Part shown: positions 1-46,066 of the stretch, piece after piece | How the letters are laid out: the number at the start of each line of letters is the position of its first letter | How positions within the stretch are numbered: the stretch's first letter is position 1 | From: Parcubacteria group bacterium Gr01-1014_2 | GTDB taxonomy: Bacteria; Patescibacteriota; Minisyncoccia; 2-02-FULL-40-12 | Assembly: GCA_007376425.1 (NCBI GenBank) | Contig: VMGG01000001.1 | Coordinates: forward strand, 1 to 46,066 | Length of the DNA stretch: 46,066 nucleotides | Direction: 5' to 3' | Translations under genes and position numbers: made by a program | Notes under the pieces: model-generated | Databases searched by the model: none | Seen by the model: only the letters and a program-made list of their open reading frames with translations | Told to the model about the DNA's origin: nothing

Positions 1-3000
1 GGTCTTCTCTTTGTCGGAGAAGACAATGATGCTTCAAGCGGAGGCGTGGCTCAAAGTCTGGCTCTGGTTCAGGGTATTGTTGAAGATGTGGCTTCTACCT
101 CTTTTGATGCTGGTTTAGCTATCCAGGTTAACAAAGCCGGCACTGGTCTGTTTGAAGCCATGAGATTAACTTCAGTCGGTAATCTTGGTATTGGCACCAC
201 TAGCCCGACTTCTCTCCTTGAAACCTACACTACCAGCGGCAACTCTTTGTTCACCCTGACCGCTTCAAACAGTACTGATTCTGATGCGGCCATCGCTTTC
301 AGAATGGAATCAGCCACTACTACTCCTACCACCTTCTTTACTCTTGGCCTTGATGATTCAGACGGAGATAAATTCAAAATCTCCACCACTGGTTTAGGCA
401 CGAGTGATCGTTTGACCATAGATTCTACTGGCCTACTAACCGGCAATACTCTTCAGGTGGGTGGATTCTCTTCTGTGGCCTACTCACGATTCGGGACTGG
501 AACAACCACTCATGCCGGTTCAATCACCACAACTAATGATGTCTTAATCTCTGGTGATCTGGAGGTTGACGCTTCAACAGCTTTTGACGGTATACTTTCA
601 TTCTTTGGTGAGATTGCTCCAGACGGAGTGACTTGTTCCAACAACCAAATTCTTAAAAAGACTGGGACTGATGACTGGGATTGCGCGGCTGATGCTGGCG
701 GTTCTGTTTCTTCAAACTCTTTAGATTTTGATGAGTTTGTGAATACCATGCTCTTAGACGCTAACCTGACCATAAACAGAGGCGGTTATTATATTGGCCT
801 AGGCGCAGCCCCCTCCACAGTCTTAGAAGTCCAAGGCACGGCCTCGGCCTCTTACCTACTGACCGGCAACACTTTGCAGGTGGGGGGATTTGCTTCGGCG
901 GCGTATTCAAGGTTTGGGACTGGGACCACAAGTGAAGCTCACTATATCACTGGTTCATCTGATCTCTTCATCACCGAAGACCTTGAAGTAAACGGTTCTG
1001 TCTCTTTTGCCGGACCAGCATCAATATCCAATACTTTGTATGTATCCACGCTTGGGAATACCGGCAACGTCGGCATCGGGACGACGGCGCCCGTAGGAAA
1101 CTTAAACCTCCATGCGGCTGTTGGGAGCGATACTAGTCTCTATTTAACTGATGCCGATGTCGGGACAACTAGTAACAAATTTGGATTATTTGAAGTATTA
1201 GGTGCTACTAGTGGCGGCATGAGAATAACAGGATGGTCAGATACCAATGATGTTGGGCTTAGTTTCGTCGGTCAAATAGGCAACGGTGACACTACTGACA
1301 CAGCAATGCGATTTAGAGCTGGAGAGGGCACTGGCACTTTAGGTTCTCTTGAGCCTACCGAAATAGCTTTTCAGTTTGATAACTCAACTACTAGCTTAAT
1401 AACCATTCTTGGTTCCGGCTACGTCGGCATCGGGACGACAGGGCCTTCCACCATCTTTGAAGTCCAAGGCACGGCTTCTGCCTCCTACCTACTGACAGGG
1501 AATACTCTCCAGGTCGGAGGTTTTGCTTCGGTGGCCTATTCAAGATTCGGAACTGATACTACCGGCTATACTAATTTCATTACTACAACTAATGATCTAT
1601 TGATCTCCGGCGACTTTGAGGTAAATGCCACAGCTCAATTTGACTCGTTTGTCAGGGTTTCAAACAACAATGCCCGCGCCTTCGTCATTACCGACACTGG
1701 TGGAGCCAGAGAAGATATTTTCTTGGTAGACACGACAGCTTCTTCTTCAAACTCCGGCCTCACCATAACTGCCGGGCCTGTTCAAACCGGAGCTTTATTT
1801 GAACTCAAAAGTTCCGGTGGCACTTTGTTAACCAAATTCAGCGATGAAGGTGGACTTTTAATAAATATATCCTCTACCTCGGCTTTTATGGTCGTAAACC
1901 CCCTAAATGCAATAGCCTCAAGAGCTTTCACCATAGATACGTTAAATAATGAGACTAAAGTCTCTGGCTTAGCATCCCAAACTTTAGCATTTGAAGTATC
2001 GGGCATGGCTTCCATTTCCGGAGACCTGATTCTTGGCGCAACAAAATGGAATATCGCCGCTTCAACAAGTATTCCGGCTAGACTACCCGGCGCAGCTATT
2101 GTCGCTTATGGCGCGATATGCTCTGACGATTACGACGACACGTCAGACGACTGTCTTGATAACACTAGAAGTATGGGGAATATGTATGCTATTGCTGCTT
2201 TTAACGCTACGGTTGATGACGTGGCTGAAAATTTTCCTACCTTGGACCAATCGCTTGAGCCGGCTGACTTAGTCTCGCTCGATTACCAAGAAAAACCAGC
2301 AAGCGGTTCTTACAAATTAAATCCTGATGAAAAATTTGAATCCGAATTTGTTAAAAAAGCGGTAAAAGGCGACATAGTTCTTGGTGTTATTTCTGGAGGA
2401 CCTGGGGTCTGGCTGGGAGGATGGGGGCCTGGACATGATCCCAGATTAGTAAAAGAAGTGCCGGTTAGTCTTTCTGGCCGTATTCCAGCCAAGGTTTCTC
2501 TTGAAAACGGGCCAATAAATCAAGGAGACAGATTAACCGCTTCGTCTGTCCCGGGAATAGCCATGAAAGCCACCCAAGCCGGCATGAGTATTGGAATCGC
2601 CCTGGAACCGCTTAATAATGTTGCTTCCGGTTCATTCGGAAAAGTTCTAACCTTTGCGAATTTAACTTATTGGATACCGGCATCTAGTCAGTTTGCCATT
2701 AATCAGACGGCTTCAGGTTCAACTAATATTACCCAGAATAGTTCGACCATATTTGATCTGGACACAGTTTTTAACTATATAGTCCAAAAATTCAGTGACG
2801 CAATGAATATCGTGATTCAAAACGGCTTATTGAAAGTTGCCCAAATAATTGTCAATAACCTTACGGCTGGAGAAGTCACTGCTGGGAAATTGTGTCTTGG
2901 TTCGACGTGTGTTACTGAACAGGAGCTAAAGGCCTTGCTTCAGCAGAATGGAATCCAAAATGTTCCTCCGCCAAGCCCATCGCCATCCGCTGCCCCTTCT

Positions 3001-3255
3001 CCCAGTCCAGATCCGAACTCGAATTTAACACCTACTCCAAGTCCATCTCCTTCGCCAGATCCAAGTTCAACTCCTTTGCCGACCCTAAGCCCGACACCAA
3101 CACCTAGTCTAACTCCAACACCGACCCCTTCGACAAGCTCAGGGCAAGCAACGCCAACACCAACGCCGATCCCAAGCCCTACTCCTGATCCCACACCTGA
3201 AACCCAGCTCTCTCCCCAGCCAACACCTGATCCAAATTTAACTTTGACGCCGTAA
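1..3255 (+). CDS. Giant secreted/surface repeat protein, probably 5'-partial
   Basis: The track ORF 46..3255 starts at GTG, but frame 1 has no stop back to nt 1. Composition is Gly/Thr/Ser-rich and beta-type. The module LLTGNTLQVGGF[AS]S[AV]AYSRFGT occurs three times. The C-terminal block VGVISGGPGVWLGGWG...VPVSLSGRIPAKV...GDRLTAS weakly recalls the self-cleaving chaperone end of phage tail-spike-like proteins. The last ~95 aa are PSPSP/PTPTP low complexity. Confidence 0.8.
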   Translation, partial: GLLFVGEDNDASSGGVAQSLALVQGIVEDVASTSFDAGLAIQVNKAGTGLFEAMRLTSVGNLGIGTTSPTSLLETYTTSGNSLFTLTASNSTDSDAAIAFRMESATTTPTTFFTLGLDDSDGDKFKISTTGLGTSDRLTIDSTGLLTGNTLQVGGFSSVAYSRFGTGTTTHAGSITTTNDVLISGDLEVDASTAFDGILSFFGEIAPDGVTCSNNQILKKTGTDDWDCAADAGGSVSSNSLDFDEFVNTMLLDANLTINRGGYYIGLGAAPSTVLEVQGTASASYLLTGNTLQVGGFASAAYSRFGTGTTSEAHYITGSSDLFITEDLEVNGSVSFAGPASISNTLYVSTLGNTGNVGIGTTAPVGNLNLHAAVGSDTSLYLTDADVGTTSNKFGLFEVLGATSGGMRITGWSDTNDVGLSFVGQIGNGDTTDTAMRFRAGEGTGTLGSLEPTEIAFQFDNSTTSLITILGSGYVGIGTTGPSTIFEVQGTASASYLLTGNTLQVGGFASVAYSRFGTDTTGYTNFITTTNDLLISGDFEVNATAQFDSFVRVSNNNARAFVITDTGGAREDIFLVDTTASSSNSGLTITAGPVQTGALFELKSSGGTLLTKFSDEGGLLINISSTSAFMVVNPLNAIASRAFTIDTLNNETKVSGLASQTLAFEVSGMASISGDLILGATKWNIAASTSIPARLPGAAIVAYGAICSDDYDDTSDDCLDNTRSMGNMYAIAAFNATVDDVAENFPTLDQSLEPADLVSLDYQEKPASGSYKLNPDEKFESEFVKKAVKGDIVLGVISGGPGVWLGGWGPGHDPRLVKEVPVSLSGRIPAKVSLENGPINQGDRLTASSVPGIAMKATQAGMSIGIALEPLNNVASGSFGKVLTFANLTYWIPASSQFAINQTASGSTNITQNSSTIFDLDTVFNYIVQKFSDAMNIVIQNGLLKVAQIIVNNLTAGEVTAGKLCLGSTCVTEQELKALLQQNGIQNVPPPSPSPSAAPSPSPDPNSNLTPTPSPSPSPDPSSTPLPTLSPTPTPSLTPTPTPSTSSGQATPTPTPIPSPTPDPTPETQLSPQPTPDPNLTLTP
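433..1580 (+). repeat. Three copies of a ~110-nt coding module inside the first surface protein
   Basis: Copies start near 433, 815 and 1452. Copies 2 and 3 share gaagtccaaggcacggc...tacctactgac...caggt...tttgcttcgg...tattcaag with scattered substitutions of all types. Confidence 0.8.
2965..3252 (+). repeat. Pro/Ser/Thr low-complexity linker coding tract
   Basis: Translation is PPPSPSPSAAPSPSPDP...TPTPTPSLTPTPTPS...PTPDP. The nucleotide sequence is periodic in cc[a-t]ac[a-t]. Confidence 0.9.
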
Positions 3256-3264
3256 TAATCGTTT

Positions 3265-5070
3265 ATGCCAAGACAAAAAACAAAATTTAAAATATTGACC
3301 GCAGGCGCAGTAATCAGTGTTTTGTCTATCTTTATGTTTCAATCAAGTCCAGAAAAAAAGAATGGCAATTATACCAGCCTAGTTTCAGAGCCGTTGATTT
3401 TAGATAATCAGCAAATCGAGTTTTCGCACACGGACGACAATGAAGACGAAACATTGATTATAAAAACAGATAAAAAACATTATGCTGGTCAATCCTGGGC
3501 CGATATTTATATTAGCATCACCAATACTACAAACACGCCCCAGAAATCAGCCATCTTATTTTATTTTCTCAAGGACAAAAACAAAGATAACATGGTTACA
3601 ATAGAGCAAAGAAAAAATAATGAGTGGCGATATCTGACTTTTTTCAAAGATAATATAAAGATTGACTCATCTGCTCTTTCAGCTGCAATTAAGAAAAGAG
3701 AAACAATTCCCAATACTTTTGAAATAAGATCAGGAACCCAGCTCGATATTCCGGCAAATGGAACTACTTATCTTTTGGCAAGATTGGAGTATACACCGAA
3801 TACCGGAGGAGAGTTTTGGGTAGAAGCTCTGGGAGACGACGGCGCTTATGGCTTACTTGACCCGGTATATGGCACTTCAGCCAGTTCAGATACCAAGCCG
3901 GGATGGTTTGGGAAAAGCGGAACCGTCTGGACCAATAGAAAAAGAATAACCATTGACCATTTCGACGTTGTCGGCTCATCAAGTTTTGGCGATTTCCCGG
4001 TATTAATCAACTTGGTTGATAATGACCTGAAACATACTAATAATGCAGGGAAAGTAGCTTCAGCCAGCGGCGGAGACATAGTTTTTACCTCATCTGGCGG
4101 GACCACTCAACTTGACCACGAAATTGAAGGCTATGATCCGGCAACCGGTGAGTTAATAGCTTGGGTAAGAGTACCTACATTAAGCACAACAGCAGACACG
4201 GTTTTATACATATATTATGGCGGTTCAGCAACCGGCCAAGGCCAACAAAACCCGACAGGTGTTTGGGATGGAAATTTCCAGCAGGTTTATCATTTGGATC
4301 AGGATCCTTCCGTGACTACTGATGGCGATTGCGCCGGCAGTACTTTTGAGGTATGCGATTCAACTTCTAATAACCGAGATGGCGACATGAATGGAGCCAT
4401 GACGACTTCAGACAAAGTTCAAGGTGTCGTTAGCAAGAGTTTGGATTTTGACGGAAGCAACGACTATATAGATACAAATTATGGGCCTAATCTTGCGGGA
4501 AACAGTTTTACGGTTTCCATGTGGTTTAAAACACCGACTAAGGTCGCGGGCGGATTTATTATGTTTGGTAGCACTGCCGATACCGGCACCCAAGATGAAT
4601 CAATGAGTATAGGTTTTTCTTCTGCTTCTTGCACGGTTGGTCAATTACTATTTAGTGTAAGAGATACAGATTCAACCAGCAATGATACTCTGTGTGCAAG
4701 TAGAGTAGATGATTCTGCCTGGTATCACGTGGCCGTAGTCCATAACCCGTCCGGAAACAATACTATGTATCTTAACGGAACTATCCATCAATCAGCAGCC
4801 GTAACCGCAAATAGCAGCGGCTCAAAGGATTTTACGAGCTATGATTTCTTTTTAGGTGGGAATAACGGCCGAGGCACAGCCGGAGACTTTATAAGCGCCG
4901 TTGTTGATGAACTTCATTTTTCAACCGGAATGCGCTCAAGCGATTGGATTGAAACTGAATATAATAACCAAAAATCACCAAAGACGTTTTATTCAGTGGG
5001 AGGCCAGGAATCATTTTCCCAATCAGGCGGGCCGGGGTTAAAAATAAGGGGCGGGGTCCAATTTAGATAA
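3265..5070 (+). CDS. Secreted protein with a DUF2341-like domain followed by a LamG/concanavalin-A-type lectin domain
   Basis: It has an N-terminal TM/signal (KILTAGAVISVLSIFMF). The stretch WTNRKRITIDH...FPVLINL...GGDIVFTS...LDHEIEGYDPATGELIAWVRVPTLS...TVLYIYYG matches the DUF2341 pattern as I recall it. The stretch LDFDGSNDYIDT...FTVSMWFK...WYHVAVV...MYLNG...VDELHF is LamG-like. Confidence 0.75.
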   Translation: MPRQKTKFKILTAGAVISVLSIFMFQSSPEKKNGNYTSLVSEPLILDNQQIEFSHTDDNEDETLIIKTDKKHYAGQSWADIYISITNTTNTPQKSAILFYFLKDKNKDNMVTIEQRKNNEWRYLTFFKDNIKIDSSALSAAIKKRETIPNTFEIRSGTQLDIPANGTTYLLARLEYTPNTGGEFWVEALGDDGAYGLLDPVYGTSASSDTKPGWFGKSGTVWTNRKRITIDHFDVVGSSSFGDFPVLINLVDNDLKHTNNAGKVASASGGDIVFTSSGGTTQLDHEIEGYDPATGELIAWVRVPTLSTTADTVLYIYYGGSATGQGQQNPTGVWDGNFQQVYHLDQDPSVTTDGDCAGSTFEVCDSTSNNRDGDMNGAMTTSDKVQGVVSKSLDFDGSNDYIDTNYGPNLAGNSFTVSMWFKTPTKVAGGFIMFGSTADTGTQDESMSIGFSSASCTVGQLLFSVRDTDSTSNDTLCASRVDDSAWYHVAVVHNPSGNNTMYLNGTIHQSAAVTANSSGSKDFTSYDFFLGGNNGRGTAGDFISAVVDELHFSTGMRSSDWIETEYNNQKSPKTFYSVGGQESFSQSGGPGLKIRGGVQFR

Positions 5071-5160
5071 ACTTATTTCTAACACGTGGAGTGGAAAAAA
5101 TAACAAAAAATTATTAAAAAAAATACCCACTCATATTGACTCTGGCATATATTTTATTCT

Positions 5161-8100
5161 TTGATAAAATTAATGAAAATGAAAATGTTCAGGACACTAA
5201 ATAATTCTTTAGGTTTTTTATGCTATAGATATGCTGTCAAGCCGACACTTGTCATCTTTTTACTTTTATTAACCCTGATTACTTTAGATACTTACATATC
5301 ATCAACCTCGCAATTAACTCTTGCCCAAGTCTCTTGGACTCCGCCCATCGGCATCCCTATTCCGTCATTTGGTATTGAAGAGACTATCAGCGATAGCGTC
5401 TATACTCACTGGATAGATAATTCTGGTACCTGTTCTGATTCAAGCAATGGTACGCCAGCTAATCCAAGATGCACTATCCCAATAACTTTAGCCGCCGGCT
5501 CAATTATTCAAATACGCGGTATCTCCTATACTCTTCCCGGCGCTAATCCAACATTTACCGGGAACGGCACAATCTCCCAACCCGTGTTCCTGCGAGGACC
5601 TAGCACCGGACAAAAACCCAAGCTCATCAATACCAGCGATTCTAAGTTCTTTAATGGCAGTTACTTCATCGTTGAGAATATTGATATTGACCGTGGCACT
5701 ACGACAGGCAATCACATAGTCATCCGTAACAGTGAGGTACATGATCATCCATATCGCAACGGCATCACCGTCGGCGGCCAAGACATCGTTATTTACAACA
5801 ACTCCATCCACCATACAGGCAATCAGGTTGTTCCTGATGATAGGCATGGCGTAACCGTAACTTCAAGTGCTCAACGAATCTGGATTGTCGACAATGAAAT
5901 CTATAAATCCTCTGGCGACGGCATCCAATTCTGCCATGCCTGTCCGGAGCCTGGCCCTCAATATGTATACATTGGAAGAAATAAAATCCACGACAATGTG
6001 GAAAATGCGGTGGACTTCAAGACGTCACAGCATGTGGTAGTGTCGCAGAACGAGATGTACGGCCACAGGCCAACTTCGGCAGGCACAACCAGTTCTGATG
6101 GAACGGCTGCGTTAATCGGCAGTAATGGTCTAGCCGATGCGGCGGTGGATATCTGGATTATCTTTAATGACATCTATAACAACGGGCCGGGTATTCGGGT
6201 TGAAGCCTCGGCGAATGCTGGCGGGACTGCCGGACCAGCTTATCTCATTGGCAATCTCATCCGTAATAGTTCCGCGGCCGCGTTTAAGTTCGAGAAATCC
6301 GGCAACCCCATCCATATCTACGGGAATACGGTTTACGATACTGATACAGCCATTAATGCGGACTGGCGAGATCAGTTTTCGTTCCGTATTTATAATAATA
6401 TCTTTGCCAATCTCCGGGGCCAGCAATTCGGGAATCACATTAATATTGAACCTTCGCCGATCGGCCAAAATTCTATCATGAGTCAAAATCTTTTCTGGCA
6501 AAACGGCGGCCCGGTAACCATTAACTGGGGCGGAACATCCTCTACTTATACCTCAACGGCCGGACTGGCAGGATTCTCCGGAGGCGCGAATAATATTATT
6601 TCAGATCCAAAGTTTAACAATCCGGGCATTGATTTCCATCTTCAGTCGAGTAGCCCGGCCATTGATTCTGCCAATTACGGTCTCTTCGACTATGCCGCAA
6701 CCTTCTGCCAAACATTCGGAGCTTTTATTTCTAATTGTCTGAACTCTGTCAAAATGGATTTTGAAAAGAATGTCCGTCCCCAAGGCGCAGGCTGGGATAG
6801 AGGCGCTTTTGAATTTGGTGGAACTCCAACCACCACTCTAACCCCTACACCTAGTCCCACTCCTAGTTCCACCCCAACACCTACCCCAACACCTACCCCA
6901 ACTCTCACTCCGACACCAACTCCTACTTCTATGCCGACACCCACTCCTACACCAACGCCTACACCGACTCCTACACCCACCCCAACCCCAACGCCACCAC
7001 CAACTTTTAATGTTGGTAATCGCATTCGTCTGCTCAACAACGCTAATGTCCGTACACAAGGCATTATATCTTCTGCCACCCTCCTCGGAACTCAACCTCA
7101 AGGAACATTAGGCACTATCGTTCTAGGTCCTACCCAATCTTCTGCTAATCCTTACATTTGGTGGCAGGTCGATTATGATAGTGGAGTAGATGGTTGGACC
7201 GCGGATGATAATTTTGCTTTAGTATCTCCCACTCCTACCCCTACTCCTTCACCAACACTTACTCCTTCACCAACTCCGACTCCGACTCCGACCCCAACCC
7301 CAACTTCAATTCCTACACCCACCCCAACCCCAACTTCAACACCAGCCCCGACACCGACACCAGACACGATTAAACCAAGCATCACCTCTTGGGATGTTCA
7401 ACCAAGAAGCGGAACTGGTTCTGTCACCATTTCCTGGACCGTTACAGACGCCGGAGGGTCTTTTATCAAAGAAATTGAGGTCAAGCGGGCTGTTTTTCAA
7501 GACAACGGATGCAACGACTCCGATAAATCAAAATGCATTTGGATCAACATCAGAACAATAAATGTCCAGCCGCCAACCTACTTTTATGGTCTCCACGCTA
7601 TCGATGGCGCAGGCAACATAGCCGTTGAACCAGCTCCAATAAAAGTTTTCGCAATCGGTTCTTCTCCAGCCCCTACCCCTACCCCAACACCAACTTCTAT
7701 TCCAACGCCAGCTCCCACTCCAACTCCAGCGCCACCTGGAGGTGGCGGCGGTGGCGGTGGTAGCGGTGGTGGTGGTGGCGGCACTTCATTCCCCACACCT
7801 CTATCTACTCCCATCCCAATCCCAATTCCCGCTCCTAGCTCTGGCGCCCTGCCTCTTAACTTCAATTCTCTTTCTCCAGCTGAAAAAATTACTACTCTTC
7901 AAAACATCATCAGCCAACTTACTACTCAAATCAATAAACTCTTAAGACAGACCGGGCAACTGCCCATCACTGGAAAATGTATCTTTACCAGAGATCTTTT
8001 CTTAAACAGTGCTGGAGAAGATGTCAGATGCTTACAGAAGTTCCTTAATGCTGGAGGATTTACCTTGGCTGTTTCAGGACCTGGTTCTCCCGGAAATGAA

Positions 8101-8229
8101 ACTACTTACTTTGGACCAATAACCAAACAGACAGTAATCAGGTGGCAAGCGGCCAATGGAGTGGCCCCGGCCTTAGGATACTTTGGGTTGAAGTCAAGGA
8201 CGAAATACCAAAACCTGATCGGAAATTAA
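5161..8229 (+). CDS. Right-handed beta-helix surface protein with PT linkers, SH3-like and Ig/FN3-like inserts and a C-terminal peptidoglycan-binding domain
   Basis: The track start is TTG at 5161, with ATG options at 5173, 5179 and 5185. There is an N-terminal TM. Repeated turns such as [40 protein letters not shown] and [10 protein letters not shown] resemble pectate-lyase-fold PbH1 repeats. The C-terminus [12 protein letters not shown]...[19 protein letters not shown] resembles PG_binding_1. Confidence 0.8.
6825..7785 (+). repeat. Three Pro-Thr linker tracts plus a poly-Gly tract inside the beta-helix protein
   Basis: PT tracts lie at about 6825-7002, 7225-7365 and 7660-7735. [16 protein letters not shown] tract lies at about 7736-7785 (ggtggcggcggtggcggtggtagc...). 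Confidence 0.9.
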
Positions 8230-8256
8230 GCCAAGAGACTCTTTGAGAACCCCAAT

Positions 8257-8673
8257 ATGAAATTAGCAATTTTATTTTTGATTCTGGTTTTCTTGATAGA
8301 TATGCTCGGTTTTTATATTGGTTCCTACCGTATCCCTGCTTATGATGTGGTTTTGCATTTCTTTGGAGGGTTTTTCGTGGCCATGTTTTTCGGCCACTAT
8401 TTCAAAAATGTGATCACCGGAAATCCGGGCGACCCGAAATTAAAAAAAGCATTTATCATCGTAAGCGCGGCGATATTCGTCGGAGCAATGTGGGAAATTA
8501 CAGAATACATATCTACTGAAATATTCGGAAATTATTTATATGAAACTTATCGGATAGTCTGCTGCATCGGAAATTTAAACGACACGATCATCGACTTGGC
8601 CTTAGACCTCACCGGCGCCATCACATTCGTTTTGGCGTTTCGAGACCCAAATAAATATAACCTCAAAGTTTAA
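8257..8673 (+). CDS. Small polytopic membrane protein (family uncertain)
   Basis: 138 aa with about 4 hydrophobic helices. I do not recognise a catalytic motif. Confidence 0.6.
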   Translation: MKLAILFLILVFLIDMLGFYIGSYRIPAYDVVLHFFGGFFVAMFFGHYFKNVITGNPGDPKLKKAFIIVSAAIFVGAMWEITEYISTEIFGNYLYETYRIVCCIGNLNDTIIDLALDLTGAITFVLAFRDPNKYNLKV

Positions 8674-8691
8674 AAGTTCAAGAGTTTAAAT

Positions 8692-9162
8692 TTAAATCTT
8701 ATTTTTAAGGAACCCCCGTTCATCTTCAGTGAGATTTTGTTCTTCTAAAAACTTTTTCCATTCTGGATCCTTTCTATTTTCTTTTTTGTACTGCAACCCC
8801 TTAAACCCTGAAACCTTTAAACTTTTGATTAAACCTGAAATCAATATTGAACATCGTCTACATAAATTATTTAAGTGTTTAAAAGTTTCATCGTTTAAAT
8901 ACCCGACATCCAAAGCCACATACAACTGCGCTCTTACCTCTCCGGCCGAACCTTTGGCGATATAAAGATAATTAAGAAATTCTTGATTAGTGCCTCGTTC
9001 AAACCCTTCGGCGATATTAGACATAACCGAAACTGTAGCACGTTGAATCTGGTCTTTGAAACCGTAATCTTTTAAATACTTGAATTCTTTGTATATCTCT
9101 TTAGTCAGTTCTCGTGCCATCTGCCAACAAACCAAATCTTCGAAAGATTTTATTGTAGCCAT
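8692..9162 (-). CDS. Four-helix-bundle protein (23S rRNA intervening-sequence protein family)
   Basis: FEDLVCWQMARELTKEIY...DQIQRATVSVMSNIAEGFERGTNQEFLNYLYIAKGSAGEVRAQL is the classic signature of this family. Confidence 0.8.
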   Translation of the reverse strand: MATIKSFEDLVCWQMARELTKEIYKEFKYLKDYGFKDQIQRATVSVMSNIAEGFERGTNQEFLNYLYIAKGSAGEVRAQLYVALDVGYLNDETFKHLNNLCRRCSILISGLIKSLKVSGFKGLQYKKENRKDPEWKKFLEEQNLTEDERGFLKNKI

Positions 9163-9165
9163 AAA

Positions 9166-10974
9166 TTAAATTCTCTCTGGTGCTTCTATCCCAAGCAAAT
9201 TCAAGCCATTTTTAAGTACGGCGGCAATGGTTTCAACTAATAAGAGCCGCGCATTACGTTCTGGTCTTTTACTGTAATCACTTAACTTTTCTACTGTTTC
9301 GTAATAGTGATTAGCCCTAGAAGACAACTCGTAAAGATACAAGGCCAAATTATTCGTTGAATAAAGTTTTGCTGAATTCGATATAATATCTGGAAAATCC
9401 AGAAGTTGTTTAATAATTCTCAATTCTTGCTCGCTCTTTAATTCTGATATATTTATTTTTGCAAATCTGCGGCCGATCCAATTGGGCATAATATACCATC
9501 TAAAACTTCTGAGTCGTAAAGGAGGAAACCATTTGCTTTTCCGCATTATACTTTTCAAACGGGCATATGTATATTGCAAGTAAGGCCCGGTATTCCCTAT
9601 AGGTTTAAGTATTTCATCCCAATTAAATACAATATCGCTATTTCTATGCTCTTTTAAAACAAAATATTTTAATCCGCCGATGCCTACTACTTTTGGAATT
9701 TCTTCTTTTTGAACCTCTGAATATTCTTTATTGCTTTCTTCTATTTTCTTTCTTGATTTTTCTATCGCTTCTTTAACTAATTCCATCATATGAATAGCTT
9801 TTCCTTCGCGACTGGATAATTTTTTCCTATCTTCTCCCAGAACTAAACCGAATTTTACATGGTCCAATTTTGTTTTATCTAAATTCAAAATCTTAGAAAT
9901 CGCTAAAAGCTGTTGAAAATGTAAAGACTGCTCATTGCCGACTACATAAAGAATCTTTGATGGCTTATACTTTGAAATTCTATATTTTAAATTTGCGATA
10001 TCGCGAGTTAAATATAAACTCGTGGCATCTGATTTCTGGATTAAGGCTGGCGATAAATTAAATTTTTCTAAATCAATTATAATAGCTCCTTCACTTTTTT
10101 TTGCAATGCCTTTATCTAATAATTCTGAAACTAATGGTTTTAAATCTTTTTCAAAAAAACTTTCGCTAATTATAGTATCAAATTTAACCTCCAAAATTTG
10201 ATAAATTTTATTAAATTCTTTTATTGATTCGATTCTGAACCATTCCCATAAAATCCTGTTCTTTTTATCTCCTTCCTCAAGTTTTTTAAATTCCTGCCGG
10301 CCTTTTTCCCCTAGTTCTGGGTTATTTTTCATTTCATCATGGAATTTTACATAAAGCTTATTCAACGTCTCAATCGGATTTTTTTCAACTTTTTCTCTAT
10401 CACCCCATAATTTGTACGCGGCGATTAAATTTCCAAACTGCGTTCCCCAATCACCTAAATAATTCCATCTAATGACTTTATAACCCAGATATTTATAAGT
10501 ATTTGCCAATGTATCTCCAATAAAAGTTGAGCGCATATGACCAACATGCATGACCTTAGCAATGTTAGGTTGAGAATATTCTATGATTACAGTTTGTTTT
10601 CTACCCAAATTACCGCGACCCCAGTTTCTTTTATTTTTGTAAATCGATTTTAACTGTTGCTGTAAAAAACTAGGCTCTAAATAAAAATTGATGAATCCGT
10701 TTTTAGCAACTTCTATTTTTTCAAATTCTTTGCTGAATTCTTTTTTTAGTTTCCCGATGACTTCTTCAACGATTTTTTTAATATTAGGCCCTAAAACGTC
10801 TGGTTTATCCAGACGTTCGGGCGACAAATTCGCTCCGCGAATTTGTTTAGCCAAAATAAAAGCGATATTAGTTGAATAGTCGCCAAGGCCTTCTGGGGGG
10901 TAAAAGACATCGAAATCAAGATTGGGATACTCCTGTTTTAAAAATTTGAATACTTGTTCTTTCATTAGTATCAT
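9166..10974 (-). CDS. argS: Arginine--tRNA ligase
   Basis: It has the class-I HIGH-type motif MHVGHMRSTFIGD, the GDWGTQFG block and a C-terminal DALR-like end (YLYELSSRANHYY). An alternative ATG lies 3 codons in (10965). Confidence 0.9.
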   Translation of the reverse strand: MILMKEQVFKFLKQEYPNLDFDVFYPPEGLGDYSTNIAFILAKQIRGANLSPERLDKPDVLGPNIKKIVEEVIGKLKKEFSKEFEKIEVAKNGFINFYLEPSFLQQQLKSIYKNKRNWGRGNLGRKQTVIIEYSQPNIAKVMHVGHMRSTFIGDTLANTYKYLGYKVIRWNYLGDWGTQFGNLIAAYKLWGDREKVEKNPIETLNKLYVKFHDEMKNNPELGEKGRQEFKKLEEGDKKNRILWEWFRIESIKEFNKIYQILEVKFDTIISESFFEKDLKPLVSELLDKGIAKKSEGAIIIDLEKFNLSPALIQKSDATSLYLTRDIANLKYRISKYKPSKILYVVGNEQSLHFQQLLAISKILNLDKTKLDHVKFGLVLGEDRKKLSSREGKAIHMMELVKEAIEKSRKKIEESNKEYSEVQKEEIPKVVGIGGLKYFVLKEHRNSDIVFNWDEILKPIGNTGPYLQYTYARLKSIMRKSKWFPPLRLRSFRWYIMPNWIGRRFAKINISELKSEQELRIIKQLLDFPDIISNSAKLYSTNNLALYLYELSSRANHYYETVEKLSDYSKRPERNARLLLVETIAAVLKNGLNLLGIEAPERI

Positions 10975-11046
10975 TAGTATAATTCGTATATTGGTATCGA
11001 TACTAATATACTAATTAATGCTAATTATACCAATTATAAAGAAATT

Positions 11047-12123
11047 ATGTTAAACGAAGAGAAAATTATTATTGATGCCGTTAAAAAAGCCTCGCCCAGC
11101 GTCGTCAGTGTTATTATTTCAAAACATATGCCTAAGGCTAAACGAATGCTGCTTTCGCCTTTTGGCTCTATTGAAATTCCATTACCTCATGCGAAAGAAG
11201 ACCCTCCTTCGCCAAAGGCTTCGGAAGGGCACAGCAAAAAAAATCATGTCCAAATCGGCGGCGGCTCCGGGTTTATCGTCAATTCGAATAACGAGCACAG
11301 TTTAATTCTGACCAATAAGCATGTAGTCCATGACCATGATGCCGAATACACGGTTTTGATAGACGATAAAGAATACGAAGCTCAAGTCATTTCTGTTGAC
11401 CCTTTAAATGACATTGCCATGCTTAAAATAAAAGTCGGCGGACTGCCGATAGTTAAACTTGGCAATTCATCGAAAATCCAAATCGGCCAAACCGTCATTG
11501 CCATTGGCACCGCTCTGGGAATGTTCACTAATACTGTTTCCAAAGGAATTGTCTCGGGACTGGCTCGACGGATTGCCGCTTCGCTTGGCACCGGCGAGGA
11601 AACCGAAGTTTTAAGAGGGGTAATCCAAACCGACGTCGCCATCAACCAGGGAAACTCTGGCGGGCCGCTGATTAATACCGAAGGCGAGGTTATCGGCATC
11701 AATACGGCCATAATTTTCGGCGCCCAAAATATCGGCTTTGCCCTGCCAATTAATTGGGCTAAAAAAGATGTAGACGATATATTAAAATACGGAAAGATTG
11801 AAAGGCCGTATCTGGGACTTCGCTATATGATGCTCAATAAAAAACTAAAAGAGCAATATGAACTTGGCGCCGAAGCCGGGGCCTTAGTCATAAAAGACCA
11901 CTTGCCCAATTCGCAGGCAGTCGTAAAAGGAAGCCCGGCAGATAAAGCCGGCATAAAAGAGAATGATGTAATCGTCGCGGTAAATGAAAAACAGCTGGAC
12001 GAAAAGATGGAGCTAGCTGACTTAATCCAAGAATTCAAAATTGGCGATGAAGTGGAAATGACTCTCTTAAGGGACGGGAAGGAAACAGTAAAGACAAAAG
12101 TGAAGCTGGAAGAGATGAAATAG
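11047..12123 (+). CDS. htrA: HtrA/DegP-family serine protease with a PDZ domain
   Basis: It has a trypsin-fold catalytic set (TNKHVV, DIAMLKI, GNSGGPLIN) and a C-terminal PDZ-like domain (GALVIKD...SPADKAGIKENDVIVAVN). Confidence 0.9.
   Translation: MLNEEKIIIDAVKKASPSVVSVIISKHMPKAKRMLLSPFGSIEIPLPHAKEDPPSPKASEGHSKKNHVQIGGGSGFIVNSNNEHSLILTNKHVVHDHDAEYTVLIDDKEYEAQVISVDPLNDIAMLKIKVGGLPIVKLGNSSKIQIGQTVIAIGTALGMFTNTVSKGIVSGLARRIAASLGTGEETEVLRGVIQTDVAINQGNSGGPLINTEGEVIGINTAIIFGAQNIGFALPINWAKKDVDDILKYGKIERPYLGLRYMMLNKKLKEQYELGAEAGALVIKDHLPNSQAVVKGSPADKAGIKENDVIVAVNEKQLDEKMELADLIQEFKIGDEVEMTLLRDGKETVKTKVKLEEMK
11202..11229 (+). repeat. GC-rich palindromic mini-element, in-frame inside htrA (encodes PPSPKASEG)
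   Basis: The sequence is ccctccttcgccaaaggcttcggaaggg. Its reverse complement carries the core cgaagcc-ttt-ggcgaa shared with the copies at 12211 and 17329. Confidence 0.7.
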
Positions 12124-12130
12124 ATAAAAC

Positions 12131-12163
12131 AAAAAAACTGGCGATATTCTAGCCAGTTTTTTT
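12131..12163 (+). terminator. Intrinsic terminator after htrA (A-run/T-run, possibly bidirectional)
   Basis: The sequence is aaaaaaactggc-gatattcta-gccagttttttt, followed by gtttt. Confidence 0.8.
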
Positions 12164-12170
12164 GTTTTGT

Positions 12171-12209
12171 GCCGTGCACTCCGTCGCTTTCAGCTATGAA
12201 GTGCACGGC
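12171..12209. repeat. GC-rich hairpin element (10-bp perfect stem)
   Basis: gccgtgcact ... agtgcacggc encloses ccgtcgctttcagctatga. Confidence 0.7.
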
Positions 12210-12210
12210 G

Positions 12211-12236
12211 CACTGCGAAGCCTTGGCGAAGCAGTG
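12211..12236. repeat. GC-rich palindromic mini-element, intergenic copy
   Basis: The sequence is cactgc-gaagcc-tt-ggcgaa-gcagtg. It has the same architecture and core as the valS copy tcctcc-gtagcc-tc-ggcgaa-ggagga. Confidence 0.75.
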
Positions 12237-12299
12237 GAAAACTCTGGTAATGGAATTATATGGGTATGGAGATTGGCTTCGCCTCTCGCCTCGCCGCCA

Positions 12300-12566
12300 T
12301 TATAATTTAGTAGATAAATCTTTTTGAAATCTCTTGATTAACATTTCTTTTTTGTCTCGCCGCCATTTTTTAATCTGGATTTCCCTTTTCCTTGCTTCTT
12401 TAAGAGTTTTGTATTCTTCCTGAAATACTAAAATAAATTTACTTTTTGATTTAGTGAATTGAGCACCTTGCCCAGTATTATGGTAGTAAGTTCTATTTTT
12501 TAAGTTTGTGGTAATTCCGACATAAAGTTTACCTTTGGAATTTTTTAACATATACACAAAATACAT
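12300..12566 (-). CDS. GIY-YIG nuclease family protein (small, stand-alone)
   Basis: The motifs are YFVYMLKNSKGKLYVGITTNLKNRTYYHN...KEARKREIQIKKW. I place the start at Met10 of the track ORF because codons 1-9 overlap a terminator hairpin. Confidence 0.8.
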   Translation of the reverse strand: MYFVYMLKNSKGKLYVGITTNLKNRTYYHNTGQGAQFTKSKSKFILVFQEEYKTLKEARKREIQIKKWRRDKKEMLIKRFQKDLSTKL

Positions 12567-12581
12567 AACGTTATAATAAAT

Positions 12582-12611
12582 AAAACACCGCATTTTTCAA
12601 TGTGGTGTTTT
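12582..12611 (-). terminator. Intrinsic terminator downstream of ssrA
   Basis: On the minus strand, aaaacaccac-attgaaaaa-tgcggtgtttt is followed by atttatt. The stem is 8 bp with one G-U pair. Confidence 0.65.
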
Positions 12612-12707
12612 ATCGAGGTGCCCCTCGACGTTGCTCGGGGCACTCTCCTCGCTATCATTTTATGTGGCTCGCCACGAGCGAGCCGAATGATAATGAGGCG
12701 AGTCGAG

Positions 12708-13061
12708 TGGAGGTGGGGAGATTGAACCCCCGTCCGGGAAAATCTTTGGAAAAACGTTTAGCAAGTTTAAATCGGTTTAAATCAAACCCGAAGTGAGAAA
12801 CCGACAAAATCTCCGGGCGCCTAAAAAATAAAAGGTGCTACAGAAATTTATTAGGTATAAACCTCTGTGTTTTCTCTCGGTGTCTGACGCTCTATTCTGC
12901 TACCGAGAACCTTGCAGATAGAACGCGCTTGCGGTTTTTAGGCGTAAGCGTAATTAGGTGAATAATTTGCACCTATTTGATTAGCCGAATTTTTAATGTG
13001 ATGACGGCCATTCACAACCTGCCGTTTAACTTCAGATGATTCCGTCGAAACTCGCACCCCC
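12708..13061 (-). ncRNA. ssrA: tmRNA (SsrA)
   Basis: The minus-strand 5' end is GGGGGTGCGAGTTTCGACGGAA. The 3' end is GGGGGTTCAATCTCCC-CACCTCC-A. The acceptor GGGGGTG/CACCTCC contains a G3-U70 pair, and CCA is not encoded. The tag ORF is GCA AAT TAT TCA CCT AAT TAC GCT TAC GCC TAA (12970..12938), giving ANYSPNYAYA. smpB is the adjacent gene. Confidence 0.85.
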
Positions 13062-13083
13062 GTATTTAAATTATTTCTTGTTA

Positions 13084-13536
13084 TTAAATTTTTCGGTATT
13101 GTTTTAAGACTCTTTCTATCTTTCTTTTTTCTTCTTTCTTTCTTATAGAAGTTCTTTTATCGTATTTCCTTTTGGCTTTTGCCAAGCCGATTTCAATCTT
13201 TACTTTACCTTTCTTATCATACACTTTCAAAGGGACTATTGTCAAGCCGCGTTCTTTTGATTTCCCGACTAAACCAGCAATTTCTTTTCTATTCAAAAGA
13301 AGCTTTCTGTTTCTTTCAGGCTCATAATTTTTGGGTGTATTTTTTGGCTGGTAAGGAGCAATGGTTGCGCCAATTAAAAATGCTTCCCCATCAATTATTT
13401 GTATATAAGAGCCTAAAATTGAAATTTTCCCGCTTCTTACTGCTTTGACTTCATGACCCTCAAGAACTATCCCCGCCTCAAAATTTTCAATTATTTCGTA
13501 ATCATGCCAGGCTTTTTTGTTTTCAGCATAAGCCAT
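13084..13536 (-). CDS. smpB: SsrA-binding protein SmpB
   Basis: NKKAWHDYEIIENFEAGIVLEGHEVKAVR...LLLNRKEI matches SmpB throughout. Confidence 0.95.
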   Translation of the reverse strand: MAYAENKKAWHDYEIIENFEAGIVLEGHEVKAVRSGKISILGSYIQIIDGEAFLIGATIAPYQPKNTPKNYEPERNRKLLLNRKEIAGLVGKSKERGLTIVPLKVYDKKGKVKIEIGLAKAKRKYDKRTSIRKKEEKRKIERVLKQYRKI

Positions 13537-13607
13537 AAATAAATTAAATCAATTATGACCTAAAAACGCAAAGCCGCCTCGTCTCAATTCAATGAAACTT
13601 GACGGCT

Positions 13608-13811
13608 TCACAGATTTCTCAGGCGTCGAATAAAAATAATTCTTCGCGGCCATGTGGATAGACTGCGAATAATTTCCAACAGACCCATTCTTTTTGACCT
13701 GGCAGCCGCAAGCTCGGTCTGACCAAACAAAACTTCTTGAATACGGGTTTGCTTGACAGGATTCAGATCTGACGCCTTGGAAACTATGGGAAAGTGCTCT
13801 TGCTTACTCAC
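13608..13811 (-). CDS. Hypothetical small protein (67 aa)
   Basis: It has a GTG start preceded by GGGGGTGAAAGG (SD-like). No family is recognised. GC is higher than in the neighbours. Confidence 0.35.
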   Translation of the reverse strand: MSKQEHFPIVSKASDLNPVKQTRIQEVLFGQTELAAARSKRMGLLEIIRSLSTWPRRIIFIRRLRNL

Positions 13812-13878
13812 CTTTCACCCCCTTTCTGATTTGCTAATAAAAGCTATACCACAAATATATACAAAATAAAACTACTTT

Positions 13879-14031
13879 CCCCGCACCTTTTGTGAACTAA
13901 TTCTTTCTTGCATTGATAACATAAGCTTTAATTCAAGGTCTTACCTTAGACAAAGCAAGACTTTCTAAGAAAGTGGTGATGAAAGAATCAAATCAATGCT
14001 AGTTCACAAAAGGTGCGGGGTTTTATTTTTT
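13879..14031 (+). promoter_or_regulatory. Structured leader / attenuator-like element upstream of infC
   Basis: A perfect 21-nt inverted repeat, ccccgcaccttttgtgaacta (13879-13899) / tagttcacaaaaggtgcgggg (14000-14020), is followed immediately by ttttatttttt. Inner complementary pairs include ttctttc/gaaagaa. Confidence 0.5.
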
Positions 14032-14582
14032 CAAGGTTTGTGATAAACTCTAACAGAGTGTCTAATTTTAGGCGTCCGCGAGCAAATTTTCATATCAGGG
14101 TCCCCCAGGTTTTAGTTATTGACGAAAAAGGAGAAAAACTTGGGGTTTTAAATACTTCTGAAGCGCTTAAAATGGCTCAAGAAAAAGGATTTGACCTCGT
14201 TGAAATAGTGCCAAATCCTCCCGGTGGCGGGCCGCCGATAGTTCGAATTATGGATTTAGGCAAATGGCTTTACGAAAAAGGAAAATCAGAAAAGAAAAAA
14301 ACAAAAGGAGCAAAAACAGAGGTTAAGATAATCAGAATCGGTTTAACTACCGGCATTCACGATTTAGAGATCAAGGCCAAAAAAGTTGAAGAATTTTTAA
14401 AAGAAAATCATAAAGTTCATATTGAGCTTCAACTAAGAGGCAGACAGATAACAATGAAAGACTTGGGAAGAGAAAAAATCAGAGAATTTTTGAAAATCAT
14501 AAAAGAAAAACAAGATTTTGAAACAGAAAGTGACATAAAAAGCCAGGGCCGGAGCTTAAGCATCGTAATCAAGAAGAAATAG
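14013..14582 (+). CDS. infC: Translation initiation factor IF-3 (start codon uncertain, probably non-AUG downstream of 14013)
   Basis: IRVPQVLVIDEKGEKLGVLNTSEALKMAQEKGFDLVEI plus the C-domain KIIRIGLTTGIHDLEIKAKKVEEFL match IF3. Start candidates are GTG 14040, ATA 14043 and GTG 14058. The track start at 14013 lies inside the leader stem. Confidence 0.85.
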   Translation: MRGFIFSRFVINSNRVSNFRRPRANFHIRVPQVLVIDEKGEKLGVLNTSEALKMAQEKGFDLVEIVPNPPGGGPPIVRIMDLGKWLYEKGKSEKKKTKGAKTEVKIIRIGLTTGIHDLEIKAKKVEEFLKENHKVHIELQLRGRQITMKDLGREKIREFLKIIKEKQDFETESDIKSQGRSLSIVIKKK

Positions 14583-14607
14583 CATGCGAATAAGAATAAA
14601 TAATAAA

Positions 14608-14805
14608 ATGTCAAAAGGATTCAGACCAAAAAAAGCGCTTTTAAAACGCATCAAAATTACCGGCAAAGGTAAAATGTTTCGCCGCCAGACGCGGCTTAAT
14701 CATTTTAATGCCAAAGATACCGGAGAAGGCACGAGGCGCAAAAGAAAAGAATCTTTGATTGCCAAAGCCGATGAAAAAGCAATGAAACAGTTATTGCCGC
14801 TTTGA
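14608..14805 (+). CDS. rpmI: 50S ribosomal protein L35
   Basis: MSKGFRPKKALLKRIKITGKGKMFRRQ...HFNAKDTGEGTRRKRK matches L35. The track ORF begins 8 codons upstream at 14584. Confidence 0.85.
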   Translation: MSKGFRPKKALLKRIKITGKGKMFRRQTRLNHFNAKDTGEGTRRKRKESLIAKADEKAMKQLLPL

Positions 14806-14843
14806 AGTTAAATAATAGACACGTAATTTAGAAATTAGCGCAC

Positions 14844-15197
14844 ATGACCAGAGTTAAAAGAGGAACAATTGCTAATAAACGAAGGAAAAAACTCTTAAAA
14901 GCAGCCAAAGGTTTTAAGTGGTCAAGAAAAAACAAATACCGGGCAGCCAAAGAAGGAATTTATCATGCCTGGAAAAATGCTTTTATTGGCCGGAAGCAGA
15001 AAAAAAGAAATATGCGCCGGCTCTGGAATGTAAAGATAAACGCCGGTGTCAGGATGAACTCCGAAAACGGAATGAATTACAGCAAATTCATTAACGGCCT
15101 TAAAAAAGCGAATATTGAGTTGGACCGAAAGGTTTTGGCCCAGCTCGGCGAAAATCACCCGGAAGTTTTTAAGAAGATCTTAGAAATAATTAAATAA
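14844..15197 (+). CDS. rplT: 50S ribosomal protein L20
   Basis: MTRVKRGTIANKRRKKLLKAAKGF...RKQKKRNMRRLWNVKINAGVR matches L20. Confidence 0.95.
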   Translation: MTRVKRGTIANKRRKKLLKAAKGFKWSRKNKYRAAKEGIYHAWKNAFIGRKQKKRNMRRLWNVKINAGVRMNSENGMNYSKFINGLKKANIELDRKVLAQLGENHPEVFKKILEIIK

Positions 15198-15203
15198 AAA
15201 AAA

Positions 15204-15240
15204 CCGCTCTGAACTTGTCGAAGGGCGGTTTTTTGTTTTA
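15204..15240 (+). terminator. Intrinsic terminator after rplT
   Basis: A 7-bp stem (ccgctct-gaacttgtcga-agggcgg) is followed by ttttttgtttt. Confidence 0.8.
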
Positions 15241-15968
15241 GTAGCCCCGACGGGATTTTATCAATCTAAACTTTTAATAATGCCATCAATTAAACCTTTG
15301 ATTTTGAAAAATTCTTGTCGACGACTAACTCTAAGTTGAAGTGTTCCATATGGCAGTAAATGTTTAGGTCTTTTTCTTTGGCTTGCTCTACTTAAAGCAA
15401 CTTGATAACGAAAATTTTCTTTAGGAATTTTAGTAATACTTTGCCAGTAATCTACTGATTTTTTTGGATTTAAATTAGGATAAATCATGACTTGTCCTTT
15501 TATTTTCTCTTTAGAAATGCCGAGTATTCTTTTAAGAAACTCAATAAAAGCGGCTATCATTTGAGGATCTGAATTACCAAAACAAATATAAGGATAAGTA
15601 CCATTTCTTTTAATGTTGAAATTTTTATAGCCCTCTCCCCAGTATAAAGCAGCCCCAAGTATCATCAACTCTCGATTACTTAGATTATTAATTTTAGATT
15701 CATAATCTTTTCTAATTCTTTCATTCTCTTCTTTAATATTTAAAGTTCTTATTTTATTAAATTCAATTAACTTAAGATAGCCATTGCCCCTTTTTGATTC
15801 AATAATTCTTTGAGCTTTTTTACTAACCTTTAATTTAGAAAACCAAACACTAAGGGTAGATTTTGGAATCCCAAAAGTATTTCTAATCTCTCCGTAAGTT
15901 TTACCTTCTAGACGAAGCGCTAATGCTGTTTGATAATCCTTTCTTGGATTCATGTAGCCCCAAGGGGA
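15241..15968 (-). mobile_element. Single-gene insertion (HTH + LAGLIDADG-like ORF) abutting tRNA-Glu, bracketed by a 15-nt imperfect direct repeat
   Basis: gtagccccgacggga (15241-15255) and gtagccccaagggga (15954-15968) match at 13/15 positions. The second copy is the 3' end of tRNA-Glu. Confidence 0.5.
15261..15953 (-). CDS. HTH-containing LAGLIDADG-like homing-endonuclease-type protein
   Basis: The N-terminus has a resolvase-type HTH (KTYGEIRNTFGIPKSTLSVWF). There is a single motif, LMILGAALYWGEGYK. The ATG sits 2 nt after the tRNA-Glu discriminator position. Confidence 0.6.
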   Translation of the reverse strand: MNPRKDYQTALALRLEGKTYGEIRNTFGIPKSTLSVWFSKLKVSKKAQRIIESKRGNGYLKLIEFNKIRTLNIKEENERIRKDYESKINNLSNRELMILGAALYWGEGYKNFNIKRNGTYPYICFGNSDPQMIAAFIEFLKRILGISKEKIKGQVMIYPNLNPKKSVDYWQSITKIPKENFRYQVALSRASQRKRPKHLLPYGTLQLRVSRRQEFFKIKGLIDGIIKSLD

Positions 15969-16026
15969 GTCGCACCCCTATTTGCTTCTTGAAAGAAAGC
16001 TGTCCTAACTGTTAGACGATGGGGCC
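15955..16026 (-). tRNA. tRNA-Glu (anticodon UUC), atypical loops
   Basis: The minus strand reads GGCCCCA TC GTCT AACAGTTA GGAC A GCTTT CTTTCAA GAAGC AAAT AGGGG TGCGACT CCCCT TGGGGCT A. The D-loop lacks GG, the T-loop is TGCGACT and there is a G1-U72 wobble. Confidence 0.7.
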
Positions 16027-16121
16027 GTGATATAAACTAACGATTACATAATAACAAATAATTATCGTTAGTTCAATACTAAATGTTGATAATTAATGGA
16101 GAAATGATAGAATTTAAGACT

Positions 16122-17204
16122 ATGAAAATTCTTGGAATTGAGACATCCTGCGATGAAACTTCAATTGCAATTCTTAATGTAAATCCTCCTACGCATAAAG
16201 CTTCGAAAGGACACTTGGGACGAATTAAAGTATTATCTAATATTATATCGTCCCAAGTCAAAATTCACGCCCCTTATGGAGGCGTTGTTCCATCACTAGC
16301 GGCAAGGGAACACGAAAAAAATCTTAAACCGGTTTTTGAAAAAGCTCTAAAGGGGGCCAAAACTGAAATGACAGATATAGATTTAATTGCCGTAACTATC
16401 GGCCCGGGCCTTGAAATCGCTTTATGGAAAGGAATTAATTTCGCAAAATCAATCGCCCAAGAATTTAAAAAACCACTTATTGCCGTAAATCATCTGGAAG
16501 GACACATCTACTCGAATTGGTTACCGCCACTCAATAAAACTAAAACCCTTCGAAGCTTTAGCGAAGTAGGGCCGGCCCTTAATTTAATCGTTTCCGGCGG
16601 ACATACCCAGCTTGTTTTAATGACCGGTCACGGAAAATTTAAAATCCTCGGCGAAACCCAAGATGACGCCGCCGGCGAGGCTTTTGATAAAATTGCCAAA
16701 ATGATGAGTCTTGGCTATCCGGGAGGGCCGATTGTTTCAAAAATGGCTGAAAAAGGAAACCCCAAAAAATTCCAGTTTCCTCGGCCGATGTTAAACCAAA
16801 AAAACTATAATTTTAGTTTTTCAGGATTAAAGACTGCCGTCTTATATTTGATTAAGGACCTAAGAAATCTTAACGAAAAAATAAAAGCTGACATTTGCGC
16901 TTCTTTTCAACAAGCAGTCATAGATGTATTAGTCCAAAAAACTATTAAAGCGGCGAAAGAATATAAAGTTAAATCAATCTTGCTTTCAGGCGGAGTTTCA
17001 GCTAATAAGCTTTTAAGAAAAACTCTCCAAAAAGAAACAAAAAAACTCAAGCTATTATACTCCCAGCCGGATTTGCAATATACGGGCGATAATGCAGCAA
17101 TGACTGCAGCAGTTGGCTACTATAAATTTAAATATAAAAAGCATAAAATGCCTAATTTTGAAAGTTTGGTTGTTGACGCTAACTTACCCGTTAAAAATTG
17201 GTAA
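16122..17204 (+). CDS. tsaD: tRNA N6-threonylcarbamoyladenosine synthase TsaD
   Basis: MKILGIETSCDETSIAIL, YGGVVPSLAAREH, NHLEGHI and VSGGHTQL match TsaD. The start is taken at Met14 of the track ORF. Confidence 0.9.
   Translation: MKILGIETSCDETSIAILNVNPPTHKASKGHLGRIKVLSNIISSQVKIHAPYGGVVPSLAAREHEKNLKPVFEKALKGAKTEMTDIDLIAVTIGPGLEIALWKGINFAKSIAQEFKKPLIAVNHLEGHIYSNWLPPLNKTKTLRSFSEVGPALNLIVSGGHTQLVLMTGHGKFKILGETQDDAAGEAFDKIAKMMSLGYPGGPIVSKMAEKGNPKKFQFPRPMLNQKNYNFSFSGLKTAVLYLIKDLRNLNEKIKADICASFQQAVIDVLVQKTIKAAKEYKVKSILLSGGVSANKLLRKTLQKETKKLKLLYSQPDLQYTGDNAAMTAAVGYYKFKYKKHKMPNFESLVVDANLPVKNW
16185..16211 (+). repeat. Degenerate palindromic mini-element, in-frame in tsaD (encodes PPTHKASKG)
   Basis: cctcctacgcataaagcttcgaaagga aligns with the htrA copy in the same frame (PPSPKASEGH versus PPTHKASKGH). 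Confidence 0.6.
16546..16571 (+). repeat. Palindromic mini-element, in-frame in tsaD (encodes TLRSFSEVG)
   Basis: The sequence is cccttcgaagctttagcgaagtaggg, with stem cttcg/cgaag and core cgaagc-ttta-gcgaa. Confidence 0.65.
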
Positions 17205-17232
17205 AGCGGTGGATTTCAGATAAAATTAAATA

Positions 17233-19335
17233 ATGGAGGAACTGCCAAAGGCTTATAATCCCAAAGAAGTTGAAGACCGCATTTACAAACTCTGGGAGGA
17301 GAGCGGTTTTTTCAGTCCAGAAGGACTGTCCTCCGTAGCCTCGGCGAAGGAGGATAGATTTATTTCTCGTAAATTCGTGACAGCTATCGCCCCGCCAAAT
17401 ATTACCGGCGAGCTGCACATGGGCCATGCTCTTGAATTAAGTATGCAAGATATCCTAGTTCGGATGAAAAGAATGGAAGGATATAAAACTCTTTGGATCC
17501 CTGGAATCGATCATGCCGGCATAGCCGCTCAAAATGTCGTAGAAAAACAACTTAAAAAAGAAGGTCTATCAAGACATGATTTAGGCAGAGAAAAATTTGA
17601 ACAGAGAGTCCAAGAATGGAAAGAAAAATACGGCACTGCGATATTAGATCAATTTAAGAAACTCGGCATTTCGGTTGATTGGTCAAGAATTAGATATACC
17701 CGAGATGAAAAATATGAAAAGGCAGTACTCGAAGCATTTAATCAATATCATAAAAGGGGATGGATTTATAAAGGGTATCGAGTGATTAATTGGTGCGTAC
17801 GCTGCGGCACCGGTATTTCCGATCTTGAGGTAAAACATACTCCTGAAAAAGGAAAACTTTATTATATAAAGTACGGGCCTTTTACTATTGCTACGGCCAG
17901 ACCGGAAACAAAATTAGGAGATACTGGTTTAGCCGTCCATCCTGATGACGAACGTTATAAAGATTATATCGGAAAAGATATTGAAATTGACTCAGTAGAC
18001 AACGATCTCCCGCCTTCTGAAAATCCAAGACTGAAAAAAATAAAAATAAAGGTTGTTGCTGATGAAACAGTTGAAAGTCTTTTCGGCACCGGCATTATAA
18101 AGGTTACTCCGGCTCACGATTTAACCGATTTTGAAATTTCCCAACGCCATAACTTGCCTCTTATAAAAATAATAGACGAGAATGGCACCATGAACCAAAA
18201 TGCCGGAAAAAGATACAAAGGACTAAAGGTTTCCGAAGTTAGGCAAAAAATAGTCAAAGACCTTGAAGAATCGGGGCTTCTGGAAAAAGTTGAAGACTAC
18301 AATCACAACGTCGGAAGATGCGATCGCTGTGATTCAATCATTGAACCGCTTCCTTCTAACCAATGGTTTCTTAAGGTTTCTGAACTGGCAAAACTAGCCA
18401 AAGAAACGATTAAAAAAGAAGGGGTTAAGTTCCACCCGGACAGATGGAATGAGATATCTTTGCGCTGGCTTGAAAATATAAGAGACTGGAACATTTCAAG
18501 GCAACTTTGGTGGGGGCATAAGATACCAATAGAAGGAGAGGATGATGTTTTAGATACGTGGTTCTCTTCAGCGCTTTGGCCATTTGCTGTTTTTGGTTGG
18601 CCAGAAAAAACAAAAGACTTATCTGAATACTATCCAACAAACTTTATTACTTCGGATCGCGGAATAGTATTTTTATGGCAAATAAGAATGATTTTTTCGG
18701 GTAAGTTTTTTATGAACAAAGCGCCTTTTAGCAATATATATATTCATCCTACCGTTTTAACAAAAGATGGAAAAAGAATGTCTAAATCACTTGGAACAGG
18801 TATTGATCCGGTTGATTTGATCGAAAAATACGGAGCGGATGCCCTAAGATTTGGCCTGGCTTATCAAAATACCGGCGTTCAGGATATGAGATTTAATGAA
18901 GCTGTAATTTTAACAGGCAAAAAGTTTGCCAACAAGCTCTGGAATATTGCCCGGTATATAATGAGAAGAGTGGAAGGAGATTGGGATAGATATAAGCCGT
19001 TCTCTATTGATAAAATCACGGGATCAGAAAGTTTCGGCGGACCGATGAAAACAACAGCTGAAGAAGTTACAGAAAATATAAATCAATATCGTTTCGGTGA
19101 TGCTGCACATATAATCTATGACTACATGTGGCATCAAATTGCGGACAAATACATAGAAATGTCAAAAAAAGAAAACCAAGACAATGAAGAAGAAATAAAA
19201 GAAAACCTTGTGCTTTATCTAATTAATCTTCTCAAGCTTCTTCACCCGTTCATGCCTTTCATTACCGAGGAAATCTGGAGTAAGTTGCCGATAAAAAATA
19301 AGAAACTGCTTTTAATTGAAAAATGGCCCCATTAG
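17233..19335 (+). CDS. valS: Valine--tRNA ligase (short form, no long C-terminal coiled coil)
   Basis: It has PPNITGELHMGHAL (HIGH), the CP1 editing region, KMSKSLG (KMSKS) and an anticodon-binding helical end. It is 700 aa long. Confidence 0.9.
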   Translation: MEELPKAYNPKEVEDRIYKLWEESGFFSPEGLSSVASAKEDRFISRKFVTAIAPPNITGELHMGHALELSMQDILVRMKRMEGYKTLWIPGIDHAGIAAQNVVEKQLKKEGLSRHDLGREKFEQRVQEWKEKYGTAILDQFKKLGISVDWSRIRYTRDEKYEKAVLEAFNQYHKRGWIYKGYRVINWCVRCGTGISDLEVKHTPEKGKLYYIKYGPFTIATARPETKLGDTGLAVHPDDERYKDYIGKDIEIDSVDNDLPPSENPRLKKIKIKVVADETVESLFGTGIIKVTPAHDLTDFEISQRHNLPLIKIIDENGTMNQNAGKRYKGLKVSEVRQKIVKDLEESGLLEKVEDYNHNVGRCDRCDSIIEPLPSNQWFLKVSELAKLAKETIKKEGVKFHPDRWNEISLRWLENIRDWNISRQLWWGHKIPIEGEDDVLDTWFSSALWPFAVFGWPEKTKDLSEYYPTNFITSDRGIVFLWQIRMIFSGKFFMNKAPFSNIYIHPTVLTKDGKRMSKSLGTGIDPVDLIEKYGADALRFGLAYQNTGVQDMRFNEAVILTGKKFANKLWNIARYIMRRVEGDWDRYKPFSIDKITGSESFGGPMKTTAEEVTENINQYRFGDAAHIIYDYMWHQIADKYIEMSKKENQDNEEEIKENLVLYLINLLKLLHPFMPFITEEIWSKLPIKNKKLLLIEKWPH
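17329..17354 (+). repeat. Palindromic mini-element, in-frame in valS (encodes SSVASAKED)
   Basis: The sequence is tcctcc-gtagcc-tc-ggcgaa-ggagga, with a 6-bp perfect outer stem. It lies just upstream of the HIGH motif, in a region where I do not expect conserved residues. Confidence 0.75.
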
Positions 19336-19356
19336 AAATTAGAAATTGATTTAATT

Positions 19357-20085
19357 ATGTCTCTATCAATTTCGACAAATGTTTCATTAGTCATTCTCGG
19401 TTTCCTGCCAAGCATTGTTTGGCTCTCTCTTTTTTTGACTAAAGATCCGAGGCCTGAACCTAAATACCTCATCATCAAAGTATTCCTTTTCGGCATCATT
19501 ATTGCGCCAGTAGTGGTCTTAATCGAAGCAATCATAAGCGGCGTGGCATCAGAAATTAGTTTTCTGCCCAGGGCAATGATTTTTTTCAGCTTAGCCGCTT
19601 TTGTTGAAGAATATATGAAATACTGGGTAGTCCGAAATTCAGTGGTTTCAAAGCCTGATTTTGATGAACCCCATGATTCAATAATCTACATGATCGCCGC
19701 GGCTTTGGGCTTTGCCGCTATGGAAAATATTCTGATTGCTTTTAAAATCTACCCCGAAGGATTCACTGCCACTTTGGGAGTGATCGCCCTTCGCTTTACC
19801 GGCGCCACCTTGCTCCATGCTTTGGCTTCTGGAATCGTAGGCTATTTTTTAGGACTGGCCTGGTTTTTTTATCACTTCAAAAAACAAATCATTGTTTTGG
19901 GATTGACTATTGCTTCTCTTCTGCATTTAGTTTTTAATTATCTGATTTTTCTTAACCCGGCCGTTGCCCTGCCCAGTAATACCATACTTTTACTTGGAAT
20001 GCTGGTATCACTTCTAATACTTTTTGACAAATTAAAAGACCGACATCAACAAGTTATCCAGAGAGTATCCACAAAAATCTATTGA
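19357..20085 (+). CDS. PrsW-family intramembrane metalloprotease
   Basis: It has multiple TM helices with FVEEYMKYW, FAAMENI and LLHALASG motifs. Confidence 0.75.
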   Translation: MSLSISTNVSLVILGFLPSIVWLSLFLTKDPRPEPKYLIIKVFLFGIIIAPVVVLIEAIISGVASEISFLPRAMIFFSLAAFVEEYMKYWVVRNSVVSKPDFDEPHDSIIYMIAAALGFAAMENILIAFKIYPEGFTATLGVIALRFTGATLLHALASGIVGYFLGLAWFFYHFKKQIIVLGLTIASLLHLVFNYLIFLNPAVALPSNTILLLGMLVSLLILFDKLKDRHQQVIQRVSTKIY

Positions 20086-20139
20086 CTTGAGGTTTTAATA
20101 GAATCAAAATTAAGTTAGATAAAACTTTTTAATGTTTTA

Positions 20140-20487
20140 ATGAAAGAAGATCTTAAAAATAATATCGAGGGTCAAAACGGCATACTAACTTTGGATGTTT
20201 TCCAAAAAGATAATGAGATCATCATAAAATCGGCGATTGCCGGGGTTTCGGGAAAAGATTTGGATATTTCAATCACTAATGACACTGTTTCAATAAAAGG
20301 AACTAGAAAAGAAGAAGAAAGCGAAGAAGCAAAAAACTATTTTTATCAAGAATTGAATTGGGGGTCATTCTCAAGAACTGTAATCCTGCCGCAAGAAGTA
20401 GACGCTGACCAAGCCAAGGCTACATTGAAAAACGGGGTACTGACGATTACTTTACCAAAACTTTCAAAAGTGAAGCCCGGCCCTTGA
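20140..20487 (+). CDS. Hsp20/alpha-crystallin small heat-shock protein
   Basis: DVFQKDNEIIIKSAIAGVSGKDLDISI...FSRTVILPQEVDADQAKATLKNGVLTITLPK matches the family. Confidence 0.9.
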   Translation: MKEDLKNNIEGQNGILTLDVFQKDNEIIIKSAIAGVSGKDLDISITNDTVSIKGTRKEEESEEAKNYFYQELNWGSFSRTVILPQEVDADQAKATLKNGVLTITLPKLSKVKPGP

Positions 20488-20577
20488 CTTCTCGCTTGGG
20501 GCCGACCCGCTGAGCGGGTCAAGTCTGCGGGATCAAGAAAATAATTAATTATAAAGTTCTTCATCCCAATGACCAAG

Positions 20578-20649
20578 CTCGCCCCCACACTCATTATTTG
20601 AGTTAAGGAGGCGAGCCCTCACATTCGCAATTGTGAGTGTGGGGGCGAG
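20578..20649. repeat. 16-bp perfect inverted repeat enclosing a 40-nt loop (GC-rich structured spacer)
   Basis: The arms are ctcgcccccacactca (20578-20593) and tgagtgtgggggcgag (20634-20649). An alternative inner pairing is ctcaca/tgtgag. A further hairpin, gacccgc-tga-gcgggtc, lies at 20504-20520. Confidence 0.7.
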
Positions 20650-20681
20650 TAGTGAAGGGCTGCTTGGAGCCCGGATATATT

Positions 20682-20701
20682 GCCCCCCTTATTAGGGGGG
20701 C
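20682..20701 (+). terminator. Hairpin with a T-rich tail, likely terminator of the hsp20 transcript
   Basis: gcccccc-ttatta-ggggggc is followed by tttagttattt. Confidence 0.5.
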
Positions 20702-20711
20702 TTTAGTTATT

Positions 20712-20798
20712 TGGTGTCGGGAGGGAGAGTTGAACTCCCACGGGTTTTACCCCACAGGATCCTAAATCCTGCGCGTCTTCCAGTTTCGCCATCCCGAC
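20712..20798 (-). tRNA. tRNA-Leu (anticodon UAG), type II, CCA encoded
   Basis: The minus strand reads GTCGGGA TG GCG AAACTGGAAGA CGC G CAGGA TTTAGGA TCCTG TGGGGTAAAACCCGT GGGAG TTCAACT CTCCC TCCCGAC A CCA. Confidence 0.9.
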
Positions 20799-20799
20799 A

Positions 20800-21372
20800 T
20801 TATATCTTCTCATACAAAAACAGGTTAAATCTATCAATTTTCCCGGTTTTTATCAATTTCAAATCTAATTTTCCCGATTCATCTATCGGAAAGCTTGCTG
20901 AAATTATTCTCGAGCCAAAAGCCAGTTCTTCCTTGAATTTGGGAATCAATTTTTTAACCGCTTCGGGATATAGATAAAGAAAAACGCTGTCGGCTTCTCT
21001 TAAATCCGAATTTTGAAAATCTTCTTTAAAAATGTCTATCTTTTCTTTGAGGTTCTGGTACCGGATTAAAAATCTGGATTTCCAATAAGGCCACGGCGAA
21101 ATTTCGTACCCAACCGCCCTTTTGACTCTGAAATTTTTGACCGCTTCGATTAAAACCCGGCCGTCGCCCGAACCTAGGTCGTAAAAATCACCTCCGTTTT
21201 CGATTTCGGCGAACTTTAAAATATTCTTTATTGATTTTTTAGGAAGCGGGACATAAGGCGCCCCTTTGGCTTGTGAAATAAAACCGGAAGCCAAAACGAA
21301 CACGGCAAACGATAGAAAAGCAATTTCAAAAACAACAAAAAAGAACAAAAAGAGAATTCTGATAATCTCCAC
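20800..21372 (-). CDS. Membrane-anchored class I SAM-dependent methyltransferase
   Basis: It has an N-terminal TM followed by motif I, FYDLGSGDGRVLIEA. I prefer the GTG start at 21372, because the track start at 21468 would overlap the upstream gene by 56 nt and run through a terminator hairpin. Confidence 0.65.
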   Translation of the reverse strand: MEIIRILFLFFFVVFEIAFLSFAVFVLASGFISQAKGAPYVPLPKKSIKNILKFAEIENGGDFYDLGSGDGRVLIEAVKNFRVKRAVGYEISPWPYWKSRFLIRYQNLKEKIDIFKEDFQNSDLREADSVFLYLYPEAVKKLIPKFKEELAFGSRIISASFPIDESGKLDLKLIKTGKIDRFNLFLYEKI

Positions 21373-21376
21373 ATCG

Positions 21377-21400
21377 AACAAGCGGCATTCGCCGCTTGTT
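21377..21400 (-). terminator. Perfect 10-bp hairpin after pilin-like gene P5
   Basis: The hairpin is aacaagcggc-attc-gccgcttgtt. It lacks a strong T tail. Confidence 0.45.
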
Positions 21401-21412
21401 GTGATTTGAAGA

Positions 21413-21775
21413 CTACTGGAAGAAGACCCTGGTAACCACTCCGGCAAGGGTCTGAAGAATAAGCCCAACGGCTATGACCACCAACGCGCCCCAGACGCCG
21501 GACCAGATTTGGGTCTTGGCCGCCTTTATTTTAGTATCGTCGCCGCCAGCCCGCATCCAAGCAATACCTCCCCAAACTATGTAAATTAATGCGGCGACCA
21601 CGCCTATTATTAAGATGAATTGAGCTAGTCGCCTGACAATATTTTCAACTTCGGTCAGGGTTGTGCCCGGGACAACAGGCGGATTAACTGTCGGCAACTG
21701 GGCCAGAACCACCACCGGCAATAAAACCAGCATCGCTATCGCTGAAACAGCTGCGTATTTTTTAATTAAATTCAT
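21413..21775 (-). CDS. TrbC/VirB2-like (T4SS-type) pilin-like small membrane protein P5
   Basis: It has a signal peptide (AMLVLLPVVVLAQ) and then two TM helices flanking the loop AWMRAGGDDTKIKAAKTQIWSG. Confidence 0.6.
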   Translation of the reverse strand: MNLIKKYAAVSAIAMLVLLPVVVLAQLPTVNPPVVPGTTLTEVENIVRRLAQFILIIGVVAALIYIVWGGIAWMRAGGDDTKIKAAKTQIWSGVWGALVVIAVGLILQTLAGVVTRVFFQ

Positions 21776-21829
21776 TTGTTTATTTTAATTTTACTTTTAG
21801 CTCCAACACTTATGGTCGGAGCTTTCGAC

Positions 21830-22267
21830 CTAAGGTTTACAGGTTTTTTGTCCTAATCCAAACAATCCGGCTCGGCACTCCAAACCGAACTGGCAATTAG
21901 TATCCTGATTACACAAACTCCCGGGCCCGCCCAGGATCGGATTGCCGGGTATTCCAGAACCGCCAAAGAAACTTCCTGTCACCACTATATTATATATCGT
22001 CAGAATTATCACGCCAACCGCTAAAATTATAAATGCTCCGGTTATCCCGTTCCTGAACCAGCCCTTAGCGCTTTTGGCTTCGGTGTCAGACTTGGCCCAG
22101 AAATACATTATGCCGGAAATCACTATGGTAATAATGGCTAAGATTATTCCGGCGGCAATCAAAAAATTGGCAATGGAATTAAGAATATCTAATAAACCGC
22201 CTTGGGTTAAAGTCGGGCCGGGCGGCAATTGAGGCACGGTATAGTCTGGAACTAGAGCTAGATTCAT
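21830..22267 (-). CDS. Pilin-like small membrane protein P4 with a Cys-rich C-terminal tail
   Basis: It has two TM helices around the loop ISGIMYFWAKSDTEAKSAKGWFRNGI. The tail is CNQDTNCQFGLECRAGLFGLGQKTCKP (4 Cys). Confidence 0.6.
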   Translation of the reverse strand: MNLALVPDYTVPQLPPGPTLTQGGLLDILNSIANFLIAAGIILAIITIVISGIMYFWAKSDTEAKSAKGWFRNGITGAFIILAVGVIILTIYNIVVTGSFFGGSGIPGNPILGGPGSLCNQDTNCQFGLECRAGLFGLGQKTCKP

Positions 22268-22563
22268 TTAATTCTCTATTGGCCCGGGCCAATGCAAAAC
22301 CCCATGCTTTCGCCTTCCGGAATGAAACAAGTAAACCCGCTTGGACAGCTTTGGGGCCCGGTACAATTCTGAAACGACTCCTCGGTGGTCACGCTTGGTC
22401 TTGACCCGCCGAAAAATCCTCCTTCCACGATAATCTTAATTGTCTGAATTATCACGCCAGTGGCCAAAATTATGAACACTCCGATAATCCCGTTCCGAAG
22501 CCAGCCCTTGGCGCTTTTGGCTTCGGTGTCAGACTTGGCCCAGAAATACATTATGCCGGAAAT
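22058..22563 (-). repeat. 63-nt near-identical tract shared by P4 and P3
   Basis: 22058-22120 and 22501-22563 read ccagccctt[a/g]gcgcttttggcttcggtgtcagacttggcccagaaatacattatgccggaaat, with one mismatch, while the flanks are diverged. Confidence 0.85.
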
Positions 22564-22764
22564 AACCAAAGTAATCACTGCCAAAGTAATCCCGGCAGTG
22601 TAAAGAAACTTGGCCGTGCTATCCAAAAGATTAGTAAGCCTTTGATAAGTGACTGGCTCGCCCAGAGGCAACTGAAAAGTTGATTGAGGCTGCTGAACTA
22701 AAAAAGCAGTTAGTAAATTTTTGATTTTTGATTGGTGATTTTTGATTGTTTTTAAAATATACAT
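22276..22764 (-). CDS. Pilin-like small membrane protein P3 with a Cys-rich C-terminal tail
   Basis: It has the same core, ISGIMYFWAKSDTEAKSAKGWLRNGI. The tail is CTGPQSCPSGFTCFIPEGESMGFC (4 Cys). Confidence 0.6.
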   Translation of the reverse strand: MYILKTIKNHQSKIKNLLTAFLVQQPQSTFQLPLGEPVTYQRLTNLLDSTAKFLYTAGITLAVITLVISGIMYFWAKSDTEAKSAKGWLRNGIIGVFIILATGVIIQTIKIIVEGGFFGGSRPSVTTEESFQNCTGPQSCPSGFTCFIPEGESMGFCIGPGQ

Positions 22765-23096
22765 CTTCCAAGTATACTTAGCCGGCAGAAAAATTCTCTG
22801 GTCACCACATTGGCAATCGTATTTATTATCACTCCTACCCCCAAAACAATCAAAGCGCCAAGCAAAGCGTTTTTAAACCAGGCTTGAGCTTTTTTTATTG
22901 CTTCTGGACTACTGCCCGCATTCATATACATTATACCACTTATAACAATTGCAATTATGGCAAATAAAACTCCGATATTAGTCAAAAACGAACCGATAAG
23001 CGCGATAATACTGCCGAGTTCGACCAAAGTAAGGCCACGACCAGCCACTGGCGGCGGCGGAATAACTATTTGAGCGATTTCTAAAAATCTAAACAT
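22752..23096 (-). CDS. Pilin-like small membrane protein P2
   Basis: It has two TM helices around the loop ISGIMYMNAGSSPEAIKKAQAWFKNAL. The C-terminus is CRLSILGRC. Confidence 0.6.
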   Translation of the reverse strand: MFRFLEIAQIVIPPPPVAGRGLTLVELGSIIALIGSFLTNIGVLFAIIAIVISGIMYMNAGSSPEAIKKAQAWFKNALLGALIVLGVGVIINTIANVVTREFFCRLSILGRCIF

Positions 23097-23431
23097 TTTG
23101 CTTGAGCCCCGCTAACAGGGGAACAATTTAAAGGAAGCAATTTATAATTTAAACCCGGCTGTAAAGCATTGGCAATCGTAGCAATAATAACATTGGCCGC
23201 CAGAATCACCAAGATGCCGACCAAAGTCCACCTTAAATTCTTGGTCGCATCAGCGACTTTGGTTTCATTGCCTCTGGCCAAGAAATACTGAATGCCGGCC
23301 CACACCAAAAAAATAACCATTATCGCAAGTACTATCCCAATCAGCCAACAAGCAAAGCCAGTAATTATGCCGGCAATGCGCTGAACCGTAAAATCTTGTA
23401 TCCCCAAAAAATCGTCCATAATCTTAATCAC
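23081..23431 (-). CDS. Pilin-like small membrane protein P1
   Basis: It has two TM helices around the loop AGIQYFLARGNETKVADATKNLRW. The start is either GTG at 23431 or ATG at 23419. It overlaps P2 by 16 nt. Confidence 0.55.
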   Translation of the reverse strand: MIKIMDDFLGIQDFTVQRIAGIITGFACWLIGIVLAIMVIFLVWAGIQYFLARGNETKVADATKNLRWTLVGILVILAANVIIATIANALQPGLNYKLLPLNCSPVSGAQAKCLDF

Positions 23432-23485
23432 AATTATATAAGTTAAAATAAGTAATAACCACTTTAATTATCCACAAATGAAAAA

Positions 23486-23508
23486 GGGAGAACAAATTGC
23501 GTTCTCCC
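23486..23508 (-). terminator. Intrinsic terminator of GC-rich module gene D
   Basis: On the minus strand, GGGAGAAC-GCAATTT-GTTCTCCC is followed by TTTTT. Confidence 0.85.
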
Positions 23509-23534
23509 CTTGTCGAGTTCCCATAACTTCGCGG

Positions 23535-24305
23535 TCAGGGACTCTTGAGTTTGACCGTGGCCGGAATCCGCCATCCCGGCAGAGTTGAGTCTTCGGTTCC
23601 CTGAAGATCAATCTCAAACTCATCGAAAGAGCCTCGGCCGTCTGGCTGAACCAGGAACACCCGAATGTCCGGCCGGTTGACTGTAGCTGTTGCCTTTTGC
23701 GCGAGCACGGCTCGCTTGCCATCAACCTCCACCACAATGACCGAGGTCGTTTCATTTATGACTTTGAAGCGAACTCCGGCCAGCCGCGGCATTGGCTTGG
23801 CAACAGTTACTTCTGCCGGCTCGACAGCAGATTGGTCTGCAGTCGGCGGCTGCGGCCGTTCAGGAACCGTCTGTGGCTGGACTAACGGCTGTTGCGACGC
23901 CTGAACTGACTGATAAACTACAACTGGTTCATACCAGCACTCGCGTTCGTGTTGACCGTAAAGGCCAACACCGCCAGCACCGACTGCGGCACCGCCGACA
24001 ACCGCGCCCGCGTTGCGAGTCCAGATAGCGGCTGAACCACCACCTGCCAAGGCGCCCAAACCCATATCAGCGAACCGATGCCCGATAGACATCGGCCTGC
24101 ACACGAGTTGCTGACCGGGGTAACCGTAAGGCTGCCACTGGCCGGCCAGCGACCAAATCATGGCCTGATTGCCAGCCACGACCCGCGCCGCCTCGTTTCC
24201 GCCAAACGGCGAAAACCCTCCGAAACCGCCGAACCCCCACTGGGCAGAAGCCTCACCTCGCCCAAACAGAACTCCCAAAATTACAATGAAAAGAACTTTC
24301 TTCAT
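23535..24305 (-). CDS. GC-rich module gene D: secreted protein with a glycine-zipper-like segment, a Pro/Gln linker and a C-terminal beta-rich domain
   Basis: The SD GGGAGGTGAGGG precedes the ATG. The signal peptide is MKKVLFIVILGVLFGRGEASA. The Gly-rich stretch is GLGALAGGGSAAIW...GAVVGGAAVGAGGVG. No family is recognised for the C-terminal domain. Confidence 0.7.
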   Translation of the reverse strand: MKKVLFIVILGVLFGRGEASAQWGFGGFGGFSPFGGNEAARVVAGNQAMIWSLAGQWQPYGYPGQQLVCRPMSIGHRFADMGLGALAGGGSAAIWTRNAGAVVGGAAVGAGGVGLYGQHERECWYEPVVVYQSVQASQQPLVQPQTVPERPQPPTADQSAVEPAEVTVAKPMPRLAGVRFKVINETTSVIVVEVDGKRAVLAQKATATVNRPDIRVFLVQPDGRGSFDEFEIDLQGTEDSTLPGWRIPATVKLKSP

Positions 24306-24441
24306 CCCTCACCTCCCTAGAACGAGCGAATGCTCGTTCGGGCTATGGCCCGTGGGCTCGCCCATTAGGGCGATCAATTCACAAATCGAATTGATTTAGC
24401 CAATACCTCTATTCTACTAAATTATTTAAAACTTGTCAAAC

Positions 24442-24483
24442 CACCCTTGAATTATCTTACACGTGTAAGATAATTCAAGGGTG
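24442..24483. promoter_or_regulatory. Perfect 42-nt palindrome (21-nt arms, no spacer) carrying TTGAAT-N17-ATAATT on both strands
   Basis: cacccttgaattatcttacac|gtgtaagataattcaagggtg is its own reverse complement. Confidence 0.6.
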
Positions 24484-24702
24484 ATGGCGTTTGGACTGAA
24501 GTTGAAACGGATGAATAAAAACTTCAAACGTCCAAAAACCACTTTTGAAAACATAATTCTTAGTATGCTGCTGTGCCGCAAAAATCACTCAAAGGATATA
24601 GAATATTTTTTAAAAACCTCTCGCGGCTTTTTGCACCCAAACTTTCTCAAAAAACAGGCGGCGGAATTGGGGGTTGGGGCTCTACTGAAAAAGTTTTTAT
24701 AA
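24481..24702 (+). CDS. Possible small basic protein (73 aa) in the AT-rich spacer, opposite strand to the module
   Basis: The ORF starts inside the palindrome (GTG ATG), has no convincing SD, and its product is Lys/Arg-rich. It may be non-coding. Confidence 0.25.
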   Translation: MMAFGLKLKRMNKNFKRPKTTFENIILSMLLCRKNHSKDIEYFLKTSRGFLHPNFLKKQAAELGVGALLKKFL

Positions 24703-24712
24703 AAAATTAAAA

Positions 24713-24742
24713 GGCCGTTTCCATGTTTCCACGAAAACGGCC
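24713..24742 (-). terminator. Intrinsic terminator after GC-rich module gene C
   Basis: On the minus strand, GGCCGTTT-tcgtggaaacatgg-AAACGGCC is followed by TTTTAATTTTTT. Confidence 0.8.
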
Positions 24743-24769
24743 CTGAAAGAACGATCGCTAACTTTTCGG

Positions 24770-25594
24770 TTAGCCGGGCGGATAGGCTCTGACAATCACC
24801 TCCTGCCCTTTTGGTCCGGAAAACCTCCGAATCCCTCCTTTGATTCCGTACCACTTGGTGATTGGACCGACTGTCCCGTCATCATAGTAGACTTTGGCTT
24901 CAGGAGAACCTTCAAAGTAGTAGTTCCAGCCCGCTGGAACCATGCCTGGTCTAAGAAACTCTTCAGAAACTGTTTCATCTCCGAGGAGCTTGGCTCTGAC
25001 GATTTCTCTTCCCGGCTGCGGCTGAACCTGAACTCCGGGAATCTGAACCTGACTCACTGCCTGCACTGCTCGCCCTGGCATCTGCCGCACCCTCTCTCTT
25101 CCGCCGAAGAAAAAGATGACGGTAATCATGACGATGCCAAGAGTCAGCACTGCCGCAAATCGCGCCGCCCACCGGTTCTGCCACCCAAACATCCACCTAA
25201 GGGTTAGAAAGACACCAAGGGTGGATCCGAGAAGAATCAATACCCCGATCAACTCGGGATCATTCCACGCCGGAACGAACGTCAGGTAAAGCCCGATGAG
25301 CATTTCTCCAAAAACTACAAGGAGAAGCCACTTGTAGATGACACGGGCCCGCGATATCGCCGCAAGCGTCCCTGCTATCAATGGAAATATTAACAGCAGG
25401 ATAAAGAACGCGACGAGCGGCACCATTGCGACTGTCGCGGTCACCCAAGCCATACCAGCGTATGCGACTGCAAGTACCACGAACGGCCAGATCAGAATGG
25501 CAAGAAGCACCAACCTGATCGTCCAGCGGAGTGCCGGCGCCGCGATATTCCAGAGAGCGCGAATGACGCGCAACAACGCTTGAAAAGTAGCCAT
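24770..25594 (-). CDS. GC-rich module gene C: polytopic membrane protein (~6 TM) with a ~90-aa C-terminal soluble domain
   Basis: The SD GGAAAGGAGG precedes GTGATG. The ATG overlaps the stop of B (TGATG). There are hydrophobic helices throughout the first ~175 aa. The C-terminus reads WNYYFEGSPEAKVYYDDGTVGPITKWYGIKGG. Confidence 0.7.
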   Translation of the reverse strand: MATFQALLRVIRALWNIAAPALRWTIRLVLLAILIWPFVVLAVAYAGMAWVTATVAMVPLVAFFILLLIFPLIAGTLAAISRARVIYKWLLLVVFGEMLIGLYLTFVPAWNDPELIGVLILLGSTLGVFLTLRWMFGWQNRWAARFAAVLTLGIVMITVIFFFGGRERVRQMPGRAVQAVSQVQIPGVQVQPQPGREIVRAKLLGDETVSEEFLRPGMVPAGWNYYFEGSPEAKVYYDDGTVGPITKWYGIKGGIRRFSGPKGQEVIVRAYPPG

Positions 25595-26187
25595 CACCGC
25601 GCCTCCTTTCCTTCCAGCTGATCGGCAAGCCGATTGAGTTGTCGAGCCAACTGCTGGTCGGTTTTTCTTGATCCTCGAACCACGGCTCCGCCAGCCTTGG
25701 CAAACCCGATGAAAAGATTGTCGAACCGATCTTGCATCTTCTGCCAGTCGATCGAAACCTTCTCCGGCTTTGCTGGCTCCGCCGCTTTCCTGGCTTCCTC
25801 GATGACCTTAAGAAGTTCTCGCCGAAGCTCGAAATCCAGCTTGACCTTCTCGAGTTCGACTTTCGGATCAGCCGCCTTCTCAATTCGTTTGGCAGCTTCC
25901 GAATAAAATCTATCCATCCAGTCCTGAGCGGCCTTGACTCCTTTCGGTCCCATAACCGCAAAATCACCAACATCGGTCAGTTTCTCTACAACGTCGCCAA
26001 GAGGACCCATCCCTCTGGCTTTAGTTTCAGCCCAGCCCTTGAAAACGCCAAACACTCTCTCGAAGAATTCGCTCTTCAAAGGGCTGTCGTCGGGTATAAT
26101 CGCCCACCATTTCTGAGCAACTTTGCGAAGTTCCGGATCCAACACGCTAAGTAGCGTGTTGATATTAAATAATGCGGTCTTTGCCAT
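25594..26187 (-). CDS. GC-rich module gene B: predicted all-helical cytoplasmic protein
   Basis: The SD AAGGAGG lies 6 nt before the ATG. It overlaps gene A by 23 nt. The second half is rich in charged heptads. No family is recognised. Confidence 0.7.
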   Translation of the reverse strand: MAKTALFNINTLLSVLDPELRKVAQKWWAIIPDDSPLKSEFFERVFGVFKGWAETKARGMGPLGDVVEKLTDVGDFAVMGPKGVKAAQDWMDRFYSEAAKRIEKAADPKVELEKVKLDFELRRELLKVIEEARKAAEPAKPEKVSIDWQKMQDRFDNLFIGFAKAGGAVVRGSRKTDQQLARQLNRLADQLEGKEAR

Positions 26188-27217
26188 CTTGTCCTCCTTG
26201 CGACGAATCGCGTAATGACAAATCAGTCCGGAAAATTAGGGGTGTTCTGCGTTGAATCTTGAGTTCAGGAGACACCCAGGTTTTACCCTTGTCCCTTTCG
26301 ACAACATACGCTTCCCTCATCCTCTCCCAAAGCGAAGGCCTAATAATCCTGACTGGCTTTTCTTCTTTTGTAGGCTTCGGTTGTTCTCTCGCTGGCACGT
26401 CGACAACTGTCTTTTCCGCGTCCAAGTCATCTGGCAGAAAGAAAGTCACCCGCCTTGGGTACTCGAAGTAGGCGAGGCAAACGACGACGATTCCCCAGTT
26501 CTTTATCTGTGAAGGAAAATCGCCGGTGGCGTCACCGAAAACAATCCCTCCCTGTTCAAAGTCCAAGACAGAGATTCCTCCGTCTTCGGGCTTGCCGTCC
26601 TTCCCGATCCTTTGCAGAACAACCTCCAACCTGGAAAAACGCTTGTAGGTATGGAGGACTTTGATCTGGCGCGGCTTAGTGGGCTCGACTTGCTTTAACG
26701 ACTGCTTTGCCTCCTTGAGCTGCTTCTCCGCCTTGACCCGCTCGGTCTTAGCCTTGACGCTAGCAGTCTCCTTCTCATCGCGGGTCGGCTCCTTCTCTTG
26801 AACTATCAACTTTCTCTTTTCAGAAGCAACCCTTGCCCGTTCGAGTCCAGTCCGTTCGCGTCCAAGCGCTTCTTCTTCTGGCTTGGCTGGCTTCGGCAAC
26901 TCCGGCACAGTAATCATCTTCTGCACCGGCAGCCGATCGCCGATGTATACAACCACGAGGTAGTGATGGCCGGGCAAAAGCCCAACCAAAGGGGAAGTGC
27001 CAAAACCATTCTGGATTCTCGCCGGATATCCAGCTGGCGGCTCTTGCCCTTTTTCATAAACCGAAACTCCAACTTCCTTTGGCCTCCCTCCTTCCCACCA
27101 TCCGGTCAACTTAATCCGAAGGGTGGTTGAGTAGGTTTTGTCGGCGGCCAGCTCAAGCGAATCCCAAAAGAATTCGAGAACCGGCTCGCCGCCTTTCTTC
27201 TTCCGGTCTTCAGCCAT
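26165..27217 (-). CDS. GC-rich module gene A: two beta-rich domains joined by a Lys/Glu-rich coiled-coil-like linker
   Basis: The SD GAGGAGG lies 5 nt before the ATG. There is no signal peptide. The linker reads EKRKLIVQEKEPTRDEKETASVKAKTERVKAEKQLKEAKQSLKQ. No family is recognised. Confidence 0.7.
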   Translation of the reverse strand: MAEDRKKKGGEPVLEFFWDSLELAADKTYSTTLRIKLTGWWEGGRPKEVGVSVYEKGQEPPAGYPARIQNGFGTSPLVGLLPGHHYLVVVYIGDRLPVQKMITVPELPKPAKPEEEALGRERTGLERARVASEKRKLIVQEKEPTRDEKETASVKAKTERVKAEKQLKEAKQSLKQVEPTKPRQIKVLHTYKRFSRLEVVLQRIGKDGKPEDGGISVLDFEQGGIVFGDATGDFPSQIKNWGIVVVCLAYFEYPRRVTFFLPDDLDAEKTVVDVPAREQPKPTKEEKPVRIIRPSLWERMREAYVVERDKGKTWVSPELKIQRRTPLIFRTDLSLRDSSQGGQDGKDRII

Positions 27218-27307
27218 ACATCCTCCTCGTGGTTTGAAATTGAATTGTTAAAACTCCGATTTAAGCCAGAATTGGCCTAAACCGAAGCACTTTTTCTGAT
27301 AGCTTTC

Positions 27308-27336
27308 ACTATACATCACTAAATAGTATTTGTCAA
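27308..27336 (-). promoter_or_regulatory. Near-consensus sigma70-type promoter for genes A-B-C
   Basis: The minus strand reads TTGACA (27336-27331), a 17-nt spacer, then TATAGT (27313-27308), about 90 nt upstream of the gene A ATG. Confidence 0.6.
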
Positions 27337-27408
27337 AAGTGCAGTTTTAATATGCCATAGCATCTTAAAACGTAAATTGTATTTTAAAAACAAAAGATTA
27401 ACAAAAAA

Positions 27409-28107
27409 TTAAGGAGTTGGTGGCCCACCTAAATTAAGAATGCTTTTTATAAGAGTGAAAAATCCCTGCCCTATCAAGATAATGGCTAAGCCTACTACCG
27501 CGTACCATAAAGCTTTGTGAGCCGTGGCGACTTTTTCTTTACTGCCGCCTGAAGTCAGATACAAAAGCCCGGCGTAGATTATTATTATCACCGCAATGGG
27601 TATGGCTATCTGAAAAAGAAACTTACCAATGGCTTTGGCTAAATCAATAAGAGACTTGGCGGCAATCGGATTTATAATTTCAAAATCAAAGCCTCCAGGT
27701 TCAGTTCCTCCACCAGGTTCTGTACCGCCGCCAGTCGTAGAGTTGAAAATCGTTCCTGAAGCAATATAGCCACTGGCTGTAGAAATAACGTTATAACAAA
27801 AAGTTGCGTTAGAACCGAGCCCTGAAATGTTAACACTGTGATTAGTTACGGCAGTATTATTAATCGGTGTATAGTTTATGGCCTGGCAGTTGCCTCCTAA
27901 AACAGGCCCCCAATGAACTTGAGAAGTAGCCGGAACATTCGTATTCCAAGTAATCATCACACTTGAATTTGTGGTATTTGCTTTTTCATTACTAATACAA
28001 ACAGGGGCATTGCATTGTTGAGCTTGAGTATCTTCTATTTTAAAAACTAAAAAACCGGCAAAAGAAACGATAATTACGAAAATTGATATTTTTATTTTTC
28101 TACTCAC
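27409..28107 (-). CDS. Signal peptide + FN3-like domain + GGGTEPGG linker + C-terminal pilin-like two-TM module
   Basis: The FN3-like part is SSVMITWNTNVPATSQVHW...NHSVNISGL...FCYNV. The pilin-like part is IAVIIIIYAGLLYLTSGGSKEKVATAHKALWYAVVGLAIILIG. Confidence 0.65.
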   Translation of the reverse strand: MSRKIKISIFVIIVSFAGFLVFKIEDTQAQQCNAPVCISNEKANTTNSSVMITWNTNVPATSQVHWGPVLGGNCQAINYTPINNTAVTNHSVNISGLGSNATFCYNVISTASGYIASGTIFNSTTGGGTEPGGGTEPGGFDFEIINPIAAKSLIDLAKAIGKFLFQIAIPIAVIIIIYAGLLYLTSGGSKEKVATAHKALWYAVVGLAIILIGQGFFTLIKSILNLGGPPTP

Positions 28108-28152
28108 GATATGAATCCTGGGTTAATTTTATCATTGTTTTGAATAAAAGAA

Positions 28153-28197
28153 ATCCCCACCAAAAACATTCAAATCTATCGTGTTTCTGGTGGGGAT
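28153..28197 (-). terminator. Hairpin with a T-rich tail overlapping the stop of the 28176 gene
   Basis: The 10-bp stem atccccacca/tggtggggat has a 25-nt loop. On the minus strand it is followed by ttcttttattc. Confidence 0.45.
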
Positions 28198-28835
28198 GGT
28201 TGAGCATGTCTTTTCCGCCACATCCTCCATAGGTAAAAACCGACAGCGCCTACAGATACAATAACTAACCCCGGTAGCCACCATTGATCGCCGTCCTTCT
28301 CAACACCTCCAGCCTCTGACTTTTTGCAATCCTGAGGACAAGTAGCAGCGTCTTCCCCATAAAAAGAATCGCAGACACTATCCAAATTGCAAGTGGCCAG
28401 ATAGGAGATGTCGTATTCGAGAATCAGGGTATTGGCCGGGTTATAGATTTTCAACTTTGCCCCGGTCGGAGAGTACGGCAGCCGAAGGCCAGTTTCGCCC
28501 TGGTCGAGAATCTTGGAACCGCCAAGAGACTTTCGCAGAGACGGAGAATCTGGATCTGAAAATATCTCAGGCCTCGGATCAAATTTAACCGAGTGCAGAA
28601 TATTATCGTTTTTATCCAGCACTTCGATCCTGAAATCGCCAAGCCTGAAATCACCACTCGGGTCACCTGTTTTCCCTGGCAGGATTATCACTTTTCTGTC
28701 GAGATTTCGGTCAAAAGACAACTGACCGTGATCGTAATACAAGTAAATCTGGTAGACATCGGCTTTAGCCGAATTTGCTCCGAGTAAGACCAATGTTAAA
28801 ACCAATAAAATCATCTTGATTCTGAAAATCGCCAT
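28176..28835 (-). CDS. Type I membrane protein: signal peptide, beta-rich ectodomain, Cys-rich stalk, C-terminal TM
   Basis: The SD AGGAGG lies 7 nt before the ATG at 28835 (Met16 of the track ORF). The Cys-rich stalk is CNLDSVCDSFYGEDAATCPQDC and the TM is LPGLVIVSVGAVGFYLW. Confidence 0.65.
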   Translation of the reverse strand: MAIFRIKMILLVLTLVLLGANSAKADVYQIYLYYDHGQLSFDRNLDRKVIILPGKTGDPSGDFRLGDFRIEVLDKNDNILHSVKFDPRPEIFSDPDSPSLRKSLGGSKILDQGETGLRLPYSPTGAKLKIYNPANTLILEYDISYLATCNLDSVCDSFYGEDAATCPQDCKKSEAGGVEKDGDQWWLPGLVIVSVGAVGFYLWRMWRKRHAQPSPPETR

Positions 28836-28924
28836 GTCAAACCTCCTTAAATTGTAATTGTTCCGTTTATAACTATACATTTTTTATAATAATCAGTCAA
28901 TATCATGATCTTTTTATTTTTCTT

Positions 28925-30745
28925 TCAGGGTATAAATCTCTGAATAATTTGTTTATCAACGGGACCGAATTGATTGTATGGAATATGGTTATCGCGCATT
29001 ATGTCATTCTCGGCATCCCGCTTCCAGCCCGTCTCCGGCCCTTGGTTATTACAGCCATTGAAACACGAAATTAAACCACCGGGACAAGAGCCAAGATTAC
29101 AATTATTCGGCTGTGGTTTTATTATAGGTTTCGGGTAAGGAAGATCATACCAGTATTCATCTGTAAGACCAGCAAAAGCATGGGCTAATTCATGCACTAA
29201 GGTTGTTACCAGCTTATCTCTGGTTATAGTAACTCTTTTTCTGGCAAAATTTGACCAACTCATAAAGGCATCATTTCCACCTAAGCATCTACCAATATAT
29301 ACTGAGACATTTGAAGAAGAACATGCATTAGAATTTATTGTGTCAGACCTCAATAATGAAAACTTAGAACTACTAAAAGGCGGAAACCGTGTGAGTGCTT
29401 CCTGATATTGATTTATAGTAGATACCCAGAAAGAATTCATATCGGAAGCAGTCCAATTTTCACTGCAGATATTGTCTTCTGCATCGTGTAAATTATTGCC
29501 GGCTATAAATACAACTCTAATCGGACCATTACCCGCCACGTTAATACATTGAGATGTTGTCGTTAACGGATACTGAGAACTTCTGGCAGTATAATTATTC
29601 GCTGTAGATACGGCTCGGACATTATAAGTATGCCCCTGCTGAAGATTATTTATAGTGAGCGAGTGATTGCTAACTAAACTATTATTTACGGGCGTTGTCG
29701 CTAGGCCGTAAGTTGCTGACACATATTCAGCCTGAGACGTTGATGGTATATTTGTCGTCCAAGTAATGGTGGCGCTGTTTGGAGTAATATTAGTTAAAGC
29801 AACATTTGAAATTACCATTGTAGCTCCACTGCCTCCGCCGCTACTTCCTCCGCCAGAAGACCCGTCGCCTGCATCTCCGGCGCAGGTCGTGGTGCTGATA
29901 TGGGTATGATCAGTTTCAAATTTAATAAAACCAAAATTGCATTCACTTCTGACGGCGCTTAGCCGATTGAATAATTCCTGTTCCGAGATGCCGACAGCAT
30001 TAAAATCAACTGCTTGAGCACCAGTTGTTCCGCCTGCTCCGCCGTAATGACAGGAATTAATTAAATGCGCGCAGGCCCCGCAAACTGGATTGCCTCGAGT
30101 GTAATTGCATAGAACATTTGAATTATCAGTTTCGTAAGTGTAAACCTGGCTTTGGTCTATAAAATTGTTTAGCTGGGAATTAACGCAGGAAATCAATTGA
30201 TTTAATTCTGGCGCATTGGTTGGACTCGACGGGACGCCGTATTGCGCCGCCAACGCTGACGGATTAGAACATAAAGCACTCGGCGGCGGACCGCCAGGAG
30301 TAATTACTTCGTCTTTGCAAGTAAATCTAAACCAGCTTCCTTTTGCTTTATCCGGACCGAATGACTGGATAAAAGTATTGACTATCATCCACGAAGCCAA
30401 AATTATCACCAAGCCCCAAAAAGTATTTTTAAAAATCGTAGTGCCCATCGCATAAAATTTTTGATTTGCTCCGGCAAGAACAATCATTAGCCCGGCAGCA
30501 ATGAATAAAACTGCAGCCACAGGCGGAACAATGCCCTCTAAAATAAAAAGGATAACATTATCGGCTAAACGAAAAAGGTCGCACCGGGTACACGGAGTAG
30601 GATTTGCAGAAGTTCCACAGGGCACTAACGGCCACCATGAAGGAGCGGCGAAAACGCTGTTAGAATGTAGTAAGTAGAAAGTAGTAAGTAGAAGTAAAAA
30701 GAGTAATAATTTTACGGCTGATTTTTTACGATTTTTTCGTTTCAT
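28925..30745 (-). CDS. Fusion protein: N-terminal pilin-like two-TM module + Cys-rich region + Gly/Ser linker + FN3-like domain + zincin (HExxH) metallopeptidase-like domain
   Basis: The pilin-like part is WPLVPCGTSANPTPCTRCDLFRL...VAAVLFIAAGLMIVLAGANQKFYAMG...GLVIILASWMIV. The linker is SSGGGSSGGGSG and the FN3-like part is ATITWTTNIPSTSQAEY. LVHELAHAFAGLTDEY resembles the M64-type HExxH..DEY motif as I recall it. Confidence 0.65.
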   Translation of the reverse strand: MKRKNRKKSAVKLLLFLLLLTTFYLLHSNSVFAAPSWWPLVPCGTSANPTPCTRCDLFRLADNVILFILEGIVPPVAAVLFIAAGLMIVLAGANQKFYAMGTTIFKNTFWGLVIILASWMIVNTFIQSFGPDKAKGSWFRFTCKDEVITPGGPPPSALCSNPSALAAQYGVPSSPTNAPELNQLISCVNSQLNNFIDQSQVYTYETDNSNVLCNYTRGNPVCGACAHLINSCHYGGAGGTTGAQAVDFNAVGISEQELFNRLSAVRSECNFGFIKFETDHTHISTTTCAGDAGDGSSGGGSSGGGSGATMVISNVALTNITPNSATITWTTNIPSTSQAEYVSATYGLATTPVNNSLVSNHSLTINNLQQGHTYNVRAVSTANNYTARSSQYPLTTTSQCINVAGNGPIRVVFIAGNNLHDAEDNICSENWTASDMNSFWVSTINQYQEALTRFPPFSSSKFSLLRSDTINSNACSSSNVSVYIGRCLGGNDAFMSWSNFARKRVTITRDKLVTTLVHELAHAFAGLTDEYWYDLPYPKPIIKPQPNNCNLGSCPGGLISCFNGCNNQGPETGWKRDAENDIMRDNHIPYNQFGPVDKQIIQRFIP

Positions 30746-30791
30746 AAAATTCTCTTATAAATTCTACTCACTACTTACTAAATTCTACTTT

Positions 30792-32093
30792 CTATCTGCG
30801 CTGCATCAGCACCGTGACTTTATCTTCGGCGGCTCTTAAAGCTTCTGGTACGGTTGCTCTTCTAAAAACCACATTCTCAATCATCTCGGCGAAAATTTGC
30901 TCAATGGCTAACGGATCAACTTGATACCAGCTCCGGGCTGATAAAGCTTGAGTTGCAAAAACTCCCAAATCCGGATCAGTTTTTTGGGAATCAATCAAAT
31001 CGCGTCTGGCCGTGGGCCGCAAAGATTTACGAAGATACGGCAAGGCACCATCCCGCGAAGCAAGGTGAACCAAAAACTGCCAAGCGGCTTTCTTATTTTC
31101 CGAAGCAATTGAAACCGCCGGCCCAAAATAATTGGCGTAGTCAACCCGAGTCGAAGCATCTTTGACTTGGGGCATCAAAGCCACATCAAAATTTAATCTG
31201 GGCGCTTTTGATTTAATCACTGGAATCTGATGAGAATAATTGAACATCATGGCCGCCCGTTCAGTCACGAATGCATCAATCGAATAAAACAAATTATTGT
31301 TCCAGGTGTAAATAATTTTAGCCGGGTTGGCGAAATCAGTATAGTATTCCAAAGCCGCCTCCCCGACTGGCTCAAAACCGATTGAGTTGGCAAAGGCCGC
31401 TTCATTTCTTGCCCGATCAACCATTTCCACCCCGCTTTGAATCATCAAAAGACTCAAAATATCGGTTGAACGATTAACGTTTCTGGCTAACCCAATGGCC
31501 GCGCCAGATTTTTCAATATTGCCCCGATTATCAATCTCGGTTAAAATTTTAACCGCTTCATTAAACTCATCCCAAGTTTTCGGAGGTTGACTGATTCCGG
31601 CTGAATTAAATAAATCCTTATTATAATACAAAGCCAAGGTATCGACATAGAGAGGCAGACCATAAATTTGGCCATTATCAATTAAATCATTCTGGACCAC
31701 ATCAACGAAATCTTGCTGAAAGTTAAAAAGTTTAAAGTTTAAGTCTTTGTCGTTTTGATCAAGGGAGGCAATTTTATCTTTATGCTTTGGCAGCCAGCTC
31801 GATTGAATCATAAAAATATCTGGTCCGCGGCCAGAAGCTAAAGCATTTATCAACGCTTTTTCATATTCTTCAAAAGGAAAGGGAACATACCGAATATTTA
31901 TATCGGGATAAATCCGGCGAAAACTCCTGATAGTTTCATCAAAGGCCGAGGGTTCGTCAAAAACACCCCAGAATTCAAGCTCAATTCTTTTAGAACGATT
32001 ATCCCCTATCCCTCCCAAAACAAGAAAAAACAGTAAAATAAAAACTCCGACTATTAAGACGCCGACAATAAGATAAAGTTTATTGGTAGTCAT
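30792..32093 (-). CDS. Extracellular solute-binding protein (ABC-type, family 1-like); no permease genes adjacent
   Basis: It has an N-terminal TM anchor. IELEFWGVFDE...GPDIFMIQSSWLPK...WDEFNEAVKIL is typical of sugar-type SBPs. Confidence 0.75.
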   Translation of the reverse strand: MTTNKLYLIVGVLIVGVFILLFFLVLGGIGDNRSKRIELEFWGVFDEPSAFDETIRSFRRIYPDINIRYVPFPFEEYEKALINALASGRGPDIFMIQSSWLPKHKDKIASLDQNDKDLNFKLFNFQQDFVDVVQNDLIDNGQIYGLPLYVDTLALYYNKDLFNSAGISQPPKTWDEFNEAVKILTEIDNRGNIEKSGAAIGLARNVNRSTDILSLLMIQSGVEMVDRARNEAAFANSIGFEPVGEAALEYYTDFANPAKIIYTWNNNLFYSIDAFVTERAAMMFNYSHQIPVIKSKAPRLNFDVALMPQVKDASTRVDYANYFGPAVSIASENKKAAWQFLVHLASRDGALPYLRKSLRPTARRDLIDSQKTDPDLGVFATQALSARSWYQVDPLAIEQIFAEMIENVVFRRATVPEALRAAEDKVTVLMQRR

Positions 32094-32662
32094 TTATGGA
32101 ACATCATCCCAAAATGATAAACATCAATCACTATATCTTTTTCATAAACTAGGTCTTCGCTTGAAGCCAAGCTAAGAATGATTTCCTTGGGAGTCCTGTA
32201 TTCGTCTGGCGGTCCCAAACCGCCAGTCCCTTTCTCCCAATCGATTATAACCATTTTCTTTGATGGCATTAATATTCTTTTTGCTTCTCTGATCACTCTT
32301 ATTTTTTGGTCATTTTGGAAAAGGACGTTTTTAATCAAAACAAATTCTTGGGAATTGTCAGACAAAAAAGTGCTGCCGAGAACCTCGAGATTAGCCCTGA
32401 CTATATGAATATTTTTGACATCAGCGCTTACTCCCCTCACCCTGACCGTTTCCAGAGCCGATTCCAAAACATCGACAGCGGTAACCACCCCTCCGTCGCC
32501 AATCATTTTAGCCATTTCAACCGTAAAATAACCAGAACCTGAACCTAAATCCGCTATTTTCATCCCGGGTTCAAGTCCAAACTGGCTAATAATATTTTTT
32601 AAATCAAAAGTTTGATTCGTTAATTTAGAACTTAAATCAAGCCCAACTAAAACATTTTCCAT
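32090..32662 (-). CDS. Class I SAM-dependent methyltransferase
   Basis: Motif I is IADLGSGSGYFTVEMA. It overlaps the downstream SBP gene by 4 nt. Confidence 0.8.
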   Translation of the reverse strand: MENVLVGLDLSSKLTNQTFDLKNIISQFGLEPGMKIADLGSGSGYFTVEMAKMIGDGGVVTAVDVLESALETVRVRGVSADVKNIHIVRANLEVLGSTFLSDNSQEFVLIKNVLFQNDQKIRVIREAKRILMPSKKMVIIDWEKGTGGLGPPDEYRTPKEIILSLASSEDLVYEKDIVIDVYHFGMMFHK

Positions 32663-32670
32663 TAACCTAA

Positions 32671-35600
32671 TTATACTACAACCACTGAAGCCACTCCATC
32701 ACCAGAGTCCATCTTCATCACTCTCACCCCTTGGGTCGCTCGGCCCAGAACCGATATGCTTTTTAATTCAGTCCTGATAATTTGTCCTTTCTTGGAAATG
32801 ACAATGAGCTCTTTCTGCTCTGGATCAACAATTTGAGCGGAAACTATTTTCCCGGTTTTGGAAGTGACTTTGGCCGCCTTAACTCCTTTGCCGGCCCGCC
32901 TCTGGATTTTAAAAGCTTTAAGGTCAGTTCTTTTGCCATAACCGTTTTCCATTATTACCAAAAGCTGGTGTTTGGCTAAAGTCTGATCTGTAATTACTTC
33001 GGTCCCAATAACATAATCGTTTTTTGAAAGCTTGACTCCGGTGACGCCGGCTGCATTGCGCCCCATCCCCCGCACATCTTTTTCTTTAAAACGGATCGAA
33101 CTGCCTTCATTGGTAACCAAAAGTATCTCGTCGCTGCCCGAAGTAAGTCTGACCCAATTTAGAAAATCGCCCTCATAAAGCTTGATGGCAATCAGGCCGC
33201 TTCGCCTGATATTGACGAACTGATCAACTTCAACTTTTTTAACTACGCCGTCACGAGTGGCCATAAAAAGATATTTTGCTTCTTTCGCTTTGGCTTTCGG
33301 AACTCGAACCACGGCCGTGATTACTTCCTGCGAAGAAATATTCAAAAAATTAACTATTGATTTGCCGCGGCTCACCCTTGAAGATTCTGGCACCTCATAG
33401 CCCTTAGTTTGGAAAACTTTTCCGGAAGCGGTAAAAAATAATAAATTGTCATGGGTATTAGCCAAAAAGAAATGGCTGACAATGTCTTCTTCTTTTGTGG
33501 TCATTCCAATTAAGCCTTTGCCGCCGCGTTTTTGAATCCTCAATTCGGATGAGGACATCCGCTTAATGTAGCCCGAATGGGTCAAAACAAATAAAGCGTC
33601 TTCTTCCGGCACTAATTCTTCTTCGCCGATTTCTTTCAAAGCGCCTCTGACTATTTTGGTTTTTCTTGCATCCCCGTATTTTTGCTTGAGTTCTTCGAAT
33701 TCATCTTTCATTAATTTTAAAATTTTCTTGGGGCTGGCTAACAATTCTTCTAAGTAAACAACAAGCTGTTTTTTCTCCTTGAGTTCGTCTTCAATCTTTT
33801 TTCTTTCCAAACCAGCCAAAGCCTGCAATCGCATCTCCAAAATGGCGGTAGTCTGAAGTTCGGTGAATTTGAATTTTTTGATTAAGTTATTAAAAGCATC
33901 CTCGCGGCTTTCCGATTTTTTAATAGTGGCGATTATTTCGTCAATATGATCAAGGGCTTTTTTCAATCCTTCCAGAATATGGGCCCTGGCTTTGGTTTGA
34001 GCCAAATCAAATTTAGTCCGCCGAGTGATAACATTTTTTCGATGTTCAATAAACTTTTCAAGAATGGTTTTTAAAGAAAGGGTCTGGGGCTGGATGCCGT
34101 CAAGCAAGGCCACCATATTGAAGTGATAAGTTTTTTGGAGATCAGTGTATTTAAAAAGCTGATTCAAAACTTTCCGGGGGGAAGAATCCTGTTTCAGTTC
34201 AATTACAATTCTCAAGCCTTCCCGATCAGACTCGTCGCGCAAATCCCTTATGCCTTCGATTTTTTTGTCTTTGACTAAATCGGCAATCTTAATAATCAAT
34301 TCGGCTTTATTAACTTGATAAGGGATTTCAGTAACGATAATCCGATAAGTCTCTTTCCCCTCGACCTGAGCTCGGGACGAAGGTTTATTCTCTTCGATAT
34401 CAACCTTGGCCCGGCTGACCACCGGACCGCGGCCCGTAGCATAAGCATTTAACAAATCTTCTCGGTTATAAATTATCCCGCCGGTCGGGAAATCAGGGCC
34501 TTGGATAAAATTTACTAATTCTTTATTGTCGGCTTCGGGATTATCAATCAAATGAACTAAACCATCTAAAACTTCGGTAATATTATGAGGCGGGATATTA
34601 GTCGCCATTCCCACGGCAATTCCGAAAGAGCCGTTTAATAAAAGGCTTGGAACGCGTGACGGCAAAACTACTGGTTCTTTTCTCGTGGCATCGTAGTTAT
34701 CGACAAAATCGACGGTCTCTTTTTCAATATCAATCAAGAGCTCTTCAGCGACCGAGGTCATCCTTGCCTCCGAATAACGCATCGCAGCAGCAGAATCTCC
34801 ATCAATCGAGTTATGAACAAAAATTCCTGAAGCCAGAGCAAAGTTATGAGTTTTATCAACTGTTAAATCATAAACATCTCGTTTCTCTTCTAAAAATCTA
34901 ACTTCTAGAACTTTGTGATTATACTTCTGGGCCTGGCTGACAATTTCTTTGAAATCTGAAAAATATCTCAAAACATTATTTATATTTGGGGTCCCGTTAT
35001 TAGCTCTGTTTTTTTCATAAGTCTCTGGGGTTAGTTCATAACCCTGATCTAATAAATTTTTAGCATGCCTCAAAATCTTTGATTTTATCACCTGTTCCTT
35101 GTACCCGGCTTTTTGCCATTTTTTTCTCAGAGACACGGCTGCTTTTTTTGCCAGTCTTTTCATAAAGTCGGGTTGCTCTTTCAATCGTTGCAGATTTCTT
35201 TCTTTTGTCGCTTGGGATATTTTTTTTCTGAATTCCGGGATTTCCCACTGCTTTCTGGCTTTTTCAGAATGAATCTTCTTCATCTCTGGATTGCTCCATA
35301 AAACTTTCGCCATCCGGCTAAAATGGTTTTGGGGGTATTTCGCTCTATACTGAGGGTCTCGCCATAACTTTTTTGCAAATTTTGTTTGCCTTTTTCTATA
35401 CTCTGGATTTTCCCATTGTTTTTTAGATGACTCACTTATATACTCGCGATGCTCGGGATTGGCCCATAACTTCAAAGACCATTCTCTAGTCAAGTCGGTC
35501 ATTTTTTTTCTATAATTTTCATCTTGCCACTTTATCTTCAGCTCCTTTGATTTCAATTTACTCATGAGCTTCTGATAATCTGCTCGTTGCCATGTCTTTT

Positions 35601-36705
35601 TCAATGTTTCACTCGAAACTTTTCTCATAAATTCTTTATACTCCGGATCTGACCATAGTTTTTGTATTATTTTGTGGTGTTTTTTTCTAAACTCCTTGCT
35701 TTTCCAAAGTTTTTCGTTTAATTTTCTTGCTCTTTCGACAAATAAATGCCGGTTTTCATTTATGTACTTTTCTCTTCCTTCGGCCAGTTTTTTAACATAT
35801 TCAGGGTCATTCTTATGCCTTTCTGCAGACATTTGATAATGTAAAACCCAATGATCTTTCCACTGCATTCTTTTAATGTTATCGGGATTATTGTTTAATT
35901 TATTGAAATCCAAGTGGTGGCGAACTTTCCCGTCGCTTTTCTTATAGACTCCGTTTTCAACGTTAAATTTGTCGGCTAATCGATGAGTCCAATCCCAAAT
36001 ATTTTTAAACGGCTGCCAAATCATTCTGTATCCGACGGCATTTTTGTCGTCTTCCTTAGTTGATAGTCTAAAGTAAACCGGCATTAACGAATCACCATTT
36101 TTAAGATTTTGGGCCTCTTTGTAGCTACCGTCTCGCAACGTAAAACGGTGGCTTGGAGTGCATTTTATTTTTTCGCCGTTGTCCAAAATGACTTCAACCA
36201 GTTTTGCATCTTTTTTTGTCAATCTTGGATTTTTAATTTCTGCAATTTCTATAGATTTCGTCTGATGATTAAACGTATAAGTATGATTTTTCTTTCCACT
36301 TTTATATTCTTTAACTAAATCAATAAAAGATAGTTCTCTTCCATCGGTTAATGAAATCTTTGTATCTCCCGTAAAACAGCCCCAGTTGCCTTGACCGTCA
36401 ATCAATGGATAGCGCAACGAAAAATCTTGGGCCATCCGGACCATAGCTTCATACACCGGTGCGTCTCCATGAGGATGGTATTTCCCTAAAATTTCACCCA
36501 CTACACGAGCCGATTTTACAAACTTAACATTGTGCCTCAAGCCCATTTCGTTCATCGCGTAAAGAATTCTCCTCTGAACCGGCTTGAGTCCGTCTCGGAC
36601 ATCGGGCAGAGCGCGCGAAATAATTACGCTCATCGCGTAATCCAAATACGACTCCCTCATCTCTTGGGTTATTTCTCGTTGTTTTATTTTTCCGATTTCA
36701 GACAA
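32671..36705 (-). CDS. gyrA: DNA gyrase subunit A precursor containing one intein
   Basis: It has a TTG start. [44 protein letters not shown] and the C-terminal beta-pinwheel repeats match GyrA. The extein is 821 aa once 523 aa are removed. Confidence 0.95.
34365..34391 (-). repeat. GC-rich near-palindromic insert, in-frame in gyrA (encodes PSSRAQVEG)
   Basis: The coding strand reads ccttcgtcccgagctcaggtcgagggg. The arms ccttcg../..cgaggg pair with 2 mismatches. It lies in a loop before the conserved TEIPYQVNK. Confidence 0.5.
34810..36378 (-). mobile_element. Intein (523 aa, Cys110..Asn632) with an HNH nuclease domain and a basic helical repeat array
   Basis: The junctions are GQGNWG|[10 protein letters not shown] ... 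GIFVHN|SIDGD, and block B is TPSHRF. The HNH motif is [29 protein letters not shown]. There are about 11 units of W-x-x-[PA]-[ED]-[YF]-[RK] spaced 17-22 aa apart. Confidence 0.9.
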
Positions 36706-36774
36706 AATAAATCAACTTACAACTATACAACCTGCAACTTTAAAGTCGTAAGTTGTCAGTCGTTAGTTGTTGGT

Positions 36775-37110
36775 TTATTCCGAAACTGGCAATAATCTCG
36801 GCTCTATCTTTTTTACTCCGGTTCTCTCTTCTAAATTACTCCCAACGTCACCCTCCTGTTTTTTAAAGGCCGCCAAACCGAATAGATTAAAAATTTCCGC
36901 CCTTAAATCATCAAGGCCTTTGCCGATTGTGGTAATAGGGGATTCTTGTTTTGCGGTTTCCAGCTCTTTTGAAGGATCTAACAAAAAGGTGAGTCTTTGC
37001 TGAAACGATTGAATCCAGATAAAAATAACCAATGAAAAAACAATAAAAACCGAAAGCCACATGAATATGGCGCGAATATGGGACGGCTGTCTTCTTATTT
37101 CTTTTAGCAT
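36775..37110 (-). CDS. Hypothetical single-pass membrane protein
   Basis: 111 aa with one TM (IFMWLSVFIVFSLVIFIWI). No family is recognised. Confidence 0.5.
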   Translation of the reverse strand: MLKEIRRQPSHIRAIFMWLSVFIVFSLVIFIWIQSFQQRLTFLLDPSKELETAKQESPITTIGKGLDDLRAEIFNLFGLAAFKKQEGDVGSNLEERTGVKKIEPRLLPVSE

Positions 37111-37111
37111 T

Positions 37112-37750
37112 TTAAAAGGTAAATAAAACTAATCTCATCTCCTCGGCCGGCAGATTCTTTTTTTGGATTTTATATGACTTCTCTGCTTTTTCCGGAGTCA
37201 AGCTCATCTCTTTTAAAAATTTCTCTGGACCTTCAATGTCAACTTTCAAGCCCGATATTTTGTAATGCATCGGAATCGCGATTTTCGGCTCGATTTGAGA
37301 AATCGTCTCAACTGCTTCTTTATAATTTATCGTGTAAACGCCGCCGGTTGGAATCATCAGAATATCAACATCACCAATTTTTTCTATTTGCTCCTCCGTC
37401 AAAGCGCTCTGGCCGAAATCACCCATATGGACGATAACCAAGTCTTCCATTTTTATCCTATAGATTGTATTCAACCCTCTTTCCTGGCCTTGGCTTTTAT
37501 CGTGGAATGACTGAATCCCTTTTATAAAAACACCTTTTACTTCATATTCACCCGGGCCTTTTATTAAAAGCGCGTCTTTTGGCAGGCCTTCTGTATTATT
37601 ATGATCATAATGCTCATGGGAAACTAAGACAATGTCGTCTTTAATTTTGGGCGGCCTTAATCCGACTTCCGGGGAAAACGGGTCAATCAAAATCGAGACG
37701 TCCTTACTTTCAAGCCTAAAACACGAATGCCCATACCAAGTGATAACCAT
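37112..37750 (-). CDS. MBL-fold metal-dependent hydrolase (UPF0173-like)
   Basis: ITWYGHSCFRL...ILIDPF...VLVSHEHYDHNN matches the family. Confidence 0.85.
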   Translation of the reverse strand: MVITWYGHSCFRLESKDVSILIDPFSPEVGLRPPKIKDDIVLVSHEHYDHNNTEGLPKDALLIKGPGEYEVKGVFIKGIQSFHDKSQGQERGLNTIYRIKMEDLVIVHMGDFGQSALTEEQIEKIGDVDILMIPTGGVYTINYKEAVETISQIEPKIAIPMHYKISGLKVDIEGPEKFLKEMSLTPEKAEKSYKIQKKNLPAEEMRLVLFTF

Positions 37751-37821
37751 GTCTTAATCATAACATTAGAATTATTAATTTTCAACGAAAAACTTGAAAT
37801 TTTCTCAAAATAAAGATACTA

Positions 37822-38688
37822 TTGAAAACTGCTATGGAAACCCAGTTTAACCTACCAGAAACAAACGGCTTAAATACTAAAAAACTGATGAAAGAGCTTC
37901 TGGGCAAGTTTAATTTCTCTTTGCCTAAGAAAGGTGCAGTTTTAGACGGCGAGATAACAAATATTTCTCTTTTAAGCATTCTCGTTGATCTTGGATCTTT
38001 TGGCGCCGGGATAGTTTATCCCCGAGAATTTTACGATGACCCTGAAAAACAAAAAAACTTGAAGCCGGGGCAAAATGTAAAATTAGTCCTCCTGAATTTA
38101 GAAAATGAAGAAGGCTTAAGAGAATTATCCTTAAAAAGAGCCCAAATGAAATCAGCTTGGCAGGAAGTAAAAGAAATCTATGAAAATGGAGAAATAATTG
38201 CGGTTAAAATAGCCAATCTAAACAAAGGAGGATTGATTGCCGAAGTCAGAGGCATCCAGGCTTTTATGCCTTTGAGCCAATTAGCCGAAGAGCATTATCC
38301 CAAAGTTGAGAATGGAAACATTCAGGAAATTGTCAGAATTCTGCAGACTTATCGAAACCAGGAATTTAAAGTAAAAATAATCGATGTTGATGAATCACAA
38401 AATAAATTAATCATTTCGGAAAAGGCGGCCAAGCAAACCTTAGAAAAAGAAAAGTTAATTCAGTATAATGTCGGGGACATACTCGAAGGAGAAATTACTG
38501 AAACGACCGATTTCGGGGCTTTCGTAAAACTGCCGGATGGCTCGGAGGCTCTGATTCCAAAATTGGAAATAGGCGAGGGTAAAAATATGCAGGAAATTTT
38601 AAAGACCGGGGAAAAAATCAAAGCTAAAATCATCGAAGTCTCCCCGAATAAAATCGTCCTCTCTTTAAAAGCCCTCGAATTGTCGTAG
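37822..38688 (+). CDS. S1 RNA-binding domain protein (short ribosomal protein S1-like, ~3 S1 repeats)
   Basis: Repeated OB-type S1 signatures are present: GAVLDGEI...GAGIVYP, GEIIAVKIANLNKGGLIAEV.GIQAFMP and GDILEGEITETTDFGAFVKL. The start is TTG at 37822 or ATG at 37834. Confidence 0.75.
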   Translation: MKTAMETQFNLPETNGLNTKKLMKELLGKFNFSLPKKGAVLDGEITNISLLSILVDLGSFGAGIVYPREFYDDPEKQKNLKPGQNVKLVLLNLENEEGLRELSLKRAQMKSAWQEVKEIYENGEIIAVKIANLNKGGLIAEVRGIQAFMPLSQLAEEHYPKVENGNIQEIVRILQTYRNQEFKVKIIDVDESQNKLIISEKAAKQTLEKEKLIQYNVGDILEGEITETTDFGAFVKLPDGSEALIPKLEIGEGKNMQEILKTGEKIKAKIIEVSPNKIVLSLKALELS

Positions 38689-38691
38689 AAG

Positions 38692-40506
38692 ATGAAAAAT
38701 ATTATCAAATACATCTTGCTTGTTTTTATTTTACTGCTGACGCTGTCTGGAATAGCGGCCCTTTTGAATTCAGTTGATCATGATCAAGAAATTTCTTTGA
38801 GCCAACTGGTCCAAAAGATTAACTCTGGCCAAGTTAAAGAAATCTTTATCCGAAATGACAACCTTGAAATAACTTTAGCTGACGGGACAAAAGAAAAAGC
38901 AAAAAAAGAATTCGGCACTGCCTTAAGCCAAACTCTTCAAAGTTTTGGCGTTGATCAAGAAAAACTCTTAGAAGTCGAGATAAAAGTTGAAAACGATGAC
39001 AGTATTGTTTCGGCAGTTCTTAATTCTCTGCCTTTTATCCTTCCTTTCCTTTTGATTATCCTTTTATTCTGGTGGATGATGCGCCAAGCTCAAACCGGAG
39101 CAATGCAGGCTTTTCATTTTGGCCGGTCAAAAGCAAGACTATCCAATGCTTCAAGCGACGGCAAAAAAATTTATTTTAAAGATGTCGCCGGATTAAAAGA
39201 AGTTAAGGAAGAAATCCAGGAAGTGGTTGAATTTTTAAAAGACCCTAAAAAATTCCAAGGCTTGGGAGCTAAAATTCCAAAAGGCGTTCTCCTTGTCGGC
39301 CCCCCGGGAACTGGGAAAACAATGCTGGCCAAAGCCGTGGCCAACGAAGCCAGGGTGCCATTTTATTACGTTTCTGGGTCTGAATTCGTGGAACTTTTTG
39401 TCGGTGTTGGAGCGAATCGAGTCCGTGATACTTTTGATATAGCCAAAAGAAATGCCCCTTCAATTATCTTTATTGATGAGATTGACGCCATCGGCAGGCA
39501 TCGGGGCGCGGGATTGGGCGGGGGCCATGACGAAAGAGAACAAACCCTGAATCAAATCCTGGTAGAAATGGACGGGTTTGCCACTGATGAAAAAGTAATA
39601 ATCTTAGCCGGCACAAACCGACCAGACATTTTAGACCCAGCCTTGCTTCGGCCGGGTCGCTTTGACCGAAAGGTAATCTTAGACTTTCCTTCGATTTCTG
39701 ACCGTGAAGAAACACTGAAAATCCACGCCCTTGATAAACCCTTAGCCAAAGATGTTAATATCAGAATTATTGCCCAAAGAACTCCCGGCTTTTCCGGCGC
39801 TGATTTAGCCAACCTCATTAATGAAGCGGCAATCTTGGCGGCCCGCAAAAACCAAAAAGAAATTTTTCAAATCAACCTGATTGAAGCAATTGAAAAAGTG
39901 ATGCTCGGCCCAGAAAGAAAAAGCCATGTCTTAAACGAAAAAGAAAAAAATATCACCGCTTACCATGAAGCCGGCCATGCCCTTGTCGCGAGCTCGCTTA
40001 AAAATATGGATCCAGTAAATAAAATTTCGATTGTCTCCCGGGGCCGGGCTGGCGGCTATACCTTGAAACTCCCGTCTGAAGACAAGCATTTGAGAAGTAA
40101 GAGAGAATTCGAATCTGAATTGGCTGTTTTACTTGGCGGTTATACGGCCGAGAAAATAATTTTCAAGGACACGACCACCGGCGCCTCAAATGATCTTAAA
40201 GTCGCTTCCGAACTGGCAAGGCGTATGGTCACCGAATTCGGAATGTCGGAAAAACTGGGACCGATAACTTATGGAGATAAAGATGATATAGTCTTCCTCG
40301 GCAAAGAACTTTCTGCAGAAAAAAATTATTCTAGCGAAACCGCCTACTTAATTGATCAGGAAGTCAAAAAATTCATCTCCGGGGCTTTGAAAATGGCAAA
40401 AAATATTCTTAGCCAAAAATTGCAAATTTTGCATAAAATTGCTAAAAAGCTAGTAGAAAAGGAGACTTTAGAGCAAGAAGAGTTTTACGGCCTTTTGGGC
40501 GCGTAG
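38692..40506 (+). CDS. ftsH: ATP-dependent zinc metalloprotease FtsH
   Basis: It has two N-terminal TMs, Walker A GPPGTGKT, Walker [31 protein letters not shown] and the zinc site HEAGHAL. Confidence 0.95.
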
Positions 40507-40511
40507 AGACT

Positions 40512-40584
40512 GGGGATGTAGCTCAATTGGTAGAGCAGTCGCCTTATACGCGAAAGCGTGGAGGTTCGAGCCCTCCCATCCCCA
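40512..40584 (+). tRNA. tRNA with anticodon UAU (Ile, AUA-reading)
   Basis: It reads GGGGATG TA GCTC AATTGGTA GAGC A GTCGC CTTATAC GCGAA AGCGT GGAGG TTCGAGC CCTCC CATCCCC A. Confidence 0.8.
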
Positions 40585-40586
40585 TT

Positions 40587-40658
40587 GGGCAGTTAGTTCA
40601 GTGGCAGAACGCTTTCTCGACACGAAAGAGGCCGCAGGTCCGATTCCTGCACTGCCCA
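40587..40658 (+). tRNA. tRNA-Val (anticodon GAC)
   Basis: It reads GGGCAGT TA GTTC AGTGGCA GAAC G CTTTC TCGACAC GAAAG AGGCC GCAGG TCCGATT CCTGC ACTGCCC A. The anticodon loop has C rather than U at position 33. Confidence 0.8.
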
Positions 40659-40671
40659 TTTGGGAAATAAT

Positions 40672-41019
40672 ATGGATAAAATCCAGCAATTCAATCAAAA
40701 ATATAATACGCGCGAAATTCCCGAAATCCAGCCTGGTTGGACAATTAAGATTTTCCAAAAGATAAAAGAGGGCGGCAAAGAAAGAGTGGCTCCGTTTGAA
40801 GGAATTGTAATTGCAAAAAAACACGGAAAAGAAGTTGGAGGGACTTTTACGGTTAGGAAAATAATCTCTGGAGTCGGGGTTGAAAAGATTTTCCCGATTC
40901 ATTCGCCGACCATTGAAAAAATAGAAATTGTTAAAAAAGCAAAAGTAAGACGAGCGAAATTGTATTATCTTAGAGAAAAGAGCAGAAAAGAAACAAGGAG
41001 AAAGTTAAAAGCGATTTAA
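40672..41019 (+). CDS. rplS: 50S ribosomal protein L19
   Basis: IPEIQPGWTIKIFQKIKEGGKERVAPFEGIVIAKKHGKEVGGTFTVRKIISGVGVEKIFPIHSP matches L19. The start is taken at the ATG at 40672. Confidence 0.9.
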   Translation: MDKIQQFNQKYNTREIPEIQPGWTIKIFQKIKEGGKERVAPFEGIVIAKKHGKEVGGTFTVRKIISGVGVEKIFPIHSPTIEKIEIVKKAKVRRAKLYYLREKSRKETRRKLKAI

Positions 41020-41023
41020 TTTT

Positions 41024-41107
41024 GCGGACGTGGCGGAACTGGTTTACGCAGCAGCTTGAGGTGCTGTGCCTTGCAAAAGGTTGAGGGTTCGAATCCCTCC
41101 GTCCGCA
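41024..41107 (+). tRNA. tRNA-Leu (anticodon GAG), type II
   Basis: It reads GCGGACG TG GCG GAACTGGTTTA CGC A GCAGC TTGAGGT GCTGT GCCTTGCAAAAGGTT GAGGG TTCGAAT CCCTC CGTCCGC A. Confidence 0.9.
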
Positions 41108-41118
41108 TTTGGAACTTC

Positions 41119-41190
41119 GGGCAGTTAGTTCAGTGGCAGAACATCCGGCTTACATCCGGAAGGTCGCAGGTTCAATCCCTGCACTGCCCA
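41119..41190 (+). tRNA. tRNA-Val (anticodon UAC)
   Basis: It reads GGGCAGT TA GTTC AGTGGCA GAAC A TCCGG CTTACAT CCGGA AGGTC GCAGG TTCAATC CCTGC ACTGCCC A. Confidence 0.9.
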
Positions 41191-41196
41191 TTAATT

Positions 41197-41847
41197 ATGT
41201 ATCTCGTCAAACTTCTCGCCAAAAAAGAAGTGGCCGAAAAAACAACGGCCTTCTTTTTTGAAAAGCCGAAAGGTTTCAAGTTCGTTCCGGGGCAGTTCAT
41301 CGAAATTTATTTGGCTAAAACCCTGACTCATGAGTTTTCAATCGCCTCTTCACCAAAAGAAAAAGAATTAATGATTGCAACCAGAATGAGGCCGTCGGCG
41401 TTTAAAAAATCGCTGAATAAACTGAAAATAGGGAACCAAGCAAAGATAGGCGGGCCGTTCGGTCAATTCGTTTTGCATAAAAACAAAAAAATCCCGGCCG
41501 TATTTTTGGCCGGCGGAATCGGAATCACGCCCTTCCGCTCAATGATAAAGGACCACCTGAACCGCAAGATAACTCTTTTTTACTCAAACCGAAGAGAAAA
41601 GGATGCTACTTTTTTAGAAGAACTTAAAACCTTACAAAATAGGAACTTTAAATTAACCCCTTTAATGACTAAGAAAAATGGAAAACACATCGACCAGAAA
41701 ATGATAAAAGATAATGTAAATGGATGGCAAAAGACAATTTACTACGCGGTCGGCTCAACCGGGTTTGTCCAGTCAATGGTTAATATGCTTTCTGAAATGA
41801 AAATGAAACCAGAACAAATCAAAACCGAAAACTTTTCTGGATACTAA
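41197..41847 (+). CDS. Ferredoxin-reductase-type FAD/NAD(P)-binding oxidoreductase
   Basis: FVPGQFIEIYL, HEFSIASSP (RxYS-like) and FLAGGIGITPFRSM match the family. The start is taken at the Met after tRNA-Val, because the track ORF runs through two tRNAs. Confidence 0.75.
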   Translation: MYLVKLLAKKEVAEKTTAFFFEKPKGFKFVPGQFIEIYLAKTLTHEFSIASSPKEKELMIATRMRPSAFKKSLNKLKIGNQAKIGGPFGQFVLHKNKKIPAVFLAGGIGITPFRSMIKDHLNRKITLFYSNRREKDATFLEELKTLQNRNFKLTPLMTKKNGKHIDQKMIKDNVNGWQKTIYYAVGSTGFVQSMVNMLSEMKMKPEQIKTENFSGY

Positions 41848-41892
41848 AATTAGAAATTAGACATTAGAAATTAGTAATTATAAAATCTTAAT

Positions 41893-42504
41893 ATGTCCAA
41901 ATACGAACTTCCCCCATTACCATATCCTTATGATGCTCTTGAACCTTACATTGACACCAAGACTATGGAAATTCACCATACTAAGCATCATCAGACCTAT
42001 GTGGATAAACTGAATGCCGCCTTGGAAAAGCATCCCGAACTTTTTGAAAAACCGCTGGAAGATTTACTGCGAAACATAAACAGCACTCCCGAAGAGATAA
42101 AACAGGCCGTTACTAATCATGGCGGCGGACATTTAAACCACAGTTTGTTTTGGACGATCATGGCACCGAACGCAGGGGGTCAGCCAAGCGGCGCTCTGGC
42201 CGAAGAAATAAATAAAACTTTCGGCGGTTTTGAAAAATTTAAAGAAGAATTCACTAATACTGCTTTAGGTATATTCGGAAGCGGTTGGGCTTGGCTAGAT
42301 ATATTCAACGGAAAATTAAAAATCTGCACCACTGCCAATCAAAATAGCATCTTAATGGAAAATAAAATGCCGATTTTGAATCTTGATGTCTGGGAACATG
42401 CTTATTATCTTAAATACCAAAGCCGCCGGAAAGAATATATCGACGCATGGTGGAATATCGTAAACTGGAAAGAGGTTGAAAAAAATTATAAGAAATCAAA
42501 ATGA
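41893..42504 (+). CDS. sodA: Fe/Mn superoxide dismutase
   Basis: [45 protein letters not shown] and DVWEHAYYL match the family. Confidence 0.95.
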
Positions 42505-43367
42505 ACGACCATCCTATCCACGACGAAAAACTGAAAGAGCTGGAAGAAAAAGCGATGAAGGCCCGCGAGCTTACTATTGAAGAACTGGTTGAAGCTAAAT
42601 CGGGCCATACGGCCGGGCCGCTGGGCATGGCCGATATTTTCGTGGCTTTATATTTTCACGTTTTGAATCACGACCCTAAAAATCCGACATGGGAAGAAAG
42701 AGACCGGCTCATTTTATCCAACGGCCACATCTGCCCAATCCGCTATACAGTCATGGCCATGGCCGGGTATTTTCCGATAAAAGAGCTGAAAACATTGCGC
42801 AAACTCGGGACGCGGCTTCAGGGCCATCCTGAACGCGAGCGACTTCCGGGGATTGAAACAACTTCCGGGCCTTTAGGTTCTGGCCTTGGCCAAGCATCCG
42901 GCTACGCTTACGCCGCCAGAATGGATAAAAAACAATTCAGAGTTTATTGCATAATGTCTGACGGCGAACAGGAAGCCGGCAATACTTGGGAGTCAGCAAT
43001 GTTCGCTGGAAAATATAAATTAAGCAATTTAACGGCAATAATTGACCGAAACAACATCCAGATTGACGGCATGACCGAAGACATAATGCCCCTTGAGCCG
43101 CTTGAAGAAAAATACAAGGCCTTTAACTGGAACGTGATTAATGTTGACGGCCATAATATTAAGGAATTTGTCGATGCGGTTAACTTGGCTAAAGCCACCC
43201 TGGAAAAACCAACCGTGATAATCGCCCATACGATTCCGGGTAAAGGAGTGCCAGACATTGAAGGCGATTATCTCTGGCATGGTATTCCGCCAAAGCCGGA
43301 TGAAGCTAAACATTTTATAAACGACATCAGAACTCTTAAAGGAAAGATAAAAAGCGAACACGAGTAG
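42501..43367 (+). CDS. Transketolase, N-terminal (thiamine-diphosphate-binding) subunit
   Basis: [49 protein letters not shown] and [11 protein letters not shown] match the family. No C-terminal subunit gene follows. Confidence 0.9.
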
Positions 43368-43411
43368 GTTTCATTGCTAAAATTCAAAAAAAGTGTAAAA
43401 TAAAGCAGCTT

Positions 43412-43482
43412 GCCCGTGTAGCTTAGTGGCAAAGCAACGGTTTCGTAAACCGTGGACGGAGGTCCGATTCCTCCCATGGGCT
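43412..43482 (+). tRNA. tRNA-Thr (anticodon CGU)
   Basis: It reads GCCCGTG TA GCTT AGTGGCA AAGC A ACGGT TTCGTAA ACCGT GGAC GGAGG TCCGATT CCTCC CATGGGC T. Confidence 0.85.
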
Positions 43483-43497
43483 TTTAACAAAATATAA

Positions 43498-43568
43498 GCC
43501 GCGGTAACTTAATGGAAAAGTAGGTGCCTGAAGAGCATCAAAAGGCAGTTCGATTCTGCCCCGCGGCA
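43498..43568 (+). tRNA. tRNA-Phe (anticodon GAA)
   Basis: It reads GCCGCGG TA ACTT AATGGAAA AGTA G GTGCC TGAAGAG CATCA AAAG GCAGT..., with the anticodon loop CTGAAGA in the alternative register, T arm GGCAG TTCGATT CTGCC and acceptor CCGCGGC A. Confidence 0.8.
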
Positions 43569-43570
43569 TT

Positions 43571-43645
43571 GCGGGCGTCGTATAGTGGTTATTATGGGAT
43601 CTTGCCAAGATCCAGACGGCAGTTCGATTCTGCTCGCCCGCTCCA
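43571..43645 (+). tRNA. tRNA-Gly (anticodon GCC), CCA encoded
   Basis: The acceptor is GCGGGCG ... CGCCCGC T CCA, the anticodon arm is GGATC TTGCCAA GATCC and the T arm is GGCAG TTCGATT CTGCT. Confidence 0.9.
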
Positions 43646-43739
43646 CAATTAGAGATTCCGATTTTTGACCGACGAATCGGTGGGCGGCACGAAGTGCCGC
43701 CCATTGGTTTTGTGGGGGGAAATCCTCTCCGTTCGGCGC
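43641..43739. repeat. Left inverted repeat (IR-L), starting in the last 5 nt of tRNA-Gly and carrying a 20-nt insertion
   Basis: IR-L reads ctccacaattagagattccg [atttttgaccgacgaatcgg] tgggcggcacgaagtgccgcccattggttttgtggggggaaatcctctccgttcggcgc. Without the bracketed part it equals the reverse complement of 45285-45363. Confidence 0.9.
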
Positions 43740-45082
43740 TCAAGAGAAGAAGCGACTTTTATCCATTCTCTCATCGGTTCGAGCCAACCATTCTGCTTTT
43801 GTTCAAGGTTAGTCATTTGCTCTTCCAGCGACTTCTTTTCGCTCAATAACTTTGCTTTTTCTCCACGATATACTTCGCGGTCAATATCCTGCTCCAAATA
43901 GCCATCAAGAAGTCGCTGGAGCTTGGTGGCAATGACCTTGATTCTCTCTTGGCTTGTTTGAACAAAAGCAGAAACGGATTGGGCGGATTTTGATTTGTCT
44001 TTTTCCAATCTTGTGTTTAGTTTTTCCGCCCAATCCGTGGGCAAAGAAACTTTTTGAAGCAGAGAGGAGATTTGCTCGTCTAGCTTTTCTTGGCGAATAC
44101 AGGGTTCGGAACACTTCATCACTTTAGATTTTTTCGTGCAATGATAGTAAGTATAAAAATGTTGTGTGCCGTTTTTCTGGGTTTTCACCCTGTATTCGCC
44201 AGTTATCATCATTCCGCAAGTGCCGCAACGCAATAATCCGCAAAATACTTGCGGCTCTATTTTAGATTTATGTCGCGGCCTTCCTCTCTGCTTCAATACC
44301 TCTTGGACTTTATCAAAAAGTTTCTTTGAAATGATTGGCTCGTGCTTACCCTCGTATATTTCGCCTGCATAGCGAAATAGTCCAGTGTAGAAAGGGTTGG
44401 AGAGGATAAAAGTCGCTCTTGAGATGTGGATTCTCTTTCCGCTTCTTGAAACTAAATGGTGTTGCGCCAAAAATTCTCCAATATCTTCTAGCCGTTGATC
44501 GCCTTGCGCGTAGAGTTCAAAAGCCTTGCGAACAACCGGAGCTTGCTTTTTGTCCACGACAATAGATTTATTGCGCGAGTCGTTGATATATCCAACAGGC
44601 GCAAGAGATGGATACTCTCCTCGTCTCACTTTTTGGCGCAATCCTCTTTTGGTATTTTCGGAAAGAGAATCCACATAGTATTTGCTTTGCCCAAAAGCGA
44701 TGTTCAACATAAATTTTCCCTGCGGCGTTGGCTCAAACCAAAACTGCACAAATTTCAACGCTGCAAGTCCACCTGTATCTACAAGGTAAATTATTTTTCC
44801 ACCATCAACAGAATTGCGCGCTAATCTATCAGGATGCCAGGTCAAAATTCCGTTAGCTTCGCCACTCTCTATCCGATTAAGCATATCGTTGAAAATAGGA
44901 CGGCCCGGAATTTTGGCCGATTGCTTCTCTACTAACTCATCAACAATGTTGAGATTTTCTTGTTTGGCGTAGGCGCGCAATTCTGCGATCTGGTCCTCGA
45001 TGGAACGCACTTGTTTATCTTCCACATCGGTGGACTTGCGGGCATACAAAAAGAATTTTTGCGATGAGATAATTTTTTCCAT
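43649..45082 (-). CDS. Large serine recombinase (resolvase domain + recombinase domain + zinc ribbon + coiled coil)
   Basis: FFLYARKSTDVEDKQVRSIEDQ carries the catalytic Ser motif. GILTWHPDRLARN and CGLLRCGTCGMM...YYHCTKK...KCSEPC are also present. The start is taken at MEKIIS (45082); the track ORF extends to 45280 through IR-R-adjacent sequence. The last ~29 codons are encoded by IR-L. Confidence 0.85.
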   Translation of the reverse strand: MEKIISSQKFFLYARKSTDVEDKQVRSIEDQIAELRAYAKQENLNIVDELVEKQSAKIPGRPIFNDMLNRIESGEANGILTWHPDRLARNSVDGGKIIYLVDTGGLAALKFVQFWFEPTPQGKFMLNIAFGQSKYYVDSLSENTKRGLRQKVRRGEYPSLAPVGYINDSRNKSIVVDKKQAPVVRKAFELYAQGDQRLEDIGEFLAQHHLVSRSGKRIHISRATFILSNPFYTGLFRYAGEIYEGKHEPIISKKLFDKVQEVLKQRGRPRHKSKIEPQVFCGLLRCGTCGMMITGEYRVKTQKNGTQHFYTYYHCTKKSKVMKCSEPCIRQEKLDEQISSLLQKVSLPTDWAEKLNTRLEKDKSKSAQSVSAFVQTSQERIKVIATKLQRLLDGYLEQDIDREVYRGEKAKLLSEKKSLEEQMTNLEQKQNGWLEPMREWIKVASSLERRTERISPHKTNGRHFVPPTDSSVKNRNL

Positions 45083-45284
45083 AATGTTGAAAACTTTAAA
45101 GGCCGCCCCGGTTGTAACCAATCCAAGTTGCCTTGAACTGACCGAGACGGCCATCAAAAAAGACAACTTTGCGGGATTGGTTACATAGTCATTATAGCAA
45201 AAATTCTTTTTGTTGGGCAAATGCGAATACAAACCGCAAGGGATTTCGAACCTCGTCTTGGCCAACCGCGAGGCGCGCATCAGC

Positions 45285-45363
45285 GCGCCGAACGGAGAGG
45301 ATTTCCCCCCACAAAACCAATGGGCGGCACTTCGTGCCGCCCACGGAATCTCTAATTGTGGAG
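45285..45363. repeat. Right inverted repeat (IR-R), 79 nt
   Basis: IR-R reads gcgccgaacggagaggatttccccccacaaaaccaatgggcggcacttcgtgccgcccacggaatctctaattgtggag. It contains its own hairpin, gggcggcac-ttcg-tgccgccc. Confidence 0.9.
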
Positions 45364-45416
45364 TATCTTTACGACTGCGCTCGAACCTACTTTATCAAAA
45401 ATTCCTGACCAAAGGA

Positions 45417-45631
45417 AGCCGCCCCGCCGCCGCTCGCTAACACTCGCCACACCACAGAAAAGTTTTGCTTACGATTTCGGATTTTGCGCGCGCCCGATTT
45501 TTTCTTCTAAAAGGAAAACAAAACTTTTCTGTGGTGTTCTGCTCTCTACGAGCAGGGCGGCGGGGCTGGCCTCTTTCTGTATTCGCTCGGGCGCGGCGGA
45601 ATTCCCCCCACACCCCCCTTCCGCCGCGCCC
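45417..45631. other. GC-rich nested-hairpin region (candidate structured RNA or recombination site)
   Basis: The outer pairing is gccccgccgcc (45421-45431) / ggcggcggggc (45556-45566). The inner 18-bp perfect pairing is caccacagaaaagttttg (45450-45467) / caaaacttttctgtggtg (45519-45536). A second hairpin, gggcgcggcgga (45589-45600) / tccgccgcgccc (45620-45631), has a loop carrying ttccccccaca, an 11-mer also present in both IRs. Confidence 0.6.
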
Positions 45632-45724
45632 TCGCTTGAGCTGGCGAATTTTTTGGCGACGATCATATGCTAACTATAGTATGTAGAACCAAAGTTAGCA
45701 AGCGCATATACTATAGTTATCACC

Positions 45725-45931
45725 ATGAAAAAAGAAGTTTTAATCAAATTCGGTAAAAAAGTCCGTGATGAGCGGATGAAATTGGAGTTATCTCAAGAAG
45801 AATTGGCGTCCCGCGCGGGAGTACACCGAACTTATATTGGAATGATAGAACGAGCTGAAAAAAACATAACTCTAGAAAATATTGAAAAAATCGCCAAGGC
45901 ACTGGGGATAAAAATTTCAGATTGTTTCTAA
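45725..45931 (+). CDS. XRE-family helix-turn-helix transcriptional regulator (68 aa)
   Basis: LSQEELASRAGVHRTYIGMIERAEKNITLENIEKIAKALGI is a typical HTH_3 sequence. A 12-bp inverted repeat, taactatagtat (45671-45682) / atactatagtta (45708-45719), lies just upstream. Confidence 0.85.
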   Translation: MKKEVLIKFGKKVRDERMKLELSQEELASRAGVHRTYIGMIERAEKNITLENIEKIAKALGIKISDCF

Positions 45932-45937
45932 TTTTAT

Positions 45938-46066
45938 ATGAAATATAATCTTACAAAAAAGGACTTCCAAACCGCTTTTGAATTTGCCGTCAAATACCAT
46001 CTTGATCCGACAAAATCCGGGACCACAAGAACTGCAGGCTCAGCTCGTAGCTTAGGCGATGTGCTC
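45938..46066 (+). CDS. Hypothetical protein, 3'-partial at the window edge
   Basis: The ATG lies 7 nt after the XRE stop, and the frame is open to the end of the window (MKYNLTKKDFQTAFEFAVKYHLDPTKSGTTRTAGSARSLGDVL). No family is recognised. Confidence 0.5.
   Translation, partial: MKYNLTKKDFQTAFEFAVKYHLDPTKSGTTRTAGSARSLGDVL

Follow-up and report, generated by a model that had tools for sequence, protein, structure and literature searches.

A REP-like 30-nt hairpin repeat found in spacers and in frame within essential genes of Parcubacteria, and also in Verrucomicrobiota and viral contigs

Short GC-rich palindromic mobile units, the GC clusters, occur in the AT-rich mitochondrial genome of yeast and can lie inside protein-coding sequence. 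Classical Rickettsia palindromic elements (RPEs) are about 100-150 bp long, encode a conserved 30-50-residue peptide and are confined to Rickettsia, and elements of the IS200/IS605 type have two different ends and a tnpA gene and integrate on the 3' side of a fixed tetranucleotide, with a preference for the lagging-strand template. RPEs are palindromic selfish DNA lying in frame in unrelated housekeeping genes, at positions predicted to be compatible with fold and function, and also occur in non-coding DNA (PMC10969869). IS608 carries a subterminal hairpin with a 4-nt guide just 5' of its foot, and inserts and excises precisely without target-site duplication (PMC6006769). REPs are multi-copy, dispersed, imperfect hairpins of 20-40 nt with an unpaired tetranucleotide at one foot, and in some families the stem and loop are separated by two or three non-complementary nucleotides; some copies are found entirely within ORFs, often those of replication and repair genes (uvrA, polA) or tRNA synthetases, where ~8-10 residues are encoded, and insertion into small palindromes is also seen for some (Di Nocera et al. 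2013, PMC3733652).

A hairpin family in spacers and coding sequence

The 46,066-nt window (the whole stretch of DNA analysed), which comes from a bacterium with a tiny genome, contains five members of a single repeat family, located in htrA, in the spacer between htrA and the tmRNA gene, at two sites in tsaD, and in valS. These are listed below with their scores under the covariance model R1, together with two neighbouring features of the spacer.

11200..11233, minus strand: htrA copy, hairpin 11202-11228, CCTTCC GAAGC CTTTG GCGAA GGAGGG; 38.0 bits
12172..12208, no strand assigned: neighbouring hairpin, 9-bp stem GCCGTGCAC...GTGCACGGC; weak match, 13.1 bits, E = 0.13
12206..12238, plus strand: intergenic copy (htrA–tmRNA spacer), hairpin 12211-12236, CACTGC GAAGC CTTG GCGAA GCAGTG; 38.0 bits
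12300..12593, minus strand: small GIY-YIG nuclease ORF between the tmRNA gene and the hairpin cluster; Pfam PF01541, E = 1.4e-16
16182..16215, minus strand: tsaD site 1, decayed copy, hairpin 16184-16210, encoding NPPTHKASKGHL; 36.4 bits
16541..16573, plus strand: tsaD site 2 copy, hairpin 16546-16571, encoding TKTLRSFSEVGP; 38.0 bits
17324..17356, plus strand: valS copy, hairpin 17329-17354, TCCTCC GTAGC CTCG GCGAA GGAGGA; 38.2 bits

Read 5' to 3', the unit consists of a 4–6-nt leader (CTTG or YGTG), a 6-bp stem, G-N-A, GC, a 4–5-nt loop, GC, G-N-A and the closing stem. The hairpin itself is imperfect and 26-27 nt long; beyond the stem comes an internal loop, symmetric G-N-A / G-N-A, and a GC/GC clamp then closes an apical loop of 4-5 nt. 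The commonest total unit is 30 nt within a range of 30-33 nt (8-11 residues). A 4-nt leader sits 5' of the hairpin foot, with the consensus CTTG, or YGTG(Y) in the Parcubacteria lineage of the window, and with conservation of C55 T47 T72 G76 % at positions -5 to -2 (117 independent matches). The htrA copy comprises a TGTGC leader and a 27-nt hairpin, with the plus strand encoding DPPSPKASEGHS, whilst the valS copy has perfect arms (TCCTCC/GGAGGA) and encodes GLSSVASAKEDR. The intergenic copy, 67 nt downstream of the GIY-YIG ORF, has perfect 6-bp arms (CACTGC/GCAGTG) around a CTTG loop, and its DNA minimum-free-energy fold is the proposed structure. Predicted nearest-neighbour folding energies are modest overall (-2 to -6 kcal/mol, z from -0.3 to -1.7), under a model that gives no credit to sheared G.A pairs. 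The arms often read CCTCC/GGAGG, matching anti-SD and SD sequences.

An earlier note on this DNA had proposed one palindromic family lying both in spacers and in frame within essential genes, and this core reading holds, with five of its seven listed copies reading as described and the peptides PPSPKASEG, PPTHKASKG, TLRSFSEVG and SSVASAKED encoded as stated. The cluster of related hairpins that it placed at 12166-12300 contains one clear copy, the second hairpin (12172-12208) scoring weakly and possibly representing a decayed copy. Its remaining two sites, in gyrA and argS, are without an R1 match and are not members of the family. The gyrA segment at 34365-34391 gave no match at E <= 10 and is encoded by a different palindrome (CCCTCG ACCTGAGCTCGGGA CGAAGG), but compared with solved GyrA structures it is nonetheless a genuine insertion of 9 aa; argS 9490-9540 also shows no resemblance on reading.

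The excess over chance for which a pattern or covariance search had been suggested is evident with both methods. A strict structural pattern, defined after the copies had been seen, matches five times in the window compared with a mean of 0.056 in 500 Markov simulations, and in independent syntenic loci matches six times in 21 kb of L034 and twice in 3.7 kb of L001. The window copies have R1 scores of 36-38 bits (E about 1e-8), against 13 bits for the match that follows, a gap of about 25 bits between copies and background, with 28 of the 29 R1 matches in related Parcubacteria (CPR) loci and one weak match in about 390 kb of other bacteria. There are 5 copies in the 46 kb of the window, and stretches of 21 kb contain 7-8 in L034 and 3 in L219. 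Compensatory changes are found at four of the six outer-stem pairs, with 96.9% of cells pairing, a count that is circular as the copies were chosen by requiring pairing. Copies are read in both orientations and all six frames, with coding copies in the orientation of the host gene in 12 cases and opposed to it in 14, and it is therefore the DNA that is conserved rather than the peptide.

The family extends well beyond this genome. An exact-pattern scan recovered more than 120 metagenome contigs (GC 0.34–0.72) and 59 viral stretches (GC 0.33-0.72), with the same 24-25-nt core present in Parcubacteria, Chthoniobacterales, Opitutaceae and viral contigs. In-frame copies elsewhere lie in SecA, PolA, UvrA (two contigs), RecR, DnaG, GyrB and CtaA, and roughly half of the CPR-clade copies fall within essential genes. 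The notion of a family peculiar to one genome or to CPR is contradicted by these unrelated-bacteria and viral copies; the presence of the hairpin in unrelated bacteria and phage contigs marks it as a new family within a class of selfish DNA that is already known.

Inserts at orthologous sites and the precise unit

Alignments of TsaD, ValS and HtrA show patchy presence of the inserts among relatives, bearing out the suggestion that they are lineage-specific. At tsaD site 2 the insert is missing as a clean ~27-nt gap from two orthologues (L001, 79% identical, and L002, 75%) and is also absent from L037, whilst the site 2 copy of L038 and L039 contains a further hairpin nested in its loop. At site 1, L001 has a better-preserved copy and L002 has none. 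The valS insert is present in L001 and L034 and absent, as a 24-nt difference, in L002, L036, L037 and L039. At the htrA site, the near-identical orthologue in L037 has KKEKEEN, and L036 has a nested double copy. Orthologues lacking the insert still work. In an AlphaFold model of TsaD (mean pLDDT 89.9) both inserts are predicted to lie in loops, with that of site 1 in a loop between strands 12-20 and 34-44 at pLDDT below 50, in line with the variable-loop positions expected in the earlier note.

Among 59 TsaD homologues, including that of the window (P0001), the site 1 insert is found in 10 and the site 2 insert in 11, with at least nine and eight changes respectively needed on a neighbour-joining tree. 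All carriers at both sites share orientation and frame, and at site 2 the imperfect arms (CCCTTC/GTAGGG) are also common to the copies, in lineages 60-79% identical. Recurrence at the same site is explained equally well by repeated insertion and by a single old insertion with recombination or many subsequent losses.

The unit is defined most precisely by two Verrucomicrobia ctaA alleles (L222 and L221), which are 99.83% identical over 1158 nt and are set apart by a block of precisely 30 nt, TCCCCCTTCGCTAAAGCTTCGGAGGACAAG, which on the opposite strand reads CTTG + TCCTCC GAAGC TTTA GCGAA GGGGGA. The boundaries are unambiguous, with no target-site duplication and no direct repeat able to drive slippage deletion; the empty site, the junction of GCCTCGCA and AGCGAGGC, is the centre of a 7-bp palindrome, and R1 matches the filled alleles only. 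The difference between L222 and L221 is compatible with insertion or precise excision alike. The two filled ctaA alleles differ at 5 of the 30 element positions, compared with 3.6% in the flanks. Since the filled state is found across lineages 78-99% identical, with the empty allele L221 alone in its subclade, a loss is suggested.

In L034, L036, L203 and L217 a leader-plus-hairpin is nested inside another copy's apical loop, in one case in inverted orientation, and taking out 30 or 33 nt gives back a known loop variant. The leader travels with the hairpin both in the ctaA allele pair and in these nested copies. The unit is gained or lost as one precise block without target-site duplication, and a minority of copies is seated precisely within the apical loop of a second hairpin or palindrome. 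Of 175 copies, 5 occupy the apex of an outer stem at least 7 bp long, compared with about 0.4 expected, and about 97% are not at a palindrome apex. At resolved junctions the 5' flanks vary (CGCT, TTTA, GCCT, AGCC, CCGA).

Mobility, candidate enzymes and alternative explanations

The copies probably belong to a tiny mobile DNA element, non-autonomous and REP-like in its construction, a reading to which we assign a probability of about 0.7. In such an element one strand (GAAGC...GCGAA) would fold, and a structure-specific enzyme supplied in trans would recognise the folded strand and cut and rejoin single-stranded DNA, by analogy with the IS200/IS605-type and REP-associated tyrosine transposases that use a tetranucleotide beside a hairpin. 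Insertions in tolerant surface loops of essential proteins may then persist as 8-11 extra residues and the rest be purged, with survival in genes presumably possible because the common unit is 30 nt and stop-free in most frames. The near-identical sequence across very different genomes is a feature not shared with REPs, these being reportedly species-specific.

Searches for the enzyme gave no transposase in the window (Pfam), no RAYT gene in the window, in the called genes of L034-L039 and L219-L222 or in a crude tblastn of 1.88 Mb of loci, and no IS200-like TnpA in the same 1.88 Mb (crude tblastn, approximate query sequence), with no family enriched among 150 ORFs neighbouring copies. A tentative trans-acting partner is the GIY-YIG ORF at 12300..12593, which is 97 aa as called (likely true start MYFVYMLKN) and matches the UPF0213 protein BH0048 (PDB 1zg2, E = 5.6e-10). 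The hairpins might be passengers or recognition sites of such a small GIY-YIG (UPF0213, Slx1-like) structure-specific nuclease, with the gene and its flanking hairpins forming an autonomous unit, like RAYT in a REPtron, the nuclease nicking hairpin or cruciform loops, and solo hairpins being non-autonomous copies; this refines the mobile-element explanation by naming an enzyme. Across 1.89 Mb of loci there are 16 small GIY-YIG genes, and seven of them have a family hairpin no more than 100 nt away, which is more than chance would give, with only 3.3% of bases so placed. A hairpin in the gene's orientation lies 6-20 nt upstream of the start codon in L034 and L037 (CPR; 20 nt upstream of orthologues of the window gene) and in L107, L122, L139 and L150 (GC 0.54-0.66), and L107 and L122 have another hairpin, inverted, some 30 nt upstream of the first. 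The window gene likewise adjoins the hairpin cluster, and insertion at hairpin apices is what a loop-nicking nuclease would be expected to favour. However, the numbers are small, with several cases orthologous (window, L034, L037) or of the same arrangement (L107, L122, L139), five CPR GIY-YIG genes (L003, two in L035, two in L036) have no hairpin within 1 kb, and only 2 of 150 ORFs flanking metagenome copies are GIY-YIG genes. Both features may also gather in the same permissive spacers near tRNA and tmRNA genes, and our literature search found no published link. Furthermore, GIY-YIG nucleases cut DNA, but we know of none that rejoins it. The involvement of this nuclease is thus a possibility worth naming, though one we would not bet on.

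A stronger proposition, which we consider doubtful, is that the same 30-nt unit is mobile across phyla (CPR, Verrucomicrobiota and others) and phage, integrates seamlessly with a preference for palindrome loops, and is driven by a Slx1-like GIY-YIG nuclease rather than a tyrosine HUH transposase; it would then be a 'REPtron' of a novel type, with extra residues in essential proteins as a routine outcome.

Unlikely to a similar degree is spread mainly by homologous recombination or gene conversion, or one ancient insertion followed by many losses, with little ongoing transposition and with the patchiness reflecting allele exchange and hairpin-stimulated deletion. The shared orientation and frame of the TsaD carriers and their common site 2 arms, the identical nested second hairpin at the same position in the distant relatives L038 and L039, and the isolated empty ctaA allele are all consistent with such a history, which nevertheless leaves unexplained the copies in unrelated genes (SecA, PolA, UvrA, RecR and others), phyla and viral contigs, and the nesting in either orientation. 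Additionally, the ctaA boundaries offer no direct repeat for slippage deletion, and the divergence of the filled alleles within the element, relative to their flanks, is what would be seen had the copies arrived separately or undergone exchange with others.

A role as functional RNA or DNA signals, maintained in place by selection and acting as terminators or RNA stabilisers, by Shine-Dalgarno masking (3' arm GGAGG) or as translation pause sites, is improbable. The CCTCC/GGAGG arms, a start codon at SD-like spacing after the 3' arm in several viral contigs and likewise upstream of GIY-YIG genes, and the excess of G.T wobbles over A.C mismatches on the GAAGC strand (6 vs 1 at the flank pair) point in this direction, but ORF starts 3-13 nt past the hairpin are no commoner (15% and 12%) than at random positions (14%), and coding copies occur in either orientation (12 and 14). 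Copies adjoining the tmRNA gene run antisense to it, there is no T-run after the hairpin, no family in Rfam 15 covers it at gathering or E-value thresholds, and orthologues without the insert work. Finally, a chance or compositional origin, from unrelated GC-rich palindromes or a convergent peptide motif, is compatible with the shortness and unremarkable predicted folding energy of each hairpin and with the mere 5-fold enrichment of the simple core pattern (5 vs 1.04), but is already contradicted by the scarcity of expected matches once arms are required, by the R1 separation, by the reading of identical DNA in different frames and orientations, and by the recovery of more than 120 contigs with a pattern of 20 bases or more expected about once or less in ~10^12 bases (assumed size), and has next to no credibility.

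Comparison with known systems

In-frame REPs and RPEs were known before, whereas the present family is not previously described, nor are its tag and its spread across phyla. A mobile element of this kind would extend 'selfish DNA inside protein-coding genes' past Rickettsia and a few REP-rich species to CPR, soil Verrucomicrobiota and phage contigs, and would be the smallest such unit so far defined at base resolution, at 30 nt and without duplication. Some of the puzzling lineage-specific insertions seen in core proteins of CPR bacteria are explained by the family, and such insertions matter to orthologue alignment, phylogeny and structure prediction. The near-identity of the hairpin across phyla is unusual among REP-like repeats and points to a conserved or horizontally moving candidate enzyme, for which the association with small GIY-YIG nuclease genes supplies a concrete candidate. 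Seamless 30-nt insertion or excision at hairpin loops could also serve as a tool.

The GC clusters of yeast mitochondria belong to organelle genomes and have other sequence and target features, and no relation is implied. The 4-nt leader at the hairpin foot and the precise, duplication-free 30-nt block of L222/L221 resemble IS200/IS605 elements, but the unit is a single hairpin with no ORF and no constant 5' target tetranucleotide, and the window copies, of mixed orientation over 6 kb, show no IS608-like replication-strand bias.

The likeness to RPEs drawn in the earlier note holds, the present repeat also being palindromic and in frame in functional genes at fold-compatible positions; the family differs in its size of 30-33 nt (8-11 residues), its use of any frame and its cross-phylum range. 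That it is much shorter than RPEs is not in itself new, because short intragenic REP-type hairpins have already been described (PMC3733652).

REPs are the closest relatives in architecture. They are described as species-specific (PMC6006769), whereas the present sequence is nearly identical in CPR, Verrucomicrobiota and viral contigs (GC 0.33-0.72), and their tag is GT[AG]G or CGTC rather than CTTG or YGTG. No RAYT gene was found near the present copies, and the core G-N-A GC ... GC G-N-A is absent from the sequences and peptides in the supplements of PMC3733652. A conserved 4-nt leader at the hairpin foot, of a different sequence, recalls the REP tetranucleotide. The 26-27-nt hairpin with its 6-bp stem falls within the REP range of about 21-65 nt, and, as in some REPs, there are unpaired bases between stem and loop, copies inside genes and, for a minority, insertion into palindromes.

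Membership and in-frame copies of the hairpin family

The gene names of the earlier note are borne out by Pfam, ARAGORN, and Rfam, with the following features, in a window whose GC content is 0.35–0.52, bearing on the hairpins:

9166-10974, minus strand, argS
11047-12123, plus strand, htrA
12300-12593, minus strand, small GIY-YIG ORF, sitting between the tmRNA gene and the hairpin cluster
12705-13061, minus strand, tmRNA
13084-13536, minus strand, smpB
16122-17204, plus strand, tsaD
17233-19335, plus strand, valS
32671-36705, minus strand, gyrA with an intein

Five of the seven copies listed in the earlier note (htrA, the htrA-tmRNA spacer, tsaD sites 1 and 2, and valS) read as it stated and align readily once oriented, sharing a plan of a 6-nt arm, G-N-A-G-C, a 4–5-nt loop, G-C-G-N-A, and a complementary arm. 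The window has five matches to a strict structural pattern, where 500 first-order Markov simulations give 0.056 on average; as this pattern was drawn up post hoc, once the copies were known, independent sequence weighs more. In syntenic loci, the pattern gives six matches in 21 kb of L034, a relative from the Candidate Phyla Radiation (CPR), and two in 3.7 kb of L001. In other bacteria, whose loci (~390 kb) were gathered with the same TsaD query, matches are few and weak. The covariance model R1, built from 24 copies, scores the five window copies at 36–38 bits and the next match at 13 bits, with 28 of its 29 matches across 39 loci (581 kb) lying in CPR relatives. The arms vary among copies yet remain complementary, with two-sided changes at four of the six stem pairs and pairing in 96.9% of cells, a count made over copies selected by requiring pairing. 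The remaining two candidates, gyrA 34365-34391 and argS 9490-9540, gave no R1 match at E ≤ 10 and were dropped from the family.

The gyrA segment does encode a genuine insertion, nine residues long, when compared with solved GyrA structures, and its palindrome, with similar outer arms (CCCTCG/CGAAGG), a different core, and no R1 match, may belong to another hairpin family. The gyrA product is 1344 aa long, with the intein (Pfam Intein_splicing, residues 118-632) splitting the N-terminal domain.

The nearest TsaD relatives belong to Parcubacteria-type CPR genomes and the more distant ones to Candidatus Yanofskybacteria. Alignment with these orthologues shows the inserts to be lineage-specific, with TsaD, ValS, and HtrA relatives differing in their presence or absence. 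The site 2 peptide TLRSFSEVG is a clean ~27-nt surplus relative to the TsaD orthologues of L001 (79% identical) and L002 (75%), while the site 1 and valS inserts are common to the window and L001, which has the better palindrome at site 1, and are missing from L002. In htrA, the window encodes PPSPKASEG where the near-identical orthologue of L037 has the lysine/glutamate-rich KKEKEEN. Among 59 TsaD homologues, including that of the window (P0001), the site 1 peptide occurs in 10 and the site 2 peptide in 11, with the carriers scattered over a neighbour-joining tree such that at least nine changes are needed for site 1 and at least eight for site 2. TsaD clusters at 90% identity, examined for recent indels, showed only length differences due to different start calls.

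Both TsaD sites map to loops in an AlphaFold model (mean pLDDT 89.9), as the earlier note had expected, with site 1 falling in the loop that connects strand 12-20 to strand 34-44 (residues 25-29 having a pLDDT under 50) and site 2 in a loop region that follows helix 124-133 and precedes strand 152-157. Copies persist only at sites that the proteins tolerate. As they occur in both orientations and in differing frames, it is the nucleotide sequence that is conserved and not the peptide. About half of the copies in the CPR set are intragenic, further examples being found in argS and at a second valS site of L034, and at a C-terminal TsaD site in L039 and L219.

In many other relatives (P0007, P0008, P0010, P0023, P0046, and others, and L034 at 10400-10470), TsaD site 2 has, instead of the GC-rich hairpin, AT-rich cassettes unrelated to it, which encode peptides such as SKILNSKK, SNFKFSKKIF, SEFLISKQ, and KFKIKNSKLF. 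These look like a second repeat family sharing the site, which marks the loop as a general hot spot. A window-specific 13-residue insert in ValS (18010-18050, PSENPRLKKIKIK), lacking in six of six aligned relatives, is likewise AT-rich at the DNA level, with no obvious palindrome.

A 30-nt unit that is present or absent precisely

The extent of the unit is given by the heavily sampled ctaA gene, which, unlike the CPR genes, offers near-identical alleles with and without the element. Two of them, L222 (filled) and L221 (empty), are 99.83% identical over 1158 nt and differ by exactly 30 nt, TCCCCCTTCGCTAAAGCTTCGGAGGACAAG, reading CTTG + TCCTCC GAAGC TTTA GCGAA GGGGGA in element orientation. The boundaries of the block cannot be shifted and no duplication accompanies it, and a perfect 7-bp palindrome is centred on the empty site, GCCTCGCA|AGCGAGGC. 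A second pair (L140/L220, 99.2% identical) differs by the same block in another element variant, and R1 matches the filled alleles only. Between the filled alleles of the two pairs, 5 of the 30 element positions differ, and the flanks diverge by 3.6%. This multi-copy family includes a 30-nt block that is precisely present or absent without duplication, a difference compatible with both insertion and precise excision.

The ctaA site is not alone in having the 4-nt leader: in 117 independent hits, the positions before the stem read C (55%), T (47%), T (72%), and G (76%), with conservation ending beyond them. Nested copies, in which a leader plus hairpin lies within the apical loop of another copy, occur in L034 (TsaD site 1), L036 (htrA), L203, and L217, the last of these inverted. 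Removal of 30 or 33 nt from such copies restores a loop variant seen in solo copies (TTTAC, TTTAT, CTTG, or CTCG). The conserved 5' leader moves together with the hairpin, and copies occur in either orientation and nest in loops.

The apex of an outer stem of at least 7 bp is occupied by 5 of 175 copies against ~0.4 expected; as the other 97% lie elsewhere, a hairpin loop is a favoured target but not an obligatory one. Palindrome apices as the general target were rejected, being enriched but accounting for only ~3% of copies. The loop is 4 nt long in ~85% of hits, which gives a canonical unit of 4 + 26 = 30 nt. By reading of the sequence, the CTTG-loop form is stop-free in all six frames, so that insertion of this 30-nt unit into a gene is automatically in frame.

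Other arrangements were noted around these copies. At TsaD site 2 of the distantly related genomes L038 (3146-3184) and L039 (~1260-1300), the loop of the element contains a nested hairpin of a second type, the plan GCCTTC G/ATAGC CGAAGC..CTTCG GCGGA GTAGGC combining the family plan with an inner hairpin. Half-elements stand in tandem in L077 (~6100-6230) and L166 (~1700-1780), with repeats of 14 nt (GCGAAGGAGGATCA) or 18 nt (AAGCCTTGGCGAAGGAGG), which suggests local amplification by slippage.

Spread beyond the host genome and alternative origins

Exact matches to CCTCCTWCGCN{4,5}GCTWCGRAGG, for which chance predicts about one or fewer per ~10^12 bases (an estimate with an assumed collection size), were found in at least 120 metagenome stretches, with GC contents of 0.34–0.72 among the matches listed, and in 59 stretches of viral contigs, some of them multi-copy. 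The majority of copies lie in spacers, frequently next to tRNA genes and amid other GC-rich hairpins, with one fifth inside long ORFs. Ten of these in-ORF copies were checked, lying in SecA, DNA polymerase I, UvrA (two contigs), RecR (within the zinc-finger loop), DnaG, GyrB, CtaA, an ADP-ribosylglycohydrolase-domain protein, and one ORF with no Pfam match. Two of the contigs are from Verrucomicrobiota, the one with CtaA from Chthoniobacterales and one of those with UvrA from Opitutaceae. Plasmids of cultured bacteria (7.3 Gb) are almost free of the sequence, with four weak and partial matches, and no Rfam family covers the hairpin at permissive E-values in the window, L003, 20 metagenome loci, and two short stretches.

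The Opitutaceae uvrA (L115, 6618-7817) carries a family copy encoding PPSLKLRR along with other GC-rich inserts, e.g. SSSAFAKASASAKAMADK and SPRRSQPVRRG, together forming a lineage-specific block of ~45 residues that a 78%-identical relative lacks. A search for a second allele pair in this UvrA found no close alleles, as its nearest relative is only 85% identical. The tRNA-Lys/tRNA-Arg spacer of L003 (7806-8199 and 8400-8520) is crowded with several hairpin families and contains two partial tRNA 3'-end duplicates (GGAGGAAGCTATGGGCGG), with a different widespread repeat (GTCATTCTGAACGGAGCGAAGCGGAGTGAAGAATC...) close by. A recurrent hairpin, CCACGGG(N4-5)CCCGTGG, with conserved flanks (GATGAATGCG), adjoins the family in five unrelated metagenome contigs (L047, L059, L082, L092, and L126).

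The uniform orientation and frame of the copies at the TsaD sites, and the nested hairpin common to L038 and L039, are in keeping with recombination or with a single old insertion followed by many losses, however neither can explain the spread to unrelated genes and phyla. The hairpin might instead act as a cis-acting RNA or DNA signal. Against this reading, copies show no preferred orientation with respect to genes (12 same, 14 opposite), and ORF starts show no enrichment past the GGAGG arm. A role in Shine-Dalgarno masking or in translational coupling was rejected, with ORF starts past the 3' arm no commoner than at random positions. A chance origin is excluded by the window counts (five against 0.056), the R1 scores (36–38 against 13 bits), and the metagenome stretches (at least 120).

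Candidate enzymes and relation to known palindromic elements

Small GIY-YIG ORFs (PF01541, UPF0213-like, matching PDB 1zg2 at E = 5.6e-10) adjoin family hairpins far above chance: 1.89 Mb of loci contain 16 of them, and 7 lie within 100 nt of a hairpin, compared with 3.3% of bases. A hairpin stands 6–20 nt upstream of the GIY-YIG start, in gene orientation, in the CPR relatives L034 and L037 and in L107, L122, L139, and L150 (GC 0.54–0.66), with L107 and L122 also having a second, inverted hairpin directly downstream of a tRNA gene. This nuclease is tentatively put forward as a candidate enzyme for the family. That it mobilises the hairpins is, however, somewhat doubtful, with the numbers small, several of the cases related, and five other GIY-YIG genes without hairpins. 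A single-protein scan of the viral contigs for the same link found no relatives.

Directly 3' of the GIY-YIG stop, a stretch conserved among the window (12237-12300), L034 (5925-6050), and L037 (4880-4900), reading GGCGAGGCGAGAGGCGAAGCCAATCTCC... on the gene strand, looks like a partial tRNA/tmRNA 3' end, with an additional hairpin inserted within it in L034. A gene of the '23S rRNA intervening sequence protein' family (PF05635) occurs in both the window (8692-9162, minus strand) and L036 (8768-9133), at differing locations.

A Pfam search for a transposase over nearly all window ORFs returned only the intein and a large serine recombinase, Pfam found no enriched family among 150 ORFs flanking metagenome copies, and tblastn with IS200 TnpA, using an approximate query sequence, gave no match in 1.88 Mb of loci. 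The recombinase gene (43412-45280, Resolvase + Recombinase + Zn_ribbon_recom, 543 aa) adjoins a tRNA-Thr/Phe/Gly cluster and may mark the edge of an integrated element.

We propose that one strand of the element would fold and be recognised in this form by an enzyme supplied in trans, which would cut and rejoin single-stranded DNA. The G-N-A/G-N-A loop could form sheared G.A pairs; the GAAGC strand is the one that carries the G.T wobbles. The folding energies predicted for the hairpins are modest. The same logic of cutting and rejoining applies to IS200/IS605 ends and to REPs with RAYT transposases, where four nucleotides on the 5' side of the hairpin foot direct the cut (PMC6006769). Unlike a strict IS608-like mechanism, the resolved junctions of the family have no constant 5' target tetranucleotide, orientation is mixed over 6 kb of the window, and no Y1 transposase was found in the window, flanking ORFs, or loci searched.

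Literature searches returned no match for the exact sequence or for in-frame palindromes in CPR genomes; nor were the sequence family, its CTTG/YGTG tag, G-N-A/G-N-A core, and CPR presence, the near-identity of the hairpin across phyla and phage contigs, the base-exact, duplication-free 30-nt allele pair, or the GIY-YIG association found there. The phenomenon as such is not new, as Di Nocera et al. 2013 describe GTAG- and CGTC-tagged REPs that are entirely intragenic, in both the uvrA and polA-type genes of Opitutus terrae and in tRNA synthetase genes elsewhere, along with REPs inserted inside small palindromes, and show RPE-4 and RPE-6 to be short CGTC REPs (PMC3733652). The interpretation offered in the earlier note, an in-frame palindromic family resembling RPEs, stands, and its observation was largely correct. 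Classical RPEs differ from the family in being ~100–150 bp long, in encoding a conserved peptide, and in their host range (PMC10969869), whilst the family has the architecture by which a REP is defined structurally (PMC6006769). The element fits best among REP/RPE-type selfish palindromic DNA, as a novel variant with a mobilising enzyme at candidate level only and an unusual cross-phylum distribution.

Follow-up and report, generated by a model that had tools for sequence, protein, structure and literature searches.

The window, an entire 46-kb contig of a groundwater ultra-small Patescibacteria bacterium, encodes a conserved set of seven secretion-system pilins, several of which carry added adhesive or enzyme domains. 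Tandem VirB2-like arrays in Patescibacteria have already been published, and the array itself is not new. What is new is that each of the seven genes has a 1:1 orthologue in two related genomes, and that FN3, SLT, M64-like and Cys/His (CH) domains and a 4-Cys knob recur as passengers on the pilin hairpin. It is also new that the pilin-CH fusion has PrgI and a VirB4-like ATPase as neighbours in other lineages, and lies 3´ of an orphan solute-binding protein (SBP) gene in the lineage of the window. [quoted passage not shown]

Results

Seven proteins with a VirB2/TrbC-type hairpin

The seven open reading frames picked out by an earlier sequence-only reading were confirmed at the positions below, all on the minus strand, and each contains a VirB2/TrbC-type two-helix hairpin. 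The two pilin gene groups of that reading also stand, but a 234-aa non-pilin gene and a GC-rich four-gene cassette of ~3.9 kb lie between them, neither of which belongs to the family.

21413..21775, minus: P5, canonical small pilin, 120 aa, signal peptide, zero Cys; PF18895 32.3 bits
21830..22267, minus: P4, pilin with a C-terminal 4-Cys knob, 145 aa; PF18895 29.3 bits
22276..22764, minus: P3, pilin with a C-terminal 4-Cys knob, 162 aa; PF18895 30.4 bits
22752..23096, minus: P2, small pilin, 114 aa, C-terminal FFCxxxxxGxCI motif; PF18895 27.9 bits
23081..23431, minus: P1, small pilin, 116 aa, GTG start, C-terminal Cys pair; PF18895 41.0 bits
23483..27340, minus: GC-rich cassette, ~3.9 kb, proteins of 350, 197, 275 (polytopic membrane) and 256 aa (secreted, Gly-rich)
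27409..28107, minus: modular pilin g2, 232 aa; signal peptide, FN3 (aa 30–125), G/T/E/P linker, C-terminal VirB2-like hairpin (aa 142–232); PF18895 29.5 bits
28176..28880, minus: non-pilin membrane protein, 234 aa; signal peptide, extracytoplasmic domain, CxxDxxCxxxxGED..C..DC motif, C-terminal TM helix
28925..30745, minus: modular pilin g1, 606 aa; signal peptide, Cys-containing N-segment, VirB2-like hairpin, CH, G/S linker, FN3, M64-like zincin
30792..32093, minus: membrane-anchored SBP_bac_1 solute-binding protein, 433 aa; Pfam SBP_bac_1 114 bits

In Pfam hmmscan, six of the seven proteins exceed the gathering score of the T4SS_pilin model PF18895 (26.6 bits), and the 606-aa protein falls just under it (24.0 bits, E=4e-5). 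P3 also passes the cut-off of the TrbC model PF04956 (30.7 versus 27.9 bits); P5 reaches 26.5 bits with this model. NCBIfam models of pilin-like conjugal-transfer proteins match more weakly. Similarity to T4SS_pilin and TrbC/VirB2, on which the sequence-only reading had staked its family assignment, is significant in these profile searches. The scores of 28–41 bits are modest, and several unrelated membrane families are weakly matched in Pfam as well, which would fit other small membrane proteins, holin-like or bacteriocin-immunity-like, whose pilin matches come from hydrophobic composition. We regard this as very improbable, since six independent matches lie above the curated cut-off of the same family, the two pilin models agree, and relatives adjoin VirB4 and PrgI. 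The only PDB sequences matched by the hairpin family profile, moreover, are those of A. tumefaciens VirB2, in the correct register but not significantly (E=1.2).

In each of the seven proteins, the module consists of two hydrophobic helices and a loop with a net charge of +2. All but one of their Cys residues fall in predicted outside segments. The 4-Cys tails reported for P3 and P4 are present, at positions 134, 140, 146 and 157 in P3 and 119, 125, 131 and 143 in P4. Signal peptides are predicted for P5 and the 232-aa and 606-aa proteins; no recognisable one was found in P1–P4 of the window, although the P1 orthologues have one. A class III signal, as in type IV pilins, is not visible in any of the seven proteins.

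Conservation of the individual paralogues

Each pilin gene has a 1:1 orthologue in two related loci, L009 and L006, and four pilin types are common to the window and the more distant L001 and L002, which indicates that the paralogues are old and individually conserved. In the former two genomes, identity per paralogue is 60–90% (P5, 90% to L009; P2, 75% to L009 and 70% to L006; P1, 78% and 77%, respectively), and P1 shares 46% with its L001 orthologue. The C-terminal motifs are paralogue-specific. The P4 orthologue of L009 has 202 aa, with a signal peptide, a longer Cys-rich tail and the same GLGQKTCKP end. The knob is absent from the P3 orthologues of L009 and L006, and L009 bears the same knob on its P1 orthologue.

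Alternating use of VirB2 paralogues has reportedly been proposed for Bartonella and Anaplasma and suggested for Patescibacteria. Here, the paralogues would be interchangeable major pilins, used by turns to escape recognition by hosts or phages or to suit different hosts. The movement of passengers and Cys knobs between paralogues in close relatives agrees with such variation, as does the module identity of 15–68% between paralogue pairs, which is low as in Patescibacteria arrays (average 25%, PMC12102498). However, the 1:1 orthologues and paralogue-specific motifs argue for fixed, distinct roles rather than rapid turnover, and the pilin genes overlap or abut in a single orientation, which suggests co-expression. 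We therefore consider a variation system improbable.

The 232-aa modular pilin and the interleaved genes

The fusions of the pilin module to FN3 and to a peptidase, proposed earlier, are real. The FN3 of the 232-aa protein shares 38% identity with that of the 606-aa protein (E=8e-14). Its orthologues in L009, L006, L001 and L002 keep the hairpin and differ in their N-terminal passengers. The adjacent 234-aa protein, for which no Pfam or PHROG family was found, has homologues in the corresponding position of L001 (28% identity, E=5e-20) and of L002 (29%, E=2e-21); the gene is absent from L006 and L009 and is a partner gene in some relatives. The GC-rich cassette (50–64% GC versus ~41% in the flanks) interrupts the pilin locus and has its own near-consensus promoters and terminators. 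L006/L012 and L009 have this cassette at the corresponding site, and L001 and L002 lack it; its genes gave no Pfam or PHROG matches.

Domains of the 606-aa modular pilin

The 606-aa protein contains four modules:

30296..30646, minus: hairpin module, aa 34–150 (PF18895 and AlphaFold)
29873..30283, minus: orphan CH domain, aa 155–291; invariant CAH, SCHYGG, VDF and HTH and conserved Cys in the alignment
29555..29824, minus: FN3, aa 308–397; Pfam fn3 26.7 bits against a cut-off of 25
28928..29554, minus: M64-like zinc metallopeptidase domain, aa 398–606; motif HELAHAFAGLTD

The AlphaFold model contains a confident helical hairpin (H54–92 and H95–129, pLDDT 84–96), and in the alignment the near-invariant Cys43, Cys52 and Cys143 flank its two helices. 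The Cys-rich region noted previously behind the hairpin is present, as a discrete conserved domain with a pLDDT above 90 and with no sequence match in Pfam or PDB. This CH domain has 128 relatives and occurs almost only behind a pilin hairpin, which is N-terminal to it in 101 of 119. The fusion architecture that had been called unusual recurs in this phylum, with more than 100 protein clusters combining pilin hairpin and CH domain, a combination that we found described in no paper. Foldseek of the FN3 domain returned only FN3 as top matches. In relatives, the same N-terminal hairpin bears an SLT lytic transglycosylase (10 of 47 matches to the 606-aa protein), He_PIG, FN3, CH, M64-like or other HExxH domains. 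Among 187 proteins retrieved, the 606-aa protein is the only one that combines hairpin, CH and M64-like domains.

The C-terminal HELAH..DEY domain, for which a zincin fold had been predicted, models confidently as a zincin of M64 type (pLDDT 90.9), and Foldseek matched the model to 9qdi, 4df9 and 3p1v at E=3e-8 with a TM of 0.68. Its motif fits HEXXHXXXGXXD (as defined in PMC12402451), and the complete catalytic motif is kept in 17 of 17 aligned relatives, whose profile matches the M64 structures 3p1v and 4df9 (E=1.5e-8). The single sequence scores 24.1 in Pfam, below the cut-off of 26. By motif, family profile and model, we assign the domain as a divergent M64-type zincin. The subfamily is rare, with 21 representatives among 1.84 billion, and is fused to a pilin hairpin in 11 of 20 relatives.

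Genomic neighbourhood

Directly upstream of the pilin-CH gene lies the SBP gene, an arrangement shared by 11 of the 18 distinct loci for which upstream sequence exists; L006, L009 and L011 are among the loci where the called start and stop of the two genes overlap by 4 nt. No ABC permease or ATPase gene lies near the SBP gene. As the sequence-only reading had held, the window lacks a secretion ATPase: Pfam identified no T4SS or type IV pilus ATPase among its ORFs of at least 110 aa, excluding short ORFs nested in or overlapping larger genes, and no VirB4, VirB3, VirB6 or VirD4 gene was found in the 46-kb contig or, in close relatives, within 10 kb of the syntenic loci. This absence is ordinary, because published Patescibacteria arrays are often far from virB4; only 1,135 of 1,948 assemblies have the pilin gene close to virB4 (PMC12102498). 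In L004, L016 and L023, pilin-CH genes are located 1–4 kb from a VirB4-like ATPase (P-loop_TraG 92–96 bits, AAA_10), and those of L004 also lie beside PrgI (VirB3-like) and adjoin a DsbA.

The missing T4SS genes, in the window and near the syntenic loci, speak for a rival reading in which the hairpin is a membrane anchor only, with the seven proteins staying in the cytoplasmic membrane as surface-displayed adhesins, enzymes or small membrane proteins, no filament and no functional T4SS link in this lineage. The locus lies among housekeeping genes (GyrA and ValRS, assigned by their own sequence and synteny) and is coupled to a membrane-anchored SBP, and CH domains are also found after another kind of N-terminal TM anchor, one with a charged cytoplasmic head. 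Large passengers are, furthermore, sterically awkward in a pilus. However, five passenger-less small pilins are kept as distinct orthologous types, which mere anchors hardly explain. Family members lie inside T4SS clusters by VirB4 and PrgI in other lineages, and the pilin array within the S. epibionticum T4SS cluster is essential. We rate a pure anchor as a serious candidate but rather unlikely.

Discussion

VirB2 forms a two-helix hairpin with a short basic loop and both termini outside. P1–P5 are VirB2/TrbC-type hairpin pilins, and the 232-aa and 606-aa proteins, P3 and P4 (the latter two with 4-Cys knobs) are modular versions of the same hairpin. In our preferred reading, a T4SS-related surface structure, the two ends of each membrane-inserted hairpin would face outwards, and its short positive loop would lie in the cytoplasm. 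With the hairpin ends outside, N- and C-terminal passengers (FN3, Cys knob, orphan CH domain and M64-type zinc peptidase) would therefore be outside the cell; the predicted topology is consistent with such display. A VirB4/VirB3/VirB6-type machine encoded elsewhere in the genome would extract and assemble the hairpins. Filament assembly, the identity of the major subunit and the enzyme targets are what we infer here: the filament would be built of the small pilins, with the modular pilins as minor subunits that sit at the tip, act as initiators or are scattered along the side, and that may expose adhesive and hydrolytic modules towards the envelope of the host cell. To our knowledge, no pilus of this pilin family has been seen. 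In Saccharibacteria, a VirB2-like pilin array within the T4SS cluster is essential (PMC10633639; PMC12857230). Against a filament, a helical VirB2 lattice would hardly accommodate a 480-aa passenger, except on a rare or terminal subunit. The conserved SBP coupling hints at a role perhaps without a T4SS, and the signal peptides missing by prediction from P1–P4 and the sub-threshold score of the 606-aa hairpin also count against a T4SS structure.

Quinonero-Coronel et al. (2025) catalogued 441 VirB2-like arrays of 2–11 genes in Patescibacteria. These arrays and the essential one in the T4SS cluster of Ca. Southlakia epibionticum ML1 share with the window PF18895/PF04956, tandem genes, low paralogue identity, a monoderm host without a known pilus and a location often away from virB4. 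The published pilins are described as small, whereas two members of the window set and many relatives bear large extracytoplasmic passengers, including enzymes. Unlike the published descriptions, the window set is also conserved gene for gene in related genomes, and its locus is linked with an SBP gene and not with virB4.

The hairpin, basic loop and outside termini (predicted here) are common to the window pilins and VirB2 (A. tumefaciens T-pilus), TrbC (RP4) and TraA (F). The classical pilins, in contrast, are passenger-free proteins of ~70–120 aa from diderm systems with VirB5, VirB7, VirB9 and VirB10. VirB2 and TrbC undergo head-to-tail cyclisation, whereas the 606-aa protein has conserved Cys on the N-terminal side of its first helix and the C-terminal side of its second (C43, C52 and C143); judging from these positions, a disulfide could clamp the hairpin ends in place of cyclisation.

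The modular type IV pilins of Streptococcus sanguinis, PilB with a vWA module and PilC with a lectin module (PMC8179133, PMC9934059), follow the same design, a polymerisation module with a grafted adhesive module in a minor pilin of a monoderm. Their fold and machinery are unrelated, with a single N-terminal helix, a signal for prepilin peptidase and an ATPase of PilB type, and because the seven proteins show no class III signal, the likeness is one of analogy and not of membership. Like the 606-aa protein, the wall hydrolases of Gram-positive T4SS (VirB1-like PrgK, TraG of pIP501 and CwlT) are exo-enzymes on an N-terminal membrane anchor. Their anchor, however, is a single TM helix instead of a VirB2-type hairpin, and they carry SLT, CHAP or NlpC-P60 domains, not an M64-like peptidase and orphan CH domain. 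With M64 peptidases (the IgA protease of Thomasclavelia ramosa, BF3526 and BACOVA_00663), the window domain shares the motif, the fold and conserved C-terminal elements, but it has only 210 aa and lacks the N-terminal beta domains of the solved enzymes, and a groundwater epibiont has no IgA as substrate.

We found no description in the literature of surface-tool display by the VirB2-type pilin class; the locus suggests that these bacteria use the pilin hairpin to display tools on the cell surface.

Seven VirB2-like hairpin proteins

Five small tandem genes (P1–P5, 21413..23431) and two larger genes encoding a 232-aa protein (27409..28107) and a 606-aa protein (28925..30745) were proposed in the sequence-only reading to share a pilin-like two-helix module. 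All seven ORFs are present on the minus strand, and six of the seven products reach the curated gathering score of Pfam PF18895 T4SS_pilin (26.6 bits).

Table. Matches of the pilin-like proteins to PF18895
P1: 41.0 bits
P5: 32.3 bits
P3: 30.4 bits; PF04956 TrbC/VirB2 is also passed (30.7 bits, cut-off 27.9)
232-aa protein: 29.5 bits
P4: 29.3 bits
P2: 27.9 bits

It is unlikely that the small proteins are something other than pilins. With 24.0 bits (E=4e-5), the 606-aa protein falls short of the cut-off; it is counted in the family because its AlphaFold model contains the hairpin (helices 54–92 and 95–129, pLDDT 84–96) and its homologues carry PF18895. NCBIfam adds weaker matches to pilin-like proteins for conjugal transfer from Mycoplasma ICEs and pLS20. 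When a profile built on 78 full-length relatives is searched against the whole PDB, A. tumefaciens VirB2 is the sole match, in the correct register and not significant (E=1.2).

The aligned modules span ~95 residues with two invariant glycines, and their pairwise identity is 15–68%, as in published arrays. Each module shows two hydropathy peaks and a 17–18-residue loop with a net charge (K+R minus D+E) of +2. The positive-inside rule and what is established for VirB2 predict a cytoplasmic loop with both termini outside. All of the extra domains fused to the hairpin (passengers) would then lie outside, whether N-terminal in the 232-aa protein or C-terminal in the 606-aa protein, P3 and P4; the 4-Cys tails described for P3 and P4 are indeed present. 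Such a location is consistent with the signal peptides, the many cysteines and a DsbA gene that neighbours the pilins in a related locus (L004).

A hydrophobic leader is clear in P5, the 232-aa protein and the 606-aa protein and is not seen in P1–P4, as judged from hydropathy. P1 (23081..23431) and P4 (21830..22267) show no recognisable N-terminal signal peptide; one is present in the orthologues of P1 in two distant loci (L001 and L002) and of P4 in the closest relative (L009). Type IV (T4P) pilins were rejected as an assignment: inspection of all seven N-termini reveals no class III signal (G/F-x-x-x-E), and all seven proteins have a two-helix hairpin and not a single N-terminal helix.

Domains of the 606-aa protein

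The C-terminal HELAH domain (aa 398–606) had been read as a zincin-type peptidase, and its AlphaFold model supports this fold by matching M64 peptidases in Foldseek. The domain is rare: a word-indexed homologue search with the C-terminal domain alone returns zero matches, and an exhaustive search of 1.84 billion representatives yields only 21 relatives. In an alignment of 17 relatives, H-E-x-x-H, L, D-E-Y, several Cys, R-D and M are invariant. The segment HELAHAFAGLTD (aa 518–529) fits exactly the M64 signature HEXXHXXXGXXD, in which the zinc ligands are H, H and D (PMC12402451). The 17-relative profile matches the M64 crystal structures 3p1v and 4df9 from upstream of HEXXH to the C-terminus (E=1.5e-8). 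The model of the domain, built with the alignment, has a pLDDT of 90.9 and a pTM of 0.88; its best 13 Foldseek matches in the PDB are all M64 peptidases (E 3e-8 to 8e-7, TM on query 0.64–0.68), and matrix metalloproteinases rank after them (E > 0.02). The exact motif, the profile matches and the structural matches all point to M64, yet a single-sequence Pfam scan gives 24.1 bits for PF09471, below the cut-off of 26. The HELAH domain is thus predicted, from sequence and model, to be an M64-like zincin that has diverged but keeps its active-site motif intact.

The FN3 fusions are also real. The FN3 domain of the 606-aa protein scores 26.7 bits against PF00041 (cut-off 25), and the top Foldseek matches of the protein model are all FN3. 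The N-terminal domain of the 232-aa protein shares 38% identity with this FN3 domain (E=8e-14); its own Pfam match is Pur_ac_phosph_N at 26.4, below the cut-off of 30.

The Cys-rich part of the 606-aa protein is present as described, but it is a discrete conserved domain (aa ~155–291, pLDDT >90) and not a mere region. This Cys/His (CH) domain is characterized by invariant CAH, SCHYGG, VDF and HTH motifs and conserved cysteines. A profile search retrieves 128 relatives, nearly all of which are 280–350-aa proteins named 'pilin' by NCBI. Local HMMs place the hairpin ahead of the CH domain in 101 of 119; the others are fragments or carry a different N-terminal TM anchor. Neither single sequences nor profiles of 18 and 78 sequences produce a sequence match for the CH domain in Pfam or the PDB, and the best 50 matches listed in each Foldseek search of the full-length model against the PDB and BFVD are dominated by FN3/Ig-like domains. 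A LAS/M15 zinc peptidase, suspected from SCHYGG..VDF..HTH, was rejected on the H-x13-D spacing (not H-x(3-6)-D), an hhalign probability of 0.11 against the M15C alignment and the lack of a Pfam or PDB profile match. The M15-like tail of another protein (P0017), which was intended as a bridge from the CH domain to M15, is unrelated to the CH domain. His, Asp and His-x-His may together form a metal site, which is no more than a reasonable guess.

The hairpin as a recurrent carrier

The same N-terminal module, consisting of a signal peptide, WWPLVPCG..C.RCD and the hairpin, recurs in homologous proteins with diverse passengers. These include FN3 repeats, He_PIG Ig domains, the CH domain, the M64-like domain, a second kind of HExxH domain, an SLT lytic transglycosylase (10 of 47 matches) and, in the N-terminal position, a peptidase_S9/abhydrolase. 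Of 20 M64-like relatives, 11 have a pilin hairpin at the N-terminus. Among 187 proteins retrieved, only the 606-aa protein combines hairpin, CH and M64-like domains; in a Moranbacteria locus (L021, 1..4322), a pilin + M64-like gene adjoins a pilin + Cys/His gene. The 4-Cys knob (CxGxQxCPxGxxC...GxSxGxC) is located on P3 and P4 in the window and on the P1 and P4 orthologues in L009, which indicates that passengers are shuffled among hairpins.

Conservation of the locus

The gene content of the window is typical of a Patescibacteria (CPR) chromosome (ValRS, ArgRS, IF3, SmpB with tmRNA, TsaD, FtsH and GyrA), with ten tRNA/tmRNA genes. The closest relatives are MAGs labelled Patescibacteria group, Candidatus Yanofskybacteria, Kerfeldbacteria, Moranbacteria and Paceibacterota. 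The syntenic order is S1, Lactamase_B_3, GyrA, methyltransferase, SBP_bac_1, the pilin-CH gene, sometimes a ~230-aa membrane protein, a 'passenger + pilin' gene, 3–5 small pilins, HSP20, PrsW and ValRS.

A neighbour-joining phylogeny of 41 hairpin modules, the analysis by which the duplications were to be dated, shows that all seven window genes have 1:1 orthologues both in L009 and in a second close relative (L006). The types of the 606-aa protein, the 232-aa protein, P1 and P5 are common to the more distant L001 and L002 in the same tree. The duplications are therefore old, and each paralogue has been retained. A recent in-window duplication of P3/P4 was rejected, since L006 and L009 have separate orthologues of the two genes. 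A variation array of paralogues agrees poorly with the 1:1 orthology; the conserved seven-gene set favours a heteromeric structure over simple antigenic variation.

Upstream of the pilin-CH gene lies the following feature:
30792..32093 (minus strand), orphan membrane-anchored SBP_bac_1 gene, also found in L001, L002, L006, L008–L011, L014, L015 and L018

Of 18 distinct loci, 11 have the SBP_bac_1 gene immediately before the pilin-CH gene, and the SBP_bac_1 stop and the pilin-CH start, as called, overlap in several of them. No ABC permease or ATPase gene is found near it in the window.

Between the two large pilin genes, the window encodes a 234-aa protein (28176..28880, minus strand) with a signal peptide, an extracytoplasmic domain, the motif CxxDxxCxxxxGED..C..DC, a C-terminal TM helix and a basic tail. 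The protein has zero family matches. Its gene occupies the same position in L001 and L002 and is missing in the closer L006 and L009.

A GC-rich cassette

The pilin genes are split by the following feature:
23483..27340 (3.9 kb, minus strand), cassette located between P1 and the 232-aa gene; its four orphan genes encode a 350-aa protein, a 197-aa protein, a 275-aa polytopic membrane protein and a 256-aa secreted Gly-rich protein

The cassette has a GC content of 50–64%, compared with ~41% around it, and possesses its own near-consensus promoters (27336-27308 and 24439-24411) and strong terminators (24744-24711 and 23511-23483). The GTG start of P1 is ~50 nt from the cassette's terminator. An AT-rich gap within the cassette contains a perfect, spacerless 42-nt palindrome (24442..24483, 21+21). 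A 187-aa gene, intact in L006, is represented beside the palindrome by a weak remnant at 24505..24678 (plus strand; 34% over 67 aa).

The cassette has zero matches in Pfam and PHROGs, and a search for its origin in PHROGs, viral contigs and metagenome contigs reveals nothing beyond the L006 organism. An assembly chimera was rejected: the same cassette occurs at the same site, with raised GC, in the close relatives L006/L012 and L009. Its presence in these loci and its absence from L001 and L002 identify it as an inherited lineage-specific insertion and not an assembly artefact. The cassette is not counted within the pilin system.

Relationship to T4SS clusters

A Pfam scan of ORFs of at least 110 aa, after removal of short ORFs nested in or overlapping larger genes and with GyrA and ValRS identified by sequence and synteny, detects no T4SS or type IV pilus ATPase, which bears out the earlier remark that the window has no secretion ATPase. 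VirB4-type ATPase, VirB3 and VirB6 partners are absent from the window, which is the whole contig, and from within 10 kb in syntenic relatives. A pilin-CH gene lies 1–4 kb downstream of a VirB4-like ATPase (P-loop_TraG 92–96 bits, AAA_10) in three other lineages (L004, L016 and L023), and in L004 it also occurs together with PrgI (VirB3-like), a DsbA and another modular pilin. These VirB4-like neighbours tie the pilin-CH family to T4SS clusters; by the same comparison, the pilin genes of the window lineage stand apart from such clusters.

The L004 stretch 1759..11056 (633-kb contig, GCA_964402565.1) is a T4SS cluster, with the order PrgI, TraC-like protein, VirB4-like ATPase, three unknown genes, DsbA, a 248-aa Cys-rich modular pilin and the pilin-Cys/His protein.

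Other features of the contig

GyrA (32671..36705, minus strand) comprises 1344 aa, compared with 808–811 aa in relatives. Its insert of ~490 aa (~34880..36340) is bounded by Cys...His-Asn|Ser, intein-like, and its body consists of Lys-rich W..PE(Y/F)(R/K)K repeats with no obvious homing-endonuclease domain. The insert is absent from GyrA of L009, L001 and L002.

The contig starts with three very large surface-type ORFs (46..8229, plus strand). The first (1069 aa) is Gly/Thr/Ser-rich, has no Pfam match and its frame is open upstream to the contig start; the second (601 aa) contains DUF2341 and LamG, and the third (1022 aa) contains a beta-helix and PG_binding_1. GC is raised over 5–8 kb, up to 0.50. 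Beside ArgRS, a free-standing gene for a 23S rRNA intervening-sequence protein (8692..9162, minus strand; PF05635, 119 bits) lies in a stretch of low GC (33–36%).

A large serine recombinase (Resolvase + Recombinase + Zn ribbon, 543 aa) at 43412..45280 adjoins a tRNA-Thr/Phe/Gly cluster, and a similar recombinase is located at the edge of the syntenic L009 locus.

Discussion

The pilin-like family holds overall as first observed and interpreted, with a filament and enzyme targets that are predicted. Tandem VirB2-like arrays are a known kind: S. epibionticum has an essential one within its T4SS cluster (PMC10633639), and a survey describes 441 arrays of 2–11 genes, spread over 383 assemblies and with an average identity of 25% (PMC12102498). 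That survey places the pilin gene close to virB4 in just 1,135 of 1,948 assemblies (PMC12102498). Neither the tandem array nor the lack of an ATPase is thus out of the ordinary. The modular VirB2-type pilins represent a new variant of the array, and no description of VirB2-type pilins with grafted domains was found in the literature searched. The variant includes the coupling to the SBP gene, the fixed set of seven genes, the orphan CH domain and a hairpin-CH-FN3-M64-like protein that is unique. The nearest functional parallel is offered by the modular type IV pilins of Streptococcus sanguinis; however, their pilin fold and machinery are unrelated to the VirB2 type, and the likeness is functional only.

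A T4SS-related pilin system of small and modular pilins is, by a modest balance of probability, our preferred model for the locus. A VirB4-type machine encoded elsewhere would assemble the small pilins into a fibre or stalk, and the modular pilins would join as minor subunits and present adhesive and hydrolytic modules to the host envelope. In the main rival explanation, the hairpin is only a membrane anchor and nothing polymerises; we regard this as possible though rather improbable. So far, a pilus has been shown for no Patescibacteria T4SS (PMC12857230).

On a broader and tentative reading of the T4SS-related model, to which we give limited credence, the VirB2 pilin is a general display scaffold in Patescibacteria. 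Several fixed small pilins would make up a T4SS-related fibre or stalk of heteromeric composition; modular VirB2 pilins, bearing adhesins and envelope-attacking enzymes (the M64-like peptidase, SLT and the orphan Cys/His domain), would decorate or cap it. The near-universal pilin-Cys/His subunit would be its tip or initiator, the role of VirB5 in diderm systems, and, through the coupled orphan solute-binding protein, the structure would be connected with the capture of host-derived nutrients.

No T4SS before that of Patescibacteria had been shown to be essential to its owner, and the Patescibacteria system is the only monoderm one with VirB2-like pilins (PMC11665869, PMC12857230). A recognisable VirB1 is missing from most VirB2-bearing genomes (PMC12102498), and the pilin-SLT fusions may be relevant to this gap. 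The present analysis defines a widespread orphan Cys/His domain. If VirB2 hairpins of Patescibacteria routinely bear enzymes and adhesins, the apparent absence of VirB1 and VirB5 homologues would have a candidate explanation, and specific activities could be proposed for the contact between epibiont and host: an M64-type zincin would cleave proteins, SLT fusions would cut peptidoglycan, and FN3 domains and Cys knobs would serve in binding.

Follow-up and report, generated by a model that had tools for sequence, protein, structure and literature searches.

The window, the 46,066-nucleotide stretch of Parcubacteria DNA analysed here, carries four GC-rich minus-strand genes (A to D) in the middle of a pilin-like gene cluster, and this raises the question of whether they are imported cargo or a resident part of the cluster, and what they might do there.

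Layout of the module and its pilin array

All four open reading frames were confirmed, and are as follows.

26165-27217, minus strand: gene A, 350 aa
25594-26187, minus strand: gene B, 197 aa
24770-25594, minus strand: gene C, 274 aa from ATG (an upstream GTG would give 275 aa)
23535-24305, minus strand: gene D, 256 aa

Here, A and B overlap by 23 nt and B and C by TGATG, while Shine-Dalgarno sites (GAGGAGG, AAGGAGG, AAGGAGG and GGGAGGTGA) lie 5' of all four starts. The signals around these genes are listed in the order of transcription.

27308-27336 (read 27336 to 27308), minus strand: A-B-C operon promoter, TTGACA-17-TATAGT, 11/12 match
27243-27290, minus strand: A 5' leader element, a 16-bp hairpin (27288-27253) and then UUUUAACAAUU
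24711-24744, minus strand: intrinsic terminator after C, hairpin of -23.8 kcal/mol, z -4.6
24481-24702, plus strand: relic of an AbiEii/DUF6036-like gene, a 73-codon ORF of the AT-rich gene type in the C-D spacer
24442-24483, no strand: perfect 42-nt palindrome abutting the D promoter
24411-24439 (read 24439 to 24411), minus strand: D promoter, TTGACA-17-TAGAAT, 11/12 match
24320-24396, minus strand: structured D leader, with hairpins at 24396-24373, 24372-24359 and 24339-24320
23483-23511, minus strand: intrinsic terminator after D, hairpin of -18.4 kcal/mol, z -3.5

The gene coordinates, Shine-Dalgarno sites, overlaps, two promoters and two terminators of the original prediction all held, as did its structured D leader (-41.9 kcal/mol, z -3.9). 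A coherent four-gene module with its own signals is likewise supported; it is split into two transcription units, A-B-C and D.

Much of this regulatory DNA is conserved across the syntenic genomes described below (loci numbered with the prefix L), namely both promoters and the A leader. For the A-B-C promoter, both hexamers (-35 and -10) align with promoter-like sites in L005, L006, L011, L019, and L020. At the D promoter, over the seven loci aligned, the -35 hexamer does not vary and the -10 hexamer is conserved; the region as a whole has 11 promoter-like sites against 3.7 ± 1.9 in shuffles. The A leader element (-23.2 kcal/mol, z -2.85) is nearly invariant over six loci, with nine of its 15 predicted pairs showing compensatory changes. 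It matches nothing in Rfam and is a candidate attenuator or stability element. Moreover, the first and last D-leader hairpins are common to L008, the first with apparent compensatory changes in an alignment judged by eye, and the terminator hairpin after C also lies 3' of C in L005 and L020. Of the loci compared, the window alone has the 42-nt palindrome. As for the relic, it is 36% identical over 74 aa (tblastn E 9e-8) to a gene of L006, and in L006, L008, and L019, an intact copy of this AbiEii/DUF6036-like gene separates C from D.

The pilin-like paralogs predicted on both sides of the module are indeed pilin genes, and their identity can now be given as VirB2/TrbC-like type IV secretion system (T4SS) pilins (PF18895), as distinct from type IV pilins. 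Taking both the gathering cut-off of 26.6 bits and the presence of two hydrophobic helices as the measure, six flanking genes qualify, and with one more at 24.0 bits, the array comprises seven tandem PF18895-type genes. Five downstream genes span 21413-23431 and the upstream part 27409-30745, all on the minus strand.

21413-21775, minus strand: VirB2-like pilin, 32.3 bits
21830-22267, minus strand: VirB2-like pilin, 29.3 bits
22276-22764, minus strand: VirB2-like pilin, 30.4 bits
22752-23096, minus strand: VirB2-like pilin, 27.9 bits
23081-23431, minus strand: VirB2-like pilin, 41 bits
27409-28107, minus strand: pilin with an fn3-like domain, 29.5 bits
28176-28880, minus strand: 234-aa protein of the upstream part, no family given
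28925-30745, minus strand: 606-aa fn3/M64-like protein with a pilin-like segment, 24.0 bits (sub-threshold)

None of A to D matches PF18895. Among the ORFs of the window scanned against Pfam, we found no VirB4, VirD4, or VirB6; the large ones are housekeeping, surface, or recombinase proteins, and a 1069-aa ORF at 46-3255 has no Pfam match whatever. Judged from these ORFs, then, the window would not hold a complete T4SS locus, taken as one with a VirB4 ATPase encoded nearby.

Proteins encoded by the module

To place A to D in known families, profile searches were made against Pfam, NCBIfam, PHROGs, and PADLOC, along with PDB sequences, and none gave a match, which agrees with the original view that the four belong to no known family; confident family matches, which would have spoken against that view, were looked for and not found. 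PADLOC models of known anti-phage defence returned only coiled-coil noise (best LmuB, E 0.005 at 13 bits), and PHROGs nothing significant. The module proteins of the window contain neither enzymatic nor toxin domains. Searches for phage and plasmid relatives in INPHARED and PLSDB, by DNA and by the C protein, were negative, as were scans of IMG/VR for viral relatives with the A, C, and D profiles. Structure comparison of the Foldseek type, made for A and C, was similarly unrevealing, with nothing specific for A and only weak cupin-like matches as the best for C (E >= 0.05).

Protein A has an N-terminal Ig-like β-sandwich, a helical hairpin linker (residues ~113-176), a second β-sandwich, and a basic tail, and is without a signal peptide. 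Its homologs number 27 besides the query, and those named by source are all labelled Parcubacteria or Patescibacteria. Protein B, from inspection of its sequence, appears to be all-helical and soluble. The B position in related loci is taken by at least four mutually unalignable forms, which have in common only a C-terminal FA(N/D)WL(D/E)-like motif.

In protein C, about five transmembrane helices, rather than the six or so originally counted, precede a small C-terminal β-domain (residues ~195-274). Profile searching gave a family of at least 342 clusters at 50% identity, and those members that could be named or placed are mostly from the Candidate Phyla Radiation. Among 41 long relatives, three carry an SLT domain and one TonB_C, and the proteins in the C position of L019 and L021 likewise have SLT; the C of the window lacks this VirB1-like lytic transglycosylase domain (PF01464). 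Neither C nor 60 family members matched VirB6/TrbL (PF04610 or related profiles, E <= 1) or NfeD (PF01957). The membrane topology of C is ambiguous, with an Arg-rich segment beyond the last transmembrane helix arguing for a cytoplasmic C-terminus.

Protein D consists of a Sec signal peptide, a glycine-zipper core, a Pro/Gln linker, and a conserved C-terminal β-domain. Its GxxxG-rich core is obvious by eye and conserved among relatives, and of the glycine-zipper families tested (PF13488, PF13441, and PF05433), only sub-threshold matches came from these relatives (PF13441 in 2/11, best E 0.18; PF13488 in one, E 0.34). Two forms of D occur among syntenic loci, with L006 and L008 having a short lipoprotein in which the zipper core alone is retained.

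A hypervariable slot in Parcubacteria

In the same slot, whose context reads gyrA-MTase-SBP-pilins-[module]-pilins-HSP20-PrsW, A-B-C(-D) occurs in five further distinct Parcubacteria genomes (L005, L006, L008, L011, and L019), all of a clade of ultra-small groundwater bacteria. Two more Parcubacteria genomes hold a variant cassette there; slot and gene order are also seen in L020, itself with a variant cassette in which a Band_7 protein replaces A and B directly upstream of a short C with the same C-terminal domain, and a rearranged version is found in L018 and L022. The co-occurrence of A to D in other genomes, and which genes they adjoin there, was something the original prediction had proposed checking, and in those Parcubacteria loci that are readable, the four do co-occur and always adjoin pilin-like genes, consistent with a functional tie to the array. 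What did not stand is the notion of a recently inserted cargo. Every syntenic relative has the module in this place, the regulatory DNA of the module is conserved, and its borders bear no direct repeats, att-like repeats, tRNA, or integrase, the nearest recombinase being ~16 kb away.

More interesting, and missed originally, is that the slot is hypervariable and mosaic, with domains and genes exchanged. Flank proteins are 66-92% identical to those of the window in the five further genomes (66-94% among seven syntenic loci), as against 38-60% for A (L019 being barely and only partially alignable) and 28-47% for C where alignable. In nine of ten window-relative comparisons, module dN is 0.21-0.78, compared with 0.04-0.24 for flanks; the other, D versus L005, has a dN of 0.10 and a dS of 0.46, where the flanks give 0.83-1.25. 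Flank dS to L006, L008, and L019 runs from 1.6 to >3. Domains are shuffled among A alleles, such that the A of P0017 has an N-domain 87% identical to that of the window and an unrelated C-terminal half. Aligned to L005, the window loses DNA homology at ~26386 and regains it at 24316, and the DNA of B is 78% identical to that of L006 versus 71-72% for the flanks. We found no sign of a diversity-generating retroelement, as there is no reverse transcriptase among the scanned window ORFs and no TR/VR-like repeat in 20.5-31 kb. The slot also gathers AbiEii-like, PaaX/Cas2-like, HTH, and IS200 genes.

Our preferred reading, held tentatively and at somewhat less than even chances, takes the region as a hypervariable cassette that resides in the VirB2-like pilin array of a Parcubacteria clade, and as such as an envelope accessory system not described before. 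Here, A-B-C would be transcribed from the conserved promoter with its structured leader, and D from the second conserved promoter. C may serve as a membrane platform of ~5 transmembrane helices, with an exchangeable C-terminal domain (lytic transglycosylase or TonB_C at this position in some relatives) facing the cell wall or exterior, and B as its cytoplasmic partner, the B-C pair being the probable conserved core and occurring also outside pilin arrays; it is seen in Komeilibacteria as well as in a genome of 55% GC. A would be a cytoplasmic double Ig-like adaptor or cargo, and D a Sec-exported glycine-zipper protein on the outer face. At the envelope or the interface of cell contact, the four could together help the pilin array or modulate its action, with the cassette presumably diversifying through heavy amino-acid substitution and the swapping of whole genes or domains between lineages. 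Since none of the proteins has a detectable relative of known function, the grounds for this role are gene position, topology, and the rare domain fusions only. Against the resident cassette stand the absence of VirB4, VirD4, and VirB6 noted above and the ambiguous topology of C, while the AbiEii-like, PaaX/Cas2-like, and IS200 neighbours fit a generic variable hotspot equally well. Moreover, the B-C pairs of L023 and L024 are without pilins, and the tie to the array could thus be one of position and not of function.

Alternatively, the slot might be a recombination hotspot in which a conflict or exclusion cassette (defence, surface-exclusion, or toxin-immunity) is lodged without acting with the pilins, which we consider possible but rather unlikely. 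Such a role would suit the extreme diversity of alleles, with their non-homologous replacement and shuffled domains, the kinds of genes gathered in the slot, and the L024 B-C pair, which lies beside Fic and TraI_middle/LPD7 genes. A faint resemblance of D to the surface-exclusion lipoprotein TraT was also seen, though the match is not significant (E = 1.8) and sits in the low-complexity zipper. The empty PADLOC and PHROGs searches and the lack of enzymatic or toxin domains argue against it. Moreover, the promoters and leader are conserved and the position is fixed in all syntenic genomes, as would be unusual in defence islands that shuffle.

A sharply different composition was part of the original prediction, and GC, GC3, and codon statistics confirm it. 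Module genes have a GC of 0.52-0.59 and a GC3 of 0.56-0.60, versus a mean GC3 of 0.39 (sd 0.075) in 34 other genes (z = 2.2-2.7), with Lys AAG at 0.69 (0.22 elsewhere) and Glu GAG at 0.47 (0.24 elsewhere). Intergenic DNA is AT-rich, at 0.30 upstream, 0.41 between C and D, and 0.34 downstream. That this betrays a foreign island, acquired horizontally either recently or ancestrally and still ameliorating, as first proposed, we judge unlikely. Its ~55% GC, uniform across codon site classes, is unlike host genes, amino-acid usage is shifted to GC-rich codons, and relatives exist in the higher-GC genomes L022 (52%) and L024 (55%), where B-C has genome-typical GC. However, a recent event is excluded by the synteny in five further genomes and the conserved regulatory DNA, the borders are free of insertion hallmarks, and phage, plasmid, and IMG/VR collections hold no matches. 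A single ancient import, for its part, must explain a GC3 of 0.50-0.70 in lineages with saturated flank dS. As all orthologous loci show this shift of GC and codon usage, the excess is not a signal of fresh import, and the GC-rich codon usage would rather be a property of the gene pool, maintained or repeatedly replenished.

It is very improbable that the module is a holin and muramidase cassette for export or lysis (type 10 secretion-like), in which a holin-like C releases the Ig-domain protein A. While A has extracellular-type Ig folds with no signal peptide, and SLT is fused to C relatives, the latter is so in only 3/41 long ones, the C of the window has no hydrolase domain, the holin-family matches are weak, sporadic, and sub-threshold (3/60 C relatives, best E 0.0086), and no spanin or endolysin lies nearby.

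The assembly is sound, and the original worry of a chimera at the junctions was not borne out. A Logan contig (run SRR8863434) is 100% identical to the window across pilin-A-B-C, and an ENA contig (assembly ERZ27284378) carries the whole region, though these may come from a single sample. GC does change sharply at 23.5 and 27.2 kb, and the Logan assembly breaks within the C-D spacer and directly past D. A joining of two organisms' DNA can nonetheless, for practical purposes, be dismissed, given this second (Logan) assembly, single BLASTN HSPs of other genomes that run across both junctions, and the like order and GC pattern in five further genomes from different sites.

Comparison with known systems

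The pilin array is of a kind already described in Patescibacteria, in which VirB2-like arrays (PF18895/PF04956) are broken by non-pilin genes (PMC12102498), and the seven tandem PF18895-type genes of the window are alike in this. The accessible part of that paper describes no A-B-C-D module, hypervariability, or GC anomaly. With respect to T4SS components, C is polytopic and encoded next to VirB2-like genes, as is VirB6, some C relatives (the C of the window excepted) carry SLT, as does VirB1, and the short D forms resemble VirB7 as small, fast-evolving lipoproteins. However, neither window proteins nor 60 C relatives had a Pfam match of the VirB6, VirB1, or CONJScan type, and this likeness is positional and architectural only.

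Another resemblance is to SPFH (Band_7)/NfeD pairs, as suggested by the Band_7 protein of L020 in place of A and B. C is like a short NfeD in outline, having transmembrane helices and a small C-terminal β-domain, but has no PF01957 or OB-fold match, and A, as two Ig-like sandwiches, is not SPFH-like.

O-antigen and capsule clusters occupy fixed chromosomal sites, and are hypervariable and atypical in GC; they are usually lower in GC than the genome and encode sugar-pathway enzymes. The cassette is instead GC-richer than its genome, and its products are small structural or membrane proteins, yet it shares with these loci the conserved flanks and fixed place, numerous non-homologous alleles, exchange in a mosaic manner, and a persistently differing composition.

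Gene layout and conserved locus

We recovered the four minus-strand open reading frames where the original prediction had placed them, together with the overlaps it had described (23 nt for A/B, and a TGATG common to B and C) and an AGGAGG-type SD ahead of all four starts. A minus-strand promoter scan returned TTGACA-17-TATAGT for A (27336 to 27308) and TTGACA-17-TAGAAT for D (24439 to 24411), each with an 11/12 match, and both of these promoters are kept across the related loci. Moreover, the terminator hairpins following C (24744-24711) and D (23511-23483) fold far better than shuffled sequences, and the D leader is strongly structured (-41.9 kcal/mol, z -3.9), all as had been proposed.

Features of the four-gene module and its spacers
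26165-27217, minus strand: gene A (350 aa)
25594-26187, minus strand: gene B (197 aa)
24770-25594, minus strand: gene C, from its ATG (274 aa)
23535-24305, minus strand: gene D (256 aa)
27243-27290, minus strand: leader element of A, between the A promoter and SD
24442-24483: perfect 42-nt palindrome, abutting the D promoter and present in none of the other loci compared
24481-24702, plus strand: AbiEii/DUF6036-like relic of 73 codons in the C-D spacer, running up to the palindrome

The leader element of A consists of a 16-bp hairpin (27288-27253) followed by UUUUAACAAUU, and is near-invariant across loci. Compensatory changes are found at 9 of the 15 predicted pairs among six loci, and the folding energy is -23.2 kcal/mol (z -2.85). 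An Rfam scan of 23.3-27.5 kb at E <= 1, this leader included, gave no match. The element may serve as an attenuator, ending transcription in the leader, or as a 5' hairpin with a stabilising role.

Besides the query, there are 27 relatives of A, and those named by their source are labelled Parcubacteria or Patescibacteria. Locus scans with an A profile built from 14 sequences yielded just 2 loci in GTDB and 6 in JGI, and thus A belongs to a small family. A common order, namely gyrA, methyltransferase, SBP_bac_1, pilin(s), A, B, C, an optional opposite-strand gene, D, five pilins, HSP20, PrsW, and tRNA synthetase, is found in the Parcubacteria loci L005 (GCA_001825525), L006 (GCA_964361065), L008 (JGI 3300021357), and L011 (Hainich), while L019 and L020 have variant cassettes in the same slot and order. 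In the more distant L018 and L022, A/B/C-like genes lie beside the pilin array, SBP, and gyrA in an altered arrangement. The co-occurrence that the original prediction had called for is therefore found, with A-B-C(-D) together at the same position in related genomes. As for the adjoining gyrase, the window GyrA (32671-36705, minus strand) is 1344 aa long and includes an intein (PF14890), the one in L005 is intein-free (811 aa), and that of L019 has an intein with a LAGLIDADG domain.

Otherwise, the window is a typical segment of a small Parcubacteria-type genome, with genes for ArgRS, HtrA, IF3/L35/L20, TsaD, a class I tRNA synthetase, PrsW, HSP20, GyrA, FtsH, SOD, and tmRNA. At 43412-45280, a large serine recombinase (Resolvase, Recombinase, and Zn ribbon; 543 aa) adjoins a tRNA-Thr/Phe/Gly cluster and may mark the edge of an integrated element, some 16 kb from the module. 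ARAGORN identified a tRNA-Ile with anticodon TAT (40511-40585, plus strand), which is uncommon in bacteria. Three large plus-strand genes at 46-8229 encode proteins of 1069 aa (no Pfam match), 601 aa (LamG/DUF2341), and 1022 aa (beta-helix and PG_binding_1). Here, the first and third are moderately GC-raised at codon position 2 (GC2 0.51 and 0.53) and not at position 3, unlike the module.

Proteins A to D and their variation

Matches of A-D in Pfam, PHROGs, NCBIfam, and PADLOC were noise only, in keeping with the original statement that none could be assigned to a known family, and the same libraries gave only noise for the spacer ORF. Likewise, profile searches of all four against PDB sequences returned nothing below E 0.02. 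Protein A has no signal peptide, and its AlphaFold model (pLDDT 68.6) has two Ig-like beta sandwiches linked by a helical hairpin, for which Foldseek gave only generic Fab, fn3, or Ig matches (TM ~0.2) in the PDB and BFVD. Protein B looks helical from its sequence. The sole feature common to its forms is a short C-terminal FA(N/D)WL(D/E)-like motif just ahead of the C start, which is found in the window, L005, L008, L011, L018, and L024 (a genome with a B-C-like pair), and which may be a docking motif. Hhalign of two B alignments matched this motif only (probability 17.5%), and homology of the B forms is not claimed. The B-position protein of L019 is a membrane protein unrelated to the window B.

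For C, hydropathy and charge suggest five TM helices, rather than the roughly six first predicted, and an N-terminus on the inside, while an Arg-rich segment after the last helix makes the side of the C-terminus uncertain. In the AlphaFold model of C (pLDDT 64.1), helices cover residues 2-181, and a small beta domain is modelled with confidence (~85). Foldseek gave nothing below E 0.05 for C, and claims of membership in NfeD/OB-fold or VirB6 families were dropped accordingly. An exhaustive profile search revealed a C family of at least 342 clusters at 50% identity (168 at E <= 1e-10), whose named members are from Azambacteria, Komeilibacteria, and Parcubacteria, and whose TM domain is fused to many different C-terminal domains. 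Among its long members, SLT is found in 3 of 41 and TonB_C in 1 of 41, both being extracytoplasmic domains. An SLT lytic transglycosylase domain is present in the C-position proteins of L019 (4640-8064) and L021 (626-1951). The B-C pair also occurs in Komeilibacteria without pilins. In L024 (9267-17532), the C of a B-C-like pair carries TonB_C. Lastly, the Sec signal of D is accompanied by a GNEAARVVAGNQ segment that is conserved, by a glycine zipper that Pfam zipper families match only below threshold, and by a C-terminal domain of very high conservation.

Across the seven genomes that share this synteny (window, L005, L006, L008, L011, L019, and L020), the module proteins are far more divergent than the flanking SBP, PrsW, and HSP20 (66-94% identity). 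Identity is 38-60% for A (that of L019 aligns over short stretches or not at all) and 28-47% for pairs of C that align over most of their length. At least four forms of B are mutually unalignable by BLASTP, and D has a long form and a short lipoprotein form that keeps just the glycine-zipper core. Module dN is 0.21-0.78 in 9 of 10 comparisons (D versus L005 being 0.10), as against 0.04-0.24 for the flanks. Flank dS is 0.8-1.25 with L005 and L020, and 1.6 to saturated with L006, L008, and L019, and both D versus L005 (0.46) and B versus L006 (1.07) fall below their flanks.

The module relationships are incongruent with those of the flanks. The window B is 73% identical to that of L006, though the L006 flanks are among the more distant (at the DNA level, 78% for B and 71-72% for the flanks), whereas L005 has flanks close to those of the window and an unrelated B. 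DNA homology with L005 ends near 26386 and picks up again at 24316, exactly the D start. Moreover, the A homologue P0017 has an N-domain 87% identical to that of the window joined directly to an unrelated C-terminal domain, and in other A alleles the C-domain is of the window type and the N-domain differs, such that the domains of A are shuffled. A DGR was rejected, as no RT was found among the window ORFs scanned and no TR/VR pair in 20.5-31 kb. The related genome L020, which shares its assembly with the window (ERZ27284378), has an alternative cassette in the slot (3234-5633). There, a Band_7/SPFH protein takes the place of A and B, and next come a short C-like protein, whose C-terminal domain is the one seen in C, and a homologue of D.

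Codon usage of the module

The atypical composition first noted by hand counts is confirmed, with module genes at GC 0.52-0.59 and GC3 0.56-0.60 versus a mean GC3 of 0.39 (sd 0.075) in 34 other genes, and lysine encoded by AAG in 69% versus 22% of cases. The intergenic DNA around and within the module (0.30-0.41) and the opposite-strand genes between C and D (0.35-0.37) remain AT-rich. At every locus, the module genes exceed their neighbours in GC. Module GC3 is 0.50-0.70 versus ~0.27-0.50 in genomes of 40-44% GC (a few neighbours reach 0.52-0.58), 0.66-0.78 in L018 (45% GC), and 0.63-0.80 in L022 (52% GC). The excess is weaker in the L020 cassette. It falls mainly on two-fold sites (G at AAR/GAR/CAR, 0.53-0.62 versus 0.22-0.40; C at Y-ending codons, 0.49-0.83 versus 0.29-0.46), with little difference at four-fold sites within the close clade. 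Among the amino acids, usage of Ala, Arg, Gly, Pro, Val, and Trp is raised, and that of Asn, Ile, and Ser lowered. The module looks uniformly ~55% GC over all site classes, as against a class-specific bias in host genes.

As synonymous sites of the flanks are saturated between several genomes, the GC excess must be kept up by selection or by biased conversion, replenished as cassettes are repeatedly exchanged from a GC-richer pool, or left over from an ancient import that was very rich in GC. A simple biased gene conversion is a poor, if still conceivable, fit, as the excess lies chiefly at two-fold sites and does not extend past the gene borders. High-expression codon adaptation seems unlikely, given that the L20 and IF3 genes have ordinary GC3 (0.44 and 0.33) and that the AAG/GAG/CAG shift is atypical for it. 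A higher-GC pool does exist, since L024 (55% GC genome) carries its B-C-like pair at genome-typical GC. The Fic and TraI_middle/LPD7 neighbours of this pair suggest a mobile-element context outside CPR-type loci.

Pilin array setting and candidate role

The flanking genes called pilin-like are indeed pilins, and PF18895 scores refine their identity to VirB2/TrbC-type T4SS pilins, with six exceeding the cut-off and a seventh (28925-30745) just under it at 24.0 bits. VirB4, VirD4, and VirB6 were not found in the 46-kb window. Adjacent pilin paralogues share a 221-nt direct repeat (21968-22188 and 22411-22631, 76% identity), which indicates that the array has grown by tandem duplication. Patescibacteria are believed to rely on contact with host cells, and we know of no assembly or specificity factors for VirB2-like arrays. 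Such arrays of Patescibacteria were reported to be essential in the single species examined (PMC12102498).

Our preferred, still tentative, reading is that A-D serve the pilin array as an accessory system in the envelope. We infer a conserved B-C core, in which B would be a cytoplasmic helical partner and C a membrane platform whose outward domain can be exchanged. Protein A would then be an adaptor or cargo in the cytoplasm and D a partner that is exported, with the system diversifying via substitution and cassette exchange. The data show the synteny, the regulatory signals, the diversity and mosaicism, the composition, and the family size, whereas all functional steps are deduced. A wider form of this proposal is decidedly speculative. 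It holds that A-B-C-D are a previously undescribed, mostly CPR envelope system working with VirB2-like arrays, in which A and D are lineage-specific additions to B-C and exchangeable outer domains set the partner or host specificity of episymbionts. Drawn from a gene pool with a GC-rich codon usage peculiar to it, the alleles would move as cassettes from lineage to lineage, with composition kept by recurrent exchange or selection, not ancestry.

Among the rivals, a conflict or exclusion cassette lodged in a hotspot is unlikely. The slot does also hold unrelated AT-rich genes (AbiEii/DUF6036-like, PaaX/Cas2-like, HTH, and IS200), the AbiEii/DUF6036-like one being intact in L006, L008, and L019, and against this rival stand the noise-level PADLOC matches of A-D and their conserved promoters. 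A history dominated by foreign import, whether ancient or recurrent, to which the codon usage would lend itself, we likewise regard as improbable. The inserted, acquired cargo originally envisaged is not borne out as a recent event, with the same slot occupied in relatives, conserved promoters, and no direct repeats, tRNA, or integrase found at the module borders; a phage or plasmid origin, tried three ways, also gave no relatives of the module. A holin/SLT-type export cassette is very hard to credit, SLT being found in so few of the long C-family members. Lastly, an assembly chimera can be dismissed, as single BLASTN alignments cross both module junctions in L005, L011, and L019 and pilin-A-B-C is matched at 100% identity by a second assembly, the Logan assembly of SRR8863434, possibly of the same sample as the ENA assembly.

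Returning to the envelope accessory reading, the cassette is a concrete candidate for array specificity or assembly, being a conserved, separately regulated, and fast-diversifying four-gene unit, and its C protein defines a new membrane-protein family. Moreover, foreign-looking codon usage at a fixed site despite saturated synonymous sites sets amelioration, biased gene conversion, selection, and recurrent cassette import against one another. Interest would be modest if the module is a generic variable-region passenger. Because all membership tests against known families failed, the module is not placed in any established category. It counts as new because it is unassigned, not because a new mechanism has been demonstrated, and CPR genomes abound in hypothetical genes, which lessens the surprise. 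What is unusual is that a fixed place in a VirB2 array goes together with regulation that is dedicated and conserved, with an extreme degree of mosaic diversity, and with codon usage that persistently looks foreign.

Follow-up and report, generated by a model that had tools for sequence, protein, structure and literature searches.

Integration at a tRNA gene normally leaves direct repeats, and the question raised by the locus described here is why a recombinase gene abutting the 3' end of tRNA-Gly(GCC) is bracketed by inverted ones. The locus lies in the window (the whole stretch of DNA that was analysed, 46,066 nt of contig VMGG01000001.1 from Parcubacteria group bacterium Gr01-1014_2). The inverted repeats are internal duplications of an attachment site, and we propose, with a probability of roughly 0.6, that the region from 43641 to about 45680 and beyond is a decayed modular integrative element, moved by a large serine recombinase (LSR) and targeting the 3' ends of tRNA and tmRNA genes in Patescibacteria/CPR.

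The bracketed recombinase gene and its decay

As had been predicted from the letters of the DNA, IR-L (43641-43739) and IR-R (45285-45363) are reverse complements, with 20 + 59 = 79 of 79 positions identical, and each half of the repeat occurs exactly twice in the 46-kb window compared to 0 occurrences in 100 shuffles. The repeat starts with CTCCA, the last 5 nt of the tRNA gene (43571-43645), both arms contain the internal hairpin GGGCGGCAC/GTGCCGCCC, and the recombinase ORF on the minus strand enters IR-L by about 29 codons, with the stop at 43649-43651. The 20-nt difference at 43661-43680 is indeed a single gap, but it had been taken for an insertion in IR-L; since relatives possess the 20 nt in both arms, it is IR-R that lost them. 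In run X1 the psi-adjacent arm has these 20 nt at a depth of 67x.

The ancestral repeat was about 138 nt long, and its inner part is retained now only beside IR-R (about 45246-45284), where it is unpaired because a 100-nt deletion at 43739/43740 took its partner. Together with the inner IR-L, this deletion removed the conserved codons ..DSNLFxKKVAAxxxFGSNLxLxxRxxR.. and shifted the frame by +1, and the minus strand of the B arm is now an out-of-frame recombinase tail. The window copy is thus decayed, by the frameshifting 100-nt deletion and by the 20-nt deletion in the spare copy, and the enzyme is probably crippled. Its length is 477 aa, compared to 505-572 aa in the related loci examined.

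Table 1. Features of the tRNA-Gly locus in the window.
Positions	Strand	Feature	Basis
43571..43645	+	tRNA-Gly(GCC), target gene	ARAGORN, Rfam
43641..43645	+	left core copy, last 5 nt of tRNA-Gly: C72, T73, CCA	
43641..43739	+	IR-L (B arm): core CTCCA + 15 nt + 20-nt segment (43661-43680) + 59 nt	
43649..45082	-	large serine recombinase gene, 477 aa, damaged C-terminus	Pfam, PDB matches, YARKS
43681..43714	+	hairpin GGGCGGCAC-GAAG-GTGCCGCCC, then TTGGTTTTGTG	mirror of the scored IR-R site
43739..43740	.	scar of the 100-nt deletion	DNA alignment with L004 and L008; protein alignment
45083..45190	-	conserved leader (5' UTR), about 105 nt	kept in L004 and L008
45191..45220	-	promoter-like TTGCCC-N18-TATAAT, extended TG	best regional match, 10/12 positions
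45246..45284	.	unpaired inner remnant of the ancestral arm (about 138 nt), contains GAGGTTCGAA	alignment, arm lengths of relatives
45285..45363	+	IR-R (B' arm); 20-nt deletion between 45343 and 45344	
45359..45363		inverted core TGGAG, end of IR-R	
45364..45408	+	psi: TATCTTTACGACTGCGCTCGAACCTACTTTATCAAAAATTCCTGA	conserved beyond the arm at nearly every locus
45409..45680	.	GC-rich hairpin module	with psi, one arm of the second repeat pair IR-A
45725..45931	+	XRE-type HTH protein, first cargo gene	Pfam HTH_3

The domain composition of the enzyme points to an LSR, with an N-terminal catalytic domain (PF00239, Resolvase, E = 1.7e-22) followed by the C-terminal recombinase (PF07508, E = 1.8e-15) and zinc-ribbon (PF13408, Zn_ribbon_recom, E = 4.8e-9) domains. 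The catalytic motif YARKS (YxRxS) occurs just after the start codon, in LYARKSTD, and a charged, heptad-like stretch reads ..LEKDKSKSAQ..KLQRLLDGYLEQDIDRE..KKSLEEQ... Searches of the PDB with a relative (L144) retrieved the resolvase catalytic domains 3g13 and 3guv and the C-terminal domain of the A118 integrase (4kis/6dnw, E = 1e-10). Phage and plasmid LSRs exhibit at most 29% identity, over residues 1-400 only. Translation of the window copy probably starts at 45082 (MEKIISSQ..) and not at 45280. The promoter-like site upstream lies within the bracket, points to the recombinase gene and is conserved in L004 and L008; in other community variants the leader is replaced by 12 nt (joints 45061>45191). 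In Rfam searches at E <= 1, the leader and the hairpins gave no match, the only hits being three tRNAs and one chance hit.

The hairpin at 43681-43714, inward-facing and located just past the tRNA gene, looks like an intrinsic terminator; the copy scored in the terminator scan is that of IR-R (minus strand, 45344-45320), to which the IR-L copy is identical by symmetry. In relatives this stretch codes for ..QNQWAALRAAH... Of the 9 tRNA genes in the window, just 2 have an encoded CCA, so the CCA of tRNA-Gly was probably supplied by the element.

To the right of the bracket, sequencing depth is 10-100 times that of the flank up to about 45677, and both the partner arm of IR-A and the far junction of the element lie off the window. 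The XRE-type protein is likely to be the controller of a restriction-modification cassette running off the window: in three other contigs (L081-L083) the genes after the same XRE gene are a 349-aa ORF, a C5-methylase fusion and Vsr. The left neighbour of the gene differs in these contigs, and of the hairpin module they share with the window just the final ~30 nt. The Logan unitigs of the runs X1, X2 and X16 that were compared to both junctions of the window (k=31, with the arms longer than k) bear on the 20 nt of the psi-adjacent arm in X1 and not on the orientation of the segment. The transketolase protein of the window has no exact match on record.

A family of elements at the 3' ends of tRNA genes

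About 100 related loci, nearly all of them from Patescibacteria/CPR, contain an LSR gene between long inverted repeats. The arms, found in nearly every relative with enough flank, measure 58-174 nt (mostly 113-174) and are 84-100% (mostly 97-100%) identical to each other; the mean identity is 98.9% within a locus versus 56% between loci, and the arms thus appear to evolve in concert. One arm adjoins the 3' end of a tRNA gene (about 30 anticodon species) or of tmRNA, with an overlap of 5-8 nt. Of 104 loci, 69 have a convergent tRNA gene no more than 450 nt from the 3' end of the LSR gene, compared to 5 that have one on the 5' side. The other arm adjoins the conserved 45-nt motif psi, in all clades and in nearly all loci. 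The inverted spare copy of the site is likewise kept family-wide, down to 49% protein identity.

The bracket encloses the recombinase alone in the clade of the window, where the second repeat pair IR-A, composed of psi and GC-rich hairpins, surrounds variable cargo (L011, L019, L022, L037, L027 and 10 metagenome loci). In a distant clade the bracket also encloses XRE and cargo genes, and a second psi was not seen within the available flanks. The clade of LSRs as a whole is very large, with at least 7983 of the 8000 scored candidates at E <= 1e-30, and the names given by the sources are all generic among the best 120 clusters listed.

Mobility and the targeting of tRNA ends are well supported. 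Recombinases more than 90% identical occur in differently labelled MAGs, the architecture is found in many phylum-level lineages, and single genomes may contain several copies (2 in MGKV01, 3 in CAVVFV01). In groundwater metagenomes, the depth of the element is 10-1000 times that of its flanks, and the outer arm ends are points where contigs break. One cargo, 99.7% identical between its two locations, is present beside two different tRNA-Thr genes, accompanied by the LSR at one of them and by a mini-palindrome with 21-nt arms at the other; cargo units with psi but without a recombinase also occur, and recombinase-less derivatives are perfect palindromes. The cargo is of metabolic, cell-wall, redox and restriction-modification types. 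Literature searches found no described equivalent of the element, and this abundant family of mobile elements of ultra-small groundwater bacteria is apparently undescribed.

A proposed attachment site inside the recombinase gene

The nature of psi is central to the argument. It carries the T-loop-like sequence GGTTCGA, and its minus strand mimics a tRNA 3' end, with GGTTCGA 22 nt from the core. Nonetheless, we rejected the interpretation of psi as a pseudo-tRNA gene, as it cannot form a T-stem, neither ARAGORN nor Rfam gives a hit, and a coding signature accounts for its conservation. Of 154 copies, 143 have this signature, a TCN Ser codon followed by TGA, TAA or TAG. Psi is a coding sequence, from which the recombinase takes the conserved tail ..ARTYFIKNS and the stop when the gene faces psi, and at psi-facing loci the ORF ends at the psi stop. 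In the window, where the gene faces the tRNA, the plus strand of psi reads as YLYDCARTYFIKNS, a spare C-terminus of the recombinase, and has its stop codon at 45406-45408. The recombinase tail is conserved to the clade of 49% identity. Within the B arm, codon-position entropy reveals a weak excess at third positions, so part of the conservation of the arm may act at the DNA level.

Since psi codes for the C-terminus of the recombinase, the gene contains the attachment site within its 3' end, and consequently the C-terminus differs between tRNA-facing and psi-facing copies. The ORF is open through the arm into the tRNA gene in all 25 of 25 loci. About 85% of copies are tRNA-facing and about 15% psi-facing; among the best 120 protein clusters, tails are read from antisense tRNA in 86 and coded by psi in about 17. 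Independent assemblies of 4 samples yielded one and the same psi-facing form.

The composition of the junctions indicates how the site may be used. The distance between the TTCGA motif and the core is always 4 nt greater in psi than in the tRNA. This parallels the displacement that the zinc-ribbon-domain motif shows between attP and attB of LSRs, although the latter is 5 bp, as in the A118 integrase (PMC3783163). The core nucleotides on the psi side covary with N72/N73 of whichever tRNA is used, and the far-end junctions have the composition psi-C(94%)-T/A(95%)-C(89%)-C(64%)-A(76%), random beyond. The expectation that integration at a tRNA leaves direct repeats holds for the composite element: in relatives it is flanked as a whole by direct copies of the 5-nt core, at the outermost junctions tRNA-core-B and psi-core-trailer (L133, L154, L120 and L129), and in the simple form tRNA-CTCCA/psi'..cargo..psi/CTCA-trailer the cores are direct repeats as well (L129 and L094).

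We propose that every junction obeys one grammar, an arm with the T-loop motif (either a real tRNA or the mimic psi), a 5-nt core N72-N73-CCA, and the B arm. The attachment site of the element would then be psi-core-B, which the LSR would recombine with the tRNA-core-trailer of the host, with the crossover presumably within N72-N73-C74. The products would be tRNA-core-B (here 43620-43739) and psi-core-trailer on the distal side of the cargo, outside the window, and the tRNA would thereby gain an encoded CCA and a terminator hairpin from the element. The ORF would pass through B and the core either into psi, with the conserved tail and stop, or into antisense tRNA, with variable tails. The inverted repeats would represent a second, inverted copy of the site, B'-core'-psi' (45285-45408), between the recombinase and cargo modules. 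Recombination between the two copies, site-specific or RecA-mediated, would keep both identical and could flip the recombinase module, exchanging the native tail for the tRNA-fused tail and vice versa.

Inversion of the module appears plausible. Both of its orientations exist across the family, hence the module does invert, or else integrates in either orientation. Neither an excised circle nor an empty site nor an inversion polymorphism was seen. The all-against-all BLAST comparison of 204 loci revealed no pair with the same site in both orientations of the module, and there were no circular contigs among 209 loci. As canonical LSRs do not recombine attP with attL (PMC3783163), inversion driven by the LSR would be atypical. 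Conservative recombination alone cannot explain the origin of the inverted spare site.

It is tempting to take this reading one step further, albeit tentatively, and to regard the enzyme as a self-editing recombinase. Integration into a tRNA gene would swap its conserved last ~15 residues (..YLYDxARTYFIKNS) for a sequence encoded by antisense tRNA, inversion would restore them, and the exchange of tails could serve as a switch of directionality or activity that dispenses with a separate directionality factor. The two nested pairs of repeats might then allow the exchange of recombinase and cargo cassettes, and the enzyme might read the universally conserved T-loop and acceptor end of the tRNA gene.

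Alternative explanations and known systems

Two alternatives to the proposed modular element appear unlikely to about the same degree. According to the first one, the LSR only integrates and excises, while homologous recombination of the host between arms of 100-170 nt maintains and flips the duplication, the swap of tails being functionless. The near-perfect identity of arms within a locus, compared to that between loci, is a signature of gene conversion, recombinase-less perfect palindromes are expected from the processing of hairpins or repeats, and the inactivity of canonical LSRs on attP and attL (PMC3783163) also fits this scenario. However, the conservation of the inverted spare site across the family and the coding constraint on the psi-coded tail argue that the duplicated site is used rather than tolerated.

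The second alternative is a true insertion sequence, in which the unit IR-recombinase-IR moves by cut-and-paste and prefers the boundary between a tRNA gene and a pre-existing psi/hairpin repeat. The original prediction of an "IS-like unit using a serine recombinase" came close, as the element is mobile at many tRNA sites and in many genomes; the repeats are terminal, only the recombinase lies in the bracket in the clade of the window, and the breaks of contigs at the outer arm ends, the several copies per genome and the psi-bearing cargo units without a recombinase can all be accommodated. The unit is not free-standing, however: psi, outside IR-R, encodes an alternative C-terminus with its stop and therefore belongs to the same gene, the unit was never seen without psi on one side, the bracket of the distant clade includes XRE and cargo genes, and a second repeat pair encloses cargo in the clade of the window. 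Thus, of the features of classical insertion sequences, the repeats are present, but the native 3' end is outside them and there is no target duplication. A simple insertion of IR-LSR-IR at the tRNA/psi junction was also considered and rejected, as by our reasoning on the sequences no conservative 2-nt crossover yields 5-nt cores inverted on both sides.

Still less probable is a resident phase-variation switch of the Hin/Gin type, in which the segment 43740-45284 flips in place to control neighbouring genes and does not move. The original prediction had offered a Hin/Gin-like invertible segment beside the IS-like unit. In favour of such a switch, the recombinase gene lies inside an IR-bracketed segment, like hin, and its module takes both orientations across the family; each arm also contains an inward terminator-like hairpin. 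Yet the enzyme is a large and not a small serine recombinase, with recombinase and zinc-ribbon domains (RD and ZD) instead of the ~190 aa and C-terminal HTH of an invertase, the repeats are 58-174 nt long compared to sites of ~26 bp, and no outward promoter or neighbour gene is consistently positioned for switching. The range of tRNA species and lineages in which the same architecture recurs, and the near-identical recombinases of differently labelled MAGs, also speak against an immobile switch. Finally, it is most improbable that the repeats and junctions are mis-joins of a multi-copy repeat: run X1 covers the left flank at about 47x and the right flank at 3-5x and leaves the exact deletion junctions of the window uncovered, but independent assemblers produced the architecture at about 100 loci, among them those on the single-contig chromosomes OY970216.1 and OY970382.1, and a 131-nt unitig at 51x contains the tRNA-core-B junction of the window.

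Among known enzymes, the closest parallel to the proposed element is provided by the phage-type LSRs (A118/LI, phiC31, Bxb1), with the same resolvase catalytic, recombinase and zinc-ribbon domains and with sites composed of two protein-bound arms around a short core, the recognition motif being farther from the centre in the arm of the element than in that of the host (PMC3783163). On the other hand, the element described here targets the 3' ends of many tRNA genes, has its site inside the recombinase gene, keeps a second, inverted copy of the site, and contains no phage genes and no identified directionality factor. The small invertases Hin, Gin and Cin possess a C-terminal HTH, act on sites of ~26 bp and require Fis and an enhancer. 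They resemble the present case in that a serine recombinase gene lies between inverted sites with a short asymmetric core (Hin), but they are fixed switches, while this element is mobile. IS607 TnpA and TnpX/TndX (Tn4451/Tn5397) are similar in that a serine recombinase moves a discrete element, presumably via a circle; to our knowledge, none of these serine transposases targets tRNA ends. In PMC6188088, the elements of the IS607 family are described as lacking terminal inverted repeats and having little target specificity, and TnpA as a small recombinase with an N-terminal DNA-binding domain; by that definition, the LSR architecture and the long repeats place the present element elsewhere.

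With respect to the integration of its cargo at the 3' portion of tRNA and tmRNA genes, and to the gene end restored by the element, the family resembles the Islander islands and tycheposons. These are elements of tyrosine integrases (tyrosine recombinases are found in 910 of 937 tycheposons), and a long fragment of the tRNA is shared, in contrast to the serine recombinase, the inverted bracket and the 2-5 nt of shared tRNA here; the definition of Islander elements, with a tyrosine integrase and a displaced tRNA fragment as the direct repeat at the far end, does not describe this family. Recombination that changes or splits the frame of the recombinase itself has a precedent in tyrosine recombinases: integration alters the C-terminus of IntP of Mx8 (Tojo 1996, as cited in PMC4383910), and the "suicidal" integrases of the SSV type have the site within their own ORF (PMC7253208). 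Unlike these enzymes, which have no spare inverted gene end, the serine recombinase described here may return to its native tail when the module inverts.

According to PMC4383910, tRNA genes are not among the targets of serine integrases; contrary to this statement, a very large clade of LSRs uses them systematically. Its elements may be a main route by which genes are exchanged among CPR bacteria, a group with poorly known mobile elements, and the attachment site within the gene, with its mirrored spare and two C-termini, may represent a form of directionality control. If the LSR reads the T-arm and acceptor end of tRNA genes, natural landing sites would exist in almost any genome, which is relevant to integrase-based genome engineering. 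The long perfect repeats also explain why CPR assemblies break beside tRNA genes.

Inverted repeats around the recombinase gene

In the window, the two inverted repeats, IR-L and IR-R (the B and B' arms), align over 20 + 59 identical positions with a single 20-nt gap, and each repeat half occurs exactly twice, versus no occurrence in 100 shuffles. As the original prediction stated, the repeat begins with CTCCA, the final five bases of tRNA-Gly(GCC), because this tRNA ends at 43645, the internal hairpin GGGCGGCAC/GTGCCGCCC is present in both arms, and the bracketed gene encodes a large serine recombinase (LSR). The domains identified in its product are Resolvase, Recombinase and Zn_ribbon_recom. 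The PDB matches found for a relative are the C-terminal domain of A118 integrase and resolvase catalytic domains.

Scanning a single genome for each species yielded 80 loci (L-numbers denote related loci in other genomes or metagenomes) with LSR relatives at 49-93% identity, hosted nearly throughout by Patescibacteria/CPR MAGs and often located at contig ends. A large protein database contains no fewer than 7983 relatives with E <= 1e-30, and the names of the 120 best clusters listed are generic throughout. The closest LSRs from phages or plasmids exhibit at most 29% identity, restricted to residues 1-400, and our literature search found no description of such elements. In four groundwater and soil metagenome runs, the region 43620-45680 reaches 10-1000x the flank depth and is represented by thousands of variant unitigs.

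Inverted repeats of 58-174 nt (113-174 nt in most cases) enclose the gene in nearly all relatives whose flanks are long enough. The bracket is also present in the clade at 49-56% identity, where the upstream arm lies 0.9-3.3 kb before the recombinase start and an XRE gene and cargo are enclosed. The mean identity of the arms is 98.9% within a locus versus 56% between loci, so the arms evolve in concert. In distant-clade loci L058, L070, L076 and L077, a small divergent XRE-type HTH gene, located within the bracket immediately upstream of the recombinase, resembles the XRE gene that the window, L027 and L039 carry immediately beyond the bracket; it may regulate the recombinase.

Table. Positions of features in the window and in related loci
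Feature	Position	Strand	Remark
IR-L (B arm)	43641-43739		
IR-R (B' arm)	45285-45363		
psi	45364-45408		
Relic of arm inner end	~45246-45284		
100-nt deletion	43739/43740		removes FGSNL-containing tail codons and inner third of IR-L; frame shifted
20-nt deletion	in IR-R		spare tail out of frame too
Promoter-like site TTGCCC-N18-TATAAT	45220-45191	minus	conserved
Recombinase leader, ~105 nt	45083-45190	minus	DNA-level conservation in L004 and L008
GC-rich hairpin module	45409-45680		
Cargo from XRE gene	45725-46066		
tRNA-Ile and tRNA-Val	40511-40659		junction 40585/40586
The two brackets, L019	1343-1645/3492-3794 and 3789-3935/5384-5530		
Inner end of arm, L004	4838-4934		
tmRNA target, L037	3294-3690		

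The proposed attachment site and the coding tail

One arm shares its outermost 5-8 nt with the N72-N73-CCA end of a tRNA gene, and the bases at the other arm agree with the local tRNA (CTCCA, CACCA, GCCCCA, TACCA, AGCCA etc.). A convergent tRNA is found within 450 nt of the gene 3' end in 69 of the 104 recombinase loci, and in five a tRNA or tmRNA lies 5' of the gene; the remainder mostly run off the contig. About 30 anticodon species are targeted. Outside the non-tRNA arm lies a conserved motif, psi, which reads ..TCAGGAATTTTTGATAAAGTAGGTTCGAGCGCAGTCGTAAAGATA towards the core CTCCA and contains the T-loop-like GGTTCGA. In every locus the psi motif is 4 nt farther from the core than the tRNA T-loop (22 vs 18, 21 vs 17, 20 vs 16). 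For A118 integrase, attB has the zinc-ribbon-domain motif 5 bp nearer to the centre than attP does (PMC3783163); by this analogy, psi resembles a half-site of the attP type and the tRNA one of the attB type. A tmRNA serves as the target in L037, whose recombinase faces psi.

In 25 of 25 loci the recombinase ORF is open through the whole arm and the core into the antisense tRNA, and the tail ..DSNLFxKKVAAKEIFGSNLxL..QNQWAALRAAH..ESLILE is kept as far as the most distant clade. Genes that face psi (L037, L103, L144) terminate within or shortly beyond it: L144 ends with ..RTYFIKNS and a stop, the stop of L037 lies inside psi, and L103 continues farther. Among 154 distinct psi copies, ..TTTATCAAAAAT is followed by a serine codon whose third base varies freely (TCC 64, TCG 38, TCT 18, TCA 3) and then, in 143, by a stop (TGA 93, TAA 45, TAG 5); psi therefore bears the signature of a translated C-terminus. 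In the 120 best protein clusters, 86 tails are of the antisense-tRNA type and ~17 are psi-coded, including conservative variants such as ..IRTFFERN, and a single psi-facing form was recovered by assembly from each of four independent samples. The B-core-psi site is thus part of the recombinase gene's 3' end, and the partner that the module faces sets the last ~15 residues. Among tyrosine recombinases, attP-spanning genes are known for SSV-type integrases (PMC7253208) and Mx8 IntP (PMC4383910).

Three T-loop-like motifs occur on the recombinase 3' side: GGCTCGAACC at the inner end of the arms, encoding the conserved FGSNL, psi GCTCGAACC, encoding ARTY, and the real tRNA T-loop. In L117, L135, L137 and L140 the tRNA 3' end is joined either straight to psi at its TCGAAC.. 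part or to several B-arm bases and then psi; these junctions may be recombination scars.

Mobility, derivatives and cargo

The best-supported reading is an LSR integrative element, whose psi-core-B attachment site would recombine with tRNA gene 3' ends, and which would retain a mirrored second copy of this site. The mirrored copy would explain the "inverted repeats", the concerted evolution of the arms and the two orientations. Modules ~91% identical at the nucleotide level occur in both orientations relative to the tRNA (L013 vs L012 and L018); all-against-all BLAST of 204 loci revealed no pair with the same site and a flipped module, and no circular contigs were found among 209 loci. Inversion in vivo, passage through a circular form, the point of crossover and any role for the swapped tail are inferred.

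One cargo, with 99.7% identity over 4.7 kb, resides at two different tRNA-Thr genes (L154 and L170) with 88% mutual identity and different flanks, once with the recombinase and once with only a mini-palindrome built from the outermost 21 nt of both arms. Other recombinase-less forms retain either terminator-like palindromes or ~100-nt ones that have the GC hairpin at their centre, and L094 and L129, also devoid of the recombinase, exhibit a direct tRNA-CTCCA-psi' junction and, at the far end, a core in direct repeat.

In the window's clade, psi and 100-300 nt of GC-rich hairpins form a second inverted-repeat pair, which encloses 1-5.4 kb of variable genes and adjoins the first bracket, sharing a core with it (as in L019). 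The composite reads tRNA-core-B-LSR-B'-core'-psi'-cargo-psi-core-trailer, its outermost cores being direct repeats. Far-end junctions are conserved as psi-C(94%)-T/A(95%)-C(89%)-C(64%)-A(76%) and random beyond, which makes crossover within N72-N73-C74 likely. The cargo includes thioredoxin, glutamate dehydrogenase and thioredoxin reductase; Ddl with a VanX-like protein; ribonucleotide reductase pieces; dTMP kinase and radical-SAM enzymes; restriction-modification genes; and a 1245-aa surface protein.

The high-depth zone of the window, up to ~45680, is an arm of the second pair, and the XRE gene at 45725 is the first gene of a restriction-modification-like cargo. In L081-L083 this cargo extends to a 349-aa ORF, a 525-aa protein and a Vsr endonuclease; the 525-aa protein has LexA_DNA_bind, Peptidase_S24 and C5 DNA_methylase Pfam hits, an unusual LexA-methylase fusion. 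The hairpin module is highly repeated in groundwater metagenomes (depth to 6046 vs 47 for the left flank in X1, the run best matching the window), and its final ~30 nt (CCTCGCTTGRGCTGGCGAATTTTTTGGCG) also stand ahead of this cassette in L081 and L082, with no recombinase adjacent there.

Decay and signals of the window copy

Aligned to L004 and L008, the window copy shows two lesions, both deletions. The gap in the repeat alignment, previously read as a 20-nt insertion in IR-L, is instead a 20-nt deletion in IR-R. The ORF does extend ~29 codons into IR-L, with its stop at 43649-43651 on the minus strand, but these codons are out-of-frame read-through caused by the frame-shifting 100-nt deletion. 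Run X1 carries undeleted and +20 forms, and provides no coverage of the window's exact deletion junctions.

The recombinase leader, for which Rfam gave no match, could represent either a small insertion or a regulatory RNA; other variants in the community have 12 nt in its place. Each arm contains an inward-facing terminator-like hairpin. Only two of the nine tRNA genes in the window encode CCA (seven do not), and therefore the CCA of tRNA-Gly was probably supplied by the element. In X1, the depth is ~47x for the left flank (43000-43570) versus 3-5x for the right flank (45757-46066), so the right end of the contig may stem from a rarer variant or have been joined across the repeat. The tRNA-Ile and tRNA-Val genes adjoin each other directly, with zero spacer.
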